Below are positions 1 through 64,000 of a stretch of 64,000 nucleotides of DNA, in pieces (the stretch's first letter is position 1; each line of letters opens with the position of its first letter). A model generated the notes under the pieces. That model ran no database searches, was not told where the DNA came from, and saw only the letters and a list, made by a program, of their open reading frames with translations. The position numbers and the translations under genes are program-made. Source of the stretch: Eledone cirrhosa (lineage: Eukaryota). Where the stretch lies: contig OZ024743.1 in assembly GCA_964016885.1 (NCBI GenBank), positions 1,116,001 through 1,180,000 of the forward strand. Direction: 5' to 3'.

Positions 1-243
1 GTATTTAAACGAAAGTATCTTCAGATGAGCATGCAACAGCTTCTACATGGATGTATGAAAGAACGAGAGAGCGAAGTGAAAGACTTCGTTAAGATATACT
101 CGAGAATGTATCGACCCACATGTGTGTTCTGTATGTCTGCACCTACTTTCTTTGCATGTGAATATGGGTACATGTGCATATAGTTGTAAATGCATTGATA
201 GGTTATACTTAAATAGCATACGATACGGAAGTAAATAGCAGTG

Positions 244-282
<39 letters not shown>

Positions 283-287
<5 letters not shown>

Positions 288-428
288 GGGTGTCGTAAGA
301 TACTAGGTAGACCATACCAGAGAACTCGATATTTTGAGTAGTAGAGTGAGTAATATTAAAAGATTCACGACCCCGAAGGGTCTAACTGTCGAAACGGCCG
401 GAGCTCAGCCGTCGGGGTCCTGAAACTT
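283..428. mobile_element. Family A fold-back element next to (TA)n, carrying the 3' half of a hammerhead ribozyme
   Basis: GAAAC-GGC-cggagctca-GCC-GTC-GGGGTC (HHR GAAA, stem III, GUC site and stem I strand); similar to 3546, 3750, 7536, 44497, 54260, 57352. Confidence 0.7.
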
Positions 429-617
429 TTGATATATATATTATATATATATATAAATATATATATTGGCTTTTTGCTACAATACTTTCTATACCTTTCA
501 TTTATATATATATATATATATATACGTGAAGATAGACATTTCTACATGTATGTATGTATGCATGTATGCATATATATATATATATGCATACATGCATATA
601 TATATATATATATATAT

Positions 618-766
618 GCATTGATACCTGTGCCGCCCAAAATCATCCCAACTTCAGAATCTTTCCCCTCTACAAATTTAAAGATAATGCCACCCACACC
701 CAGCGCATCAGCAAGGAATCTTACTTCATTAACAAATACGGACCCCGTCTAAACACTTCTCCCTAA
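618..766 (+). pseudogene. Penelope-like element GIY-YIG endonuclease C-terminal fragment
   Basis: Translates IDTCAAQNHPNFRIFPLYKFKDNATHTQRISKESYFINKYGPRLN, matching the R...E..FI.K..P.LN end of PLE endonucleases; starts at a (TA)n tract. Confidence 0.65.
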
Positions 767-1280
767 GACGAACCCACAACATACACACGTCAACATACAT
801 ACCTACATCAGCACACATCTCTACCCACATATAAACACAATGACACACGTAAACACACATGCTCTATGGTGCAATTTAAAAAAAATATGTGCATATATAT
901 GTATGTATATATGTATATATATATATATATGTAGTGAATATATGTATGTGTATATATATATAGTGAATATCATTTCACACCTTTTATTGTTAAGATTTTT
1001 GATGTTCTATTAAGAGAACCGATTTTACTGAAAAAATCGAATAATGTACACCATTTTACCAGGGGGAAAAAAATACTGGTCCACCCACACACACACACAC
1101 ACACATATATACACAAACACATACACACGCGTACATCAACATACAAAGAGACTTATACACACACACACACACACACACGCACTTCTCCGTATAAGACAAA
1201 AGCTGAAAAATATCTTTTGACATGCTAAAATATCCCCATTGCTTTCAGACACATTCTTACTGACCATCGAATTACTCTGC

Positions 1281-1373
<93 letters not shown>

Positions 1374-1465
1374 ATCTTAATAGCCATTTGACACACATCG
1401 CTGCTGGCCATTGTCGCAGCATCGAACACCTTACTACTACTACTACACACACACACATACACACA

Positions 1466-1540
<75 letters not shown>

Positions 1541-1575
1541 ACACACATATTTGTTGTGAAAGAGTTATTTCTCAA

Positions 1576-1803
1576 TCTTGGCGCAAAACCAATTTTTTAT
1601 CCACATGACCTCTACCGACCAATCAAAATTGTTTTGACCAAGAATTTTTGCTGGAGCCACTTTTTTAACATAAAAACAGTCTTGGCGCAAAATCAACTTT
1701 TTACATTCACATGACCTCTACCGACCAATCAAAATTGTTTTGACCACAAGCATTTTTGCAACACAAAAATAACGCTGGAGCCACTTTTTTAACATAAAAA
1801 CAG
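1576..1803. repeat. Imperfect tandem duplication, about 105 bp x2
   Basis: tcttggcgcaaaa...cacatgacctctaccgaccaatcaaaattgttttgacca...gctggagccacttttttaacataaaaacag occurs twice. Confidence 0.85.
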
Positions 1804-2058
1804 GTAGAATTCCCAAAACTAATCAGATCAGAGCAAACAGCACGGACACTCTATCTCAAAATTATTTTTGAAAAGCATTTAGAAATGCGCAACCGGTAAA
1901 AACTTAAAAACTTAAAACCACAACTGAATACTAACCCATACAATCACTAATACTCTTTTATTCCTAATTAAACCATTTTTCAACTGTGAACAATTTGTCA
2001 GCATTTTCTATTCCGTTTACCAATATATAATAACTTGTGTGTTACACCTCTATTCTTT

Positions 2059-2107
<49 letters not shown>

Positions 2108-2145
2108 TTATTAAATAACAGATTAGTCTTCAAATTTATTATTAT

Positions 2146-2217
<72 letters not shown>

Positions 2218-2426
2218 AGAACCGTCTATCTACACGTAGAAACGTCTATCTACACGTATGAAAAATATATACATAGGTGCGAGCACGTACACACAAACAA
2301 GCAACCACACACACACACACACACATATATATATAAAAATATAGAAAGAGAGAATGATAGAGGATTTGAGTTGGAGAGGGAGAAATGTATACATTATATA
2401 CCTATATATATATACATATATATATT

Positions 2427-2460
<34 letters not shown>

Positions 2461-2703
2461 TATTGATAGTTAGATAGACATATACTTGCATACAGTCTGC
2501 ATATATTTCAGACACACCCAGCATTAGTCACCCAACAGATGGTGTACAGTCATGAAATTTAGTACTGGTTGTTACATGACACAAAACTACAGCCGATATC
2601 TCGGTCAGTTGCTAGCGATATGTTGGGTGGCATGTTTCGTGTTCTTGTTTCTGTCATGTGTAGGTGTGCGTGTCTGTATGTGTACCTGTTTCTACGCGTA
2701 TGC

Positions 2704-2741
<38 letters not shown>

Positions 2742-3101
2742 CGTATATATATATGTTTGTGTGTGTATCTCCCACTCCACTCTCTTTGTATCTCTCTCTT
2801 GCTCTTTCCCTTTCTCACCCTCCCACTGAATTATTGGGTGCTCTGCCTACATGTTTATGTTACGTAAATGTGGGTTGTGTATGGGTTATATTATGTATTT
2901 CTGCGAGAATTGTGAACGTGAGCAGTAATACGTGATTTGATAAGTATATAGCAGACATGCCTGTCTGTTTATATGAGATCGCTAGGTGTGTGTGTGTGTG
3001 TGCATTTGGTGCGGGGAGGGGCTGTGAAGGTAGCTTCGCGGTTGAAAATGCGGGAAGACAACTAATCGAAGTAGAACTCATTACATACTATAGCGCAGAA
3101 T

Positions 3102-3202
<101 letters not shown>

Positions 3203-3225
3203 GTATGTAATAAATAACATAATAT

Positions 3226-3411
3226 TGGATTGGCAGTATTGGTAGAGTGTCGGGCGCCATGCTTTGAAGCATAGAGTTACCTCCCTTTATGATCTGAGTT
3301 CAAATCCCGCCGAGGTTAACTTTGCCTTTCATCCTTACGGGGTCGATAAAATAAAGTACCAGTAATGCCAGTGCATAATTGCTGGCCTGGTGCCAAAAGT
3401 AGAAACAATTA
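3226..3411 (+). mobile_element. tRNA-derived SINE (abundant family S1)
   Basis: A-box TGGCAGTATTGG, B-box GAGTTCAAATCC, body gcctttcatccttacggggtcgataaaataaagtaccag, tail aaagtagaaacaatta; about 11 copies in the window. Confidence 0.9.
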
Positions 3412-3515
3412 TGTTATTTATTACATAACTAATAAGCTCTGTAGCCTACATAGAGCACTCTTTTTTCCTGTACCTTTCTGACGGAAATACTTCATTTACA
3501 CACACACACACACAT

Positions 3516-3545
<30 letters not shown>

Positions 3546-3548
<3 letters not shown>

Positions 3549-3692
3549 ACGAAGAAAGGGTGGTAAGCAACCAGGTGGACCATAACGCACACCATAGTAC
3601 TCAATATTTAGGGTAGTAGAATGGGTAATAGGGAATGAGACAGGACCCCGACGGCTGAGCTCCGGCCGTTTCGACAGCTAGATCCGAACGTT

Positions 3693-3751
<59 letters not shown>

Positions 3752-3912
3752 GGAAAATGTATGACCCCGACGGCAGAGCTGAAGCCGTTTCGACGAAACG
3801 GCTTCAGCTCTCCTGTCGGCCTCATACTTTTCCTTTTTCCCACTCTACTACCCTAAGTATTGAGTACTCTGGTGCGTTTTGGTCCATCTGGTTCCTTACC
3901 ACAATTGCTTTG

Positions 3913-3914
<2 letters not shown>
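3546..3914. mobile_element. Two family A elements (3546-3700 and 3750-3914)
   Basis: Shared ~100 bp tail ending at (TA)n plus a fold-back centred at or near the HHR GAAA. Confidence 0.8.
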
Positions 3915-3960
<46 letters not shown>

Positions 3961-3997
3961 TGAAATTTCCATTCTTTAGAAATCATCAGGAATCAAT

Positions 3998-4050
3998 GAG
4001 ATTCCTGATGATTTCTAAAGAATGAAACAGTTGTAGTCCTGTAGAATCTC
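3998..4050 (+). ncRNA. Type I hammerhead ribozyme, family H
   Basis: GAGATTC CTGATGA tTTCtaaaGAAt GAAA CAG ttgtagtc CTG TA GAATCTC: 7-bp stem I, 4-bp stem III, GUA site. Confidence 0.85.
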
Positions 4051-4069
4051 ATCTATATATATATATATA

Positions 4070-5010
4070 TAAATGAGACGTATAGAGATTGTTTTAGCAA
4101 GAAGCTAACGGCATTCTATAACATATATGCGACTATAACGTCAAGATGGGAAAAGTAGTTAACGAAAGATTTAGGAAAAATAACTCAAACTCATCTCAAA
4201 AGAGAATCAGGATACAAATTCATCCACAGAATTTAGTAAAATCCATGGAAAAATCTATAGACCTTTAACTCATGATAAAACAAAGTTTGAAACACTTATC
4301 CTTCAATTTGGAATAACATCAAATGCTCTGTATAGTCTTAAAAGACTATTTCATGAAAACTTTCAGTGGAGATGGTCACGGTTGGAATATCATTCATCAG
4401 CAGAGCTCAACAGAAAACCAGGGCTCTCACAGTAATATAGTCCGAAAAAGGGAATTCTAAAACTGGCTAGTTCGCCTTCATGTGTATTTATGAAAAAGCA
4501 CATGAGGAAAAAACGGGGCTAGTGACGTCAGGATGGAAGTGAATGTTTATTTACAAGAAATAGCAGTCAAATACATTCTGAAAAAAACTCTACAAGGAGT
4601 TCAGCAAAATAGCAATAATTATCACAGTTTTTATGAAAAAACCCGGGATTAGTCACAGATAGTTTAAGCACTCTAGGAAAAGAATCCGAGTATAAATATA
4701 AATGAGACGTATAGAGATTGTTTTAGCAAGAAGCTAACGGCATTCTATAACATATATGCGACTATAACGTCAAGATGGGAAAAGTAGTTAACGAAAGATT
4801 TAGGAAAAATAACTCAAACTCATCTCAAAAGAGAATCAGGATACAAATTCATCCACAGAATTTAGTAAAATCCATGGAAAAATCTATAGACCTTTAACTC
4901 ATGATAAAACAAAGTTTGAAACACTTATCCTTCAATTTGGAATAACATCAAATGCTCTGTATAGTCTTAAAAGACTATTTCATGAAAACTTTCAGTGGAG
5001 ATGGTCACGG
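4070..5010 (-). mobile_element. Family B retrozyme / PLE pseudo-LTR-like element, 629-bp monomer x1.5, flanked by (TA)n
   Basis: 4072-4381 is repeated at 4701-5010; no ORF; HHR inside. Confidence 0.85.
4325..4406 (-). ncRNA. Type I hammerhead ribozyme, family B
   Basis: Minus strand GCTCTG CTGATGA ATGA..(long loop)..TCAT GAAA TAGTCTT tt AAGACTA TA CAGAGC; AUA site, predicted cut between 4331 and 4330. Confidence 0.9.
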
Positions 5011-5142
5011 TATATATATATATATAAATCTGTATGTATTATATATATATATATATATAAATCTGTATGTATTATATATATATATATATATATAGATATA
5101 TATATATAATACATACAGATTTATATATAGAGAGAGAGAGAT

Positions 5143-5195
5143 GAGATTCTACAGGACTAGAACTGTTTCATTCTTTAGAAATCATCAGGAATCTC
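5143..5195 (-). ncRNA. Type I hammerhead ribozyme, family H copy 2
   Basis: Near-identical reverse complement of 3998-4050. Confidence 0.85.
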
Positions 5196-5264
5196 ATTTA
5201 GGAATAGGAAATTCAAATACATATTTGTATACATCTATGTTCGAAGCTAAATTCTAATTCTATT

Positions 5265-5341
<77 letters not shown>

Positions 5342-5344
<3 letters not shown>

Positions 5345-5870
5345 AATAGAATTAGAATTTAGCTTCGAACATAGATGTATACAAATATGTATTTGAATTT
5401 CCTATTCCTAAAGAAATACGGTATGTTTATAAATAAACATTTAGAAAGACATAGCTATGAAAGACACAAGCAGCAAACGCCCACACAGCACTGCTCGGCA
5501 GAAGCAAGAGGGACAATCGTCGATGTATTTTGAACTCAACTGGTCCTCGTCAAGACGATCTCTCCCGTTTTTACAACTTCCGCGCACTTTGAAAACAGGC
5601 GCAAATATATAGATTTTTCGTGTGTGATTAATCTCATTTGCATATGAAGCTGTATAATTTGGCTCAACTTAATATAGCATAAAATTAGAATTTAGCTTCG
5701 AATATAGTTGTATATGTATTTGAACTTCGTATTTCTAAAGAAATACGGTATGTTTATAAATAAACATTTAGAAAGCCGTTGCTATGAAAGACACTGGCCG
5801 CTAACACCACACAACGGTGCTCGGCAGAAGTAAGAGGGACAATCGTCAATGCATTCAAACTCAAGCAAAT
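5342..5870 (-). mobile_element. Family G element, 333-bp monomer x1.5, with degenerate HHR at 5516-5559
   Basis: aattagaatttagcttcg at 5350 and 5683; minus strand ATCGTC tTGACGA GGAC..GTTC aAAA tacaTC GACGAT (6-bp stem I, two core substitutions). Confidence 0.65.
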
Positions 5871-5984
5871 TCCAATGGTCAGTTATCTAGCCAGATAATA
5901 AACTTCACATCTCTTCCACTTCAAATCATCCATTGTCAGGGCTTTGCATAAGTCATGCATATGAATAAACTTTAATATATAATT

Positions 5985-6280
5985 ACGCGGTGTTTGATTA
6001 AATAGAATTAGTCTCTTAGTTGGGATTTTTAAAAACCCTCTGAATGGAAAAAAAGGATGAGTATTGACGTACATAGGACATGAACCCACAACTTTGGTTT
6101 GCCTAACGGTAGTACATAATGGTAACACATTGGTTCGGCAAACCAAAGTTGTTGATTCGTGTCCCTTGTTCGTCAATACTCATCTTTTTTTCCATTCAGA
6201 GATATTTTTTTTAAATCCCATCTCAGAGACTATTTCTATTTAGTCAAGTACTGCGTAAGCACATGTTACTACCTAGTTTA
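5985..6280. mobile_element. Fold-back element with tRNA-like head
   Basis: Arms ~5985-6105 and ~6139-6258 are imperfect inverted copies; tRNA-like TGGTAACACA-TTGGTT cggc AAACCAA-..GTGGGTTC (consensus of arms). Confidence 0.6.
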
Positions 6281-6296
6281 TATATATATATATATA

Positions 6297-7215
6297 GTAT
6301 AAAGTATGCCCATAGAATCATTTGATAATATATATACACCATATCCTCTCCCAATTAGCATAATCAACCACACAAAAAATCAATTAAACCAGGCTATAAG
6401 ATTAAAAGGCACCTATGAAGAAATAGAGGATAAATAAACGACAGCAATTTATTCGTGATCAACCGCTATAGAATATCTACCCAACATTTCAATAGCACGT
6501 GGAAATCGATTAAATATACCGTCAACCTTACACAATTAGGTAGAAAATTAAAGTTAGAAGAAAAAATGCATATACACATACCAGGATTACGTTTCTACCC
6601 TCAGGGTTTCGTTCGCTTTCGGAAATATCCTATCAAGGATAAAATCTCGAGCTTCGAACTCATCAGGAAACAAACTCATTCGGACAAAGAATTTTCTTAA
6701 GTGATCCCCGCCAGAAACGAATTCAAAATGGCTAAGAACTGTGACGTGGCAGTGGTCAAGTCAGAAAGAATGTGATTGGTGGCTTACGGCGAGTGGGCAG
6801 GTTGCTAAAAAGCGCAGCCCAATATGGCCCAAATTGCATCTCAAACTTATGGTAGATTATCAAATATAAAGATTTACATATACACAAACTAGACAATGTC
6901 ACATATATATATGTTTTGGCAACCATTCACGATGTGGCTCAATGTTGAATTAGTAAATTAAATAATCAGAGCAATATACTAGAAAGTATGTCCATAGAAT
7001 CATTTGATAATATATATACACAATTTCCTCTCCCAATTAGCATAATCAACCACACAAAAAATCAATTAAACCAGGCTATAAGATTAAAAAGCACCTATGA
7101 AGAAATAGTAGATAAATAAACGACAACAATTTATTCGCGATCAACCGCTATAGAATATCTACCCAACATTTCAATAGCACGTGGAAATCGATTAAATATA
7201 CCGTCAACCATACAG

Positions 7216-7220
<5 letters not shown>
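6297..7220 (-). mobile_element. Family C retrozyme / pseudo-LTR-like element, 682-bp monomer x1.35, in (TA)n
   Basis: aaagtatg.ccatagaatc at 6301 and 6983; ~235 bp repeated; non-coding. Confidence 0.85.
6591..6671 (-). ncRNA. Type I hammerhead ribozyme, family C
   Basis: Minus strand GTTTC CTGATGA GTTCG..CGAAC GAAA CCC tga GGG TA GAAAC; canonical core, GUA site. Confidence 0.92.
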
Positions 7221-7260
<40 letters not shown>

Positions 7261-7282
7261 AGATATATAATATATATATATG

Positions 7283-7346
<64 letters not shown>

Positions 7347-7352
7347 TATATG

Positions 7353-7427
<75 letters not shown>

Positions 7428-7503
7428 ATTATATATATATATTATATATATATATATATTATATATATATATATTATATATATATATATTATATATATAT
7501 ATA

Positions 7504-7534
<31 letters not shown>

Positions 7535-7535
7535 T

Positions 7536-7698
7536 ATAACGAAGGAAGTGAGGTAAGGAACCAGCTGGACCATAACCCACCAGAGTACTCAATACTTTGG
7601 GTAGTAGAGTGGGTAATAGGAAAATGTTCAAGACCCCGACGGCAGAGCTTAAGCCGTCGAAACGGCTTGAGCTCTGCCGTCGGCGTCTTGAACATTTT

Positions 7699-7701
<3 letters not shown>
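7536..7701. mobile_element. Family A fold-back element
   Basis: ~40-bp inverted arms centred on gccgt-cgaa-acggc, plus an ~80-bp tail; (TA)n on both sides. Confidence 0.85.
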
Positions 7702-7776
<75 letters not shown>

Positions 7777-7842
7777 GAAGAGAGAAGAAACATTTAGATA
7801 TAATTAGTAATAAAATGTATCATACCTAAACTGTTCCTAAAT

Positions 7843-7930
7843 TCCTCGACTACGTAGTTTCGTGGCATAAACAAAAACAATATATCAAAGATATAGAGTC
7901 CTTGCGAGGTCTGCCGACTTATCAAGAGGA
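7843..7930 (-). ncRNA. Hammerhead ribozyme with U3-A8 variant core, family D
   Basis: Minus strand TCCTC TTGATAA GTcGGCA..TGCCAC GAAA CTACGTAG TC GAGGA; palindromic stem III, GUC site. Confidence 0.8.
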
Positions 7931-8433
7931 TACCTCATTTTACTAGTCTCAAGAACGCGTCTACACGACGTGAGAAAGAATCCCAAAAGGCGGAGGGGGA
8001 GATAGTCACGCGATATAACGGTCGAGAAACAGAGCTAAGCCTCTTATAACCACGAAGAAAATACCACGGAGGCGGAGGGGGTATTCATATCGAGGCCGCA
8101 GAAGAGGTAGTGAAGAAGGCGAGAAGTGTGAGTAATGGAAGCTTTCCAGTTGTCCCCACACTTCAAAGATTGCTCGACCAGAGGGAGTTATTAATATATT
8201 TAAAAACACACAGATACATGCGGACACACACATATATACATGAATGCATCCGCACCCAACTGTGAGTTAAGGGTGCCAACTTCACCGATGTTGCTCAATG
8301 AATGACTGGGACAGACCAATTCAGTTTGAACCAGACTGAACCAGTATCAGAGTTAAAAATACATTATGAAGAGAGAAGAAACATTTAGATATAATTAGTA
8401 ATAAAATGTATCATACCTAAACTGTTCCTAAAT

Positions 8434-8521
8434 TCCTCGACTACGTAGTTTCGTGGCATAAACAAAAACAATATATCAAAGATATAGAGTCCTTGCGAGG
8501 TCTGCCGACTTATCAAGAGGA
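8434..8521 (-). ncRNA. Hammerhead ribozyme with U3-A8 variant core, family D copy 2
   Basis: Same sequence as 7843-7930, 591 nt away. Confidence 0.8.
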
Positions 8522-9756
8522 TACCTCATTTTACTAGTCTCAAGAACGCGTCTACACGACGTGAGAAAGAATCCCAAAAGGCGGAGGGGGAGATAGTCAC
8601 GCGATATAACGGTCGAGAAACAGAGCTAAGCCTCTTATAACCACGAAGAAAATACCACATATTTGTATTTATATATATATATATACATATATAGGTGCGT
8701 TTAAAACACGCACACACACATATACTCCCACATATATGTGTGCATGTGTATGCGCACGCATGTATGTGTGTGTGAATGTTTGTATGTATGTGTGTGCGAA
8801 CGTAGAGCTAGCATGGCGTATTTGTCAGTTTGTTTTTGTTTTACTTATTCAAGCTTGATGTGATTGCGATGAGTTCGTACATGAAAACTAAAGATTTAAA
8901 TGTACCCTGCTGATGTGTACATCTCTGTATATATAAGGGCACATACACTTTTCTATTCTTTCAATGTTGTTGGAAGAATGGTGTAACATTTAGCGGTACC
9001 AGAATGCATATTCATTTTTATATTTATCTTTAGAATAGGGAACACAATCTCAGTGTTCTACATACCTATTTCTTCCCGAAGAGTATTTCCCATCTGAATA
9101 ATTTTCCAAAGCTATATACATCTGTAACAATGAGAGTGAGCAATCCTATACAGTGAATAAGAAAGGGATAACTTTTCACTCTTTTTTAATTTTGTTTAAT
9201 TTTGTTTTCGTTTTGTCAGTGTGTGTGTGAGGATTTTGTGTTGAAATAATTTTTTTGGGAAGCATTAAACGTATATATTTTGTATCTTATATATTTTTCA
9301 CAGTTTATTGAAAGGGGGAAAGACTGCACCCATATCCTTAAAAGAAGGTTTCTGAAATTGATTAACCACGGATCATTTTTTACCTCAGACTGGATATCCT
9401 ACGCGTGTCTCTTTTGCAAGAGTGGACCCTGCTAAATTATATCCAAAGCACCGAGCAGAAACCAAGAGAAATGTAAGGCAAACGTCAACCACTGCTATCT
9501 TAACACTCTGGAAATGTTTTCAAAAAGTGTGAACTCTTCTCTTCTTAGTTGGACCAGGATTCACCCCTCCCAGAAACTGCTACGCTGACGGTGATATTTT
9601 GTTTATTGTCAGTTCTGATGACAAAACAAAATGTGTTGTAGAATAAATTAAATGACGATCGGCCTGCTATTTCCTCCACAGTACCAACTGAGTTATTTTA
9701 TTTGAATCGTCATGAACATGACTGAACAGGAGAGACGTAGTGGTTCTATTAATTAA

Positions 9757-9990
9757 CTAGTATAATACCCGTCAAACATGACAGGGTTCATTGTAAAAGA
9801 TATCTGATTTGATAACACTTTAGTTATTATGTAAAAATGCATGAAACCTCGATTTCCCACGTCCTGGTAACTCCAGGTATCGTTCTATATCATTTTATAA
9901 ACATTTGAATTAATTACAACAATTATCTCCCAATTGTCTTCTTTAAGCATTGTACTAAAATTCAAAGACTTTGTCATATCTATCTATCTT
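9757..9990 (-). mobile_element. Probable Helitron 3' end; left boundary defined, right boundary approximate
   Basis: aCTAGtataatacccgtc aaacat gacagggt: CTAG terminus with a subterminal hairpin. Confidence 0.45.
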
Positions 9991-10122
9991 CGGATTGGTA
10001 TTGGGATTTGTGTTTTGCTGTTAATGTTGTTTTATCAAAAAGACAAATACACGTTCGCGGACACACAGATAGAAAGAAGAGGAGCTAGGTGGGTAGATAG
10101 ACAGATAGATAGGCAACAGACC

Positions 10123-10203
<81 letters not shown>

Positions 10204-10205
<2 letters not shown>

Positions 10206-10410
10206 TATCACTAAAGTCTAGATGCATAGGAATGGTGAGGTTAACCGACAGAATGTTCAAATATTGGTTGCAAAACAATCCGCATTGTGTGGTTCATTCC
10301 AAAGAGCAAAGAGCTGTTATTTATTAATATTGCAATTAAATTATAATGTTCATGATTTTTTTCATCGAAAATATGCAATTTACCTTTAAGGCCAGACTTT
10401 AGGGACATCC
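10204..10410. mobile_element. Tc1/mariner-like MITE
   Basis: Imperfect TIRs ggtatcactaaagtct / agactttagggacatcc next to TA. Confidence 0.55.
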
Positions 10411-11119
10411 TCTCTCTTCTCTCTCTCTCTTTATATATATATATATATATATATGGTTTCACTATATACATACATATATATGTATATATATATATATACA
10501 TATATATATAAACGGAAAAAATGAAACGAAATTTCATTTCCCACTCTTAGTACGGCTGTTACTTAAATATAAGTATGTACACGTACATACATATATGTAT
10601 ACAGACGTACAGTAGTATGTATATATATATACATACATGCACACACATATATATATATGTACGTATGGATTCACCGAACATTTATTATAATGCTCGGTAT
10701 GTTTGTAAACAAACGTCCCGTATTAAGCCGTTGTGTCCAGCAACCATCGTTGCTCGTTTGTTCAACACTGACAAAGGAACGCTGTACTAGTTTCAAGCTT
10801 ATTAGCTATCGTCAGCAACGTATACCTTCCTGCCAGATTGTTATATATATATATATATAGTAATAATAAATGGGAAGACTAAAATCCGAAGGATAATATA
10901 TATATGAAAAATATATATATATATATATAAAACCGTTGAGGAAATATTTATTATATGTACAGATTAAAGTTTAAGCAAAGAACCGATGCTAACACCCTTT
11001 TACGGGATCTTCTGAAGATTCTTTGCTTAACATTTAATCTGTACATATAATATATAATATATATATACATATATATAATATATAATATATATATAATATA
11101 TACATATAATATATAATAT

Positions 11120-11352
11120 ATGAGTTTTGCAAGAGATGTCAACATGAATGGACCTGTTATTTTTATCTAAAGACATTTTTTCCAATTCCATCACGCCCGT
11201 CCCCTCAATCAATCTTATTTCTCATTCTTTCTTCTGATGAAAGACTAGCCTCCGAAACGTTAAGACACTCTTCCTGCTATATCAAGTGTTAACCTAATAT
11301 ATCCCTTCCATATACTGTACCGATTGTGTTGTTATTTCTGTTTACCTTTTAC
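11120..11352 (+). mobile_element. Family K element in (TA)n with minimal HHR at 11230-11265
   Basis: TCTT CTGATGA a agactagcctcc GAAAC GTT AAGA (stem II decayed in this copy); homologous to 31979-32200. Confidence 0.75.
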
Positions 11353-11632
11353 ATACATATATATATAGAGAGAGAGGTAGAACACTGGAAGGTAATATCT
11401 GTAGTGGTAGAGCACTCATATATATATATATAGCAATAACCAAAGAGTGCTTAGAAATACATTGTATTTATTATAAACCTTTAACGGCTCTGTAGTATAC
11501 CAGTTATCCTACATTGATATATTTGTCAACGAAACTATATATATATATAAATGAAGTAATTCCGTCGGAAAGGTCCAGGAAAACAGAGTGCCCTATGTAG
11601 GTTACAGAGCTTAATAGTTTACACCAGGATTT

Positions 11633-11693
11633 TTTCATTCTGATGATTGAAAGCAAAATTTGTTTGCTTTCAAGAAACCACTGGTATATGAAA
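11633..11693 (+). ncRNA. Type I hammerhead ribozyme, family M (element 11549-11716, fold-back)
   Basis: TTTCATt CTGATGA TTGAAAGCAAA atttg TTTGCTTTCAA GAAA CCA c TGG TA tATGAAA; 11-bp stem II, GUA site. Confidence 0.88.
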
Positions 11694-11971
11694 TAATTGC
11701 CTTATGTTGTTTATTATATATATATATATATATATACACTGTATACATGGGAAACAAAGTCTATGGAGGTTATACCTTCAACAATAGATGGATTGAAGTG
11801 GAAGAGATAAGAGCTGTTTAGGTGCATTGATAACTGAGCATTAGCGTCCTTAAAATAAATGTTGTTAGGAAATTTGTGACCAATATTTTATTAATGGGTG
11901 TCGTTTTAAATAAGCTATTTCATTCTACATTTAGCTGGTATATATGTGCTCTCTCTCTCTCTCTCTTTACC

Positions 11972-12005
<34 letters not shown>

Positions 12006-12277
12006 ATTCTCTCTCTGTCTCTCTCAGCGTGTCTCTTTATCTCTATTCTGCTTCTCACATTTGTACCTCAAACTCCTCCTCCTTTAGTTTTCTTTGATCT
12101 TCACCCTCCTCTCTGCCCACACTCACTCTCCGGTCACGTAAACTGTATTTTATTACTCATATATGTAACAGGCTAAATAAAAGGAGAAAGGAGAGGAGAA
12201 AACGAATGGTGTTAAATGAACAATAAATTTTTTTTTAAATTACGCGTAAAATGCCGCAGGCATTCATTCCTTACTTT

Positions 12278-12634
12278 TACCAGTTATCCATTATCTCACC
12301 AACCGTTCAGTACATATCTTTACACAGTTACCAGTTATCCATTATCTCACCAACCGTTCAGTACATATCTTTACACAGTTACCAGTTATCCATTATCTCA
12401 CCAACCGTTCAGTACATATCTTTACACAGTTACCAGTTATCCATTATCTCACCAACCGTTCAGTACATATCTTTACACAGTTACCAGTTATCCATTATCT
12501 CACCAACCGTTCAGTACATATCTTTACACAGTTACCAGTTATCCATTATCTCACCAACCGTTCAGTACATATCTTTACACAGTTACCAGTTATCCATTAT
12601 CTCACCAACCGTTCAGTACATATCTTTACACAGT
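12278..12634. repeat. Minisatellite, 51-bp unit x7
   Basis: taccagttatccattatctcaccaaccgttcagtacatatctttacacagt repeated head to tail without spacers. Confidence 0.97.
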
Positions 12635-12929
12635 TAGCAGTGAAGTTATCAGTTCTGTGCCAGAAAAAAAAATGATACAAAATATCATAAGGTGAGAAAT
12701 TAGTTTCCCTTCATTAGGCATGATTATGTTATTGAGTGGCCCTATCATTTACGAAGAATTTAATATTTTTAAATGTTGCTCACGTAGCTCACCTGTAATA
12801 TACAACATTACATCACTTATACTTATAGGCGGCGGTGGCTGTCAATACGAACAGTCATTTCTTTACTCAGATTCGGCCCTGTTTATCTAATATCTGACTA
12901 AGGAAACAAAGCAATACGTTCATACATAG

Positions 12930-13237
12930 GGAAAAGACCCCATTCGGACACGAATAACCATGGGATTTGCTTCTAGAGAGATCCCCTCCGAGGCACAAGT
13001 CACTCATGCATACCAGTCTCTCCTCTCCATGCTACCGATGTTATCCAAGGGAAAAGCAAAGACCGATACAGCTTGGCACCAGTGACGTCGCAACTCATTT
13101 CTACAGCTGAGTGAGCTGGAGCAACGTAAAATAAAATGTCTTGCTCAAGAAAACAATGCAAAGCCCGATCCGAGAATTGAACTCACAACCTCAAGATTAT
13201 AAGCCAAATTCTCTAACCCGCAAGCCATGCACCTTCA
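12930..13237 (-). mobile_element. tRNA-derived SINE, second family (degenerate relatives near 29700-29790 and 59388-59660)
   Basis: Minus strand tRNA-like head (TGGCTTGCGGGTTAGAGA..GAGTTCAATTCTC) followed by a TTCTTGAGCAAGACA core-like segment. Confidence 0.7.
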
Positions 13238-13257
13238 TGCATATACACATTCATACA

Positions 13258-13438
13258 TAATTGTTTCTAAATTTGGCATAAGGCCAGCAATTACGCAGTA
13301 CGTTACTGGTACTTTATTTTATCGACCCCTTAAGGATGAAAGGCAAAGTTAACCTCGGCAGATTTTGAACTCAGATCGTAAGGGGACGTAACTATGCTGG
13401 AAAGCATGTCCGACCCTCTACGGATACTGCCAATTCAC
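13258..13438 (-). mobile_element. SINE S1
   Basis: Reverse complement of the S1 consensus. Confidence 0.9.
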
Positions 13439-13950
13439 ATACAATCATAATGGCTGCATATCAGTTTCTAGAGTTGTCATACATGTGTGACAGGAACATG
13501 AAATGTTAGCCCTTTCAAGGATCCTTTCTGCATATGCTGCAGTGGAAGGAAAAAGAAAAGGTCATGCTTATGCAACACATACGAAAGTGGTTTAGATAAT
13601 ATGATGCTTGAAGCATTTTTAAGTGAAGAAAGTCTTTGCACTGATCAGTTCCACTAGAATGAGTTTTCCTTTTCCAGGAATGATGTCCTAACAGGAACTA
13701 CGAGTCTCTCACTTTCGATGGTCTAACCTCGCACACGGGCACCAAACCGAGTATTTCCATGTCCCCATGCATACATACATACATACATACATACATACAT
13801 ACATACATACATACATACATACATACTTACATACATTCCTACATACCTACATACATACATACAATCATACATACATACATACATACATACATACATACAT
13901 ACATACATACATACATACATACATACATACATACATACATACATACATAC

Positions 13951-14848
13951 ATGGGAATACTACACCCGATTAAGAAAGATCTGGTCATCGGAACTCTCTG
14001 CACAAAGCAAAACAGTGGCTCACAATGTATTTGCTGTGCCTGTCCTAACACCAACGTTTGGAATACTCAATTGGACGATAGACAAAAACCGAGCAGTTGA
14101 TGTTGGAACTCGAAAAATACTGAACAACACCGGAAACTCCCACATCAAGAGTGACATAGACCGCCTTTACTTGAAACGTAAGCTGGGAGGCAGCGGCCTA
14201 ACATTAGTCCAGACAACATTTGAATGTCGCATCATATCTCTCCGACAACATCTACGAACCTCGAAGCGTAGGAACCCGCTTCTCGAGCAAGTCTATCTGC
14301 ATGAAACAGATAAGATCATGGGAGTTGTGAAGGAACTCCTTGAGAGATATTCCCTGTGTGATAATCAAAAACTCACACCCAGGGATGTCGCTCAGCAGTA
14401 TCGCAGTGAATCCATGGATGAAAAACCCTGACTATACCTTCAGATTTATGCCTGTGATTGTTGGGGCACTGGGGTATGTTAGTAACTGCCTCAATACAAA
14501 TCTTGGGAAGCTAGGTTTCACAGGAACAGAAAGAACACAACTAGTTAGGAAACTACAAGTACAATACATTAATGGAAGAGTAAAAATATGTAAAACATTC
14601 CAAAAATGTTGCATCTAATAACTGCATATACACATGTACAGATACAAAGCATATACACATGCACACATACAACTCAAAACATCCACATCCATACATACAA
14701 TAACATCCATATCTTCACATGCATGCATACATACATATCTACCTAGTTGATATTGTGTAAATTCCAATGAGAGAGTCTTGTGTCTATGTTAAAAACCGAG
14801 TCTCTCTCTATTGGTAAAACTTTGTGAAATTATAAAACCAGAAGAACA
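13951..14848 (+). mobile_element. R4/Dong-like (RLE-type) non-LTR retrotransposon fragment, internally deleted, inside (TACA)n
   Basis: HNVFAVPVLTPTFGILNWT..SDIDRLYLKRKLGGSGL and C-terminal FMPVIVGALG motifs; 3' end runs into (TACA)n. Confidence 0.7.
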
Positions 14849-14916
14849 TACATACATACATACATACATACATACATACATACATACATACATACATACA
14901 TACATACATACATACA

Positions 14917-15510
14917 TGATGTCTGCAAAATCTGCTATTTGGATGGCCGTTGACTCTGCTCAATTCCTCCACCTTTGCCAGGTCTTGTATTTCATCCCGC
15001 GGGTTGTCCAAATATTACCCTCCTCACCAAGCAACCTTGGTGGAGTTGCCGATTTAAACGCCGACGACCCGACCATGAGACAGGTTATACTGGGTTACAT
15101 GTTACCATAAGGAACGCGATTAAGAAAGATATGGTCATCGGAACTCTCTGCGCAAAACAAAACAGTGGCTCACAATGTGTTTGCAGTGCCTGTCCTAGCA
15201 CCAACATTGGAGTACTCAATTGGACGATAGACGAAATCCGAGCGATTGATCTTAGAACTCGAAAAATACTAAACAACACCGGAAACTTCCGCATCAACCG
15301 TGACATAGACCGCCTTTACTTGACATATACACATATACACATCCACAAATACAATAACATCCATATCTACACATGCATGCAGACATGCAGACATATCTAC
15401 CTAGTTGATGTTGTGTAAATTCCAATGAGAGAGTCTTATATCTATGTTACAAACCGTCTCTCTCTCTATTAGCAAAAATTTGTGAAATTATATAACCAGA
15501 AGAACATACA
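14917..15510. mobile_element. Chimeric remnant: RTE-type 5' segment (minus, 14917-15108) joined to an R4/Dong-like fragment (plus, 15108-15510)
   Basis: 15115-15323 matches 13965-14173 (DIDRLYL); 14940-15108 matches 62250-62420. Confidence 0.7.
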
Positions 15511-15539
15511 TATATACATACGTAAATAAATAAATTAAT

Positions 15540-15909
15540 AAATAAATTAGACAATTATGAAAGTTGTGTTCAAATCATTTAATAGCTGACAATCATTTCT
15601 TCCAAACTCTCGTTTGAAGTCATCGGAGCATTATCAATGTTTGTACATGTAATTGACCTCCTATTCAACTGAACAATAATATAGATACATATATATTGAT
15701 GTTGTGAGCAACAGTTTCGTATTTATAGGGTGGAATGGATGTGACATATATTTTACGAGAATTGTACAAAAAATTCAAATTCAAATTAAAAGCACAGAGT
15801 GGAGTACATGCAACAGACAATACAAGTCTAATAATTAAAGAGGCATTGAGAAAGGAGCTTTGAGAAAGAAAGATTTGAACACAACTTTGATAATTGTCTA
15901 ATTTATTTA
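15540..15909. mobile_element. MITE-like element with ~38-bp TIRs
   Basis: aaataaattagacaattatgaaagttgtgttcaaatc ... gatttgaacacaactttgataattgtctaatttattt. Confidence 0.7.
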
Positions 15910-16049
15910 TTTTCCTGCTCTGTAAAACAACTGATGTTCTTACATTGAGCTATTCCTCTTACTGGTAATAAGGTAGTAGAAATTACTGACCTTTCCTGTT
16001 TATAGTTGTTTATAGTATATACATAACTATAAATAGTATTATTATTAAT

Positions 16050-16236
16050 GGCGGTGGATTGGCAGTATCGGTAGAGGGTCGGATGCCATGCTTTCCAGCA
16101 TAGTTACGTCCCTTTACGATCTGAGTTCAAATCCCGCCGAGGTTGACTTTGCCTTTCATCCTTACGCGGTCGATAAAATAAAGTACCAGTAATGCACTGG
16201 TAATTGCTGGCCTTGTGCCTAAAGTAGAAACAATTA
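16050..16236 (+). mobile_element. SINE S1
   Basis: Full-length match to the S1 consensus. Confidence 0.92.
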
Positions 16237-16926
16237 TTATTATTAGTACATACGTAAATATTAGCTATAATGTAATCGATGTGCTGGGTTTCTGCGATCA
16301 TTTCTGTTGAGCATAATACAGTGTGGATAATTACGTTCTCATTTGAGTCTAAATCGATTTCAACCTTGTGTTTCATCCGTCAAAGTTCAATAAAAGTAAG
16401 TCAACACCTGTGATTAATTTAATTGATTAATAAATCTATTCCAGCATGCATGAGATCATGCAATTAATTCAAATGGTTCAGTAAATCTTGAGATCACAAT
16501 CACAGTTGAAATGAGGCTCCAGTGGCACGACACTGCACCCCATCAATTCTATCTATTGTGATATTATGTACTAGTACAAACATAACACATTACACCTATC
16601 CACACCCACACACTTATATATATATTGTATAGATATATATGTATCTCTCTCTTTCTCTCTCTCTCTATATATATATGTATATATATATATATATTTGTGT
16701 GTGTCTGTGTGTGCGTACATGTGTGTGTTTGTGTGTATTTGTGTGTGTATGTGTGTGCGTACATGTGGGTGTTTGTGTTTGTGTGTGTGTGTGTGTGTGT
16801 AAGTCTGCGTGTGTATGTGTATAATTTGTGCATGATATACCCGAATTATATACCCAAACCGTCATACACACATACACACATACATACACACATACATACA
16901 TTCATACATACACATACATATATTCA

Positions 16927-17446
16927 TGGTGGTGGCTGCCAACTCGTTTTCGAGTACGGCCACTACTTTATATCCATGTAGGAGAACCCCTACCGATGCG
17001 CTGAACGAGTGTGACTTTTTAGTCCAGCCAGCGACTTGAAAACTCTGGTACAAACACTGCACTTGTGACAATTATTGACACATAGTGCTGAGCCCATGGT
17101 ACCATGTGACGACAAGTGCAGAGAGATCTCCAGATATAAAGCAATGCCTGTGCCGTGAAGCTTTTATAGTGAGCAAAGGCACTGCACAAAACCAGTCCCA
17201 CTCTCTTAACCAAGATGATATTTACCAAAAAGAAGAACAAGTCAACATCATTGGATGTCATCAGGGTTGCAGGTGTTATATCAGAGTTTTCCTTCTCCTA
17301 GAATTCTGCCTTGACAAAGGCTAAGGAGTCATCTCTTCCGGTGATTTTGGATGGCCATTGACTCTTAAGAGCTCCTTTGCCCTTTGACAGGTTTTGTTTT
17401 TAGTCCTGCAGGATGTCCAAAGTCACCCTCCTCACCAAGAAACCTT
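16927..17446 (-). mobile_element. Non-autonomous RTE-derived element (5' UTR-like part, C2H2 finger 3' end, (TGTA)n tail)
   Basis: Minus strand CTAGGAGAAGGAAAACTCTGA (RTE 5'UTR-like) and CSVCTRVFKSLAGLKSHTRSAHR*; near-identical copy at 62535-62940. Confidence 0.65.
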
Positions 17447-17473
17447 ATATTCATACATACATACATACATACA

Positions 17474-17507
<34 letters not shown>

Positions 17508-18540
17508 CGTACGTACAACATCTGTGGCCACTGCTGTCAGAGATGCAATTCAAACTGCATACAGCTAAGTTCGAACTTACAATGTTTTCTGTATCATTGA
17601 AAATCCATCCGCGGCTGTCTTTTGGATTATAATTCCCTCGCTTCTCTTATTAAATGACACACAGTAAAACTTCTTCGGGTTCTTCACAAACATCTATACT
17701 ATCGTTGCATGACCTCTCCGGCGATCTCGGACTTCACTTCGTTTTGATTTCATTTGAAATATGTCATACACCATAATTACTTTGCTTGCAAATGTATCTT
17801 TGCAGAAGGTATTAGATCCTCCGGTCTGCACAGAATTTCCACAATTGACGTTTGTCACCAATGCTATATCATCCGAAAAGACTTCTATTGAGGAGCGTAT
17901 ATGCATTTTACAATTGTGACAAGTTGTACCTCATTCCAAACACACACCATATGATTGGTATTGTGAGTACACGCTTGCATTTAACACAAATCTGAGTTCG
18001 AATCGGTGACAAAATCTGTCAAAGCTGATTCTTTCAATTACAAGTACAATCTAGACAGAAAGTAAGATAGTGTGGAAGAGAAGGTTGAACACGATGGAAA
18101 TTGAACTCAGTGTACAGCGAACCTGATGAATACTGCAAGGCATTTTATCCAACGATACAATTATTCTACAAATAAATAAACGTCAGTTACTGTAAATTTC
18201 CAGCTAAAATAATTAGTATAAATGCAAAATGTCACATTTGGAATATGATAATATTTCGTTTTGTGTTATAATTTATATATACAACGCAGGCACAAAGACA
18301 TGCTAAATCATATAGTTCAGTACCACACACATTCAAATATAATTACCACAGATTCCCTTGCCATGTATACATACACACACACATGTATATATATATATAT
18401 TTATATATATACATGAGTGTATGTGTGTATGAGTGTATGTGCATGTATTCGTAAAATCACCCAAAGGTCGAGCGGAGTTAACTTACAAACACATGGGCAA
18501 AGGATAACACGAAAAACAAGTGATTGAAAGTCTTCAGCCT

Positions 18541-18623
<83 letters not shown>

Positions 18624-18636
18624 TATACCTGTATGT

Positions 18637-19385
18637 GACACGGGCGCCCGGGCAGGGATCCCTCAAAAAAGATTTGCCCTAGATGCATGCGTCACGAAGA
18701 AACCGTTGCGCACGCATTGGTGCAATGTCCAGGCGTGGCTGATCTGTGGGGCTACGCCGAACGACTGCTGTCGCGGGTGGCGCCCATTCAATTGACCGCC
18801 GAGTCCGTGATGACAATCAAACCGCCTCCCCTCTTTACAAAGGAAGCAAAGGCGGTTTTTCTGTGCGTAATAGCCATGTTGAAAGAGGTTGTTTGGTGGA
18901 CACGATTGAAAGGTCTGAGGTCAGGCAACTTCCTCTCTGGCCATAGTCTGGTCTACTTCTTCCGATATCACTTCGGAAGAATGGAGAGAGAGGTGCTTGG
19001 CCACAGGCAGTTTTATGAAAGGTGGGTGATAGTGGCGAGAATGGCTCGTGTAAATGGGCCTTCTCTGTATACCATCCTGTAGGTAAAGAAGTAAAGGAGA
19101 GGGGAGCACCTTCTCCGTGTGCTCCCCGGGCAAAGGATTGCACACTTTTTCGGGGGGGGGGGTGCAACCCCCATCACGTCCCCTCCCTTTTGAGGTTATT
19201 TTCGATTATTTTCATTTTATACCCTTTTTACTCGATTGTATGTAAACTCCCCCTCTGTATTTGTCCCTTCTTTTTATGCCTTTATGGTAAATAAAGAAAT
19301 ATATCTATTATACCTGTATGTAAACTCCCCATTTGTATTTGTCCCCTTCTTTTGTGCCCTTGTGGCTAATAAAGAAAAATTTATC
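18637..19385 (+). mobile_element. 5'-truncated Tx1-type LINE with a duplicated 3' end
   Basis: ORF 18687-19082 is homologous to the ORF2 C-terminus of the 21248 element; 20-bp TSD tatctattatacctgtatgt at 18617-18636 and 19302-19321. Confidence 0.9.
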
Positions 19386-19393
19386 TATCTATC

Positions 19394-19435
<42 letters not shown>

Positions 19436-19453
19436 TCTCTAGCTCTCTCTCTG

Positions 19454-19488
<35 letters not shown>

Positions 19489-19554
19489 TTGTGTATGTAT
19501 GTGTGTGTCTGTATATCAGACGCATGCACAGAGGCACACACCCCATGTATATAT

Positions 19555-19862
19555 ATAATAATACAGGGACGATTTGTTATGCCTTCATTACGTTTATTGA
19601 TTAGTGACGCGCGTATCGCTATTGATCAGCTCAATCTGTATTGATCTGTATTGATCAATCTGTATTGATTCAATCTGTATTGATCTGGCCCGATTCTGGA
19701 ATCAAAATCTCGTCATTACAACTACGGAGGTCTGACGAGCTTTTGATTCCAGAGCCGGGCCAGATCGATACAGATCGAACTTTGAGCTGATCAATAGTGA
19801 AACGCGCATCACCAATCAATAAACGTAATAAAGCCATAACAAATTGTCCTTGTATTATTATA
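19555..19862. mobile_element. Palindromic element (family P) with HHR-like fold at 19729-19813 (+)
   Basis: ~140-bp inverted arms; GGT CTGACGA GCTTTTGAT..ATCAATAGT GAAA CGCGCa TC ACC; the left arm restores palindromic CGCGCG TC. Confidence 0.65.
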
Positions 19863-19878
19863 TTTACACTCTACATAA

Positions 19879-20067
19879 GGCGGTGGATTTGGCAGTATCG
19901 GTAGAGGGTCGGACGCCATGCTTTCCAGCATAGTTACGTCCCTTTACGAGCTGAGTTCAAATCCCGCCGAAGTTGACTTTGCCTTTCATCATTACGGGGT
20001 CGATAAAATAAAGTACTAGTAATGCACTGGATAATTGCTGGCCTTGTGCCTAAAGTAGAAACAATTA
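19879..20067 (+). mobile_element. SINE S1
   Basis: Full-length match. Confidence 0.92.
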
Positions 20068-20191
20068 TATTTACACTCTGTTTAGCTCTACACCTCTCTA
20101 CAGACGTGAACCTAAACATCAAGTGCTCACCTGTGTGAACCTACAATAACTTTACTTTACACTTCCTGGAGATATATATATATATATATAT

Positions 20192-20820
20192 AATTAAAAT
20201 TTACGTGGAAATAAAAGACAAAAATGTACCTATATTTTCTTCAAAGTCCCAATTGCAGTTTCGACGAATCCGTTTACACCGATTTCTGTACTGTAAAAAG
20301 GCATCATCTCTGTGAGGTTAATAAGGCTTGTCAAAAGACCTCTAAAAATAGGACTGTTTCTTGATGCGTTCATAGCAAGTGTGAAATTCTCGCGAGGCGG
20401 AGGGAGAAATTTACACAACATACTGTGGTCACAGAAGGGTAGTTAGGTGGTCAGTGAGCGAGGAAGATATTTGCTAGAAAAAGCAGTTAATACACTCCCG
20501 GTTAACTCTACCATAGGGAAGTTTGGGACAATATAATAATGAAATACACACACACATATTCATATGTATATGTATGTGTGTGATGTCCGCCTTAACAAGT
20601 TTTGCACGATGACCGAAAGAGTTAAAATAATCAAAATAATTAAAATAACTCAAAAATCAGAGCTATTTATCAAATTAAAAATACGAGGAAATAATAGACA
20701 AAACTATACATATTTTGTCTTCAACGTCCCAACTGCAGTTTCGCCGAATCCGTTTGCACCGTATACTGCACTATAAAAATACATCATCGCTGTGAGGTTA
20801 ATAAGGCTTATCAAGAGAAC
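20192..20820 (-). mobile_element. Family N element, 480-bp monomer x1.3, with U3-A8 HHRs at 20246-20339 and 20726-20820
   Basis: Minus strand gttCTC TTGATAA GCC..GGC GAAA CTGCAG TT GGGAC; repeat period 480. Confidence 0.75.
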
Positions 20821-21247
20821 CCCCCTCCCCCCCCCCCCCCCCCAAAAAAAGAAATATATATATATATATTAACTGACACAAACAAAACAAAGATAGATAT
20901 CAAAATATGGAGATATGGATGGCTAGAAAAATGTAAGATGAATATAGAGAGCAAGACAGGAAAGAGAGAAAGAAAATTAGATAGATAGATAGATAGATAG
21001 ATAGATATGTTTCTTTATTAGCCACAGGGGCACAAAAGAAGGGGACAAATACAAAGGGGGAAGTTTACATACAATAAAAAACGTGTAAAATGTTATCACA
21101 AATGCAATTTAAAAAGTTAGTCGATTTTCCCCAATAGGGGGAGACAGTTTATGTGGGTAACACATACCCCCGAAAAAATGTGCAACCCTCATCTCCAGGA
21201 GTACGAAGAGTTTGTACTCCTTTCCTCTCCTCCTCCTTTTCCTCAAC

Positions 21248-23677
21248 CTACAGGCTGATATAGAGAGAAGGCCCATTCACTCGGGCCATTCTCGCCACTT
21301 TCACCCACCTTTCATAAAACTTGCTGGGGTACAGCACCTCTATTCCCATCCTGATTCTTCTTCCAAAGTGGTATTTGAAAAAAAGAATCAGTTGTTGGCC
21401 GGAGAGAAAGGTGTCTGACCTCAGCCCTTTCAACCTTGTCCACCATATAACCTCTTTCGCCATAGCTATCACACAAAGGAAAACCACCTCTCCTTCGTTT
21501 TTGAAGGAGGGTGGCGGTTTGATCATGACAATGGACTCGGTGGTCAACCGGATTGGTCCCACCCGCGACAATAGTCGTTCTACATAGCCCCACAGGTCAG
21601 TGACGCCCAGGCACTGTATGAATGCGTGGGCGACGGTTTCTTCGTCTCGCACGCACCTCGGACAGATCTTTTTTCCAGGGTCCCTTCCCGGGCGCCCATG
21701 TCTGTAGAGCTTGTCTCGAACTGGTAGAGCTCCTCGGTAGCACTGCCAGGCCAGGGACTTTTGGAAGTTGTCCATCGGTCCCGGGCGGAAGGTCCTACCG
21801 AACAGACTGGCCAGTTCATCTTCCTCTACGCCTAGAGTTTCACCGAGCGCGTCGTCGCACTTGCTGCAGATCAACCCTCTATAGAATGACGAAGTGGAGT
21901 CTCCACTGATCGCCGGGTCCGCCTGCCAGAGGGATGTGAGCGCCTGAGCACATTCGATGTGCCAGTCGCCCATTTTCCTCGGTCTTTGCTTGACCCAGGA
22001 CTGCAGCTCGGTCAGCGAGACGAGTCGTGGGAAGGCTCTCCTCACGAACGGGGCCCACACCGGTTGTCCGGTGAGGAATACGTAGAGATGCCGCAGCCTG
22101 AGCGCGTGTTTGCGCATCGGCAACCACGCCATCCCCCGCCCTCCGTTAGAAGGGTGTTGGCAGCAGATGGATCTTCTCAGCAAAGGAGCCCGCCTCTTCC
22201 AAAGGAATCGGAAGAGCGCGCGTTCCATTTTGGCGAGCGTTTTGGCTGGACAATGCACGACGGTCAAGCGGTAGTAGATGGCGGACGCTATAAAAGTGTT
22301 CGCCACCTCCGCTCGACCTTTCAAGGATAGTTTGCTCTCGGCCCACTTCTGGGTGAGTGCAAACACCTTTTCCGTCACTTCGTTCCAGTTCTTCTCCACC
22401 TGGAGGTCCGGACCAAACCAGACCCCGAGCAGCTTTATCGGTCCTTCTGTCCAGCGTCCGACGACGCCATCGGAAGGCATCGGTTTGCCTCTCCATGATC
22501 GGAGTTGCAAACCGATGGACTTGTCCCGGTTCAGCTTCGCTCCTGTGAAACTTTCGTATTCCTTCAGTAAGGTGCCGACTTCCTCGATTTGCGAGGCGCT
22601 CGACACCATTACTGTCACGTCGTCGGCGTAGGCCGACGCCGCTTTCCGCAGTCCCCGTTCCAGAGGGATGCCCTGCAATAGCTCCAACTTTCGCAGTAGT
22701 GGCTTGAGAGTCAGTACGTACAGAAGGGAGGAGAGAGGGCATCCCTGTCGAATGGATCGCGTAATATGGAACGGCTCAGAGAGGTAGCCGTTCACCTTGA
22801 CCCTTGAGCAGATGTTGCTGTTGTGCATTGCAGCAATCCAGCCCCTGAACACGGGTCCGAAGCCTGCCGCCTCGAGCACCGCATCCAGGTAACGATGGTC
22901 AACCCTATCGAAAGCCTTAGACTGATCCAAGTTGATCAGGGCCCCACCGAAGCCGGGTTTACACCCTACCCTCTCTATGATGTATCGCATGAGGTGGAGG
23001 TTGTCGTGTATGGACCTGGTAGGGATTGCGCATGTCTGCGCTTCTCCCACAAGGTTCTCGACGACAAGCGCCAGCCTCTTTGCCAAAATCTGTAACTCTG
23101 TGTTTAGCAGAGTTATGGGCCGGAAGTTGCCTATGTCATCCCTCTTATTCTCGTCCTTCCTGATTAGTGTGACCACGACCCCGGTTACAGAACTGGGAAT
23201 TCTCCCGTTCTGTTGCCAGTTGCAGTAGACCGCTTCCAGGAGACCGGAGAATAAGTCCAGCATTGCTACGTAAAATTCGTAGGGTAGACCGTCGAGACCT
23301 GGAGATTTGTGTTTGTCGCATTGGCTCAGCGCGTCCACTATCTCAACGGCTGAAATCGGCTTTTCGCAGAACTTTGCCTCGCTGTCCGAGAGTCGCGGTA
23401 GGCCGTCTAGGTATGGACCGAAATCGATAGCCCCTCCCGGCGCGCCGCCCCTCCCGAACAGTTGAGCAAAGTGCCGCTGAAAGGCAGCACACATCTGCTT
23501 CGGCTCACGTATCAAGCGTCCGTTTTGGTCCTTCAAAGACCGAATCGTGGACTTGTTGCCACTTTTTGCCTCCGTCACTCGGGCCCAGCTAACAGCTTTG
23601 GCTCCTTCGTTTCCCAGAGCACGTATTTTGCTTCTGACAACGCAGCCCTCGTGCTTTGCGTCGAAGAACTGGTCCAA
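21248..23677 (-). pseudogene. Tx1 ORF2 reverse transcriptase and C-terminal domain (frameshifted from the endonuclease)
   Basis: KSPGLDGLP, NFRPITLLN, LDQSKAFDRV, IRQGCPLS, YADD, CPRC..ETVAHAFIQC. Confidence 0.95.
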
Positions 23678-23726
23678 GGCCGTTCTCGTTGCTTCTAATT
23701 GCCTCTTCTACTTTATCTACCAGTTC

Positions 23727-24650
23727 CTATTCGGTCTTATTTCTATCTAACACTAATACTATACTAAAACCTATCGAGTCTAATCTAACTGCCCTCTTGA
23801 GAGAGTACCACCATCTGTTGTTGACAATGGCCCCTGTCAAGTACTGTTTAACTAAAATGCTAATCCGTCTACTGTAGGCTTTGCTTGTCGGTAACGACAA
23901 GTTCAGCTTCCAGTAGCCGGGTCCTTGTCTATGGGTTCTATCAAGGTTGGCCATGCAGGTCACTAGTTTGTGATCTGAATAGGCAACCATGAACATTTGT
24001 GGACAGCTTAACATGTCCCTATCCTTATTTCTAATTAGAACCGTATCTAGGTACGATCTAGATGTTCCGCTACGATTACTCCACGTCCACAGTGGCGCAG
24101 TCGGAAAATCTAGTCGATACCTATCGGCCAGGTCAAATCGGTCGATTAACTGTTTGAGGCTGTTACACCCCCCTTTATCGGGACATGCTACCACATAGTT
24201 CCAACGTGCATCTAGGATTCCATTCCAGTCCCCCACTAAAAGCAAGGAGCGGGACGTTCCCAGAAAAGTCTCTAGACGTTTGAAGAAGTCTGGCCGCGGT
24301 GTCCCGGATGGGGCATATGCGGCCACCAGCCTGAAGGCTCCACCTTCACTACCGTCAACGTCTAGGACCACCAGTCGACCCTCCGGGTCCAGATGTACCG
24401 TCTGTGTTACGAGGCCCAGGTGTTTCCGCAGCAAAACGGTAACTCCGCCCCCACCCCCCGGTTGACAGAGAGATGCGTAGATATCAAAGTCATCGAAGAT
24501 GGGGGCCAGCTGTCGCTCGCTGTGGATCCTGGACTCGCAAATGGCTACCACATCCATACTGTGCGACCTGAGGTCGTTTAAGAGTTTGCCCTGTTTCCAG
24601 GGCATCCCCAGGCTGCGTACGTTCACACACCCAACTCTTATATTGGCCAT
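23727..24650 (-). pseudogene. Tx1 ORF2 apurinic endonuclease domain
   Basis: MANIRVGCVNVRSL, AICES, VGDWN, SYLD, YSDH, GPGYWKLN. Confidence 0.93.
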
Positions 24651-26363
24651 GTTGGTGGGGTGGGGACGGAGATGTTTGGTGGGGTGGGGACTGGTGGGAT
24701 GGGGGTGTCTGGAGTGGGGAGACATTTGAGAAGGACGCAGTTGAGTGGTTTCACGCAGGAATTCCCCACATCCTTCTCAAATGTTTCTTTTAGGGACCTA
24801 TAAGTTTGTATAGGGACCCTAATCAGTTTTAGGTTCAGCTTTTTGCTATTTTTGATAGAGTGGGCGAAAGTTTTCGTGATGGTCTCCATTTGTGTTTTGT
24901 TTTCAGTGTTTATGTAAGTGTCAGCGTAATTTTCTTGTGTTGTGTTTGTTTTTGTCTGTAGTTCTTGTGTGTGCTTTCGTTTTGTTGTAGGCGTTTTGTT
25001 TTCAGGGGGTGGGGGTTTTGTTTGTGATGTTTTTGTTGTTTGTGTTGGTGGTTGTATGTTTGTGGTAGTGTTTGCTTTTTTTTTGCTTTTGTGATGTCTT
25101 TTCTTTCTTTTCGAGCGATGGGATTCCCCCTCGTCTTCACTGGGTGATGGCGAGATAGCCTCATCTGTTGTATCGTCTGTGTGATTGGGGAGGGGTATGT
25201 CTTTGGGAGCTGTTGTGTCTGTATGTGATTTTGCAGTGGTTTTAGGTGGAGTGGGGTTGGGTGGGACTGTGTTTGTTGTGGTTATTTTTGTGTGTTGGTG
25301 TTGTTGTTGTGGTGGTGTTGGTGGTTGTGTTGTTTTGATGGGTGTCGGCAGAAGAGCCTTTTTTTTATTCATTAATTTAGGACAGGAAGCCCTCAGGTGA
25401 CCCCTGCTAAAGCAATGGTAACATGAAGGCCGCCTACCCTCAACCGAAAAATTTATGTAGGTGAGTCCGTCCAGGAGTACACGTTGTGGGATCATAGCTA
25501 TTCGCTCTGGGCTCATTTGCACCAGAACTTCAATGCTAGTCCCATTGAATACATCTCTGGGGGACTTTCCTACTGACAGTATTCTGTCTTCATCAAAATT
25601 GATGAAGCCGCACAGTATCCACCATATGTTCACCTTTGGTGTGACACTCGTGATTTTGATCTTTTGTGTCCTTTTTCCCATGTATGTAGGGAAAAAGGTG
25701 TACAGGTTGGATACAATTGGCGACACAGAGTAATTTTGGGCCGTCAATTGATCCTTCATGAGTACCGAAATACTCCCAAAAAGTTTGCTTCTTTGAATGA
25801 ATGCAATATCATTCATTGAATTTTTGAAAACCAGTTCAATTTCTTTCTGTGACAATTGGACTGGTTTTCGGGTAGAATTGGAAACTGTCCTAAAAACTAT
25901 CGTTTTGAGAGCAGTTTCCTTGCGAATTTCTACCGGAGAATTGATGCTGAAAGCACCATTTTTTTCGAAAGTGACATATCTCCTAGCGTCCTTTAAAAGT
26001 TGTTCAGCATTTGTTATGTCGAGATATATCAGTCCTCCTTTTTTTGAACTGTCTTTGCAAAGGAGATTTTTGGTTTCTTTGTGGAATTATCCGTGCTGGT
26101 GGTGTTGTTATTATTGTTGTTATTGTTGTTGTTATTCTTGTTGTCACCGATGTTGATATTATTCGTATTTTCCTTGGTGTTGTTGTTGTCTTTGATGCTG
26201 GTGTTATTGGTGTTGTCTTTATTTTTTCTTTGTTGTTGTTATCATTGTTGTTTTTATCATCATTATTGGTGCTGCTGTTATTTTTGTTGTCATTGAACTG
26301 TTTGGTGTCATTTGTGTTGTTTGGATATGAATTTGTTTTTGTATTTTCATTTCGTCTTTCCAT
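24638..26363 (-). pseudogene. Tx1 ORF1 gag-like protein (frame break near 26000)
   Basis: CYHCFSRGHLRASC zinc knuckle, then a Pro/Thr/Lys-rich tail; Asn/Thr-rich N-terminal piece at 26004-26363. Confidence 0.8.
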
Positions 26364-26699
26364 CTCTATAGTGAAGAAGACGATGTTGACTGCGAGCTTT
26401 GTAGTCTTACCGCCTCTCCACCACCATTATCGTTGGACGCAGCGTTCATAACGTAATCAAACTTTTACAATATTTTTTCCAAGATTCGATGGAGAAAAGA
26501 TTTATCCAAACGAATATTTCGCCCCTGTAGGGGCGAAAATGAGTTGACCCACCACCTGAAGGTTCAGACGGGGGGGGGGGGTCAGGTTACACAATAATAT
26601 AAAATTTAACTGAAAACTCACGTTTTTTTCTTACATAAATTAACGGAAACTTCTCCGCGAAGTTACATACGTCTGATAGAGAGAGGGAGAGAGATAGAG

Positions 26700-28128
26700 A
26701 GATAGGTTTGTTTCTTTTATTTGCCACCAGGGCATCAAAAGTGGGACAAGTACAATGGGGGGAGTTTACAAAACAAGGCGTCCTCAATAAGGAGGAGGCA
26801 ATAACAATATATAAAAATAAAATAAAATATAACAAAAAATAAAATTTATAACAAAGTCCTCAATAGAGAGGAGGCGCCTTGGGGGGTCGCACACACCCCC
26901 GAAAAAAGTGTGCAACCCTTCTACTCAGGAGCACAGAGAAGGGGTGCTCCCTTGGTCTTTCATCTTCCTCACCTATAGTCTGATGTAGAGTGAAGGCCCA
27001 TTCACACGGGCCATTCTCGCCACTTTCACCCATCTTTCATAGAAACGGCTGGGGTGCAGCACCTCTCTCTCCATCCTGATCCTTCTTCCGAAATGATATC
27101 GGAAGAAACGGACCAGTTGTTGGCCAGAGAGAAAGGTGTCTGACCTCAGTCCTTTTAGACGCGTCCACCATACAACCTCTTTCGCCATGGCTATTACGCA
27201 CAGAAACACCGCCTCTCCTTCGTTTTTGAAGAGGGGAGGCGGCTTGATCGTTACAATAGACTTGGTGGTCAACCGGATCGGTCCCACCCTTGACAGCAGT
27301 TGTTCGACATAGCCCCACAGATCGGCAATGCCCGAGCAGTGTACCAATGCGTGTGCAACGGTTTCCTCGTCGCACATGCATCTGGGACAGATCTTTTTCG
27401 ATGGGTCCCTACCCGGCCGCCCGTGTCTGTAAAGCCTTTCTCGAACGGGCAGCGCCCTTCTGTAGCATTGCCAGGCCAGGGACCTCTGGAAGTTATCCAT
27501 GGGTCCCGGGCTGAATGTCCTACCGAACAGGTTGGCCAGTTCATCTTCCTCCATGCCTAGGGCTTCTCCGAGGGCGTCGTCGCACCTGCTAACCACCAGC
27601 CCTCTATAGAATGACGAGGTGGATTCTCCACTGACAGCCGGGTCCGCCTGCCAGAGAGCCGTGAGCACCTGGGCACACTCGGTGTGCCAGGCGCCCAGTT
27701 TTCTCGGTCTTTGCTTGACCCAGGATTGCAGCTCGGTGAGTGAGACGAGTCTGGGAAAGGCTCGCCTCACAAACGGGGCCCACACCGGTTGACCGGAGAG
27801 GAATACCTGAAGGTGCCGTAGCCTTAATGCGTGTTTACGTATCATTAGCCACGGCATCCCCAGCCCTCCTTTCGAAGGGTGTTGACAGCAGATGGATCTC
27901 CTCACCATAGGAGCACGCTTCTTCCAAAGGAATTGGAAGAGTGCGCGCTCCATTTTGGCGAGCGTTTCCCTTGGGCAAGGCACAGCGGTCAGGCGGTAGT
28001 AGATGACGGACGCTATATAAGTGTTCGCCACCTCCGCCCGACCTTTCAGGGACAGTTTGCACTCGGCCCACTTCTGGGTCAGTGCAAACACCCTGTTCGT
28101 CACCTCACCCCAGTTCTTCTCCACCTGG

Positions 28129-28130
<2 letters not shown>
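26700..28130 (-). mobile_element. 5'-truncated Tx1-type LINE; ORF2 C-terminus at 26973-28124
   Basis: 383-aa ORF highly similar to the C-terminus of 21248-23677; bounded by (GATA)n and (GA)n. Confidence 0.93.
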
Positions 28131-28202
<72 letters not shown>

Positions 28203-29297
28203 TGTGAGGAAGAGAGAGATAGAAAAAGAGAGAGATTTTGAGAGGGTGGGAAATAAAGAAGAGAGAAATGTTTGGAGGACAAAGAGAGAGAAATGTATTT
28301 TTCAATGACATTCTCTCTAAGCTATATGGCTGATTAACTATTTTGTCGGTGTTTGTGTACTTGCACCTAATTTGTGAGTACACCTTTTGTGCTCCTACTG
28401 TGTACTCACTGACAGCCAGTGACTGATCATTATTAAACATTGTGCACGGGATGGTGATGAACAAACTTCAAAAACAACCAATTACTATTTTCTGTTTCTT
28501 TTGTTCCCCCCTTTCTCCAGAAAGTATATGAACAAAAGCTACATATATCCCTTTATCAAGTTTACTTTTAACCAATACAGCAATTACTAAACCCTTCACA
28601 CAGTTTATACAAGATGTGTTTGTTGAACGCGTTGAAACAGGAAAACGTTCTGTTCAAACATAGAGATTGTTATAGTAAAAATAATGGCTCCTATTCTATT
28701 TTGTTATATTTGTTCTTTCCAGTTAAACATATTGACATTGTGGTTAACAGTTCTGATCATAGTCTCCTTGCTGCTGTTTTTGTCGAATACAGTTTCATCA
28801 TGTGTGTGTGTTTGTGTGTGTGTGGGGGTGATTTGTTGTGTATGTGTTTGTTTGTCTACGTGTGTGTATTTGTCTATGTATGTTTGTGTTTGTGTTTGTG
28901 TGTGTCTTTCTACGCGTCGGTGTCGAGGCCTGTGTGCTTGTATATATGTCTGTCTATGCGTCACTGTGTATATGTGAGAGCGTGTTTGTTTGATTCTGTG
29001 TGTGTGTACGTATGTGTGTATGTTGTGTGTGGGGGGGTGCACGCGCGCCCGTGTGTGTGTGTGTGCGTGCGTGTGCGTGACGCAAGGTTCAGAAAAAACA
29101 CATATTTTCTGTATATCGATATAATCAAGATTTTTCTCGTTTATTCATTTCCATCAGAGATTGATCATAGTCCCAATAATTTCTAATTAGTTGTAGGGCA
29201 CTCTCAGTAAATAAATATCTCGATTGGACAAATTAAGATGTGCCTTGGGAGATTCATGTGTGGCTAGTTACAACTCACACACACGCGCGCGCGCGCG

Positions 29298-29383
<86 letters not shown>

Positions 29384-31544
29384 CATATGCAGACACACAG
29401 CCATAAACATATATACTTATATATATATTTAGTCACCCAATTCAGGATATATCTGCTCCAGAGTCATTTTACAGGTTCGCCAGCACTTGAACCGCTATTT
29501 TAACGATATTTACCCAGAACCCTTGCAGACACTCTAGTCCAGGCGCCTTCTAATTATTATTATTATATCAATCTGCTACTCTAGATTTATCAGTTTTTTC
29601 CCTGTTCCTCCTATCTAACCATACTCATCGCCGTGGCTATCGTTTTTTAGGTATCACTTAAAACCTCTCTGCTTCTCTCTGGGTCTGACACTTCATACTA
29701 TGCAATAGGATCTGGTAAAACACGCCATGCAATGGAATCGGACCTAGGAACTCATGATTACGAACTTCGCAACTATTCACCAATGCCTGCGCCCACAAAC
29801 AATAATATACTTGATTAACGGAAACTAGGATGAAATCCAACACTAAAGGTTAGTTAGCCTGAAATATTAAAAGAAAGAGGAGTATGCACTTACATAATAT
29901 ATGGTTGGATGAATAAATGAATGAGTGAATATATTAATTAATGAATATCCTTTCGCTACTGTTAATGATTTCTTTTCATACTATGAGAATGAATGTTATT
30001 AAAAATAACGCTACATTCAATCAACTTGATTTCGCTAATCTCTAACTTGAAGCAATGAAAATAAGTCAAACAGAAAAATATGTAATTAGGTCCATGATAC
30101 ATTAAAAATATGTTTCCATGATACACATATATAAAAGAAATGTAAACAATAATAACAACAAAAACAGAACTAAATTCACCAGTTGAGAGGCTAGAAATAA
30201 TTTATCCGTCCTGAATATTTTCAGTTGGTAATAGAAAAAAAAAACGAGATAACGAAAAGAAAAAGAAACCATCGAAATAATACAGTATCTGACATTGTAG
30301 GATGTTATTGATTTGGTATTATTTATTTAATTATTATTAACGGAAACGGAATGGTTTTAGCATGAACGGTGAATATATTTGCATTAGATTAGTCCATTTG
30401 TTTAAATGCTTTTTATTGTTGCAGTCCACCTACATTGCTTTTTTTGTTGTTGTTGTTTTCTTTAGCTAGTTGAAGAGCAAACGTATTCTGATAATGTATA
30501 TTATCGTCAACCGAATACCGGATGGTAGAATTGATCTGTGAATATAATATTGGCAGCCATACACAAGAACACACATGTACACAGCAAATGAGATAGAGAG
30601 AGGTAGATGGGAAAAGGGCGAGAGGGGGTGGGGAGAAATTTGAGCTTGAATATACGATAGCGGAAAAGGGATGGGAATCAGTTGTATTATAATAACTTCC
30701 TTCTATGTATCACAATATATATATATATATATATATATAATACATATGGTTCTTTATTTGTGTGTGATTTCGTATTGCGAATGAATGGCCCTTTCATATG
30801 TATACAGTTAATTTATATATTTTAAACCCACACTGTGTAACCATTAAGGTAATTTATATACACGTATTAATACAAGGCTTTAGTTGAATTTCAAGAAACT
30901 AGCTATTTCATAGTCTCTGTTTATACAGGTACACATTCTCAGGTATGAGAAGTTGTATGTTCCAACCGCAAACAGCCATAATTACATCCGTAAAAATGAG
31001 GAATATCTGCTCCTTCTGATGATTATATATTTCAGAAGTATTTATAAAGCCTGTTGTAAGTGGGATACATCTGCGCAATAGGAAAAGTAGGTACTTTAAT
31101 GTCACTGTTATGAACTATTACGCATAGCCTTCAAGAACATAACTTTAAATATTCCTCCTTCTACTACCTGGTTATATATATCACATTATATATATTACAT
31201 TATATATATTACATTACATTTTATATAGCATTTTTTTCTTTATATGAATTGATCATCTGAGCCTCCCACAAGCTTTGTCCTAGTAGGTAATTGTAACTTC
31301 TTCGACCACACAGATATACTTCCCTCACACCAAGGTTTATTCACCTTTTATCATCCAGTTACATGAAAAACTGATATTCAGGGTATTTACATAATGCAAT
31401 ATTGCTAATGATTAGTTTTTGCAGCTGGGATACACGATCATATAGGTATGTATATATATATATATTTATATATATATATATATATATAAAATAAATAAAA
31501 ATAAATATACACGGGTGTGTATGATTGTGTATAGAAGATTATAT

Positions 31545-31907
31545 TAATAAAAAAAAGGAATTCCAACTTTGTCTGATTTACTCGTTTTATTTCCAATCCT
31601 TTAAAATTATAATGATATTATAATGAAATATTATGGTAGAATATTAAATGTTAAATGTTAATTGAACAAGTACTTTCATGCTTTCGCAATCTTCAGGTTC
31701 ATATTGAGTGGTGACAGTCAAGTTGGCATGCAAACTTGACTGTCACCACTGAATATGAGCCTGAAGATTGCGAAAGCATAAAAGTACTTGTTCAATTAAC
31801 GATTAACAATTAAAATATTCTACCATACTATTTCATTATAATATCATTATAATTTTAAAGGATTGGAAATAAAACGAGTAAATCAGACAAAGTTGGAATT
31901 CCTTTTA

Positions 31908-31912
<5 letters not shown>
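31545..31912. mobile_element. Family L fold-back element (~180-bp arms)
   Basis: Near-perfect palindrome centred near 31730, ending in (TA)n. Confidence 0.88.
31663..31701 (-). ncRNA. Minimal type I hammerhead ribozyme, family L
   Basis: Minus strand TGAAC CTGAAGA t TGC gaaa GCA t GAAA GTAC TT GTTCA; GNRA-capped stem II, palindromic stem III; the right-arm copy (31756-31794) has G12 to A. Confidence 0.78.
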
Positions 31913-31983
<71 letters not shown>

Positions 31984-32063
31984 GTAAACAGAAATAACAA
32001 CACAATCGGTACAGTATATGGAAGGTATACATTAGGTTAACACTTGACATAGCAGGAAGAGGG

Positions 32064-32099
32064 TCTTAACGTTTCGGACGCTAGTCCTTCATCAGAAGA
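32064..32099 (-). ncRNA. Minimal type I hammerhead ribozyme, family K (element 31979-32200)
   Basis: Minus strand TCTT CTGATGA a GGAC tagc GTCC GAAAC GTT AAGA. Confidence 0.85.
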
Positions 32100-32196
32100 A
32101 ACAATGAGAAATAATATAGATTGAGGGGAAGGGCGGGATGGAATTGGAAAAATACCTTTAGATAAAAATAACAGGTCCATTCATGTTGACATCTTT

Positions 32197-32318
<122 letters not shown>

Positions 32319-32471
32319 AATGTAACGTCCAGTGTAGGTTAAACAGAGTGAGTACTCAATGCTAGTTTCCATATGTATATATATATATACGTACATGCAT
32401 GCATACACACACACACACATGTATATATTTGATGTATATGTGTGTTTATACACACAAACACTCATATAAAC

Positions 32472-32565
<94 letters not shown>

Positions 32566-32568
<3 letters not shown>

Positions 32569-33030
32569 ATCTGTTTTTTTCGAATATTAATAAGAACATT
32601 CGATACGTTTGCAATTATGCAAACAAGCCTCAATATTATAGCCATGTCACTAGAATGAACCCTTCATTCTTGCTCTTGTGTTGGCATGTGAACAGAACTG
32701 CAGACACTAATGTTTCTGGGTATCAGCCTTCATCAGTACAGCTCAATGTTCACCTGCCAAACTGTCAGATCTAGTGAAAATATCTGCTATTTTCAAAAAT
32801 ACACAGTGACTGATCGGCCTGATTTGCATATTAGCAGACTAGCTGAGCTGTCAGATTTGCATAATAGCAGATCCACTGATCAGCCAGATTTGCATATCAG
32901 CAGTCTGGCCAGTCAGTTTCCTGTATACGAGCGATAAATGGCCGGCTTTGTCAAATTCAAATAAAAAAGAAAATTTACGCTCTACGTGGCTGAATACAAT
33001 ATTTTGAACTATTGAAGTAACGTACCTTCC
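32566..33030 (-). mobile_element. Family F element, about one 435-bp monomer, with HHR at 32698-32741
   Basis: Minus strand CTGTA CTGATGA a ggctgataccc a GAAA CAT ta GTG TC TGCAG; flanked by (TA)n. Confidence 0.82.
32822..32895. promoter_or_regulatory. Three octamer motifs ATTTGCAT at 33-bp spacing
   Basis: ATTTGCAT at 32822, 32855 and 32888, upstream of the family F HHR in its sense direction; function is inferred. Confidence 0.5.
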
Positions 33031-33110
<80 letters not shown>

Positions 33111-33114
<4 letters not shown>

Positions 33115-33602
33115 CGAGAACAAATCCAGGATGCAGTTGCAGGAAGCCGGATGAATGCCCATTGCAGGGTAAATGTAACACCAAATCTGTTGTTTATGAG
33201 GCTAAAATAACACCGGTAATCAACAACCAGCCAGCCAGGAGTGAGCGATATGTCGGTATGACCCAGGACAGGTTTAAAACCAGATTTTACTCACATGTCG
33301 CTTCTTTTAAGCACTCCGATAAACGAACATCAACGGCCCTCGCAAGTAAGGTGTGGGAATTCAAAGATAGTAACCTCCCGTACTCTATCGATTGGTCTAT
33401 CTTAGACCATTCGAGGGAGTACCAAAGGGGCACAAAGAATTCTTCTTTGTGTACCACAGAAAAATATAGGATTTTGCTAAACTTGAGAGCCACTTCTGCT
33501 TGCCTAAACACAAAGACTGAGATCTTCAGATGTTGTCCTCATCTGAAATCACATCTGATCTGTAACTGGATTGACACTCCTATGATAAATCAACCGCCTT
33601 GA
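33111..33602 (+). pseudogene. Penelope-like element GIY-YIG endonuclease (5'-truncated at (TA)n)
   Basis: CSCRKPDECPLQGKC, VVYEA, RYVGMT, FKTRFYSH, LCTTEK, LNTKTE, CCPH. Confidence 0.9.
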
Positions 33603-33773
33603 ACTCCTTCTCTGCTCTTTACTTCTGCTACGGTTTTTTTTATTTGCTGAATCCACGTTCTGTACTCTTGTATTTTTTTTCCCTTATCTCCCCCTATATT
33701 TCACCTTTTCCTATGCCCCCCCCCCCCATATATTCTTTTTGCCTTACCCTTCATATACCAAAATGTATGTGTG

Positions 33774-33826
<53 letters not shown>

Positions 33827-33862
33827 ATATATATATATGTATATGTAGAATAACCAATTCTT

Positions 33863-33921
33863 TTCATTCTGAGGATTGAAGGCAAAATTATTTTGCTTTT
33901 AAGAAACAACTGGTGAATGGA
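33863..33921 (+). ncRNA. Degenerate hammerhead ribozyme, family M
   Basis: TTCATT CTGAGGA .. GAAA caacTGG TG AATGGA; position 17 is G, so probably inactive. Confidence 0.6.
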
Positions 33922-34018
33922 ATAATTGCCTTATGTTGTGTATTACATAATACTATATATATGTATATATAAGGTTCGTATGAATTATCTAAGATTGAGT
34001 TTTACACACACACATATA

Positions 34019-34049
<31 letters not shown>

Positions 34050-34182
34050 GTGTATGTGTGTGTTTTTTATTTAGTTGTGCGTGTTTGTGAAATGTACGTA
34101 TTTGTATGTGTATAATTGTATAGCTATATATGTATGTGTGTGTGTATGTGTATATATATATATATGTGTGTATGTGTGTGTG

Positions 34183-34257
<75 letters not shown>

Positions 34258-34303
34258 ATGTGTATATGTGTGTGTATATATGTATATGTGTGTGTGTTTT
34301 TTT

Positions 34304-34361
34304 TTCATTCTGAGGATTGAAAGCAACATTTTTTGCTTTTAAGAAACCACTGGTAAATGGA
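34304..34361 (+). ncRNA. Type I hammerhead ribozyme, family M (element extends to 34460)
   Basis: TTCATT CTGAGGA TTGAAAGCAA..TTGCTTTTAA GAAA CCAcTGG TA AATGGA. Confidence 0.85.
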
Positions 34362-34482
34362 ATAATTGCCTTATGTTGTTTATTACATAACTATTAAGCT
34401 GTGTTACCTACATAGAGCACTCTTTTTTCCTGGACTTTTCCGACGGAATTACTTCATTTATATATATATATATATATATATA

Positions 34483-34897
34483 TTCGCTCTACATGGCTAA
34501 ATAAAATAAATGTAATCTGAGTTTTTCGAATATTAATAATAACATTCGATTCGTTTGCAATTATGCAAACAATTCTCAATTTTATAGCCATGTCAGTAGA
34601 ATGAACACTTCATTCTTGCTCGTCTGTTGGCATGAATTTTTGAAAATAGCATATATTTTCACTAGCTCTGATAGTTTGGAAAGTGAACAGTGAGCTGTAC
34701 TGATGAAGGGTGATACCCAGAAACATTAGAGTCTACAGTTCTGTTCACATGCCAACACAAGAGCAAGAATGAAGGGTTCATTCTACTGACATGGCTATAA
34801 AATTGAGGGTTGTTTGCATAATTGCAAACGAATCGAATGTTATTATTAATATTCGAAAAACTCAGATTACATTTATTTTATTCAGCTATGTAGAGCG
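34483..34897. mobile_element. Family F fold-back copy with HHR at 34695-34738 (+)
   Basis: ~150-bp inverted arms; CTGTA CTGATGA a GGGT gat ACCC a GAAAC attaga GTC TACAG. Confidence 0.85.
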
Positions 34898-36892
34898 AAA
34901 AAAAAAAAAAATGATATATATATATATATATAGAAGGAACGTTACTTCAATAGTTCAAAATCTGAAATTACTAGTTATATAATCATAATATCTAACGAAA
35001 ACTATGCATTAATATATGCCATGCCTGTCACTCACTATCAAGATCTGAACACTTTCGATTTCTTCTCTAGGATGAGAGAGTCTGTGATACAGAGGAAGTG
35101 AGAACGAATTCTAGAGGAAGAATCGACCTTTGTACTGGGCTAGCGTATTTATTTATCAACCTTGAAAGAATGAAAGGCAACGTCAACATCTGCCGGATTT
35201 GAATTCAGAGCGTATATAGTCGCATGTTTATTTAAATGATATATTTAATTGTCAAGCTATTTTGGCGCGGCTTCTCTGACGTTCTCGATGAATATTCGTG
35301 ATCTTTTGTTTCTTCTTTTTGTTTTGATCTTACACTAATTACCCCATTTACATAGAACAAGGTCAAAACAAAGAGGAAACCTAGAGAAACAAAATATTCA
35401 TTAAGAATGTCACAGAATGTGTGACGAAAGAGTTTTGAAAGTTAGATATAACAACTAAATACCCACCCTGTTAATAAATTAACCGAGGAATGAATTATTT
35501 AACTACCTAGTAATAAAACTGAAGCAAAACACACTGGAGCGTGTGTTTTTTATTGGTAACATGAAACTTCCAAAGTATAACAGTACACATACATATGGGG
35601 GGGGGGGGGCTGTGATAGTGAGCATATATCTGTGAGGAGGCGTATTTGTCTAAGAGATGGTGCAGCACTCGGCTCGTGAGCTTTGTATAGCCCTCTCATA
35701 TGTGACTTATTCACACTCTCTCCCTGTATATATCACCCATAAACACAAACAAGCACATATGCACACACAAGCACACACACACATGCACATATACATCCAC
35801 GCATAAATATGTGTGTGTACATGTGTCTGTATATTTGCACTTATGTGCGAGTGTGTGAGCATGTGTGTGTACTTTTCTGTTTTATGTACGATTCAAAATA
35901 AGAAGGACTTCTTATGAACAGCAAACGTCTACAACTGTTTGTTTATATAATCTTTACACGAACATTTTACAACGTTCTATGAAAGTAATGTTATTAGCAT
36001 CCACTATATCGTTATCTTTAAACAGACAGAAACGAAAAACAATAGTGGAAAACGTGTTTAAGTAAACTGTTTTATTTGCAAACATATATTGAAAACTTCT
36101 CAGATTTCCAATTAGAACATTTTAGAATTTAATGATTGATATAAAAAAGGAAAGCTAAAGAAAAAAAATCAAAAACAGAAAGAAAAGATAAACAGTGAAT
36201 ATGTATTATCGTTTTATTGTCGGAACAATATGGGTTGTGTCTAGATTATTTTCTAAATTCCATTTCTGAATATAAGGTTGAAATTGGTTGAATCTACTCG
36301 TATTACATTTTCTTTCTTAAAAATTTGTAATTAGAAATGTAAGTAGGGTAGAGCTTTGCTGGCGTTTCTTATATGAAATATGCTTCTACATAAAAAACAG
36401 TTTGTCTTTGACCTGAGGTTTCAACTTTCGCCCGGCTTTAATGAAGAGTTTTCTTGCAGAACTTGAGTGTATGTAAACAACATCACCCAACATTAACAAC
36501 ATTACAAACCTGGCATTGAGTTTGTTTATAATATAGTTGTTGTTCTTTGTCAAAATCGTCCTTACTGTTGTTCGATCTTGTTGCTAAAAAAAATTCAAGT
36601 AGTTGAATACATTTGGAAAATTCTGTTGATTTGATAAAATGAAATGATTCGTTCTAAAATCAAACTCACGTCGTGTGCTACTTTGTGTCTCATCACCTCT
36701 CTTGCACGCTACTCGAAACTTCTAAAGGAAGTGTTTTTATTTAGTTGATGTGCGTTGAATCTCATCATTTATTTGATAAAGGCCCACTCAAGGTCAACCA
36801 TGTGATTTCATTTGAATTGAGTAAAATGGCTGCAGTAAAAGTTTGTTTCGAATTCATAATTTGCAAGTGATAACTCAACTCAGATGATTATT

Positions 36893-37074
36893 GTGAATTG
36901 GCAGTATCGGTAGAGGGTCGGATATGCTTTCCAGCATAGTTACGTCCCTTTACGATCTGAGTTCAAATCCCGCCGAGGTTAACTTTGCCTTTCATCCATA
37001 CAGAGGTCGATAAAATAAAGTACCAGTAATGTACTGGGTAATTGCTGGCCTTGTGCCAAAAGTAGAAACAATTA
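36893..37074 (+). mobile_element. SINE S1
   Basis: Consensus match. Confidence 0.9.
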
Positions 37075-37670
37075 TTATTTAGAAGAGTAAAATAAACTTA
37101 TAACATATAGTTTTCCATCATAGCCTCATCTCATACTTGTTTTATGTCATATCCAAATTCCTTATATTTTATTTATTCTTCCAAATTGCATTACTGTCAT
37201 TTCCCCTCTCCTCCGTCGACTGTTAGTATAATGCTAGACGTAATGCACATACATCCTCTTTTTATACTTTTTATATAAGCGTCTCAGAAAAAAGCCAGAG
37301 CTTTTCTCCACAATTATATATATTTCTTCATGTAATTTAATGTTTATGTAATTGAGCTAGAATTGTACTTAGAAAAAAGTATATTTGTTTCATATGTAGG
37401 TGTAAATAGAAAAGATAGAATATCTTTGCATATTTTAAGGTGACAAAAAAGAAGAAAACATAAACTCTAAGAATAAAATTGATGATTTTTGACAAGGTAA
37501 TTAAATTAGATTAATTGTTCCAATGTGGAATTACTTGTGACATCTACAGTGAAAATAATACACGGAATTCCAGGTGTGTATGAGTTGATGATATGAAATA
37601 TATATAAACTCGCTTCTATAAGATGGCTCAAATATCACGCCACTATTCGAAATATTTCAACGTATTCGTG

Positions 37671-37753
<83 letters not shown>

Positions 37754-37760
<7 letters not shown>

Positions 37761-38168
37761 GGTAATCCCAAAAGTAAGGTCTCCAAAGCGATGGGGACGC
37801 AGAGAAACTGTTCGTACGGCTGTTGGCAACACTATTGTGATTAGTGCTTCCTTCACTCCCAAACAAGCATGCGCGCGCTTTGCTGGGATGCTCAGTCTTG
37901 GCTTGGTAGCCGTTGAGAATGGAGCTCCCGTTGAACGCTACCGCCAAGTGCGAATTTCGCGCAGTTATTATATACGAGGGCAATCCCAAAAGTAAGGTCT
38001 CCTTCCGAGGAAAACATGCGTAAAATTCGGCGGATCACTCTGGATGCTCTCTGCACTTTGGTTCCTCAGGTTTCCCGAAGCACCATCCACAGGATTTTAA
38101 CGGGAAAGTTGCAATATCAGAAGTTGCAATATCGAAAGGAGATCTTACCTTTTGGATTGCCCTCGTAT
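37754..38168 (+). mobile_element. Internally deleted mariner-type DNA transposon
   Basis: TIR (TA)CGAGGGCAATCCCAAAAGTAAGGTCTCC at ~37755 and ~37973, inverted copy at 38139-38168; remnant RRITLDALCTLVPQVSRSTIHRIL (HTH). Confidence 0.8.
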
Positions 38169-38319
38169 ATATATATATATATAGTAATAATAATAAATGT
38201 GAAGGCTGAAATAGAAAGAGGACTCGATAAATATATATATATATTCACACGGAATGTATACCTTGAGTTCATTAAATTATGGGGGATTAATGTGAGTTTT
38301 TAACTCCGTTTTTTTAATT

Positions 38320-38457
<138 letters not shown>

Positions 38458-38513
38458 GTGTGTGTGTATGTGTGTGTATTAGTGTGTATTATATATATAT
38501 ATATATATAAACG

Positions 38514-38698
38514 TCGGTGAATTGGCAGTATCGGTAGAGGGTTGGACGCCATGCTTTCTAGCATAGTTACGTCCCTTTACAGTTTGAGTTCAAATCCCGC
38601 CGAGGTTAACTTTGCCTTTCATCCGTATGGGGTCGATAAAATAAAGTACCAGTAATGTACTGGGTAATGGCTGGCCTTGTGCCTAAAGTAGAAACAAT

Positions 38699-38700
<2 letters not shown>
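38514..38700 (+). mobile_element. SINE S1
   Basis: Consensus match. Confidence 0.9.
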
Positions 38701-38731
<31 letters not shown>

Positions 38732-39038
38732 ATGTGTGTGTGTGTGTACATATATATATGTACACACACACACATATACATATATATGTACGTATATATA
38801 TTCTGTCAGTTCTTTATCAGTGTCCATCTGTCTGCCTCGCTGTCTCACTTCTCCTTTAATACATTATTATTTTCTGTTCTTCAAATAGAAGTCAGATTCT
38901 TATGTTGCACTTTTAAGTGAGAACTGCTGGTTTTAACTCACATTAACGGCGACATGACATACATACTGACTTTCAAAAGTACAAAATCTGCAGGAAACGT
39001 TGAATATGTGAAGCAATAACGTGTAGGAGGCAAGTGAT

Positions 39039-39082
<44 letters not shown>

Positions 39083-39276
39083 ACATAGGCAGTCTCATTT
39101 TAACTTTGCGCTTTTACATACAAGTCTGTGTGACAGCGTATTTATGCTTGTATATGTGTGTATATGTGTGCACGTAACTGGGAGAGAGATAATATATATA
39201 TATATATGTGTGTATGTATGCATTTGACTATGTATATACATGTGTGTGTACAGATGTATATATATATATATATATA

Positions 39277-41400
39277 TCATCATCATCACCGTTTTACGAC
39301 CGTTCTTCCATGCTAGCATGGGTTAGACGGGTTGTCCTGTTGTGGGCAGTGTCTGGTCGGCTGACCATGCCTTGCTCATACAGGAACTAATTTTGGCTTG
39401 ATTTCTACAGCTGGATGCCCTTCCTAACACCAACCCCATTTACAGTGAGTGCTGGGTGCTTTTTCCGTGGCGCCTACACGTTCACTTTACAGTGTAGGCT
39501 GGGTGCTTTGTTGCCGTGGCACCTCCAGGACCACCTTGCAGTGGGAGGGTGTGGGGGCATATTTTCTATATGCTTCAGCTTGTACCCATGGGAGTTCGGG
39601 TACTCTGTATTACTGCGTGACGCCAGAGGTCACGGTCGTGTGTCATCGCCTTTGAGAGGTGTAATTTGGTAAGGTCGGCTTTTATCACCTCATCCCAGAT
39701 CTTCTTGGGTCTCCCCACTCCGCGGTTTCCATTGACTTCTAGTGCTCTGCACCTTTTTATGCAGCTGTCATCCTTCATACGCATCACATGTCCATACCAA
39801 CGCAACCGCCTCTCCTGCACACAACATTTGATTCCTCTTATGCTCAGTCTCTCTCTCAATTCATTTATGCTTTGTCGTTCGCGTATATTACTATTACACA
39901 TCCATCGGAGCATGCAGTCTTCGTTTCTTTCTAATCTACCTAATTCTTCCCCCTTCAGCGCCCAGGTGTCACTACCATGTAACATTGCAGTTCGTATACA
40001 CGCATCATACAGTCTGCCTTTCATTTTGAGGGAGAAGCCATTTGCAGCTAGCAGTGGTAGTAGTTACCTAAACTTCTTCCATCCCGTTCTTACCCTAGTT
40101 ATTGTACTTTCTGAACACCCACCGCCGCTGCTAATTCGGTCACCTAGGTAGCAGAAGCTATCTACTGTTTCTACAGAGCCCTCCCAGAAATTGGTGGTAC
40201 TTGTTTCCTGTGGCTGTTTGCTGCTTGCTGTCCCAGCACAGCTGCTGCATGTGAAGCCTACATTCTTAATTAAGCTTCCTGAGATCCCGCTACATCTTTT
40301 GTGTACCCATTGTTTGCATTTGGGGCAAAGAATGGAGTTCCTACCTACACCTCTCCTACATACTGAGCAAGGCCATTTCCCTGAGGGTTCTGTTTTCTAG
40401 TCTACTTACAAGGACCTTAGTCTTTGTCAGGTTGACTTTGAGATCCTTTCTTTCTAGTCCCTGCTTCCAAGTTTGGAATTTCTTCTCTAGTTCTACCATA
40501 GATTCAGCAATGAGTGCGAGGTCATCTGCATACAGGAGTTCCCATGGGCATCTGGTCTTAAATCCTCCGTTATTGCCTGCAGGACTATGATGAACAGGAG
40601 GGGGCTAAGAACAGAGCCCTGGTGGACACCAACCTGTACGCTAAATTCCTCGCTATACTCATTGCTAATCCTAACTTTGCTGACTGCTCCCCTATACATG
40701 GCTTGTACAGCATTCACAAGCCATTCATCTACTCCTAGTTTTCTAAGAGCCCACCAGATTATAGCATGTGGAACTCTGTCAAAGACTTTCTCGAGATCTA
40801 CGAATGCCAGGTAGAGTGGCTTACTTTTAGCTAGGTACTTTTCCTGTAACTGCCTCACAAGGCAGAGGGCATCAGTGGTGCCTCTTCCTGGTACAAACCC
40901 AAATTGCATCTCATCTAGTTTCACCCGGTCCCTAATCAACTGTGCTTTCACTCTTTCTGTTACTTTCATGACCTGGTCCATCAGCTTTATACCTCTATAG
41001 TTTCCTCTATCTAGTGCATCACATTTACCTTTGTAACAGTTGACAATGATGCTACTGCACCAATCTTTTGGTATGACACCTTCTAGTATTACCTGGTTAA
41101 CAATACGTGTGGTTATAATGTGACCTACAGACCCAGATGCCTTCAGCATCTCGGCAGCTATACCCGATGGACCGGTTGCCTTCCCCATCTTCATATCTTT
41201 GATTGCCTTACTTACTACGCTGCTGCTGACTTGTACTGCTGGCCCCTCTATAGGGTCTACTTGGGGTAGGGTCTCTTCTTCCCATGCATTCTCCTCATTT
41301 AGTAATCTATCATAATGGCTCTTCCATGCATCTTTCTTCTCAGCACTTGTGAGAGCAAGCTCACCTTTATAATTCCGGATACACTTCTCTCCAATGACAT
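39277..41400 (-). mobile_element. 5'-truncated RTE-clade LINE, frameshifted
   Basis: KATGPSG, NYRGIKL, QFGF, FVDLEKVFDRV, GVHQGSVLSP, CPWELLYADDL (~40520-40552), RLRWYGHV; (GAT)n tail. Confidence 0.93.
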
Positions 41401-42023
41401 ATATATATATTAAAATAACAGATTAAAGTTTAAGCAAATAATCGCTGCTTTCACCCATAGCAGGATCTTCAGAAGATCCCGTTATGGGTGAAAGCAGCAA
41501 TTCTCTTAGGAGTTTAGTCTTCACATTTATTATTATTACTATTATTATTGTTATTACTATATATATATATATGTGTGTGTGTGCGCGCGTGTGTGTGTGG
41601 ATGTGTGGCTGTGTGTGTGTGCGTGTGTGTGTATCTGTGTGTGTGTATGTAGGGAGAGAGAGAGAGATGCATACATATGTATATATATATATATATATAC
41701 GTGAGTGTGTATTGATATTAATGTAGCTATTCTAAGGGTAAGACATGGTGTTATAAGTTTTACTTGTTGCAAATATTGTCAGATATATATAGGTAGAGAG
41801 ACGGAATAAAATTATAATGCAGCTGTGAATAGCTTTTAAGGACAATTTGCATAGCAGGTAACTGCCATTTTTTGATATACTAGACCACCCTTGACCCGTT
41901 GGCTCAAGTCCACTTCAAAATATATTTTTAAATTGTGTTCACTTAAAAATAGTTTTTGAATAATTAAAATATACACAGACATGTATATAATGTGAAATAA
42001 AACTGGAAGGCCAATATATATAC

Positions 42024-42097
<74 letters not shown>

Positions 42098-42105
<8 letters not shown>

Positions 42106-42863
42106 CGTAAAATAAGAAAATTATAAAATTAACTTACTTACTAAAATTTCATTCCAACTAATTAGTTTCTGAAAGGGAATAAACATAGTTTCCGAAGAAA
42201 CGTACGGAGAAGCCTTTCGTCATCAGGGAAGTCTATTCTCAGCTAAGTTTCCAGGCAATACGTGGACACAGGGAACTTATACAAAAATAATTCAGTGGAT
42301 GGAAAAAAGCAAAGCGTGGACTAAATTCCAAGCCATTGAAAAAATCACTGCCTACTGCGTCGGTGGCAAATTCAAAAGAATCAGTCACGTGACATCGAGG
42401 TCAATCAGTGAAGAGTGGTTTGTTAAGAAGACAGCAGCCGGACCGTTACTATAGTAGCAGTTTTGGCCAATTTTTGCTCGACAAAATAATTTGGAGATAA
42501 TTATAAAGAATTAGTATATCTAGTAACATATATATACACAGATGCATACTTATGTTAGCAAATATATAGGTTTTGTCTTAGTAACTTTGTGGTTCAATGC
42601 ATGGGGATGCAGAACAATAATATGAGAGACGTAAAATAAGAAAATTATAAAATTAACTTACTAAAATTTCACTCCTAAAATTCCACAGGAGTGAAATTTT
42701 AGTAAGTAAGTTAATTTTATAATTTTCTTATTTTACGTCTCTCATATTATTGTTCTGCATCCCCATGCATTGAACCACAAAGTTACTAAGACAAAACCTA
42801 TATATTTGCTAGCATAAGTATGCATCTGTGTATATATATGTTACTAGATATACTAATTCTTTA
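42098..42863 (-). mobile_element. Family E element: 524-bp monomer plus partial repeat and ~175-bp inversion
   Basis: agagacgtaaaataag at 42101 and 42625; inverted from ~42685 to 42863; (TA)n on both sides. Confidence 0.85.
42152..42230 (-). ncRNA. Type I hammerhead ribozyme, family E
   Basis: Minus strand TTCC CTGATGA cGAAAGG..CCTTTCa GAAA CTAATTAG TT GGAA; palindromic stem III, GUU site. Confidence 0.82.
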
Positions 42864-42878
42864 TATATATATATATAT

Positions 42879-43970
42879 GAAGAAGAAGTTTATGAAACGG
42901 AAATGCGGGTATAAAGAATTTACTAGGTAACAATTGTTTCTATAGTGTGTGGGTTACCTATACCTCGCTATTTGTATAATATAAAAATATTATCATAAAT
43001 CGTAGGTACACTGTAAGAGAACACACCATGTCGTCAGACCTTTATGGTAGAATGATAGTCTTAGGGTTCAAGGCTGTCAGAGTAGTAGAGATTGTATAGA
43101 AGAAAATGTTTTGGCAGCAGTTAGCTAAATGAGGCGTGTTAGGGTTGGCGGGGGAAGTAAATTCTTCTAGTGGTGTTGTTTGGACAAAATTTAGTTAAAG
43201 GGGTCAATGTAGTACAGAATTATAGACAAGTTATTGGGGCTATTATAGTAGCAGGATATTTCTAAAGGGGTCTAAAAAATAGTGTTTAGTGCTATTATTA
43301 TAAAAAGCGATATCGTGTGTATAAACATATAAAAATATGAAATAAAAATAATAAAAATTTGCAAATGGTGGTGTAAAAAGATAACATTATATGCATTTAA
43401 AAAAAGAAAAAGTCGTTTTTAAACGATGGTTACAGTAAAGTGAACGTTCAATTTTGCTGTTCAAAAGTTTGTTTTCTGACGTTAAAATGCAGTATATCTC
43501 CATATTGCATAATTTACAAAATCGGTGATTTTGCCTTATGCTGGCGCATCGCAATAATTTGCCAATCAAGGGAGAATGCTTGATTGTTCTTCCGAAGCTG
43601 CCAGGCTTTATCGGCGAGGGTTGTTACGGAGCGCATTTTCTCATGCTTGATCGAAGATCGATGTTGGTATAGGCGAGCTTTGAAAGATGTTGCGGTACAT
43701 CCGACGTAATACCATTTGTTGGTTCCGGAATTTATTGTACATCGGTAGACAATATTGCGTGTTAGGCAATAGTTATTCAATGGGCACGAACTTGGTTTAG
43801 TGCAGTTACAGTTATTTTTATGTTTTGCAGTAGTATCCTGGATAGTTTGGTGGGGTTGTAGCTGCGTGTTAGTGCGTTGTATGTCGCCATGCTGGTGCGC
43901 TGTGTCATTAGGGATGTACTTATTTAGTATTGTTGAGTTTAGTTTTTTAATTAGTTGTTCTATGTTAGGT
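42879..43970 (-). mobile_element. 5'-truncated Penelope-like element: GIY-YIG ORF end plus pseudo-LTR
   Basis: CNCTKPSSCPLNNYC, IVYRC, YYVGCT, FKARLYQH, CKLCNME, LLNSKIE, CNH (43387-43830, frameshift near 43560). Confidence 0.9.
42925..43041 (-). ncRNA. Type I hammerhead ribozyme in PLE pseudo-LTR, family O
   Basis: Minus strand AGGT CTGACGA cATGGTGTG..CACACTATa GAAA CAATTG TT ACCT; ~70-nt stem II insert. Confidence 0.8.
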
Positions 43971-44024
43971 CATAGACACACACACATATATATATATACA
44001 CGCATATATATATATGCACACACT

Positions 44025-44112
<88 letters not shown>

Positions 44113-44423
44113 ATAACACACCAGCTCTCTTCCATTCTCCTTCTCTGTCGCCTCTCCCTCCCTCTACGCCTCTCTTTCAATCTACTCTGTCACCACCACT
44201 GTCTCTTCCTTTCTATCTTTCTCTTTCTCTCTTTGTTTATGAAGGTACCCAGAAAAATCAGTGGTCCGATTTACGCGAAACTTGTTTTATTCCATTTGTA
44301 TTCCCATTTCAAGGGCAACATCCTTTCAAAGTACTTTTCCATTATGCGCCCTTTTGGCTGTATTACATTACAGAGAAGCAAGCAAGCAGCAAGCAAGCTA
44401 GCAATCACAGACTTTTAGTAATG

Positions 44424-44496
<73 letters not shown>

Positions 44497-44498
<2 letters not shown>

Positions 44499-44672
44499 TC
44501 AGGACCCCGACGGCTGAGCTCCGGCCGTTTCGATAGCTAGATCCGAACTGTCGAAAGAGCTGGAGCTCAGCCGTCGGGTCCTGAATCTGTTCATATTACC
44601 CATTTTACTACCCCCAGGTGTCGAGTACTCTGGTGCGTTATGGTCCACCTAGTATTTAAAACACCCTCATTG

Positions 44673-44674
<2 letters not shown>
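44497..44674. mobile_element. Family A fold-back element
   Basis: Inverted arms around tagctagatccgaactg; tail ends in (TA)n. Confidence 0.8.
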
Positions 44675-44738
<64 letters not shown>

Positions 44739-44740
<2 letters not shown>

Positions 44741-47515
44741 AATTACAAAATAGGAGGAAATAATAGACAAAAATATACCTATTTTTTCTTCAAAGTCCCG
44801 ACTGCTGTTTCGCCGATCCGTGTGCTACGTTTCTACACTATAAAAATGCATCATTACTGTGAGCCTGAAACGGCTTATCAAGAGGCTCCTCAGAAAAAGG
44901 ACTGTTTCTTTGACGCGTTCGTAGCAAGTGAGAACATCTCTAGAGACGGAGGGGGGGGGGTTTAACACGTGATACAGTAGTTGATAAAAGGGCTGTTTCT
45001 TTCGTAGCAAGTGAGAATATTTCGTGAGACGGAGGGAGAAATTAACACAAGATACAGTGGTGACAGACGGGTAGTAAGATGGACACTGAGCGAATAACGT
45101 ATTTGCTAGAAAAATCAATTAGTACCCTACTGGGTTATCTCGACCATAGAGGAGTTTGGGACAATATAATAATGAAATACACACACATATTCATCTGTAT
45201 ATGTGTGTGTGTGGTGTCCGCCATAACAGGTTTGTGCTCCATGACCGAAAGAGTTAAAATAATCAAAATAATTTAAATAACTCAATAATCAGAGATCAAT
45301 AATCAAATTAACAATCTATCTAAGGCGGGCAAAATTCCCAACATCCATGGACGAGTTCTCTCCAGCGGTCTCTGTTCCTCATTATCGCTGCCATGTCCTG
45401 CGTCTCCAACAGACCAGTGTCTGTCCTTAGGGCATCAACATACGTTAACCTTGGTCTTCCTCTTCTAGTGTGTCCATGTAGGGGCTCCCAAAGGAGCACT
45501 GAGTGCAATGTCAACTCTGGATGTCGGTGAGCATGTCCAGCTAACCTCAGTCTCCTCTGTGTCACTTTTGAGCTGACTTTTGGGATGCTCCCATACAGCT
45601 CTGAGTTTTTCATCCTCAGTGTATAATGATTAATCTTCAGAGCCATCCTCAACATTCTCGTGTAGCACCCATCCACCATCTGTGTGAGTTTCTTGGTCAG
45701 TGTCCAAGTCTCAGACCCATACAGCAGCACAGACTCCACTACAGCAATGAAGAGGCGGACTTTCAGGTCTCTACGAAGGTCCGACTTCCACACCGATCTC
45801 AAGCTGTGGCACGCCGCCCAGGCCTTGCTCTTCCTCTCAACCACATCATCTTCCGTATTCCCAATCTTTGCTCCCAAATACAGGAAGCCCTCAACCAATT
45901 CTAGCGGCTTCCCGCCTACATTAGTGATCCCCTCTGGCTTCTCAACATTCTCTACCAGATATTTTGTTTTAGTCTCATTCATTCTCAGCCCCACACTCAT
46001 CGACACAGTCTCAACCTCCCGCATCAAATCCTCTGCCTCCTTCACTGTATTTGTCACCAAAACTATGTCGTCGGCAAATTCAGCATCCGATATCTTTTTC
46101 ACCTTAACTCTCCTGCTCTGAGCCGGTGCTACAGTAAAGCCAGAGTCCTGGTGTTTCTCCAGTGCAAGGCGCATACAATAGTCCACTACGATGATAAAAA
46201 GTTAGGGAGCCAATGTATCTCCCTGGAGCACTCCAGCCAGTATCTCAAAAAACTCTGTCATCCCATCAGGTGTAATGACTTGGGCTTTGGTGTTGGTGTA
46301 GAGCAGTGATATAAGGTCCACTATCTTCATGGGGATTCCATAAGCCTGTAAGATCTTCATCAGGCAGTAACGGTCCACAGAATCAAAGGCCTTCCTAAAG
46401 TCAATGAAAACCATGACCGCAGGAAGGCACTTTGTTCTAGCTCCCTATAATATCCTCCTCAACATCAGGATGTGACTGGTAGTTGATCTAACCTCTCTGA
46501 AGCCGTTCTGGTTGTCCCTGAGCTTCTTCTCCATCTCAGGCTGGATCCTGTTAAGAATCATCCTGTTGAGGGTCTTTGCCACAAGTGACGTCTGTGAGAT
46601 CCTCCTGTAGTTGTTGCTGTTAGAAAGATCTCCCTTCTTTGGCACTGGGACGATGTTACTGATCCTCCACTGATTCGGGGCAACTCCCTTCTCCAGTGCC
46701 CCGTTACAGAACCCCAGGATGATATCATCAAAATCACACCTCTTCATCACCTCTGATGCCACTCCATCTTCTCCATGAGCCTTTCCCTCCTTGATCCTCT
46801 TCTTGGCTCTCTGAAGCTCCTCTCTGGTGAAGGGTTCTGTCTCAACATCCAGTTCCTCAAACAGCCGCCTGATCTCCCCAGTGCTCTCGGCTGTGGAGGG
46901 TGGCTCTCCTAGTAGGGTCCTAAAATGGTCTAGCCATTTCCTCTTCCTATCCTCGGGCCCCGTTCCCTGGATCTGACTCGAACACCTCTTCCTCCCTGTG
47001 ATCTCGTTGATGATCATCCAGCTCTCCTTACATCCAGATCTGTCAACCGCTCTCTCCACACTTCTGATCTTCTCTATCAGTGCCTCCTCTCTGACCTCAG
47101 TGTAAGCGGTACAGAGTTCTTCCCTCATCACCTCCACAGTCTCCATCCTCTCCTCCGTAGGATCAGCATAGAATTGGTCCTTGGCAGCCTTCAGGTGTTC
47201 TCTGGCTGCACACACTTTTGGGTTTGCAGAGCTGACGTGCTTCCCTTTGTTCTTTTTAACAATACGAGGAAATAATAGATAAAAATATACCTATTTTTTC
47301 TTCAAAGTCCCAACTGCTGTTTCGCCGATCCGTGCGGAACGCTCTGCACTATAAAAATGCATCATCGCTGTGAGGCTGATGCCGCTTATCAACAGACCCA
47401 TCAGAAAAAAGGACTGTGTCTGTGACGTATTCGTAGCAAGTGAGAAAGTCTCTCGAGGGGGAGGGAAGAATTAACACGTGATACAGTGGTCATAAAAAAG
47501 ACCACTGTATCACGC
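44739..47515 (-). mobile_element. Family N element split by an RTE insertion; HHRs at 44795-44886 and 47307-47397
   Basis: Homologous to 20192-20820; TTGATAA GCCG..CGGC GAAA CAGCAG TC GGGAC in the first copy. Confidence 0.78.
45316..47255 (-). mobile_element. 5'-truncated RTE-like LINE with 8-bp TSD
   Basis: PVPKKGD, FIDFRKAFDSV, GVLQGDTLAP, EFADD, LLYGSETW, RLRLAGH; TSD ttaacaat at 45308-45315 and 47256-47263. Confidence 0.93.
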
Positions 47516-47528
47516 GTCCTATATATAA

Positions 47529-47951
<423 letters not shown>

Positions 47952-48052
47952 GAGGGAGGGGGTGCAAATCTGGTCAATTTAGTTGTAGCTCTTTGCACTC
48001 TAAAATGGTCAGAAAATGCAGTTTGAGACCAGGTAGGTCATATTATATTTAC

Positions 48053-48161
48053 CAAATCCCGCCGAGGTTAACTTTAGCTTTCATCCTTACGGGGTCGATA
48101 AAATAAAGTACCAGTAATGCACTGGGTATTTGCTGGCCTTGTGCCTAAAGTAGAAACAATT
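48053..48161 (+). mobile_element. SINE S1, 5'-truncated
   Basis: 3' two-thirds of the consensus. Confidence 0.88.
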
Positions 48162-48326
48162 ATATTTACAGCTTTCAATAATTATAAAGTGATTATAGCA
48201 AAATGGCCTGTGAAATCTGTCTCTGAATATACATCATAACTATAATAAAGGGAGGAGTGCGCCACTGCGTCCCCAATATATTTTTTTATCCCGTTGGTAA
48301 AATAAGTTCGATTACTTTGAATAAAT

Positions 48327-48514
48327 AATTGTTTCTACTTTTGGCACAAGGCCAGCAATTACCCAGTACATTACTGGTACTTTATTTTATCGACCCCGTA
48401 AGGATGAAAGGCAAAGTCAACCTCGGCAGGATTTGAACTCAGATCGTAAAGGGACGTAACTATGCTGGAAAGCATGGCGTCCGACCCTCCACCGATACTG
48501 CCAATCCACCGCCC
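48327..48514 (-). mobile_element. SINE S1
   Basis: Full-length reverse match. Confidence 0.92.
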
Positions 48515-48819
48515 ATTACTTTGAATAAATAATGAATGAATATTACATAATTTATCGATTAAATTTCGTAGCTGTTGATTAAACATAAATATTCTTATAT
48601 AATGATTGTTTATTTTAAGATTCACTTCTTTTAAAATTTTCAAATGTCTACACTTCCGGTTAGCGTCCGTTATATCATAACACTTATTACATTGCTTATA
48701 TAAACATCCATATGTACCGTAATGCAGTTTATATATAATATCGTCTTTTTTAAATGTATCATGGATTACTTTACTGATTACAGAAGAGAGTGTAACAGTC
48801 TCTCTTCAATTTCTGTGCA

Positions 48820-49005
48820 TATTGTTTCTACTTTAGGCACAAGGCCAGCAATTACCAGTGCATTACTGGTACTTTATTTTATCGACCCCGTAAGGATGAA
48901 AGGCAAAGTCAACCTCGGCGGGATTTGAACTCAGATGGTAAAGGGACGTAACTATGCTGGAAAGCATGGCGTCCGACCCTCTACCGATACTGCCAATCCA
49001 CCGCC
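48820..49005 (-). mobile_element. SINE S1
   Basis: Full-length reverse match. Confidence 0.92.
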
Positions 49006-50934
49006 ATTTCTGTGCATATTGTCAATTACGATTTTATTTGACATATCATATCTACATGCAGGTATATTTGCATATAATATAAATATGCAGACTACACATG
49101 CTAGCAGAAAACCACCCAAAGGATGGTTTTTCTGCTAGTACTAGTAATTGGCAAATAGTGATATGTAGAGAAAAAGTTGTGACATGACAAAACAATTTTC
49201 TATGAACGTTAACATAATATCAACCAAGATATAAAAAAACTTTGATAAGCGATAAACATAACATGTACATAAATTGTAGCGCATATAAAAATAGATGTGT
49301 TTTGATAGTTTGGAGAGAAAAATATAATTAGCGGGGGAAGCATGGCCTCCTGAACGCCCACCTCCAGTTCCACCGCCCCTTTATTTATATATAAATATAT
49401 ATATACTTAGATGTATATGTATGCGGTGGTGTGTTTCTGTATGTATATGCGCGTGTGTGAGTATATGCATGCATGCGTGTGAGTGCTAGTGTGTGAATGT
49501 TTGTGTATGTGTGTCACCGTTTCTATATACACCCACTGGTCTTACATTATGTTTTCATATTCATATTGTGTTCCATCATAGGATATCTTTTTTCTTGTTT
49601 TTGTTTTCTTTTTTAACATCAATTTTTATTAAACTTTAAATGCATCAATTGGAGTGAGAAAGTACAAGTGTATCAGCGAGGAGATTTGAACCACGTAACA
49701 ATAGTTTAATAGTCATTCGTGTTAACCGCTGCTTTACAGAAAGCCTGGTAAGATACCACAGGAAATAATCTGAGTCGTGTGTCTGAGTTTTGTTTTGTTT
49801 TTTTTACTTTTCTTTTCTAAAGTAACTGTTCATTATGTCTGATATAAGGCGTCGAATTTAAAGATAGAATGCTTTGTTGTATTCATGCTGGCTCTCGGCG
49901 CTCCTAGTTGAAATGGCGCCAAGCTTTTACTGGGACGATATATAATGTGGCACTCCAGCATCAAGGTTAATTTCTTTTTATTTCTCTCTCTGTCCGTCCT
50001 TTCTACCTTTTCAAGAAACTGACTGTGGTACGAGAACGCCTTTACAAATCCATTAAGAGTTAATAGATCTGTGATCCGTGAAAGTCTAGTATTGATTTAC
50101 TTGTATATAAGTATATATATATATATATATACACACAGAGAGAGACAAATGAGATATTACTTTAAAATTACTTACGTCGATATGAACTAAGGTCCATTGA
50201 GCTTTTTTTTTTTATTGAGAAACATGATCGTTATAACTTTAATATGTATCGATACCTTAATATAGTATATAAATACTCCAAATTTTATAGATTTGTCTGC
50301 GTTGACTGATTAAGAAAGATGCTTGGTGCTATTTCCAGCACCTATAACATCTTGTCCTCTTTATATCTGCCCTCGCTATTTAGATGTTGTTCTCACACAA
50401 CTTCGATGCGATTTGAAAAAATCTTTTTCTGTTCAGCGTATTTCTTTTTGTATAATAAGACAATATCCACTGTTTAGTAAAATATTGTCTTCGGTGCATT
50501 ACCAGTATCGATATTTGGTAATCGTTAATCGATTACTTATATCGATAGGGTGCGCTTCTTTGATTTTCCGAAACAGCTTTCTCGCGATAGATAAAATTAG
50601 TACTACCTTAAATTATATATATTTTCATACCTTTTGTTTATTCTGTATATGTGTACAAAATGCTATGTGTTACTCAAAAAATATATGCCTCTTTCTCCTC
50701 TCTGTATATATATATTCTAAATTTGTATTTGTTGCTCTGAACTAAGGTTCATTCAGCTTCTTTATTGAAAAACATGATCATTACAGATTTAATATGTATC
50801 GAAACTTTAACATTGTCGATATATACCTCGACAGAAGATAATCTCCGAGGAAAATCAGTGCCGCGAAAACTGCGACACACGATCTTCCAAGGAAGCCTGC
50901 GCGGTGTTCTCCATATGTGAATGGAGTTCACATA

Positions 50935-51538
50935 TTACAGGGTCGTATTCACGAGTGATGGAAGGCAGGGGGCTGAATTAAGGGCATGAATTGCAGGAGC
51001 TGATGCAATAATGAGCCAGCTTCAGCATTCGGTATTCAGAAGAAGTGAGATAGGTGAAAAAAGCCAAACTCACAATCTTCAATTCGATATCCGTGCCAAC
51101 CCTTACCTATGGTCATGGATCTTAGGTAATGACCGAAATAATACGATCGAGAATACAAGCGGCCGAAATATGGCTTCTCTGAAGGATCTTTGGAGTATCT
51201 TTATAGGATAGAGTTCGTAGCTCGGAGATCAGAGAGTCATTCCACGTAGAGCCGCTACTTCGCCTAACTGAGAAATCACAGCTCTGATACTATGGGCATG
51301 TGGTTAGAAAGTCTCAGGAAAGAATCTCTGGATAGATTTTACGCGCAAAACCCATCAGCAGGAGACGAGCAAGCTGGTTGGATAACGTCCATGAGCTTGG
51401 TTGGTTTCGCTTGGGGATCCAGTCGGATCAGTTGGAAGGAGAGTTTGAGGACTCTACCCCAACCACCCTCACAGGAATATGTGGGCGAAATAGAAGAAGA
51501 AGAAGAAGAAGAAGAAGAAGAAGAAGAAGAAGAAGAAG
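50935..51538 (+). mobile_element. Degenerate RTE LINE 3' fragment with (GAA)n tail
   Basis: Broken PTLTYGH..SRIQAAE..YGHVVR motifs; (GAA)n at 51493-51538. Confidence 0.7.
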
Positions 51539-52965
51539 AGCTTTTGCTAACAATAAGAGATACCATGTTAACAATAGCACGAAAACCTTAATAGCATGCT
51601 CTTGTTAACAGTAACATGGGAACCCTTGATAACAATATAACATTGAAACTATTTATGACATCAATCTACTGCTATCAATACCCTGAATGATTTTCACAGC
51701 ATTTCGCTGAGAATAACAGACATATGGACATTTTAAAATCTTATTTAAAACAATAACATTTCACCGGCATACATACGCACGCACGTATACAGACATGCGT
51801 ACATATTTACCTAGTTGTTGTTGTTTAAATCATAATGAAAGTCTTGCGTCTATGCTAGAAAATGTCTCTCCCTATTGGTAAAAATTTACAAAATAATCAA
51901 ACATACATACGTGCATACATACACACATACATACTTACATACATACATACATACATGAATTGTTAAGAGAAGCTTAGAAAGAAAAAAGGTTGGGTAAATG
52001 TGATATAAGTGTCGGTGGGTGGGCTTGTTTGCGCATATCTATCTATGTGAGAGTGAAGGAAAGGAAAACATTAGATTTGATGACGAATTCAGAATTTATG
52101 TTCAAATATAGCGGACAAAGAATAGCAACTAATGTTAAGAACATTTTTACAAAAAAGCCTAGCATTTCAAAGGAAGAATTATTTTCTTATTTCAGTTGTA
52201 AATAGCCTATATAATTTTTCTATTATTTACTAATTTTCCTAGAAATTTGACTGAGTTATATACAGTGCTTCGAATTACCAGTTAAACTAATGTAGACAAG
52301 AAAGGAGGATTAAGTTATTTTATAGTCGTATTTTGATTTATTAAAATTTAAACAGAATTTAATTTGGTATAATGATGAAGTTAACTGTGTGCTAAAAATA
52401 TGCTGATTTGAGTGATATTTCCCTTTTAAAGAAATTGAGCCTGGTTTAAGAAAAACAATAAAAATCTATATAGAAAAATGTTACTTATAAGTAAAATATA
52501 AAAAGATAAATTTGCTTTAAATTGGTAGCTTTACTCCGTGTGTTAATACTGGTATATATCTATGTATACGTGCATAAATAGCTACATGTGTGCATGCACA
52601 TTCTTGTATGTAATTACATGTATATAAACATCACTATAAATGTACAGTCTTAAGTATTAAAGTAGATTTGTAGATATGTGTAAACGCTCAGCTCAAACCT
52701 AAATGGCTTAAGATTGGCAGGTGGGATAGTTTCCTCATGACGTAGCGAGAAGTATTGAAACTTTGTTCAAATTGCTGAGCCAATCTCCTCTACAGCAGAT
52801 TTCTTCCAGTAAAGGATAGAGAATAAGTAAATGGAAGTGAGAAAGTGATATAGAGGAAGAATCGCCCCCCCCCCCCCCGTACTATCACATTTTTATAGTC
52901 CTCGATAGGATGAAGTTAATCGCGGCAGGATTTGAACTTAGAGAGCGACTCTGCTAATTCGCCAC

Positions 52966-53028
<63 letters not shown>

Positions 53029-54121
53029 CATTCTCGTAAACATTTACCAAGTCTCGGGATTTAGCGTATATAATTGATTAGCCATGTTGAAAACGTGATG
53101 TTATATTTTTTATGAATAGAATCATTGCCTGTTACATATACCATCTTTAATAAATCATTCTAAGTCGCTTACTCTTTTAGTAGGAGCAACTCAAGTATGC
53201 ACATTTCATAAGTCGTCATTGATTAATTGAATTAGTCGGCATTTATCACGATGTTTCTTGAAATAGATCTGTAATTTAAATATACGGTCTATTTTATATC
53301 TTTGGGATGAAGATTTACTAAACGTACGCACATGAATTATTTCATATCTATATATCTTTATATAAAGTAACAACTTAAGGTTTAATTCAAAACTGACACA
53401 AGCTATGTTTTGACATTCCTGCTACTCATACCATCTCTTCTTTAATGCTACGAACCCAGACGTGATCCCAGCTGATAGAATGGATAAAGCAGCCCCGTGG
53501 ATATTAGCGAGGGAAGAACGTCAAATTAGCTATTTCAGTTAATGGGGCTTTTCCAAGCCTGTGACTAACTTGGTCCTTATAGTACTGGGTAGGGATGTAG
53601 TTCAGAGGCCATGAACGACAGACGTTTACACAGCAACAGGTTCAACGAACCTGTGGCTTTCACAGAATGTTGCCGCAGGATAATGTATCGCTATATGTTG
53701 AGCGTCATACTACCACTGAATCGAAAGGTCTTGAAGTCATCTGGATTTTTGCCATTGCCTCGGCTGAAGCTGGGAAAGGAAACCAGAAACGTCCAAGCCA
53801 TGTTTAGTACTCTCATTGAGAGCACCATGACCTGCTAGGCGAGCAGCACTGTGACAGCATGACAGCGGGTGACAGTTGAAAGTGATCACCGTAGATCGGT
53901 TGAAAGTGACCACCGTGGCATCTGTGATGCTCGCAGGTCGTGAGGCAGAGCTTCAAGATACCAGTGACGCACAGACCAGGCAGTCGCTGTCTAGTTGAGT
54001 ACCAGTTGATACAGAGGGTAAGTCGTTTAGACAGGCACCACTGTGGGATTGGGTGACAAATCACAAGTATTCCAGACGGTGTCATGTCAAACCGGAGGCA
54101 GAGCTGTATTATATATTCAAG

Positions 54122-54201
<80 letters not shown>

Positions 54202-54206
54202 GAAAT

Positions 54207-54240
<34 letters not shown>

Positions 54241-54638
54241 TCAAGAAATATATATATATAGGAAAATGTTCAAGACCCCGACGGCACAGCTCAACCCGTT
54301 TCGACTGCTAACGAATATATGTTCAAGGAAACAACAAACAGAGGTACAAAATGTCTTATTAGTTTAAGGCTTTACTTATAACTACTCCAAAAGTGTTGAG
54401 CTGAAAATACCATATTTAAAAAGATCTTTACCAAGCAATATCTACCGACATAAATAAATAATAAAAAGACTAATCCTTTGTCTTAATGAGTTTTGAAATG
54501 TAAATGCTCTGCTATTTGAATTGCCGTTTATTCACCCAGTTTCCTCCGTTCACTCCTGAAGAACGAAGGGCTAAAAAAAGTGCATCGAGCTTATCTCATC
54601 TTACCAATGAAATTAGTGAACCTTTACACTATAACCTC

Positions 54639-54745
<107 letters not shown>

Positions 54746-54765
54746 TGTGTGTGTGTGTGTATGCA

Positions 54766-54813
<48 letters not shown>

Positions 54814-54854
54814 TGTGTGTGTGTGTGCATGTGTGCGTGTGTGTGTGTGTGTGT

Positions 54855-54933
<79 letters not shown>

Positions 54934-57077
54934 CGCGCGCGCGTGTGTGTGTGATTATAGATATATGCGAATGAAAGAATGGGAGCAAAGCGAAGAGTCG
55001 AAACATATCAAGTAGACTTCAAAGAACATAAATAAAGAAAGAAATGAAGAAAGAAAGCATTAAATGAATAAATATGTACGTACATAAATACATAAATAAA
55101 CAACGATATACTAACAAGTAAATACGCAAGAAAACAAGGGCAAAGGAAAAGCAATTGACAGAACTGCAAAAAATAAAATGCAACAAAATAATTGCATACG
55201 CCAAGAAGCGTATTTACACCTACACGTGCTTGAATGTGGGGTGTATAAATGATGATATAAACTCTGTATATAGTTTCATGGCAAAGATAATTGGTTGGAA
55301 GTAGGTTTTAAAACACATGTTAAGCATGAAAGCTTCATGAGTCAGTGTGGAGACAGCTTAAACAAAAGCCTCATTTATAGTTGACGGCATGAACGAAATT
55401 AAACAGTTTCTTACGGTGGTAATGTGTCCAAAATTAGATATTCATTTGCTGCAATAGCACTGAGCGTGTACAAGCAATTGCTATTCTCATAAACCTGATT
55501 GTTGCCAAATTTTTTATCGTGCACACTTGGTACTCATTTTCAGAAGACAAAGACTATTTGTTGTGAAGTGGTTTTGAGATCTTAGTAATTACACTAATAT
55601 GCCATAGATAGGGTGGTACATTGTAGAGCTTTTAGCGAATATCAGAGAAGATACCAGTTAAGACGACCCAGATAATGTTAACAACTAGTTGATAGGCCAT
55701 GTTTTCAAAGCTAACGATCTCTAAGTTTAATTACATTATAAAACTTAGTCTTTTTCATTATCTCCGCTTTTCTGCATTCATCTCGTCAACGATTCAGCTC
55801 ATTGAAATATATATATTTATTTATTTTTAAATATGTACATGTTTAAAAAAGCTCCTCGACAAAACTGTATAGGTATAAGTATGGCCTGTTTTGATATCTT
55901 TATTACCATTCAATTTCCGCTCAGCCATGCTGTGATGAGAAAATGCAAGTACTTACATGATGCAGCCTAATATAAATGGATGGCGAATTAACCGAGTCGT
56001 TTCAGCGTCTGATAAAATAATTTTGAGTATTTTTTTCGACTTTCTGCCATCTGAGTTCAAATGCTGTCTTGAGAAGCTTTGGGTTTCCACTTTTCGGGTT
56101 CGATTAAATAAATTACCAGTCCAGGGCGGTGGATTTGGGAAATTATCAGCGCGTCAGCAGACGTTGCTTGTTGCATTTGTTCCGGCTCTTTGTATTCCAA
56201 TTAAAAATGCCACTCTCGCCCGATTTCGTGTCTTCGGCGGAGTCAAAACTGCTGATCAATCTTTACGTAAGTCTCGGTTTTGAGGATAACTTACTCCCAC
56301 CTGTCCTAGAACAAACAATAAAAAAAATGCAGGATATTTCGCATATCCCTAATACTTCTGATGTCAGAAACAATTTTAAGAAGCAATCAACGGTACTGGA
56401 TATGCTTTAAATTTAATCAAATTTTGGCTTATGGAAATTATAATTTGTATGATATTTCTGTTACAATATGTCCCTAAATTTGTTAGACCATCAACCCCTT
56501 TATGGAACCCTTGACCCTCATCAATCCCAGGCGTTTACAAAAAGATAAATTATTAATAATAATCTATACATATATATAAAACTGAAATTGTCTGTGTGTG
56601 TGTTCTAATTTTTGCCAAGTCTATACAAACCCACATTTCTACTCCGATTGATTTCAAACTTGCATTTATATATTCCTTGCGGTCTAAAGATATTAACTGC
56701 AGCTTTTACTTTTCAGTTTTCTGTTGTTAAAGGCGTGTTAGGCGCCGGTTAGCAATCTCTCTCTTTTTCTTAGTCTGTCTTTTTAGATAGATACATAGCT
56801 ATAACATCGCACCATTATAATATCTGTCTGTATGTCTGGCTATCTGCATTACGACATTATGAAAACATCGTTCTCATTGCTGACGTATTATCTTCGCTAT
56901 TTTCCGTTCATTGCCACGAACGGAAAATAGCGAACAAAAGTATCGTCTTCCTGTTTTCCGTCGGTTGCAACGATTTTTGAAATATTTACTTCTGCGTTCA
57001 CAGATTGATTTTTTTAGTTTCAGAAGATCCCGTTAAGGGTGAAAGCAGCGATTCTTTGCTTAAACTTTAATCTGTTA

Positions 57078-57155
<78 letters not shown>

Positions 57156-57285
57156 AAAATCGGAATTAAGAGTATTCCGCAGTTTACTGTAATAATAATA
57201 ATAATAATAGTATTATTAGCTCAAAGAAGAAGAATTCTTTACACACTTCTCACTGTGTAACACATTTCTCTTTGTGTAATATATA

Positions 57286-57351
<66 letters not shown>

Positions 57352-57354
<3 letters not shown>

Positions 57355-57550
57355 CGAAGGAAATGTGGTAAGGAACCAGGTGGACCATAACGCACCAAAG
57401 TACTCAATACTTAGGGTAGTAGAGTGGGTAATAGGAACAAGTAAGACCCCGACGGCTGAGCTCAAGCCGTTTCGACGGCTAATTCTGTACTCAATGTACA
57501 GAATTAGCCGTCGAAACGGCTTGAGCTCAGCCGTCGGAGTCTTACTTGTT

Positions 57551-57553
<3 letters not shown>
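57352..57553. mobile_element. Family A fold-back element
   Basis: ~60-bp inverted arms centred on gtac-tcaat-gtac, plus tail. Confidence 0.85.
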
Positions 57554-57602
<49 letters not shown>

Positions 57603-58028
57603 TATATTCGTGTACAGATATTTTTGCATACACAAAAACAAAATATAAACAAACGTATTTATTTCACGAAACCACAAACGGCTTATCGTCATTGTTACAG
57701 CCGATATGCCACCCAAAAAGTCCCACTACTTTTGGCACAAGTCCAGCAATTACATGGTCAACGGTTCGGAAATCACATGCACCACTGACGAGTTTACTCC
57801 TTATTCTACCAGTTAGTCTTAGTGTACTTCATCCTGCTTTTAGGCGATGCCTCGAAGGAAGAGATACTCCATTGGCCGAAATACTGCGAAAGCGGCAAGA
57901 AAAAGAACAAGGCGGGCAAACGAATCGTCAGTGTAGTCTGCTATTCGACGGTCGCAAGATGTCGAACGTACTGCCACCAGAAGAGCACTTGAAACAGACA
58001 ACCAACGAACCATTCGACGAAACGTGTC

Positions 58029-58217
58029 AGCTTTGCAATGTCTATTAGCAAATTCCAGGGTCAGACCCTAGCTGTTGCTGGTCTTCTTTTGGAAGAGTCA
58101 TGTTTTTAACACGGGCAACTATACTTTGGCTGCTCAAGAGTGGGAAGCAAGACAAATCTCTTTGCATATGCCCGACACGGAAGAACAAGGAACATTGTGT
58201 ACAAGGAGGTGCTACAA
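58029..58217 (+). pseudogene. Helitron PIF1-like helicase C-terminal remnant
   Basis: SFAMSISKFQGQTLAVAGLLLEESCF*HGQLYFGCSRVG..TRNIVYKEVLQ. Confidence 0.9.
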
Positions 58218-59754
58218 TCATTGTTTGGGTAGACGAAGCACAAAGAGATATACACGATTGGCTGAAGAAGGACGAGACTGTGTTAGTAGTACGACCAACG
58301 GCTATTATCACACCAACAGCAGCAAAAACAAGAACAAAAAATAGAGGGAACGCAATTACATGCTTTTGAAAAATCTTAATGGAAGATTATTTGCCTAAGC
58401 ACAGAATGTAGACACCATTCCCAGGCCGAGGTATTCCGTACTGTTTCAGAAAGAAGGGATAAACATGCCAATATATGTTTAGAAGCTCGAGCAACACCGG
58501 GCCATTCTGCTAGTTAAATATAAATGTATCCATATGCGGATAGACACACACGTGTAACGAATCTTAGAACGCTGGTTTCCGTTTTCTATAGTTTTAACCA
58601 CCCTTTCCTTCCTCAGTCATCACATAGATATTTCCTTCATTGCATGACACCAAATAACTATATAACAACACATTGGCTATTATTATAGTTGATGATTAAT
58701 GTATCAGCTAGTTGTATTTTATGTAGTTTTATTTCCTATACGGATGTCAGCATTCGATCCCAAAAGTTAAATCGACCCCTGGCGTTTATCGACCCCCTTT
58801 TGACCCCCAGGCATTTGTCGACCCCTTGGCGTTGATGTGAGCCATTTTGGAGACTCTTGTTATAAATATTAGTGCTTGTGCAGTACTTCTATTAAATAGC
58901 GATGCTCGTTACTAGTATCCTTCACACTTGTTTAACTTTTCCTTCTCGTATTTACTACCCTGCTCTTATGAGAAACACATTCCAATGATATAGATATATA
59001 TACTAGGTGACATGTTAAATGTTTTGAGTCTTCAATAATGATAGCTGGGTGGTTAATATAAATTGTTCTGTCCTTATTGATATCTGAAGAAATGGTATGT
59101 TGCTCCCCAACAAATCTTAGTATTATGTGTATTATAATAGCATCAGTTTACGGGTATTTCAAATCCGATCTCTTTATATATATTCCAATGAGCATACCGA
59201 GCAACTCCACTATATCACTTTATCCATTCTTATTTAGTTATAGATACTCGGCTATAATATATTCTAATGTTTCGTCAAATTGCTCACATATTATACATTT
59301 TTATCCGAGTTAGTCCATTCAATATCTTTCCTTTGTAGTATCTAAATTTGGCTCTCATTTTGGGCTGTTACAGGCTGGCTGAGACGCAACATGGCCGAGT
59401 TGTTAAGAAGTTTACTTTGCAATCATTAGGCACCTGGTTCGATCGTAGTGCATGGCATTTTTGGCCAATGTCATTTAGTATTCTAGTGTTGTCACTTACA
59501 TTGTGAGTGAAACTGGGAAGACCGAATCTGATTGGAAGCCCTTTTGGCCGATTTTTACCTGTATTTCAAAGAACCAATTTTGTTACACAGTGTACCACGC
59601 GGAATCTCAAATAAAATTACGTTAAGGATACACGTGTCTGTCAGGCTACTCACATTATCGAACAACTGACACTCCTCCTTGAAACTGACGGAGGTCCATT
59701 ACACCTTGGTGGTTTTTTGAAGTCGTGTACCTCTCATATTATTATTATTATTTT

Positions 59755-59985
59755 GGATTGGCAGTATCGGTAGAGCGTCGGACAACAGGTTTAGCGGCAT
59801 ATAGTGACGGTCTTTTACGCTCTGGGTAAATACCTCGGAGGTTAACTTTGCCTTTCATCCTTACGGGGTTTAATAAAATAAACTATCAGTAGTAATAAAG
59901 TAGGGTCGATTTAATTGACCCCACCCCACCCCTACCCTCAAACACACAAAAATATGGGGGCCTTGTGCCTAATGTAGAATTCATT
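59755..59985 (+). mobile_element. Diverged SINE S1 subfamily copy
   Basis: Same head and body, with a longer 3' part. Confidence 0.75.
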
Positions 59986-61377
59986 ATTATTATTATTCGA
60001 AACTTCCTTTGAATTCTGCTTCTTTACCAAATAATGCCGAATGACTTCCTGACACCCGAGGCAAAATTTGATAATACACATTGATTGTCAACATGATGCC
60101 ACAAAGGCAAAAATATCAAAGGCAAACAAGCGCTGAAGCTACGACATCTCCAGATATTCCTAAACGGTGAATAGGAGTGGTCGGCGTTTGGCGGCAGGTT
60201 CAGCAGCTCGTCCTTCTGACTGGAGTGCATTAGTGGTTCAAGTGACCACCGAGCCAGGGAGTCTGGCATCTGGAATGTTGTCGGGCGCTCACAGCCCTCG
60301 AACAGTCAGATATTGTGGTTAGTCGAAATTCCACTCTGGACTAGTGTCGGGCAAGTGCGACAACGTCATCGGAGAAAATCCTGGAAATAACGAAAACGAG
60401 TTTATTGAACAGTTATTATCGCGAGAAGGACGGACTCGGCTATTAACTGGCTCCATCGTGAATATTACCCAGCCGCCTTCTTTTGCGCAATGATATTTAA
60501 TCTTGCTATGTTATATATGTGAAGGCGCACCCTATTTCATAATTTATTTCTAGGTAAATAAACAAAAAACAATGGGTGTTTGATGATGGCATACTTTTTC
60601 TATCAAAGTTAACCTGAGACTATATAAAAATAACAATGGATTGAAAAGCAGCAAATTGGCACAGTTTTAATAGCGTCGGATATAATATAGTTACTACTTT
60701 TTTATATTACTGCCTTTCTATATTATTGTTTTTTAAGTTTACGTTAATCGTAGATAACATTAATTTACACATTAAACCATTGACATTTTTAGTATTTGCT
60801 GGTCATTTAGTTCGGCAGTTAAAATTAAAGCTTTACACGCTCACACGCTCAGACAAAATATATTATACACCCCATATCGTAGCAAGAGACTAGCATATTT
60901 ATGGGCTCTGGCACTGCTACTCAAATTACACCTATGTCATAGTAGAAAGGAACACTTGAATAATGTCTCAGATATATGATTGAAATAAGACGAGCAGGTA
61001 GCAATTTTATGCCGTTTATTACATGTCTGCTCAGTCAGGGCTAGCCTGGTGCTAAAAAATATCGACGGCAAAAACATATTGCTCGTTAATTTAAGAAAGA
61101 TGAAATTTGCGTTTCGTCATTCGGAGGAGGCGATAAAATAAATAGCAGTTCGAGACGCTGGATTAGCGGTATTTCTGATTTCAAACTCGGTTGTGGACTA
61201 GTTATGTCGTGGGTTTCATTTATTGCCCAGTCTAAAACCGTTAACTCTGCTATGGAAACATTTAGTGGGAATTATTTTTTAAGATTATTCACACCAGATG
61301 TCCGATTTCAGGATCCCTTCTCCTCTCCATACTAGCAATTTCAGAGTCCCTTGAAAACAGAAAAGAGAATATATCTA

Positions 61378-61497
61378 CAGGGTGACGCAAACGTCACGCA
61401 CCACCCTAATCATCATACTATGAATATTTATCAAATTTACTTACAGAAATGACTGATATGAAGATATTATGGCAATGTGACTTTTGTGCCACCCTAA
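61378..61497. mobile_element. Small Tc1/mariner-like MITE
   Basis: CAGGGTGACGCAAACGTCAC / GTGACTTTTGTGCCACCCT inverted ends after TA. Confidence 0.6.
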
Positions 61498-61771
61498 ATA
61501 TACATATATACTAATGTGTATATACATATATCCATTCATACACAAAGTGGACAGTAGTTAGATTACAGCGAATGCGTGTTTGCATTAAGGTAAACGAGCA
61601 ACATTTGCAAATTTTATGTAACTATATAAACTAATATGAATTGCCTGTGAATTACTTTAGTATAACATTTGAAATCAATATGTCTTTCTTTTCTATTTAC
61701 ATTTATTAACAGAAAGCTAATTGTGGCCCAGATCATACATACAAACACATACATATATACATACACACATA

Positions 61772-61822
<51 letters not shown>

Positions 61823-61909
61823 TCATACATACATACATACATACATACATACATACATACATACATACATACATACATACATACATACATACATACATAC
61901 ATACATACA

Positions 61910-62940
61910 TGGCTGACCCTCGTTATCGAGTATGGCTATTGCACGATATACCATTATTAATAATTATTAATTAATTCTATCGTGCAATGCCTGTGCCTGA
62001 AGATATTTTTTAAAGTGAGGAAAGACTGTGCACTGAGCCAATCCCACTCTCTGAGAGACAGTAGCTATAACCCGAAAAGAAGAAAAGATCAACATCATCG
62101 GTAACTACTGAGCCGCAGGTTTTATATCGGAGTTATCCCAGTTTCCTGAGTTGCCTTCTCCTAGAAGAATGCCCTGACAAAGGCTAGGGGTCCTTCACTC
62201 CCAGTGGTTTAACCGCGCGGTACATGTGTATATACATATTTACACACTTTTGGATGGCTGTTGACTCTAATGTCTTCTTCCGCCCTTTGTCAGGTTTTGC
62301 TTTTTGTCCTGCAGGGTGTCCAAAATCACCCTCCTAACAAAGTAAACTTGGTGGGGTTGCCGGTTTAGTCGTCCACGACCCGATCATGCAACAGGTTGTA
62401 CTGGGTTACATGTTACCAGTAGCACTCAAGAGTGACCCGACATACATATATACATACATACATGCATGCATCCATCCATCCATCCATACATCCATCCATC
62501 CATCCATCCATACATACATACATGCATACATACATGGTGGCTGCCAACTCGTTTTCGAGTACGGCCACTACTTTATATCCATGTAGGAGAACCCCTACCG
62601 AAGCGCTGAACGAGTGTGACTTTTTAGTCCAGCCAGCGACTTGAAAACTCTGGTACAAATACTACACTTGTGACAATTATTGACACATAGTGCTGGGCCC
62701 ATGGTACCATGTGAGGACAAGTGCAGAGAGATCTCCAGATATAAAGCAATGCCTGTGCCGTGAAGCTTTTATAGTGAGCAAAGGCACTGCACAAAGCCAG
62801 TCCCACTCTCTTAACCAAGATGATATTTACCAAAAAGAAGAACAAGTCAACATCATTGGATACCATCAGGGTTGCAGGTGTTATATCAGAGTTTTCCTTC
62901 TCCTAGAATTCTGCCTTGACAAATGCTAAGGGGTCATCTC
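61910..62940 (-). mobile_element. Two RTE-derived non-autonomous elements in (TACA)n (61910-62440 diverged; 62535-62940)
   Basis: Homology to 16927-17446 and 14917-15108. Confidence 0.72.
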
Positions 62941-62996
62941 TCATACATACATACATACATACATACATACATACATACATGTATGTGTGTGTGTGC

Positions 62997-63120
<124 letters not shown>

Positions 63121-63760
63121 GTGTGCATGTAGAGAGAGGGGGAGACCTCGTGATGTATGCCTTTCCATGTGTGTACATAATGTGGGTGGATGAAAATAAA
63201 TTTTCAAAAACTTCTATAAATTTTGCTGATAATTACTGCTTTAATTAATCCTAATTAAGATCATCAATTGAATGCTATCAAAACTTCTTTGAAATTTGAT
63301 CCACGTGGATTTACATGTTTTATCTGAAATAAAACTGGATAACGTTTATTCATATGACTGGGTAACATACCTACCCAAATATAAATCGTATTCATCCGTC
63401 TAAATCATAATTAAACTAAGCTGCTTATTACATGCCTTAAGTAACAACATAAATATAAAACTGTACAGAATCAATGTTAAAATTTCGCAAACTCTGGTAA
63501 TATGTACAAAATTAGAATGATTTCAATAGTCTTAAATTCATTACATTATGTTACTACCGAAAGTATTTTGCATACCGTATGTACGTGCATTGCTTTTTAT
63601 ATTGTTTTTTTTTAGGTTTCTATTGTATTCAAATTCCTACATAATATATATGCTGCACATATGTGTTCGACGTGGGCTTTGGTTATGTAGTTTTAATTAT
63701 TCCAAAGACACCTACGATAAGAAGCCTTGTTTAATTGTTACTTCTATTGTTCGATCATTC

Positions 63761-63860
63761 CGAGGTTAACTTTGTCTTTCATCCTCATGGGGTCGATAAA
63801 ATAAAGTACCAGTAATATACTGGGTAATTGCTGGCCTTGTGCCAAAAGTAGAAACAATTA
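63761..63860 (+). mobile_element. SINE S1, 5'-truncated
   Basis: 3' half of the consensus. Confidence 0.85.
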
Positions 63861-63881
63861 TCTATATATATAAACTTTTGT

Positions 63882-63948
<67 letters not shown>

Positions 63949-64000
63949 TCATTTTTGCTAAGTCTATACAAATCCACATTTCTACTCCGATTGACTTCAA
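63861..64000 (+). mobile_element. Helitron 5' end (runs off the window)
   Basis: Matches 56563-56660 (aagtctatacaaa.ccacatttctactccgattga.ttcaa). Confidence 0.75.

What the first reader, a model, noticed from the sequence alone, without database searches (positions are those of the whole stretch)
4070..8658. Non-coding 333-682 nt monomers present as 1.1-1.5 tandem copies: signature of a circular RNA template
Seen: B (period 629), G (333), C (682), D (591), and further on N (480) and E (524) each consist of one monomer plus a partial second copy. They have no ORF and one HHR per monomer, and the repeats in B and D look identical by eye, so the insertions are recent. Inference: HHR cleavage releases monomer RNA that circularises, and reverse transcription running past one full circle gives the 1.x structure. 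The alternative is ordinary PLE partial-tandem formation from read-through transcripts.
Basis: partly seen in the sequence, partly recalled or inferred. Interest (0 to 1): 0.8.

Follow-up and report, generated by a model that had tools for sequence, protein, structure and literature searches.

The report
Retrozyme cluster with Penelope insertion marks
These repeats are copies of small non-coding jumping elements that carry a predicted self-cutting RNA motif and sit at hundreds to thousands of places in this animal genome, and the mutations their repeat units share suggest that a Penelope-type enzyme re-reads one RNA unit, probably a circle, although the 1.5-copy shape alone does not prove that.

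Summary
The repeats are real (periods 629, 333, 682, 591, 481, 524). Each is one copy of a dispersed, non-coding hammerhead (HHR) family on the minus strand, with a fixed 3' end in (TA)n and a variable 5' end. 1.x copies are a minority: in length-unbiased samples 44/70 (B), 37/69 (D) and 44/70 (E) are under one unit, while arrays reach about 7 units. D and E often have an inverted arm starting at a second fixed site, the Penelope-like element (PLE) 'tail' mark. None of 209 loci is joined to the tested PLE ORF; an abundant Hydra-clade PLE is a candidate driver. Units within a locus share rare mutations far above chance, cross the predicted cut site without scars, and 4 of 329 arrivals stop exactly at it. 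This supports re-reading of one cleavable RNA unit; a circle is the simplest template (about 0.55), but uncut linear multimers are not excluded, and HHR-less PLEs also form partial tandems. These are non-LTR retrozymes, i.e. non-autonomous PLEs; the circle model is already published (2014, 2020). This scan found the same pattern before on other DNA of this genome.

The parts
4070..5011 (-). Element B: 629-nt monomer plus 313-nt 5' partial (1.50 units); 3' end at 4070 abuts (TA)n
   Evidence: 176 exact 3' ends in the genome
4325..4406 (-). B type I HHR, canonical core, predicted cut after 4331
5345..5864 (-). Element G: old 333-nt monomer plus partial (1.56 units)
5515..5560 (-). G HHR remnant, two core positions mutated; intact in 4 of 15 G loci
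   Evidence: sequence
6298..7220 (-). Element C: 682-nt monomer plus 241-nt partial (1.35 units)
6590..6672 (-). C type I HHR, predicted cut after 6596
7774..8658 (-). Element D: 591-nt monomer plus 293-nt partial (1.50 units)
   Evidence: 2392 exact 3' ends
7843..7930 (-). D HHR copy 1, U3/A8 core, palindromic stem III, predicted cut after 7848
8434..8521 (-). D HHR copy 2, identical; an HHR-to-HHR 591-nt RNA is predicted from this locus
20190..20818 (-). Element N: old 481-nt monomer plus partial, two U3/A8 HHR-like motifs
42100..42675 (-). Element E direct arm: 524-nt monomer plus partial that begins exactly at the predicted cut+1
   Evidence: 1004 exact 3' ends
42152..42230 (-). E type I HHR, palindromic stem III, predicted cut after 42156
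42688..42865 (+). Element E inverted arm: begins at cut+1 and ends at the second fixed site (monomer position 122)
42876..43970 (-). 5'-truncated autonomous Hydra-clade PLE (GIY-YIG end plus 3' region with an HHR about 50 nt from the 3' end); candidate type of driver, partner status not shown

Best explanation
B, G, C, D, N and E are copies of non-coding, hammerhead-bearing repeat families (non-LTR retrozymes) that carry Penelope-like insertion marks, and they are likely pasted into (TA)n by a Penelope-like RT/endonuclease that re-reads one RNA monomer, most likely an HHR-cut and re-ligated circle. Shown: dispersal, fixed 3' ends in (TA)n, variable 5' ends, inverted arms from a second fixed site in D and E, no join to the tested PLE ORF, and rare variants shared by all units of a locus. 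Inferred: transcription of a locus with two HHRs, self-cleavage, ligation, cutting of both target strands, internal priming at one or two TA-rich sites of the RNA, and RT running round the unit until it drops off, which gives 0.04 to about 7 units; 1.1-1.5 is one part of that range. Occasional unligated linear monomers would explain the few arms that stop exactly at the cut.
For: (1) Families: exact 3' end plus TA pattern at 176 (B), 2392 (D) and 1004 (E) places, reversed control 0. (2) Unbiased samples, under 1 / 1-2 / 2 or more units: B 44/20/6 of 70, D 37/26/6 of 69, E 44/25/1 of 70; a 7.x-unit D array (L187). (3) Inverted arms in 41 of 69 D and 48 of 70 E loci, ending at positions 171-173 (34 of 41) and 122-124 (40 of 48), like the two RT start sites and tail of PLEs (PMC11167929). 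(4) RT must cross the predicted cut: it lies 74 (D), 56 (E) and 261 (B) nt from the 3' end, yet 65 of 69, 65 of 70 and 41 of 70 arms are longer. No indel within 8 nt of the cut in 94/95 (B), 155/155 (D), 37/39 (C), 35/36 (E) crossings. (5) Variants seen in one sampled locus only but in both units of one arm: B 7 in 7 of 41 loci, D 17 in 14 of 68, E 19 in 8 of 45; at pair level 11, 38 and 22 against 0.04, 0.15 and 0.77 by chance. This holds with the 5'-truncated unit (3, 6, 11 variants) and across opposite arms (D 16, E 9). At sites covered by 3 or more units, all/some/one: B 2/0/16, D 7/3/46. Common D variants agree within an arm 284 times and disagree 15 times. (6) 4 of 329 arrivals stop exactly at cut+1 against 0.62 expected (P 0.004; 3 loci, P 0.025), and both arms of the window's E do so. 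(7) Related animal retrozymes give circular RNA in vivo (PMC7229834). (8) A Hydra-clade PLE is abundant, with 725-800-aa ORFs, RWK, DKT and CxCX5C motifs, HHR and (TA)n targets.
Against: No RNA of these families was examined, so no circle was seen. In the one in vitro PLE system, uncut linear RNA was the main template and HHR mutants inserted normally (PMC11167929). HHR-less Naiad and Chlamys PLEs also form partial tandems and inverted copies (PMC8557442). PLE-type HHRs cleave weakly in vitro (PMC4209133), and 8 of 9 Xenopus retrozyme dimers did not cleave (10.64898/2026.07.22.740005). 'Private' means unique among 82, 99 and 84 sampled loci of families with at least 176, 2392 and 1004 members, so some may be markers of unsampled master arrays. 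E shows 6 'some' against 4 'all' cases, and C shows 3-of-4 patterns, as DNA-level exchange would give. Arms end more often in the second unit than the first (B 44/70 then 20/26; E 44/70 then 25/26), which is not the constant drop-off of a simple rolling circle. The stop-at-cut excess is not significant with a 1-5 nt window and is absent in B (0 of 62). The monomers show no nucleotide match to six full-length Hydra copies beyond simple repeats, so the driver is unidentified.
Confidence: 0.58

Rival explanations
1. Same elements and enzyme, but the template is a linear, mostly uncut multimeric transcript; 1.x copies are 5'-truncated copies of longer arrays, and length is regained by cDNA re-annealing or template jumps between identical RNAs, with no covalent circle.
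For: Uncut RNA is the template in vitro (PMC11167929); partial tandems form without HHRs (PMC8557442); arrays of up to about 7 units exist as possible parents; only about 1% of arrivals stop at the cut, compatible with weak cleavage; arms stop more often in the second unit.
Against: Plain read-through cannot put a new mutation into all units; that was seen in 7 of 41, 14 of 68 and 8 of 45 loci. No unit-specific variant recurred in matching order among the 6 B and 21 D mixed cases (a weak test in such young families). End-to-end jumps at the cut should leave scars, and these are not enriched. Homology-guided re-annealing is not excluded.
Confidence: 0.3
2. Insertions start short, and units are multiplied or homogenised afterwards at the DNA level (unequal crossover, gene conversion), as in satellite birth.
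For: Proposed for vertebrate retrozymes (10.64898/2026.07.22.740005); 'some of n' patterns in older C and E loci.
Against: Sharing is already present in the youngest families (B, D; under 0.5% divergence), includes 5'-truncated units and opposite arms, and is mostly all-or-one. The shared fraction is lower, not higher, in older E (22 shared/160 single) than in B (11/42) and D (38/135).
Confidence: 0.09
3. The monomers are only the termini (pLTRs) of 5'-truncated RT-coding PLEs, or assembly artefacts.
For: Autonomous PLEs here have the same architecture; PLE ORF fragments lie within the flanks of 8 of 209 loci.
Against: Upstream of a full monomer comes the same monomer again or (TA)n; none of the 8 ORF hits is contiguous with the element; copies have distinct flanks across chromosomes, and the monomer junction stands in contigs of public runs X1-X3.
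Confidence: 0.03

Closest known systems
Metazoan non-LTR retrozymes (Cervera and de la Pena 2020, PMC7229834; Li, Clavereau and Pollet 2026, 10.64898/2026.07.22.740005)
   Same: Non-coding tandem units with one type I HHR each, low GC (0.34-0.42), monomers, dimers and multimers, co-occurrence with PLEs; unit lengths within the 51-972 bp reported for other animals; circle-templated RT already proposed.
   Different: Here most copies are under one unit and 5'-truncated, with fixed 3' ends in (TA)n and inverted arms from a second fixed site; these features were not in the passages read. Circular RNA is not shown here. No pLTR match to the one PLE family tested.
EN+ Penelope-like elements, Hydra clade, and non-autonomous PLEs such as Chlamydomonas MRC1 (PMC8557442; PMC11167929; PMC3846280)
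   Same: Partial tandems, head-to-head inverted 5' copy, optional tail from two RT start sites, (TA)n targets, HHR near the 3' end with palindromic helix III (PMC4209133).
   Different: No ORF; the two start sites are about 115-171 nt apart instead of the 30-40 nt tail; B shows no inverted arm (0 of 70).

Membership tests
Non-LTR retrozyme | Tandem non-coding units without ORF, LTR, PBS or PPT | tested here: met
   No ORF; tandem units. PBS and PPT were not searched for.
Non-LTR retrozyme | One type I HHR per unit | tested here: met
   B, C, D, E, N; G mutated in the window, intact in 4 of 15 loci. That a U3/A8 core can be active is recalled, not tested.
Non-LTR retrozyme | Loci with two complete HHRs able to release a monomer | tested here: met
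   Window D; direct arms passing a second cut site in 16 of 70 B, 28 of 69 D, 22 of 70 E loci.
Non-LTR retrozyme | Self-cleavage at the predicted site | tested here: inconclusive
   Indirect only: 4 of 329 arm arrivals stop at cut+1 against 0.62 expected; both arms of window E.
Non-LTR retrozyme | Monomeric linear and circular RNA in vivo | not testable with these tools
   Needs raw RNA reads or a Northern blot.
Non-autonomous PLE | Fixed 3' end, 5' truncation, partial tandem | tested here: met
Non-autonomous PLE | Inverted 5' copy and tail from a second start site | tested here: met
   D 41 of 69, E 48 of 70, C in some loci; not met for B (0 of 70).
Non-autonomous PLE | Microsatellite (TA)n target | tested here: met
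   All 24 distinct B loci and nearly all D and C loci found by sequence alone abut TA runs.
Non-autonomous PLE | Sequence similarity to the terminus of an autonomous partner | tested here: inconclusive
   None to one Hydra family (6 copies) beyond a short shared 3' motif in D; other PLE families of the genome were not tested.
Hydra-clade PLE (element at 42876-43970) | C-terminal GIY-YIG, RWK, DKT, CxCX5C, HHR, about 3 kb | tested here: met
   Motifs read in the ORFs against PMC8557442 section 11; GIY-YIG E 0.00096, below Pfam's cut-off; no tree was built.

The most novel reading that the evidence does not exclude
In this genome PLE enzymes copy covalent ribozyme-made RNA circles by two-ended rolling-circle reverse transcription, and the insertions record it: all units and both arms carry one template's mutations, pass the ligated cut site cleanly, and rarely stop at it when a linear monomer was used. 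That would be DNA evidence for the unproven 2014 model of how PLE partial tandems arise, with young natural substrates (B, D, E) to test it.
Probability: 0.5. Interest if true: 0.65.

Novelty: new member of a known kind. Interest (0 to 1): 0.45.

Why it matters
Whether PLEs and retrozymes use circular or uncut linear RNA is open: the retrozyme papers propose circles, the only in vitro PLE system used uncut linear RNA. These young, high-copy families give a population record of the template and ready substrates. Searches of the held library showed no cephalopod retrozyme paper and no shared-variant or stop-at-cut analysis; subscription papers and bioRxiv supplements could not be seen. The element class and the model are known, so surprise is moderate.

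Tried and rejected
Rfam found no HHR. Run search: no RNA holder listed. Contigs of X1-X4, kind not on record, cover B throughout but cannot show ends, strand or circles; a junction-spanning read would not prove a circle anyway, because the genomic tandem has the same junction. An apparent pile-up of E 5' ends near the cut in the best-hit set (6 of 21) shrank to 5 of 118 within 5 nt, not significant, in the unbiased set; only the exact-position excess remains. My first guess that the autonomous PLE is Neptune was dropped for Hydra. My note giving its HHR-to-end distance as 74 nt was wrong; it is about 50 nt. Within-locus pLTR identity in six autonomous copies is 96-100% against between-locus medians of 86-94%, but maxima reach 99.6%: not discriminating. 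Circular folding z-scores (B -2.8, D -6.4, C -1.6, E -1.8; 25 doublet-block shuffles) and HHR-region folds were not used as evidence. The host taxon was not tested.
Full report
Observation. Self-comparison confirms the direct repeats. Exact alignments give B 313/313, D 293/293, C 230/241 and G 158/194 identical columns, at 1.50, 1.50, 1.35 and 1.56 units. N is offset by 481 and E by 524. No element has an ORF above 93 aa. Type I hammerhead motifs lie on the minus strand in B, C, D (two), E and N. G's is mutated in the window and intact in 4 of 15 G loci. So every element reads right to left: a 5'-truncated partial unit, then a full unit whose 3' end abuts (TA)n.

Families. The genome (G000, 3.0 Gb) holds many copies: first-look candidates B 2336, D 769, C 4541, E 2800, G 2202, N 889 (not copy numbers). 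Exact patterns of the 3' end plus TA match 176 (B), 2392 (D) and 1004 (E) places, with 0 for the reversed control. B and D best hits are 99-100% alike, E 97-99%, C 93-95%, G and N about 80-86%.

Length-unbiased samples. I took the first listed 3' ends. B: 70 of 176 (C1-C4, the window's own skipped). D: 70 of 2392, one local duplicate (L213) dropped, so 69. E: 70 of 1004, one locus already held skipped. D and E come from C1 only; flanks were 1.5-4 kb and 4 arrays ran off the edge. Direct arms under 1, 1-2 and 2 or more units: B 44/20/6, D 37/26/6, E 44/25/1. A D array of 7.x units exists (L187). The 1.1-1.5 form is therefore one slice of a continuum. Inverted head-to-head arms occur in 41 of 69 D and 48 of 70 E loci and in 0 of 70 B loci; they end at a second fixed site (D 171-173 in 34 of 41, E 122-124 in 40 of 48; C about 115). 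This matches the PLE layout and tail (PMC8557442, passages and section 11 read; PMC3846280, passages) and the two internal RT start sites of the anole PLE (PMC11167929, parts 1-2 of 4 read), with a longer spacing.

Not termini of coding elements. A GIY-YIG fragment in the window belongs to an abundant autonomous PLE (58448 first-look candidates). Six long copies have 725-800-aa ORFs with RWK, DKT and CxCX5C, the Hydra-clade marks, and an HHR near the 3' end. That ORF hit the flanks of 8 of 209 unbiased loci; none is contiguous with the element. The monomers do not match these six copies beyond simple repeats, so the actual partner is unidentified; only this one family was tested.

Template tests. 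(a) The predicted cut lies 261 (B), 74 (D) and 56 (E) nt from the main 3' end, so a cut linear monomer could give only arms that short; 41 of 70, 65 of 69 and 65 of 70 arms are longer. (b) Crossings are clean: an indel within 8 nt in 1 of 95 (B), 0 of 155 (D), 2 of 39 (C), 1 of 36 (E), not above the rest of the monomer. (c) 4 of 329 arrivals stop exactly at cut+1 (D L346, L354; E L285, both arms) against 0.62 expected; P 0.004 by arm, 0.025 by locus; B 0 of 62. Both arms of the window's E and one in L243 do the same. With a window of 1-5 nt the excess is not significant. I read this as weak evidence that cleavage happens at the predicted site. (d) Units of a locus are closer to each other than to other loci (B 0.0024 vs 0.0039, D 0.0024 vs 0.0100, C 0.033 vs 0.054, E 0.017 vs 0.020). 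Variants seen in only one sampled locus sit in both units of one arm in 7 of 41 B, 14 of 68 D and 8 of 45 E loci, far above chance; also with the truncated unit and across arms. Three of the E variants are adjacent and may be one event. With 3 or more units the pattern is all/some/one 2/0/16 (B), 7/3/46 (D), 4/6/87 (E). D haplotypes are uniform along arrays and both arms, and no unit-specific variant recurred in order between loci.

Mechanism. A mutation present in every unit must have passed through a single unit that was then re-read. Plain read-through of a parent array cannot do that. A ligated circle does it with no scar and explains arrays longer than the parent. Homology-guided re-annealing on linear RNA would look the same in DNA, and gene conversion may add to it in older loci. 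Against over-reading: HHR-less PLEs also form partial tandems (PMC8557442); uncut RNA was the template in vitro (PMC11167929); PLE HHRs cleave weakly (PMC4209133, passages); 8 of 9 Xenopus dimers did not cleave (10.64898/2026.07.22.740005, parts 1-3 of 5 read); arms end more often in the second unit than the first. I put element identity at about 0.9, re-reading of one unit at about 0.8, and a covalent circle at about 0.55-0.6.

Known status. The class is the metazoan non-LTR retrozyme, for which circles were shown in coral and other animals and circle-templated tandem cDNA was proposed (PMC7229834, part 2 and Discussion read). The same model was proposed for PLE tandems in 2014 (PMC4209133). 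Searches (listings) showed no report of these families or of the genomic tests above; supplements were not read. Earlier notes of this scan describe the same two-armed pattern for other families of this genome, and one concerns a 591-bp unit, probably D; they were seen after my reading was formed and are not independent support. They call the host a cephalopod, which I did not test.

Verdict. Real, recent (B, D, E) and older (C, G, N) members of a known class. The title's claim is too strong for the 1.x shape, but the circular template is the best single explanation of the population data and can be tested directly. Interest 0.45.

Noticed in passing
window 3960-4056 and 5119-5200: B sits in the TA run between two inverted copies of another small HHR-like element (canonical core, U-U at the base of stem II, 3' end about 10 nt after the cut), read by eye; my scans missed it.
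   Followed up: no
window 5197-5412: Perfect 216-bp tail-to-tail palindrome of G's 3' end around (TA)38, although G copies are only about 85% alike: a recent fold-back or an assembly artefact.
   Followed up: no
window 10815, 11234, 31696, 32095, 32736, 34310, 34700, 44893: Further HHR-like motifs, several in palindromic small elements; the window is dense in such families.
   Followed up: no
B loci L091-L160: Recurrent very short B copies with 5' ends at positions 571 (10 of 68 ends) and 599 (7 of 68); B never has an inverted arm, unlike D and E.
   Followed up: partly
L101: B copy whose partial begins 4 nt from the cut and whose full unit has a 19-nt deletion across the cut; the only scar in 95 crossings.
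   Followed up: partly
window 21248-26086, 18637-19308, 26680-28130: LINE with gag-like, endonuclease-like and RT (RVT_1, zf-RVT) ORFs, plus truncated copies.
   Followed up: no
window 33111-33602: Second GIY-YIG-like PLE 3' fragment beside a TA run; no Pfam hit at E 0.1.
   Followed up: no
window 39575-41422 and 45320-47290: Broken RT fragments of other LINEs.
   Followed up: no
window 3226-3420 and about 10 more places: About 200-bp SINE-like repeat, 77-98% alike.
   Followed up: no
window 3538-3924, 7528-7703, 44500-44684, 57343-57575: Small palindrome-forming repeat family inserted in TA runs.
   Followed up: no
window 12277-12641: 51-bp unit in 7.2 copies, 99% alike.
   Followed up: no

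Follow-up and report, generated by a model that had tools for sequence, protein, structure and literature searches.

The minus strand of the window analysed here (the whole stretch of 64,000 nt from Eledone cirrhosa contig OZ024743.1) carries two identical type I hammerheads, 591 nt apart, each with the core UUGAUAA and a palindromic stem III (Table 1). What element carries them, and how did it reach this site? How animal retrozymes are copied into genomes is an open question, and so are the tandem, inverted and tailed insertions of Penelope-like elements. In our judgement, the locus is probably a 1.5-unit copy of a non-LTR retrozyme, likely moved from an edited and likely circular monomer by a (TA)n-targeting Penelope-like enzyme.

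A 591-nt non-coding unit with a U3-A8 hammerhead

We found the complete type I core in both copies (UUGAUAA...GAA A...U C, including the 3-8 pair); the initial annotation had described UUGAUAA in both, and the cuts and 591-nt monomer that it predicted agree with the motif positions. Its view of the twin motifs as a delimiting pair did not hold, and they belong to neighbouring units of a tandem array. A perfect direct repeat of 296 nt contains both motifs and has a period of 591; hence, the element at 8658-7772 is 1.5 turns of a 591-nt unit. The unit is non-coding, and with a longest ATG frame of 75 aa it has no ORF with the RT and GIY-YIG domains of an autonomous Penelope-like element. A reading as an LTR retrozyme was rejected because the direct repeat is 1.5 tandem units, the topology is type I and the junctions lie in (TA)n; plant-type LTR retrozymes, in contrast, have a type III hammerhead, true LTRs and a 4-bp target duplication.

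Table 1. Features of the retrozyme locus, in window positions
Feature	Position	Strand	Remarks
Type I hammerhead 1	8434..8521	-	predicted cut 8439/8438
Hammerhead 1, stem I	8521-8517, 8438-8434	-	5' strand UCCUC, 3' strand GAGGA; 5 bp
Hammerhead 1, core	8516-8510, 8452-8450, 8439	-	U3UGAUA8A9, GAA and C17, respectively
Hammerhead 1, stem II	8509-8453	-	G-C, U-A, bulged C, 4 bp, then inner 44 nt, which form an additional hairpin
Hammerhead 1, stem III	8449-8440	-	palindrome ACUACGUAGU
Type I hammerhead 2, identical to 1	7843..7930	-	core 7925-7919, C17 7848, predicted cut 7848/7847
Direct repeat, 296 nt	8658-8363, 8067-7772	-	100% identical
Single-arm 591-nt retrozyme insertion	7772..8658	-	unit bases 1-591, then 1-296
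Predicted cut-to-cut monomer	7848..8438	-	591 nt
Hairpin directly 3' of the cut site	8366..8438	-	stops just short of end A; second copy 7775-7847
End A	7772	-	unit base 296 (family range 296-301); 3' end of the arm, joined to (TA)n
End B site	8194	-	unit base 465 (range 463-473); unused in the window copy
A-to-B segment	8194..8362	-	about 165-169 nt; counterpart of the Penelope 'tail' as described in the available parts of PMC8557442 and PMC11167929
(TA)n target tract, 3' junction	7701..7773	.	
TA-rich flank, 5' junction	8659..8700	.	

A pattern of core, GAAAC and palindrome had 7,232 matches in the 3.0-Gb genome and 0 for the reversed control; hence, the motif is not due to chance. Where the flanks of the core were fixed, 6,842 of 6,856 copies were U3-A8, 6 were C3-A8, 8 were U3-G8 and none was C3-G8. 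U3-A8 is the rule of the 591-nt family, and the compensatory change proposed for the two window motifs is upheld, the family consensus not being the canonical CUGAUGA. The pair is not the new oddity that it had seemed, since natural U3-A8 covariation is already published (PMC3088659), with about 1,300 U3-A8 matches among Schistosoma Penelope-type hammerheads in the available text of PMC4209133.

Near-identical copies of the unit lie on many contigs in arrays of period 591 (at least 120 matches at 98-100%, from 40 of the 718 candidates scored; array numbers come from 60 fetched loci and those behind the match and pattern searches). The units are thus dispersed, tandem and non-coding, with one type I hammerhead each, and on these genomic features the family belongs to the animal non-LTR retrozymes, a class also defined by its expression as linear and circular monomer RNA. 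It resembles them, as they appear in the accessible parts of PMC7229834 and 10.64898/2026.07.22.740005, in this unit structure, in the palindromic stem III, in its thousands of copies, and in the circular intermediate and Penelope helper proposed for it. For animal retrozymes, the same sources propose circles and a Penelope helper, and neither step is demonstrated there. Coral, mussel and axolotl retrozymes, in contrast, have units of about 220-390 nt, and the U3-A8 core and long bulged stem II also set the present family apart. Its two-armed (TA)n insertions with two fixed ends and its array-wide A>G changes have no counterpart described in the same portions of those sources.

Insertion ends and the template of the arms

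Family copies stop at two fixed unit positions, A (about 296-301) and B (about 465), both into (TA)n. Following contig 1 in order, we sampled 40 loci with 65 arm ends; 59 were A or B, and 57 of these adjoin (TA)n. Every two-armed insertion with two classifiable ends combined A with B (33/33), and A+A or B+B never occurred. This count joins 18/18 from the 40 contig-1 loci, with the duplicate L164 counted once, and 15/15 from a second set of 20 loci; it omits 22 single-armed loci, the duplicate half of L164 and five loci with one unclassifiable end (L158, L160, L177, L179 and L205). The arms of such insertions diverge and are joined head to head at their 5'-truncated ends, end B being the 3' end of the opposite arm; the window copy consists of one arm only, which ends at A. 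We infer that ends A and B are reverse-transcription start sites 1 and 2. Partial tandems, an inverted 5'-truncated arm and fixed 3' ends with a tail are what we found, and partial tandems, an inverted arm and a tail make up the structure of Penelope-like elements (PMC8557442, in part).

The arms span 0.1 to 7.5 units, pass through the cut site and stop at scattered points, with only 1 of 89 5' ends within 10 nt of the cut site. Crossing the cut site without enrichment of 5' ends there is expected of a ligated circle or of an uncut multimer. We found a concentration of 5' ends at unit bases 575-35 (27/125 vs 11 expected), most 5' ends being scattered; 5 of the 125 arms, that of the window copy among them, start exactly at unit base 1. 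The cluster may mark the start of linear transcripts, or a pause. A TATA-like word precedes unit base 1 by about 22 nt (window 8067-8090, 8658; unit bases 570-1) and could possibly be an internal promoter or a point of reverse-transcription pausing. At another locus (L170:1266-2429), a short Neptune-type piece with two arms has its upstream end fused to an arm of the family. A template switch may have produced this junction, but we did not count it as a hybrid copy, as divergence is higher in the Neptune part (94%, 79%) and a nested insertion would account for it equally well.

Divergence was 0.22% within an arm, 0.27% between arms and 1.38% between loci. Variants present in all covering units (n = 45, a set that includes subfamily differences and was polarised by majority) comprised, on the ribozyme strand, 23 A>G and 6 T>C changes (p = 9e-6). 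Single-unit variants (n = 59) comprised 5 A>G vs 12 T>C, and the contrast with the all-unit set was significant (Fisher p = 0.0015). A G preceded the changed A in 1/23 cases vs 28/133 in the background (p = 0.03). The bias towards A>G and the scarcity of a preceding G fit ADAR editing and its neighbour preference. The changed A was not enriched in predicted pairs (13/23 vs 80/132). Counted strictly, array-wide A>G changes number 10, of which one locus, L193, contributes 6, and only 2 array-wide variants occurred in a replicate set of loci picked for their similarity to the window.

At L193, 8 rare variants, 6 of them A>G, are array-wide (7/7 or 8/8 units) and present in both arms. A 33-nt stretch with three of these variants occurs 4+3 times, all at L193 and nowhere else in the assembly. 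An A>G-rich haplotype that is private to one locus and found in every covering unit of both arms points to one edited monomer copied repeatedly, likely a circle; its parent could be missing from the assembly. A 621-nt closed contig in X1 was rejected as evidence of a circle, because a tandem array fits equally well.

We consider it unlikely that Penelope-type mobilisation instead started from uncut linear multimers, with arrays that grow and homogenise through changes in DNA or re-use of templates, and with no part for circles. If the units of a linear multimer were edited independently, they would not all bear the same marks, as all 7-8 units of L193 do in the private haplotype. Most 5' ends are scattered; those clustered close to unit base 1 suit a linear template. 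One case for a multimer is L197, where two variants (unit bases 104 and 299) recur in the two arms at positions that mirror each other and are not in all units; for this insertion, they require a multimer that both arms copied in the same register. Such mirror sharing amounts to 2 pairs vs 26 non-mirrored carriers, all at this one locus, and the pattern still supports a single RNA as the source of both arms. Partly shared variants numbered 6 in total. Published work has unprocessed RNA as the main substrate in vitro (PMC11167929, available part), which also fits a multimer. A>G changes common to all units are a natural label that separates circular from linear templates.

Folding and conservation of the hammerhead

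The 591-nt monomer folds at -178.9 kcal/mol (z = -6.49), and 0 of 100 shuffles folded equally well. For two 106-nt motif copies, the minimum-energy co-fold is a double hammerhead with a 10-bp inter-copy stem III, in line with the dimeric folding that the palindrome had suggested. In the folded 887-nt transcript, the inter-copy stem III had a predicted probability of 0.73-0.87 and stem I one of 0.00, because the 3' strand of stem I pairs in the downstream hairpin. With this strand sequestered in the predicted fold, cleavage at the predicted hammerhead sites is plausible and likely conditional.

The Rfam scan of the window gave no hammerhead match at the gathering score, nor at E <= 10, which bears out the initial expectation that the motif escapes standard searches; matches at E <= 10 were sub-threshold microRNA-like hairpins only, which we took as chance. 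The U3-A8 core matters mainly since families with it evade Rfam and CUGANGA searches.

An older sister retrozyme family lies at 20340-20830 and 44740-45400 of the window (minus strand), with motifs at 20814 and about 44880. Its copies are 79-89% alike, with a U3-A8 core and an 8-nt palindrome, and its (TA)n ends are about 133 nt apart, judged from few B-type ends. It aligns weakly to the 591-nt unit (score 225 vs 159 ± 11), and 23 of 32 decayed copies have intact cores. Between the two families the core is invariant, and 3 of 9 stem pairs are changed on both sides. These changes fall in stems I and II; stem III is palindromic at differing lengths. In this set of 9 related sequences, in effect one comparison of two families, 96.3% of 81 alignment cells pair, vs 28-56% in slid controls.

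Such co-change of three stem pairs around a kept core, between two otherwise weakly similar families, argues against the hammerhead being a passenger from a Penelope terminal repeat, intact in sequence yet dispensable for spread, or active only with protein. We hold this to be quite unlikely, also because a monomer bottleneck at exact unit length requires some processing step. The absence of stem I from the predicted in-context fold would suit a passenger, and near-fixation of the core in a young family reflects descent, not selection. Related motifs are weak or inactive in the accessible parts of three sources: Penelope-type hammerheads cleave poorly in vitro (PMC4209133), mutating the hammerhead left in vitro insertion unaffected (PMC11167929), and of 9 Xenopus retrozyme dimers, 8 failed to cleave (10.64898/2026.07.22.740005).

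The family hammerhead resembles the Penelope-type minimal hammerheads of PMC4209133 (available part), among them the U3-A8 variant of Schistosoma Cercyon elements, in its U3-A8 core, 5-bp stem I, long bulged stem II, G10.1-C11.1 and palindromic stem III. Unlike Penelope-type hammerheads, which are mostly single and heterogeneous, it is present in each unit of a tandem family that is young and homogeneous, and its stem II has an extension of about 44 nt.

Ordinary local tandem duplication, a satellite or an assembly artefact would account for a perfect repeat beside long (TA)n tracts, yet it is already refuted by the genome-wide pattern, in which copies are dispersed, number in the thousands, end at two fixed positions, have arms placed head to head and show an A>G bias on one strand, and by the presence of the unit junction in contigs from three independent runs, so that we give it almost no weight.

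Candidate helper and mode of copying

Autonomous Penelope-like elements of the same genome have the same two-end build in (TA)n. One Neptune-type family has 68 nt between its ends (11 and 10 ends) and two further ones have ends about 37-39 nt apart, the Neptune-type label resting on the C-x2-5-CxxC linker motif. A Hydra-type family has ends about 70 nt apart in (TA)n, a canonical hammerhead core and open frames of 711-750 aa (n = 11), including three that are 99.5-100% identical over 600 aa; by motifs taken from the accessible part of PMC8557442, 10 of the 11 frames have RWK, DKT and CxCX5C. Several Neptune-type families have U3-A8-type cores inside their repeats, and Neptune fragments near copies of the 591-nt family have TA tracts in common with them. 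The (TA)n target is common to the family and to autonomous Neptune- and Hydra-type copies.

We found no similarity beyond simple repeats between the 591-nt unit and the sampled Neptune-type elements and one Hydra-type family (endonuclease candidates scored: 150/10,597 and 150/57,651). A relaxed U3-A8 pattern gave 14 matches vs 14 in the control, and 0 of the 6 copies inspected were ORF-linked. Hence, the candidate helper, of Hydra or Neptune type, is proposed from target and geometry.

Like the Neptune and Hydra clades and PAc of Anolis (PMC8557442, PMC11167929, in the parts available), the family has partial tandems, an inverted 5'-truncated partner arm, a one-end 'tail', (TA)n targets and a hammerhead upstream of the ends; unlike them, it has a 591-nt unit without an ORF. 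Its tail of about 165-169 nt compares with 30-40 bp in the Penelope-like elements of these sources and with 68-70 nt in two autonomous families of the same genome. The Anolis element has two internal start sites in vitro, and both strands are extended (PMC11167929, in part).

Taken as a retrozyme copy that a Penelope-like enzyme moved, the locus would have arisen as follows. Arrays would be transcribed on the hammerhead strand, and two hammerheads are predicted to pair via the 10-nt palindrome, cut and free 591-nt monomers, probably inefficiently or with the help of protein. Part of the RNA would be A-to-I edited and ligated into a circle. A putative helper would then nick both (TA)n strands, as the pattern of the insertions suggests, and prime at two internal sites about 165 nt apart, one per strand, near unit bases 296-300 and 465, respectively. 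Each arm would run through the cut site for the lengths seen, the 5' ends would join head to head, and failure of one arm would leave a single arm, as in the window copy. We are evenly balanced on whether the insertions are, further, a fossil record of rolling-circle reverse transcription, in which a dimeric Penelope-type enzyme copies an edited 591-nt circle from two priming sites, one per target strand, for up to five rounds per arm; RNA folding, not a fixed 30-40-nt tail, would set the priming distance, and RNA editing would drive the evolution of the family.

The ribozyme variant is already known, and what is added is the insertion record, with two fixed putative priming sites about 165 nt apart and editing-like marks repeated across whole arrays. 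A literature search for evidence of editing or rolling-circle copying in retrozyme insertions and for octopus hammerheads found none, within a scope that left most subscription papers outside. The family offers an RNA that is short and defined, with two predicted priming sites and (TA)n as its target, and the same genome contains intact candidate helper frames.

Hammerhead cores also vary among the terminal repeats of Neptune-type elements (L107:2273-7700, L109:1775-5062, L119, L125, L126 and L110): some families have UUGAAAA or UUGAUAA (U3-A8) and another has canonical CUGAAGA. L109 has an open frame of 1,096 aa. The window itself has GIY-YIG fragments with the CxCX5C linker, a Hydra-clade signature, at 33111-33602 (plus strand) and 43514-43969 (minus strand); the former is a member of a young, abundant family whose frames of about 715 aa are intact and whose hammerheads have a canonical core (window 34310).

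Other repeats lie in the window. In the same (TA)n tract as the retrozyme copy, 7529-7703 is a short insertion from another family, two-armed and heavily truncated, with the look of a perfect hairpin; fuller members (L224, L230, L236) have a U3-A8 hammerhead whose stem II is long, and more copies lie at about 276-430, 3543-3923, 44495-44681 and 57344-57555. Canonical CUGAUGA type I hammerhead-like motifs of other repeat families occur at 6596-6666 and 42156-42226 (both minus strand), and a 247-nt direct repeat at 6292 and 6974. A near-complete non-LTR retrotransposon with RT and zf-RVT domains, unrelated to the retrozyme, occupies 21248-26086 (minus strand).
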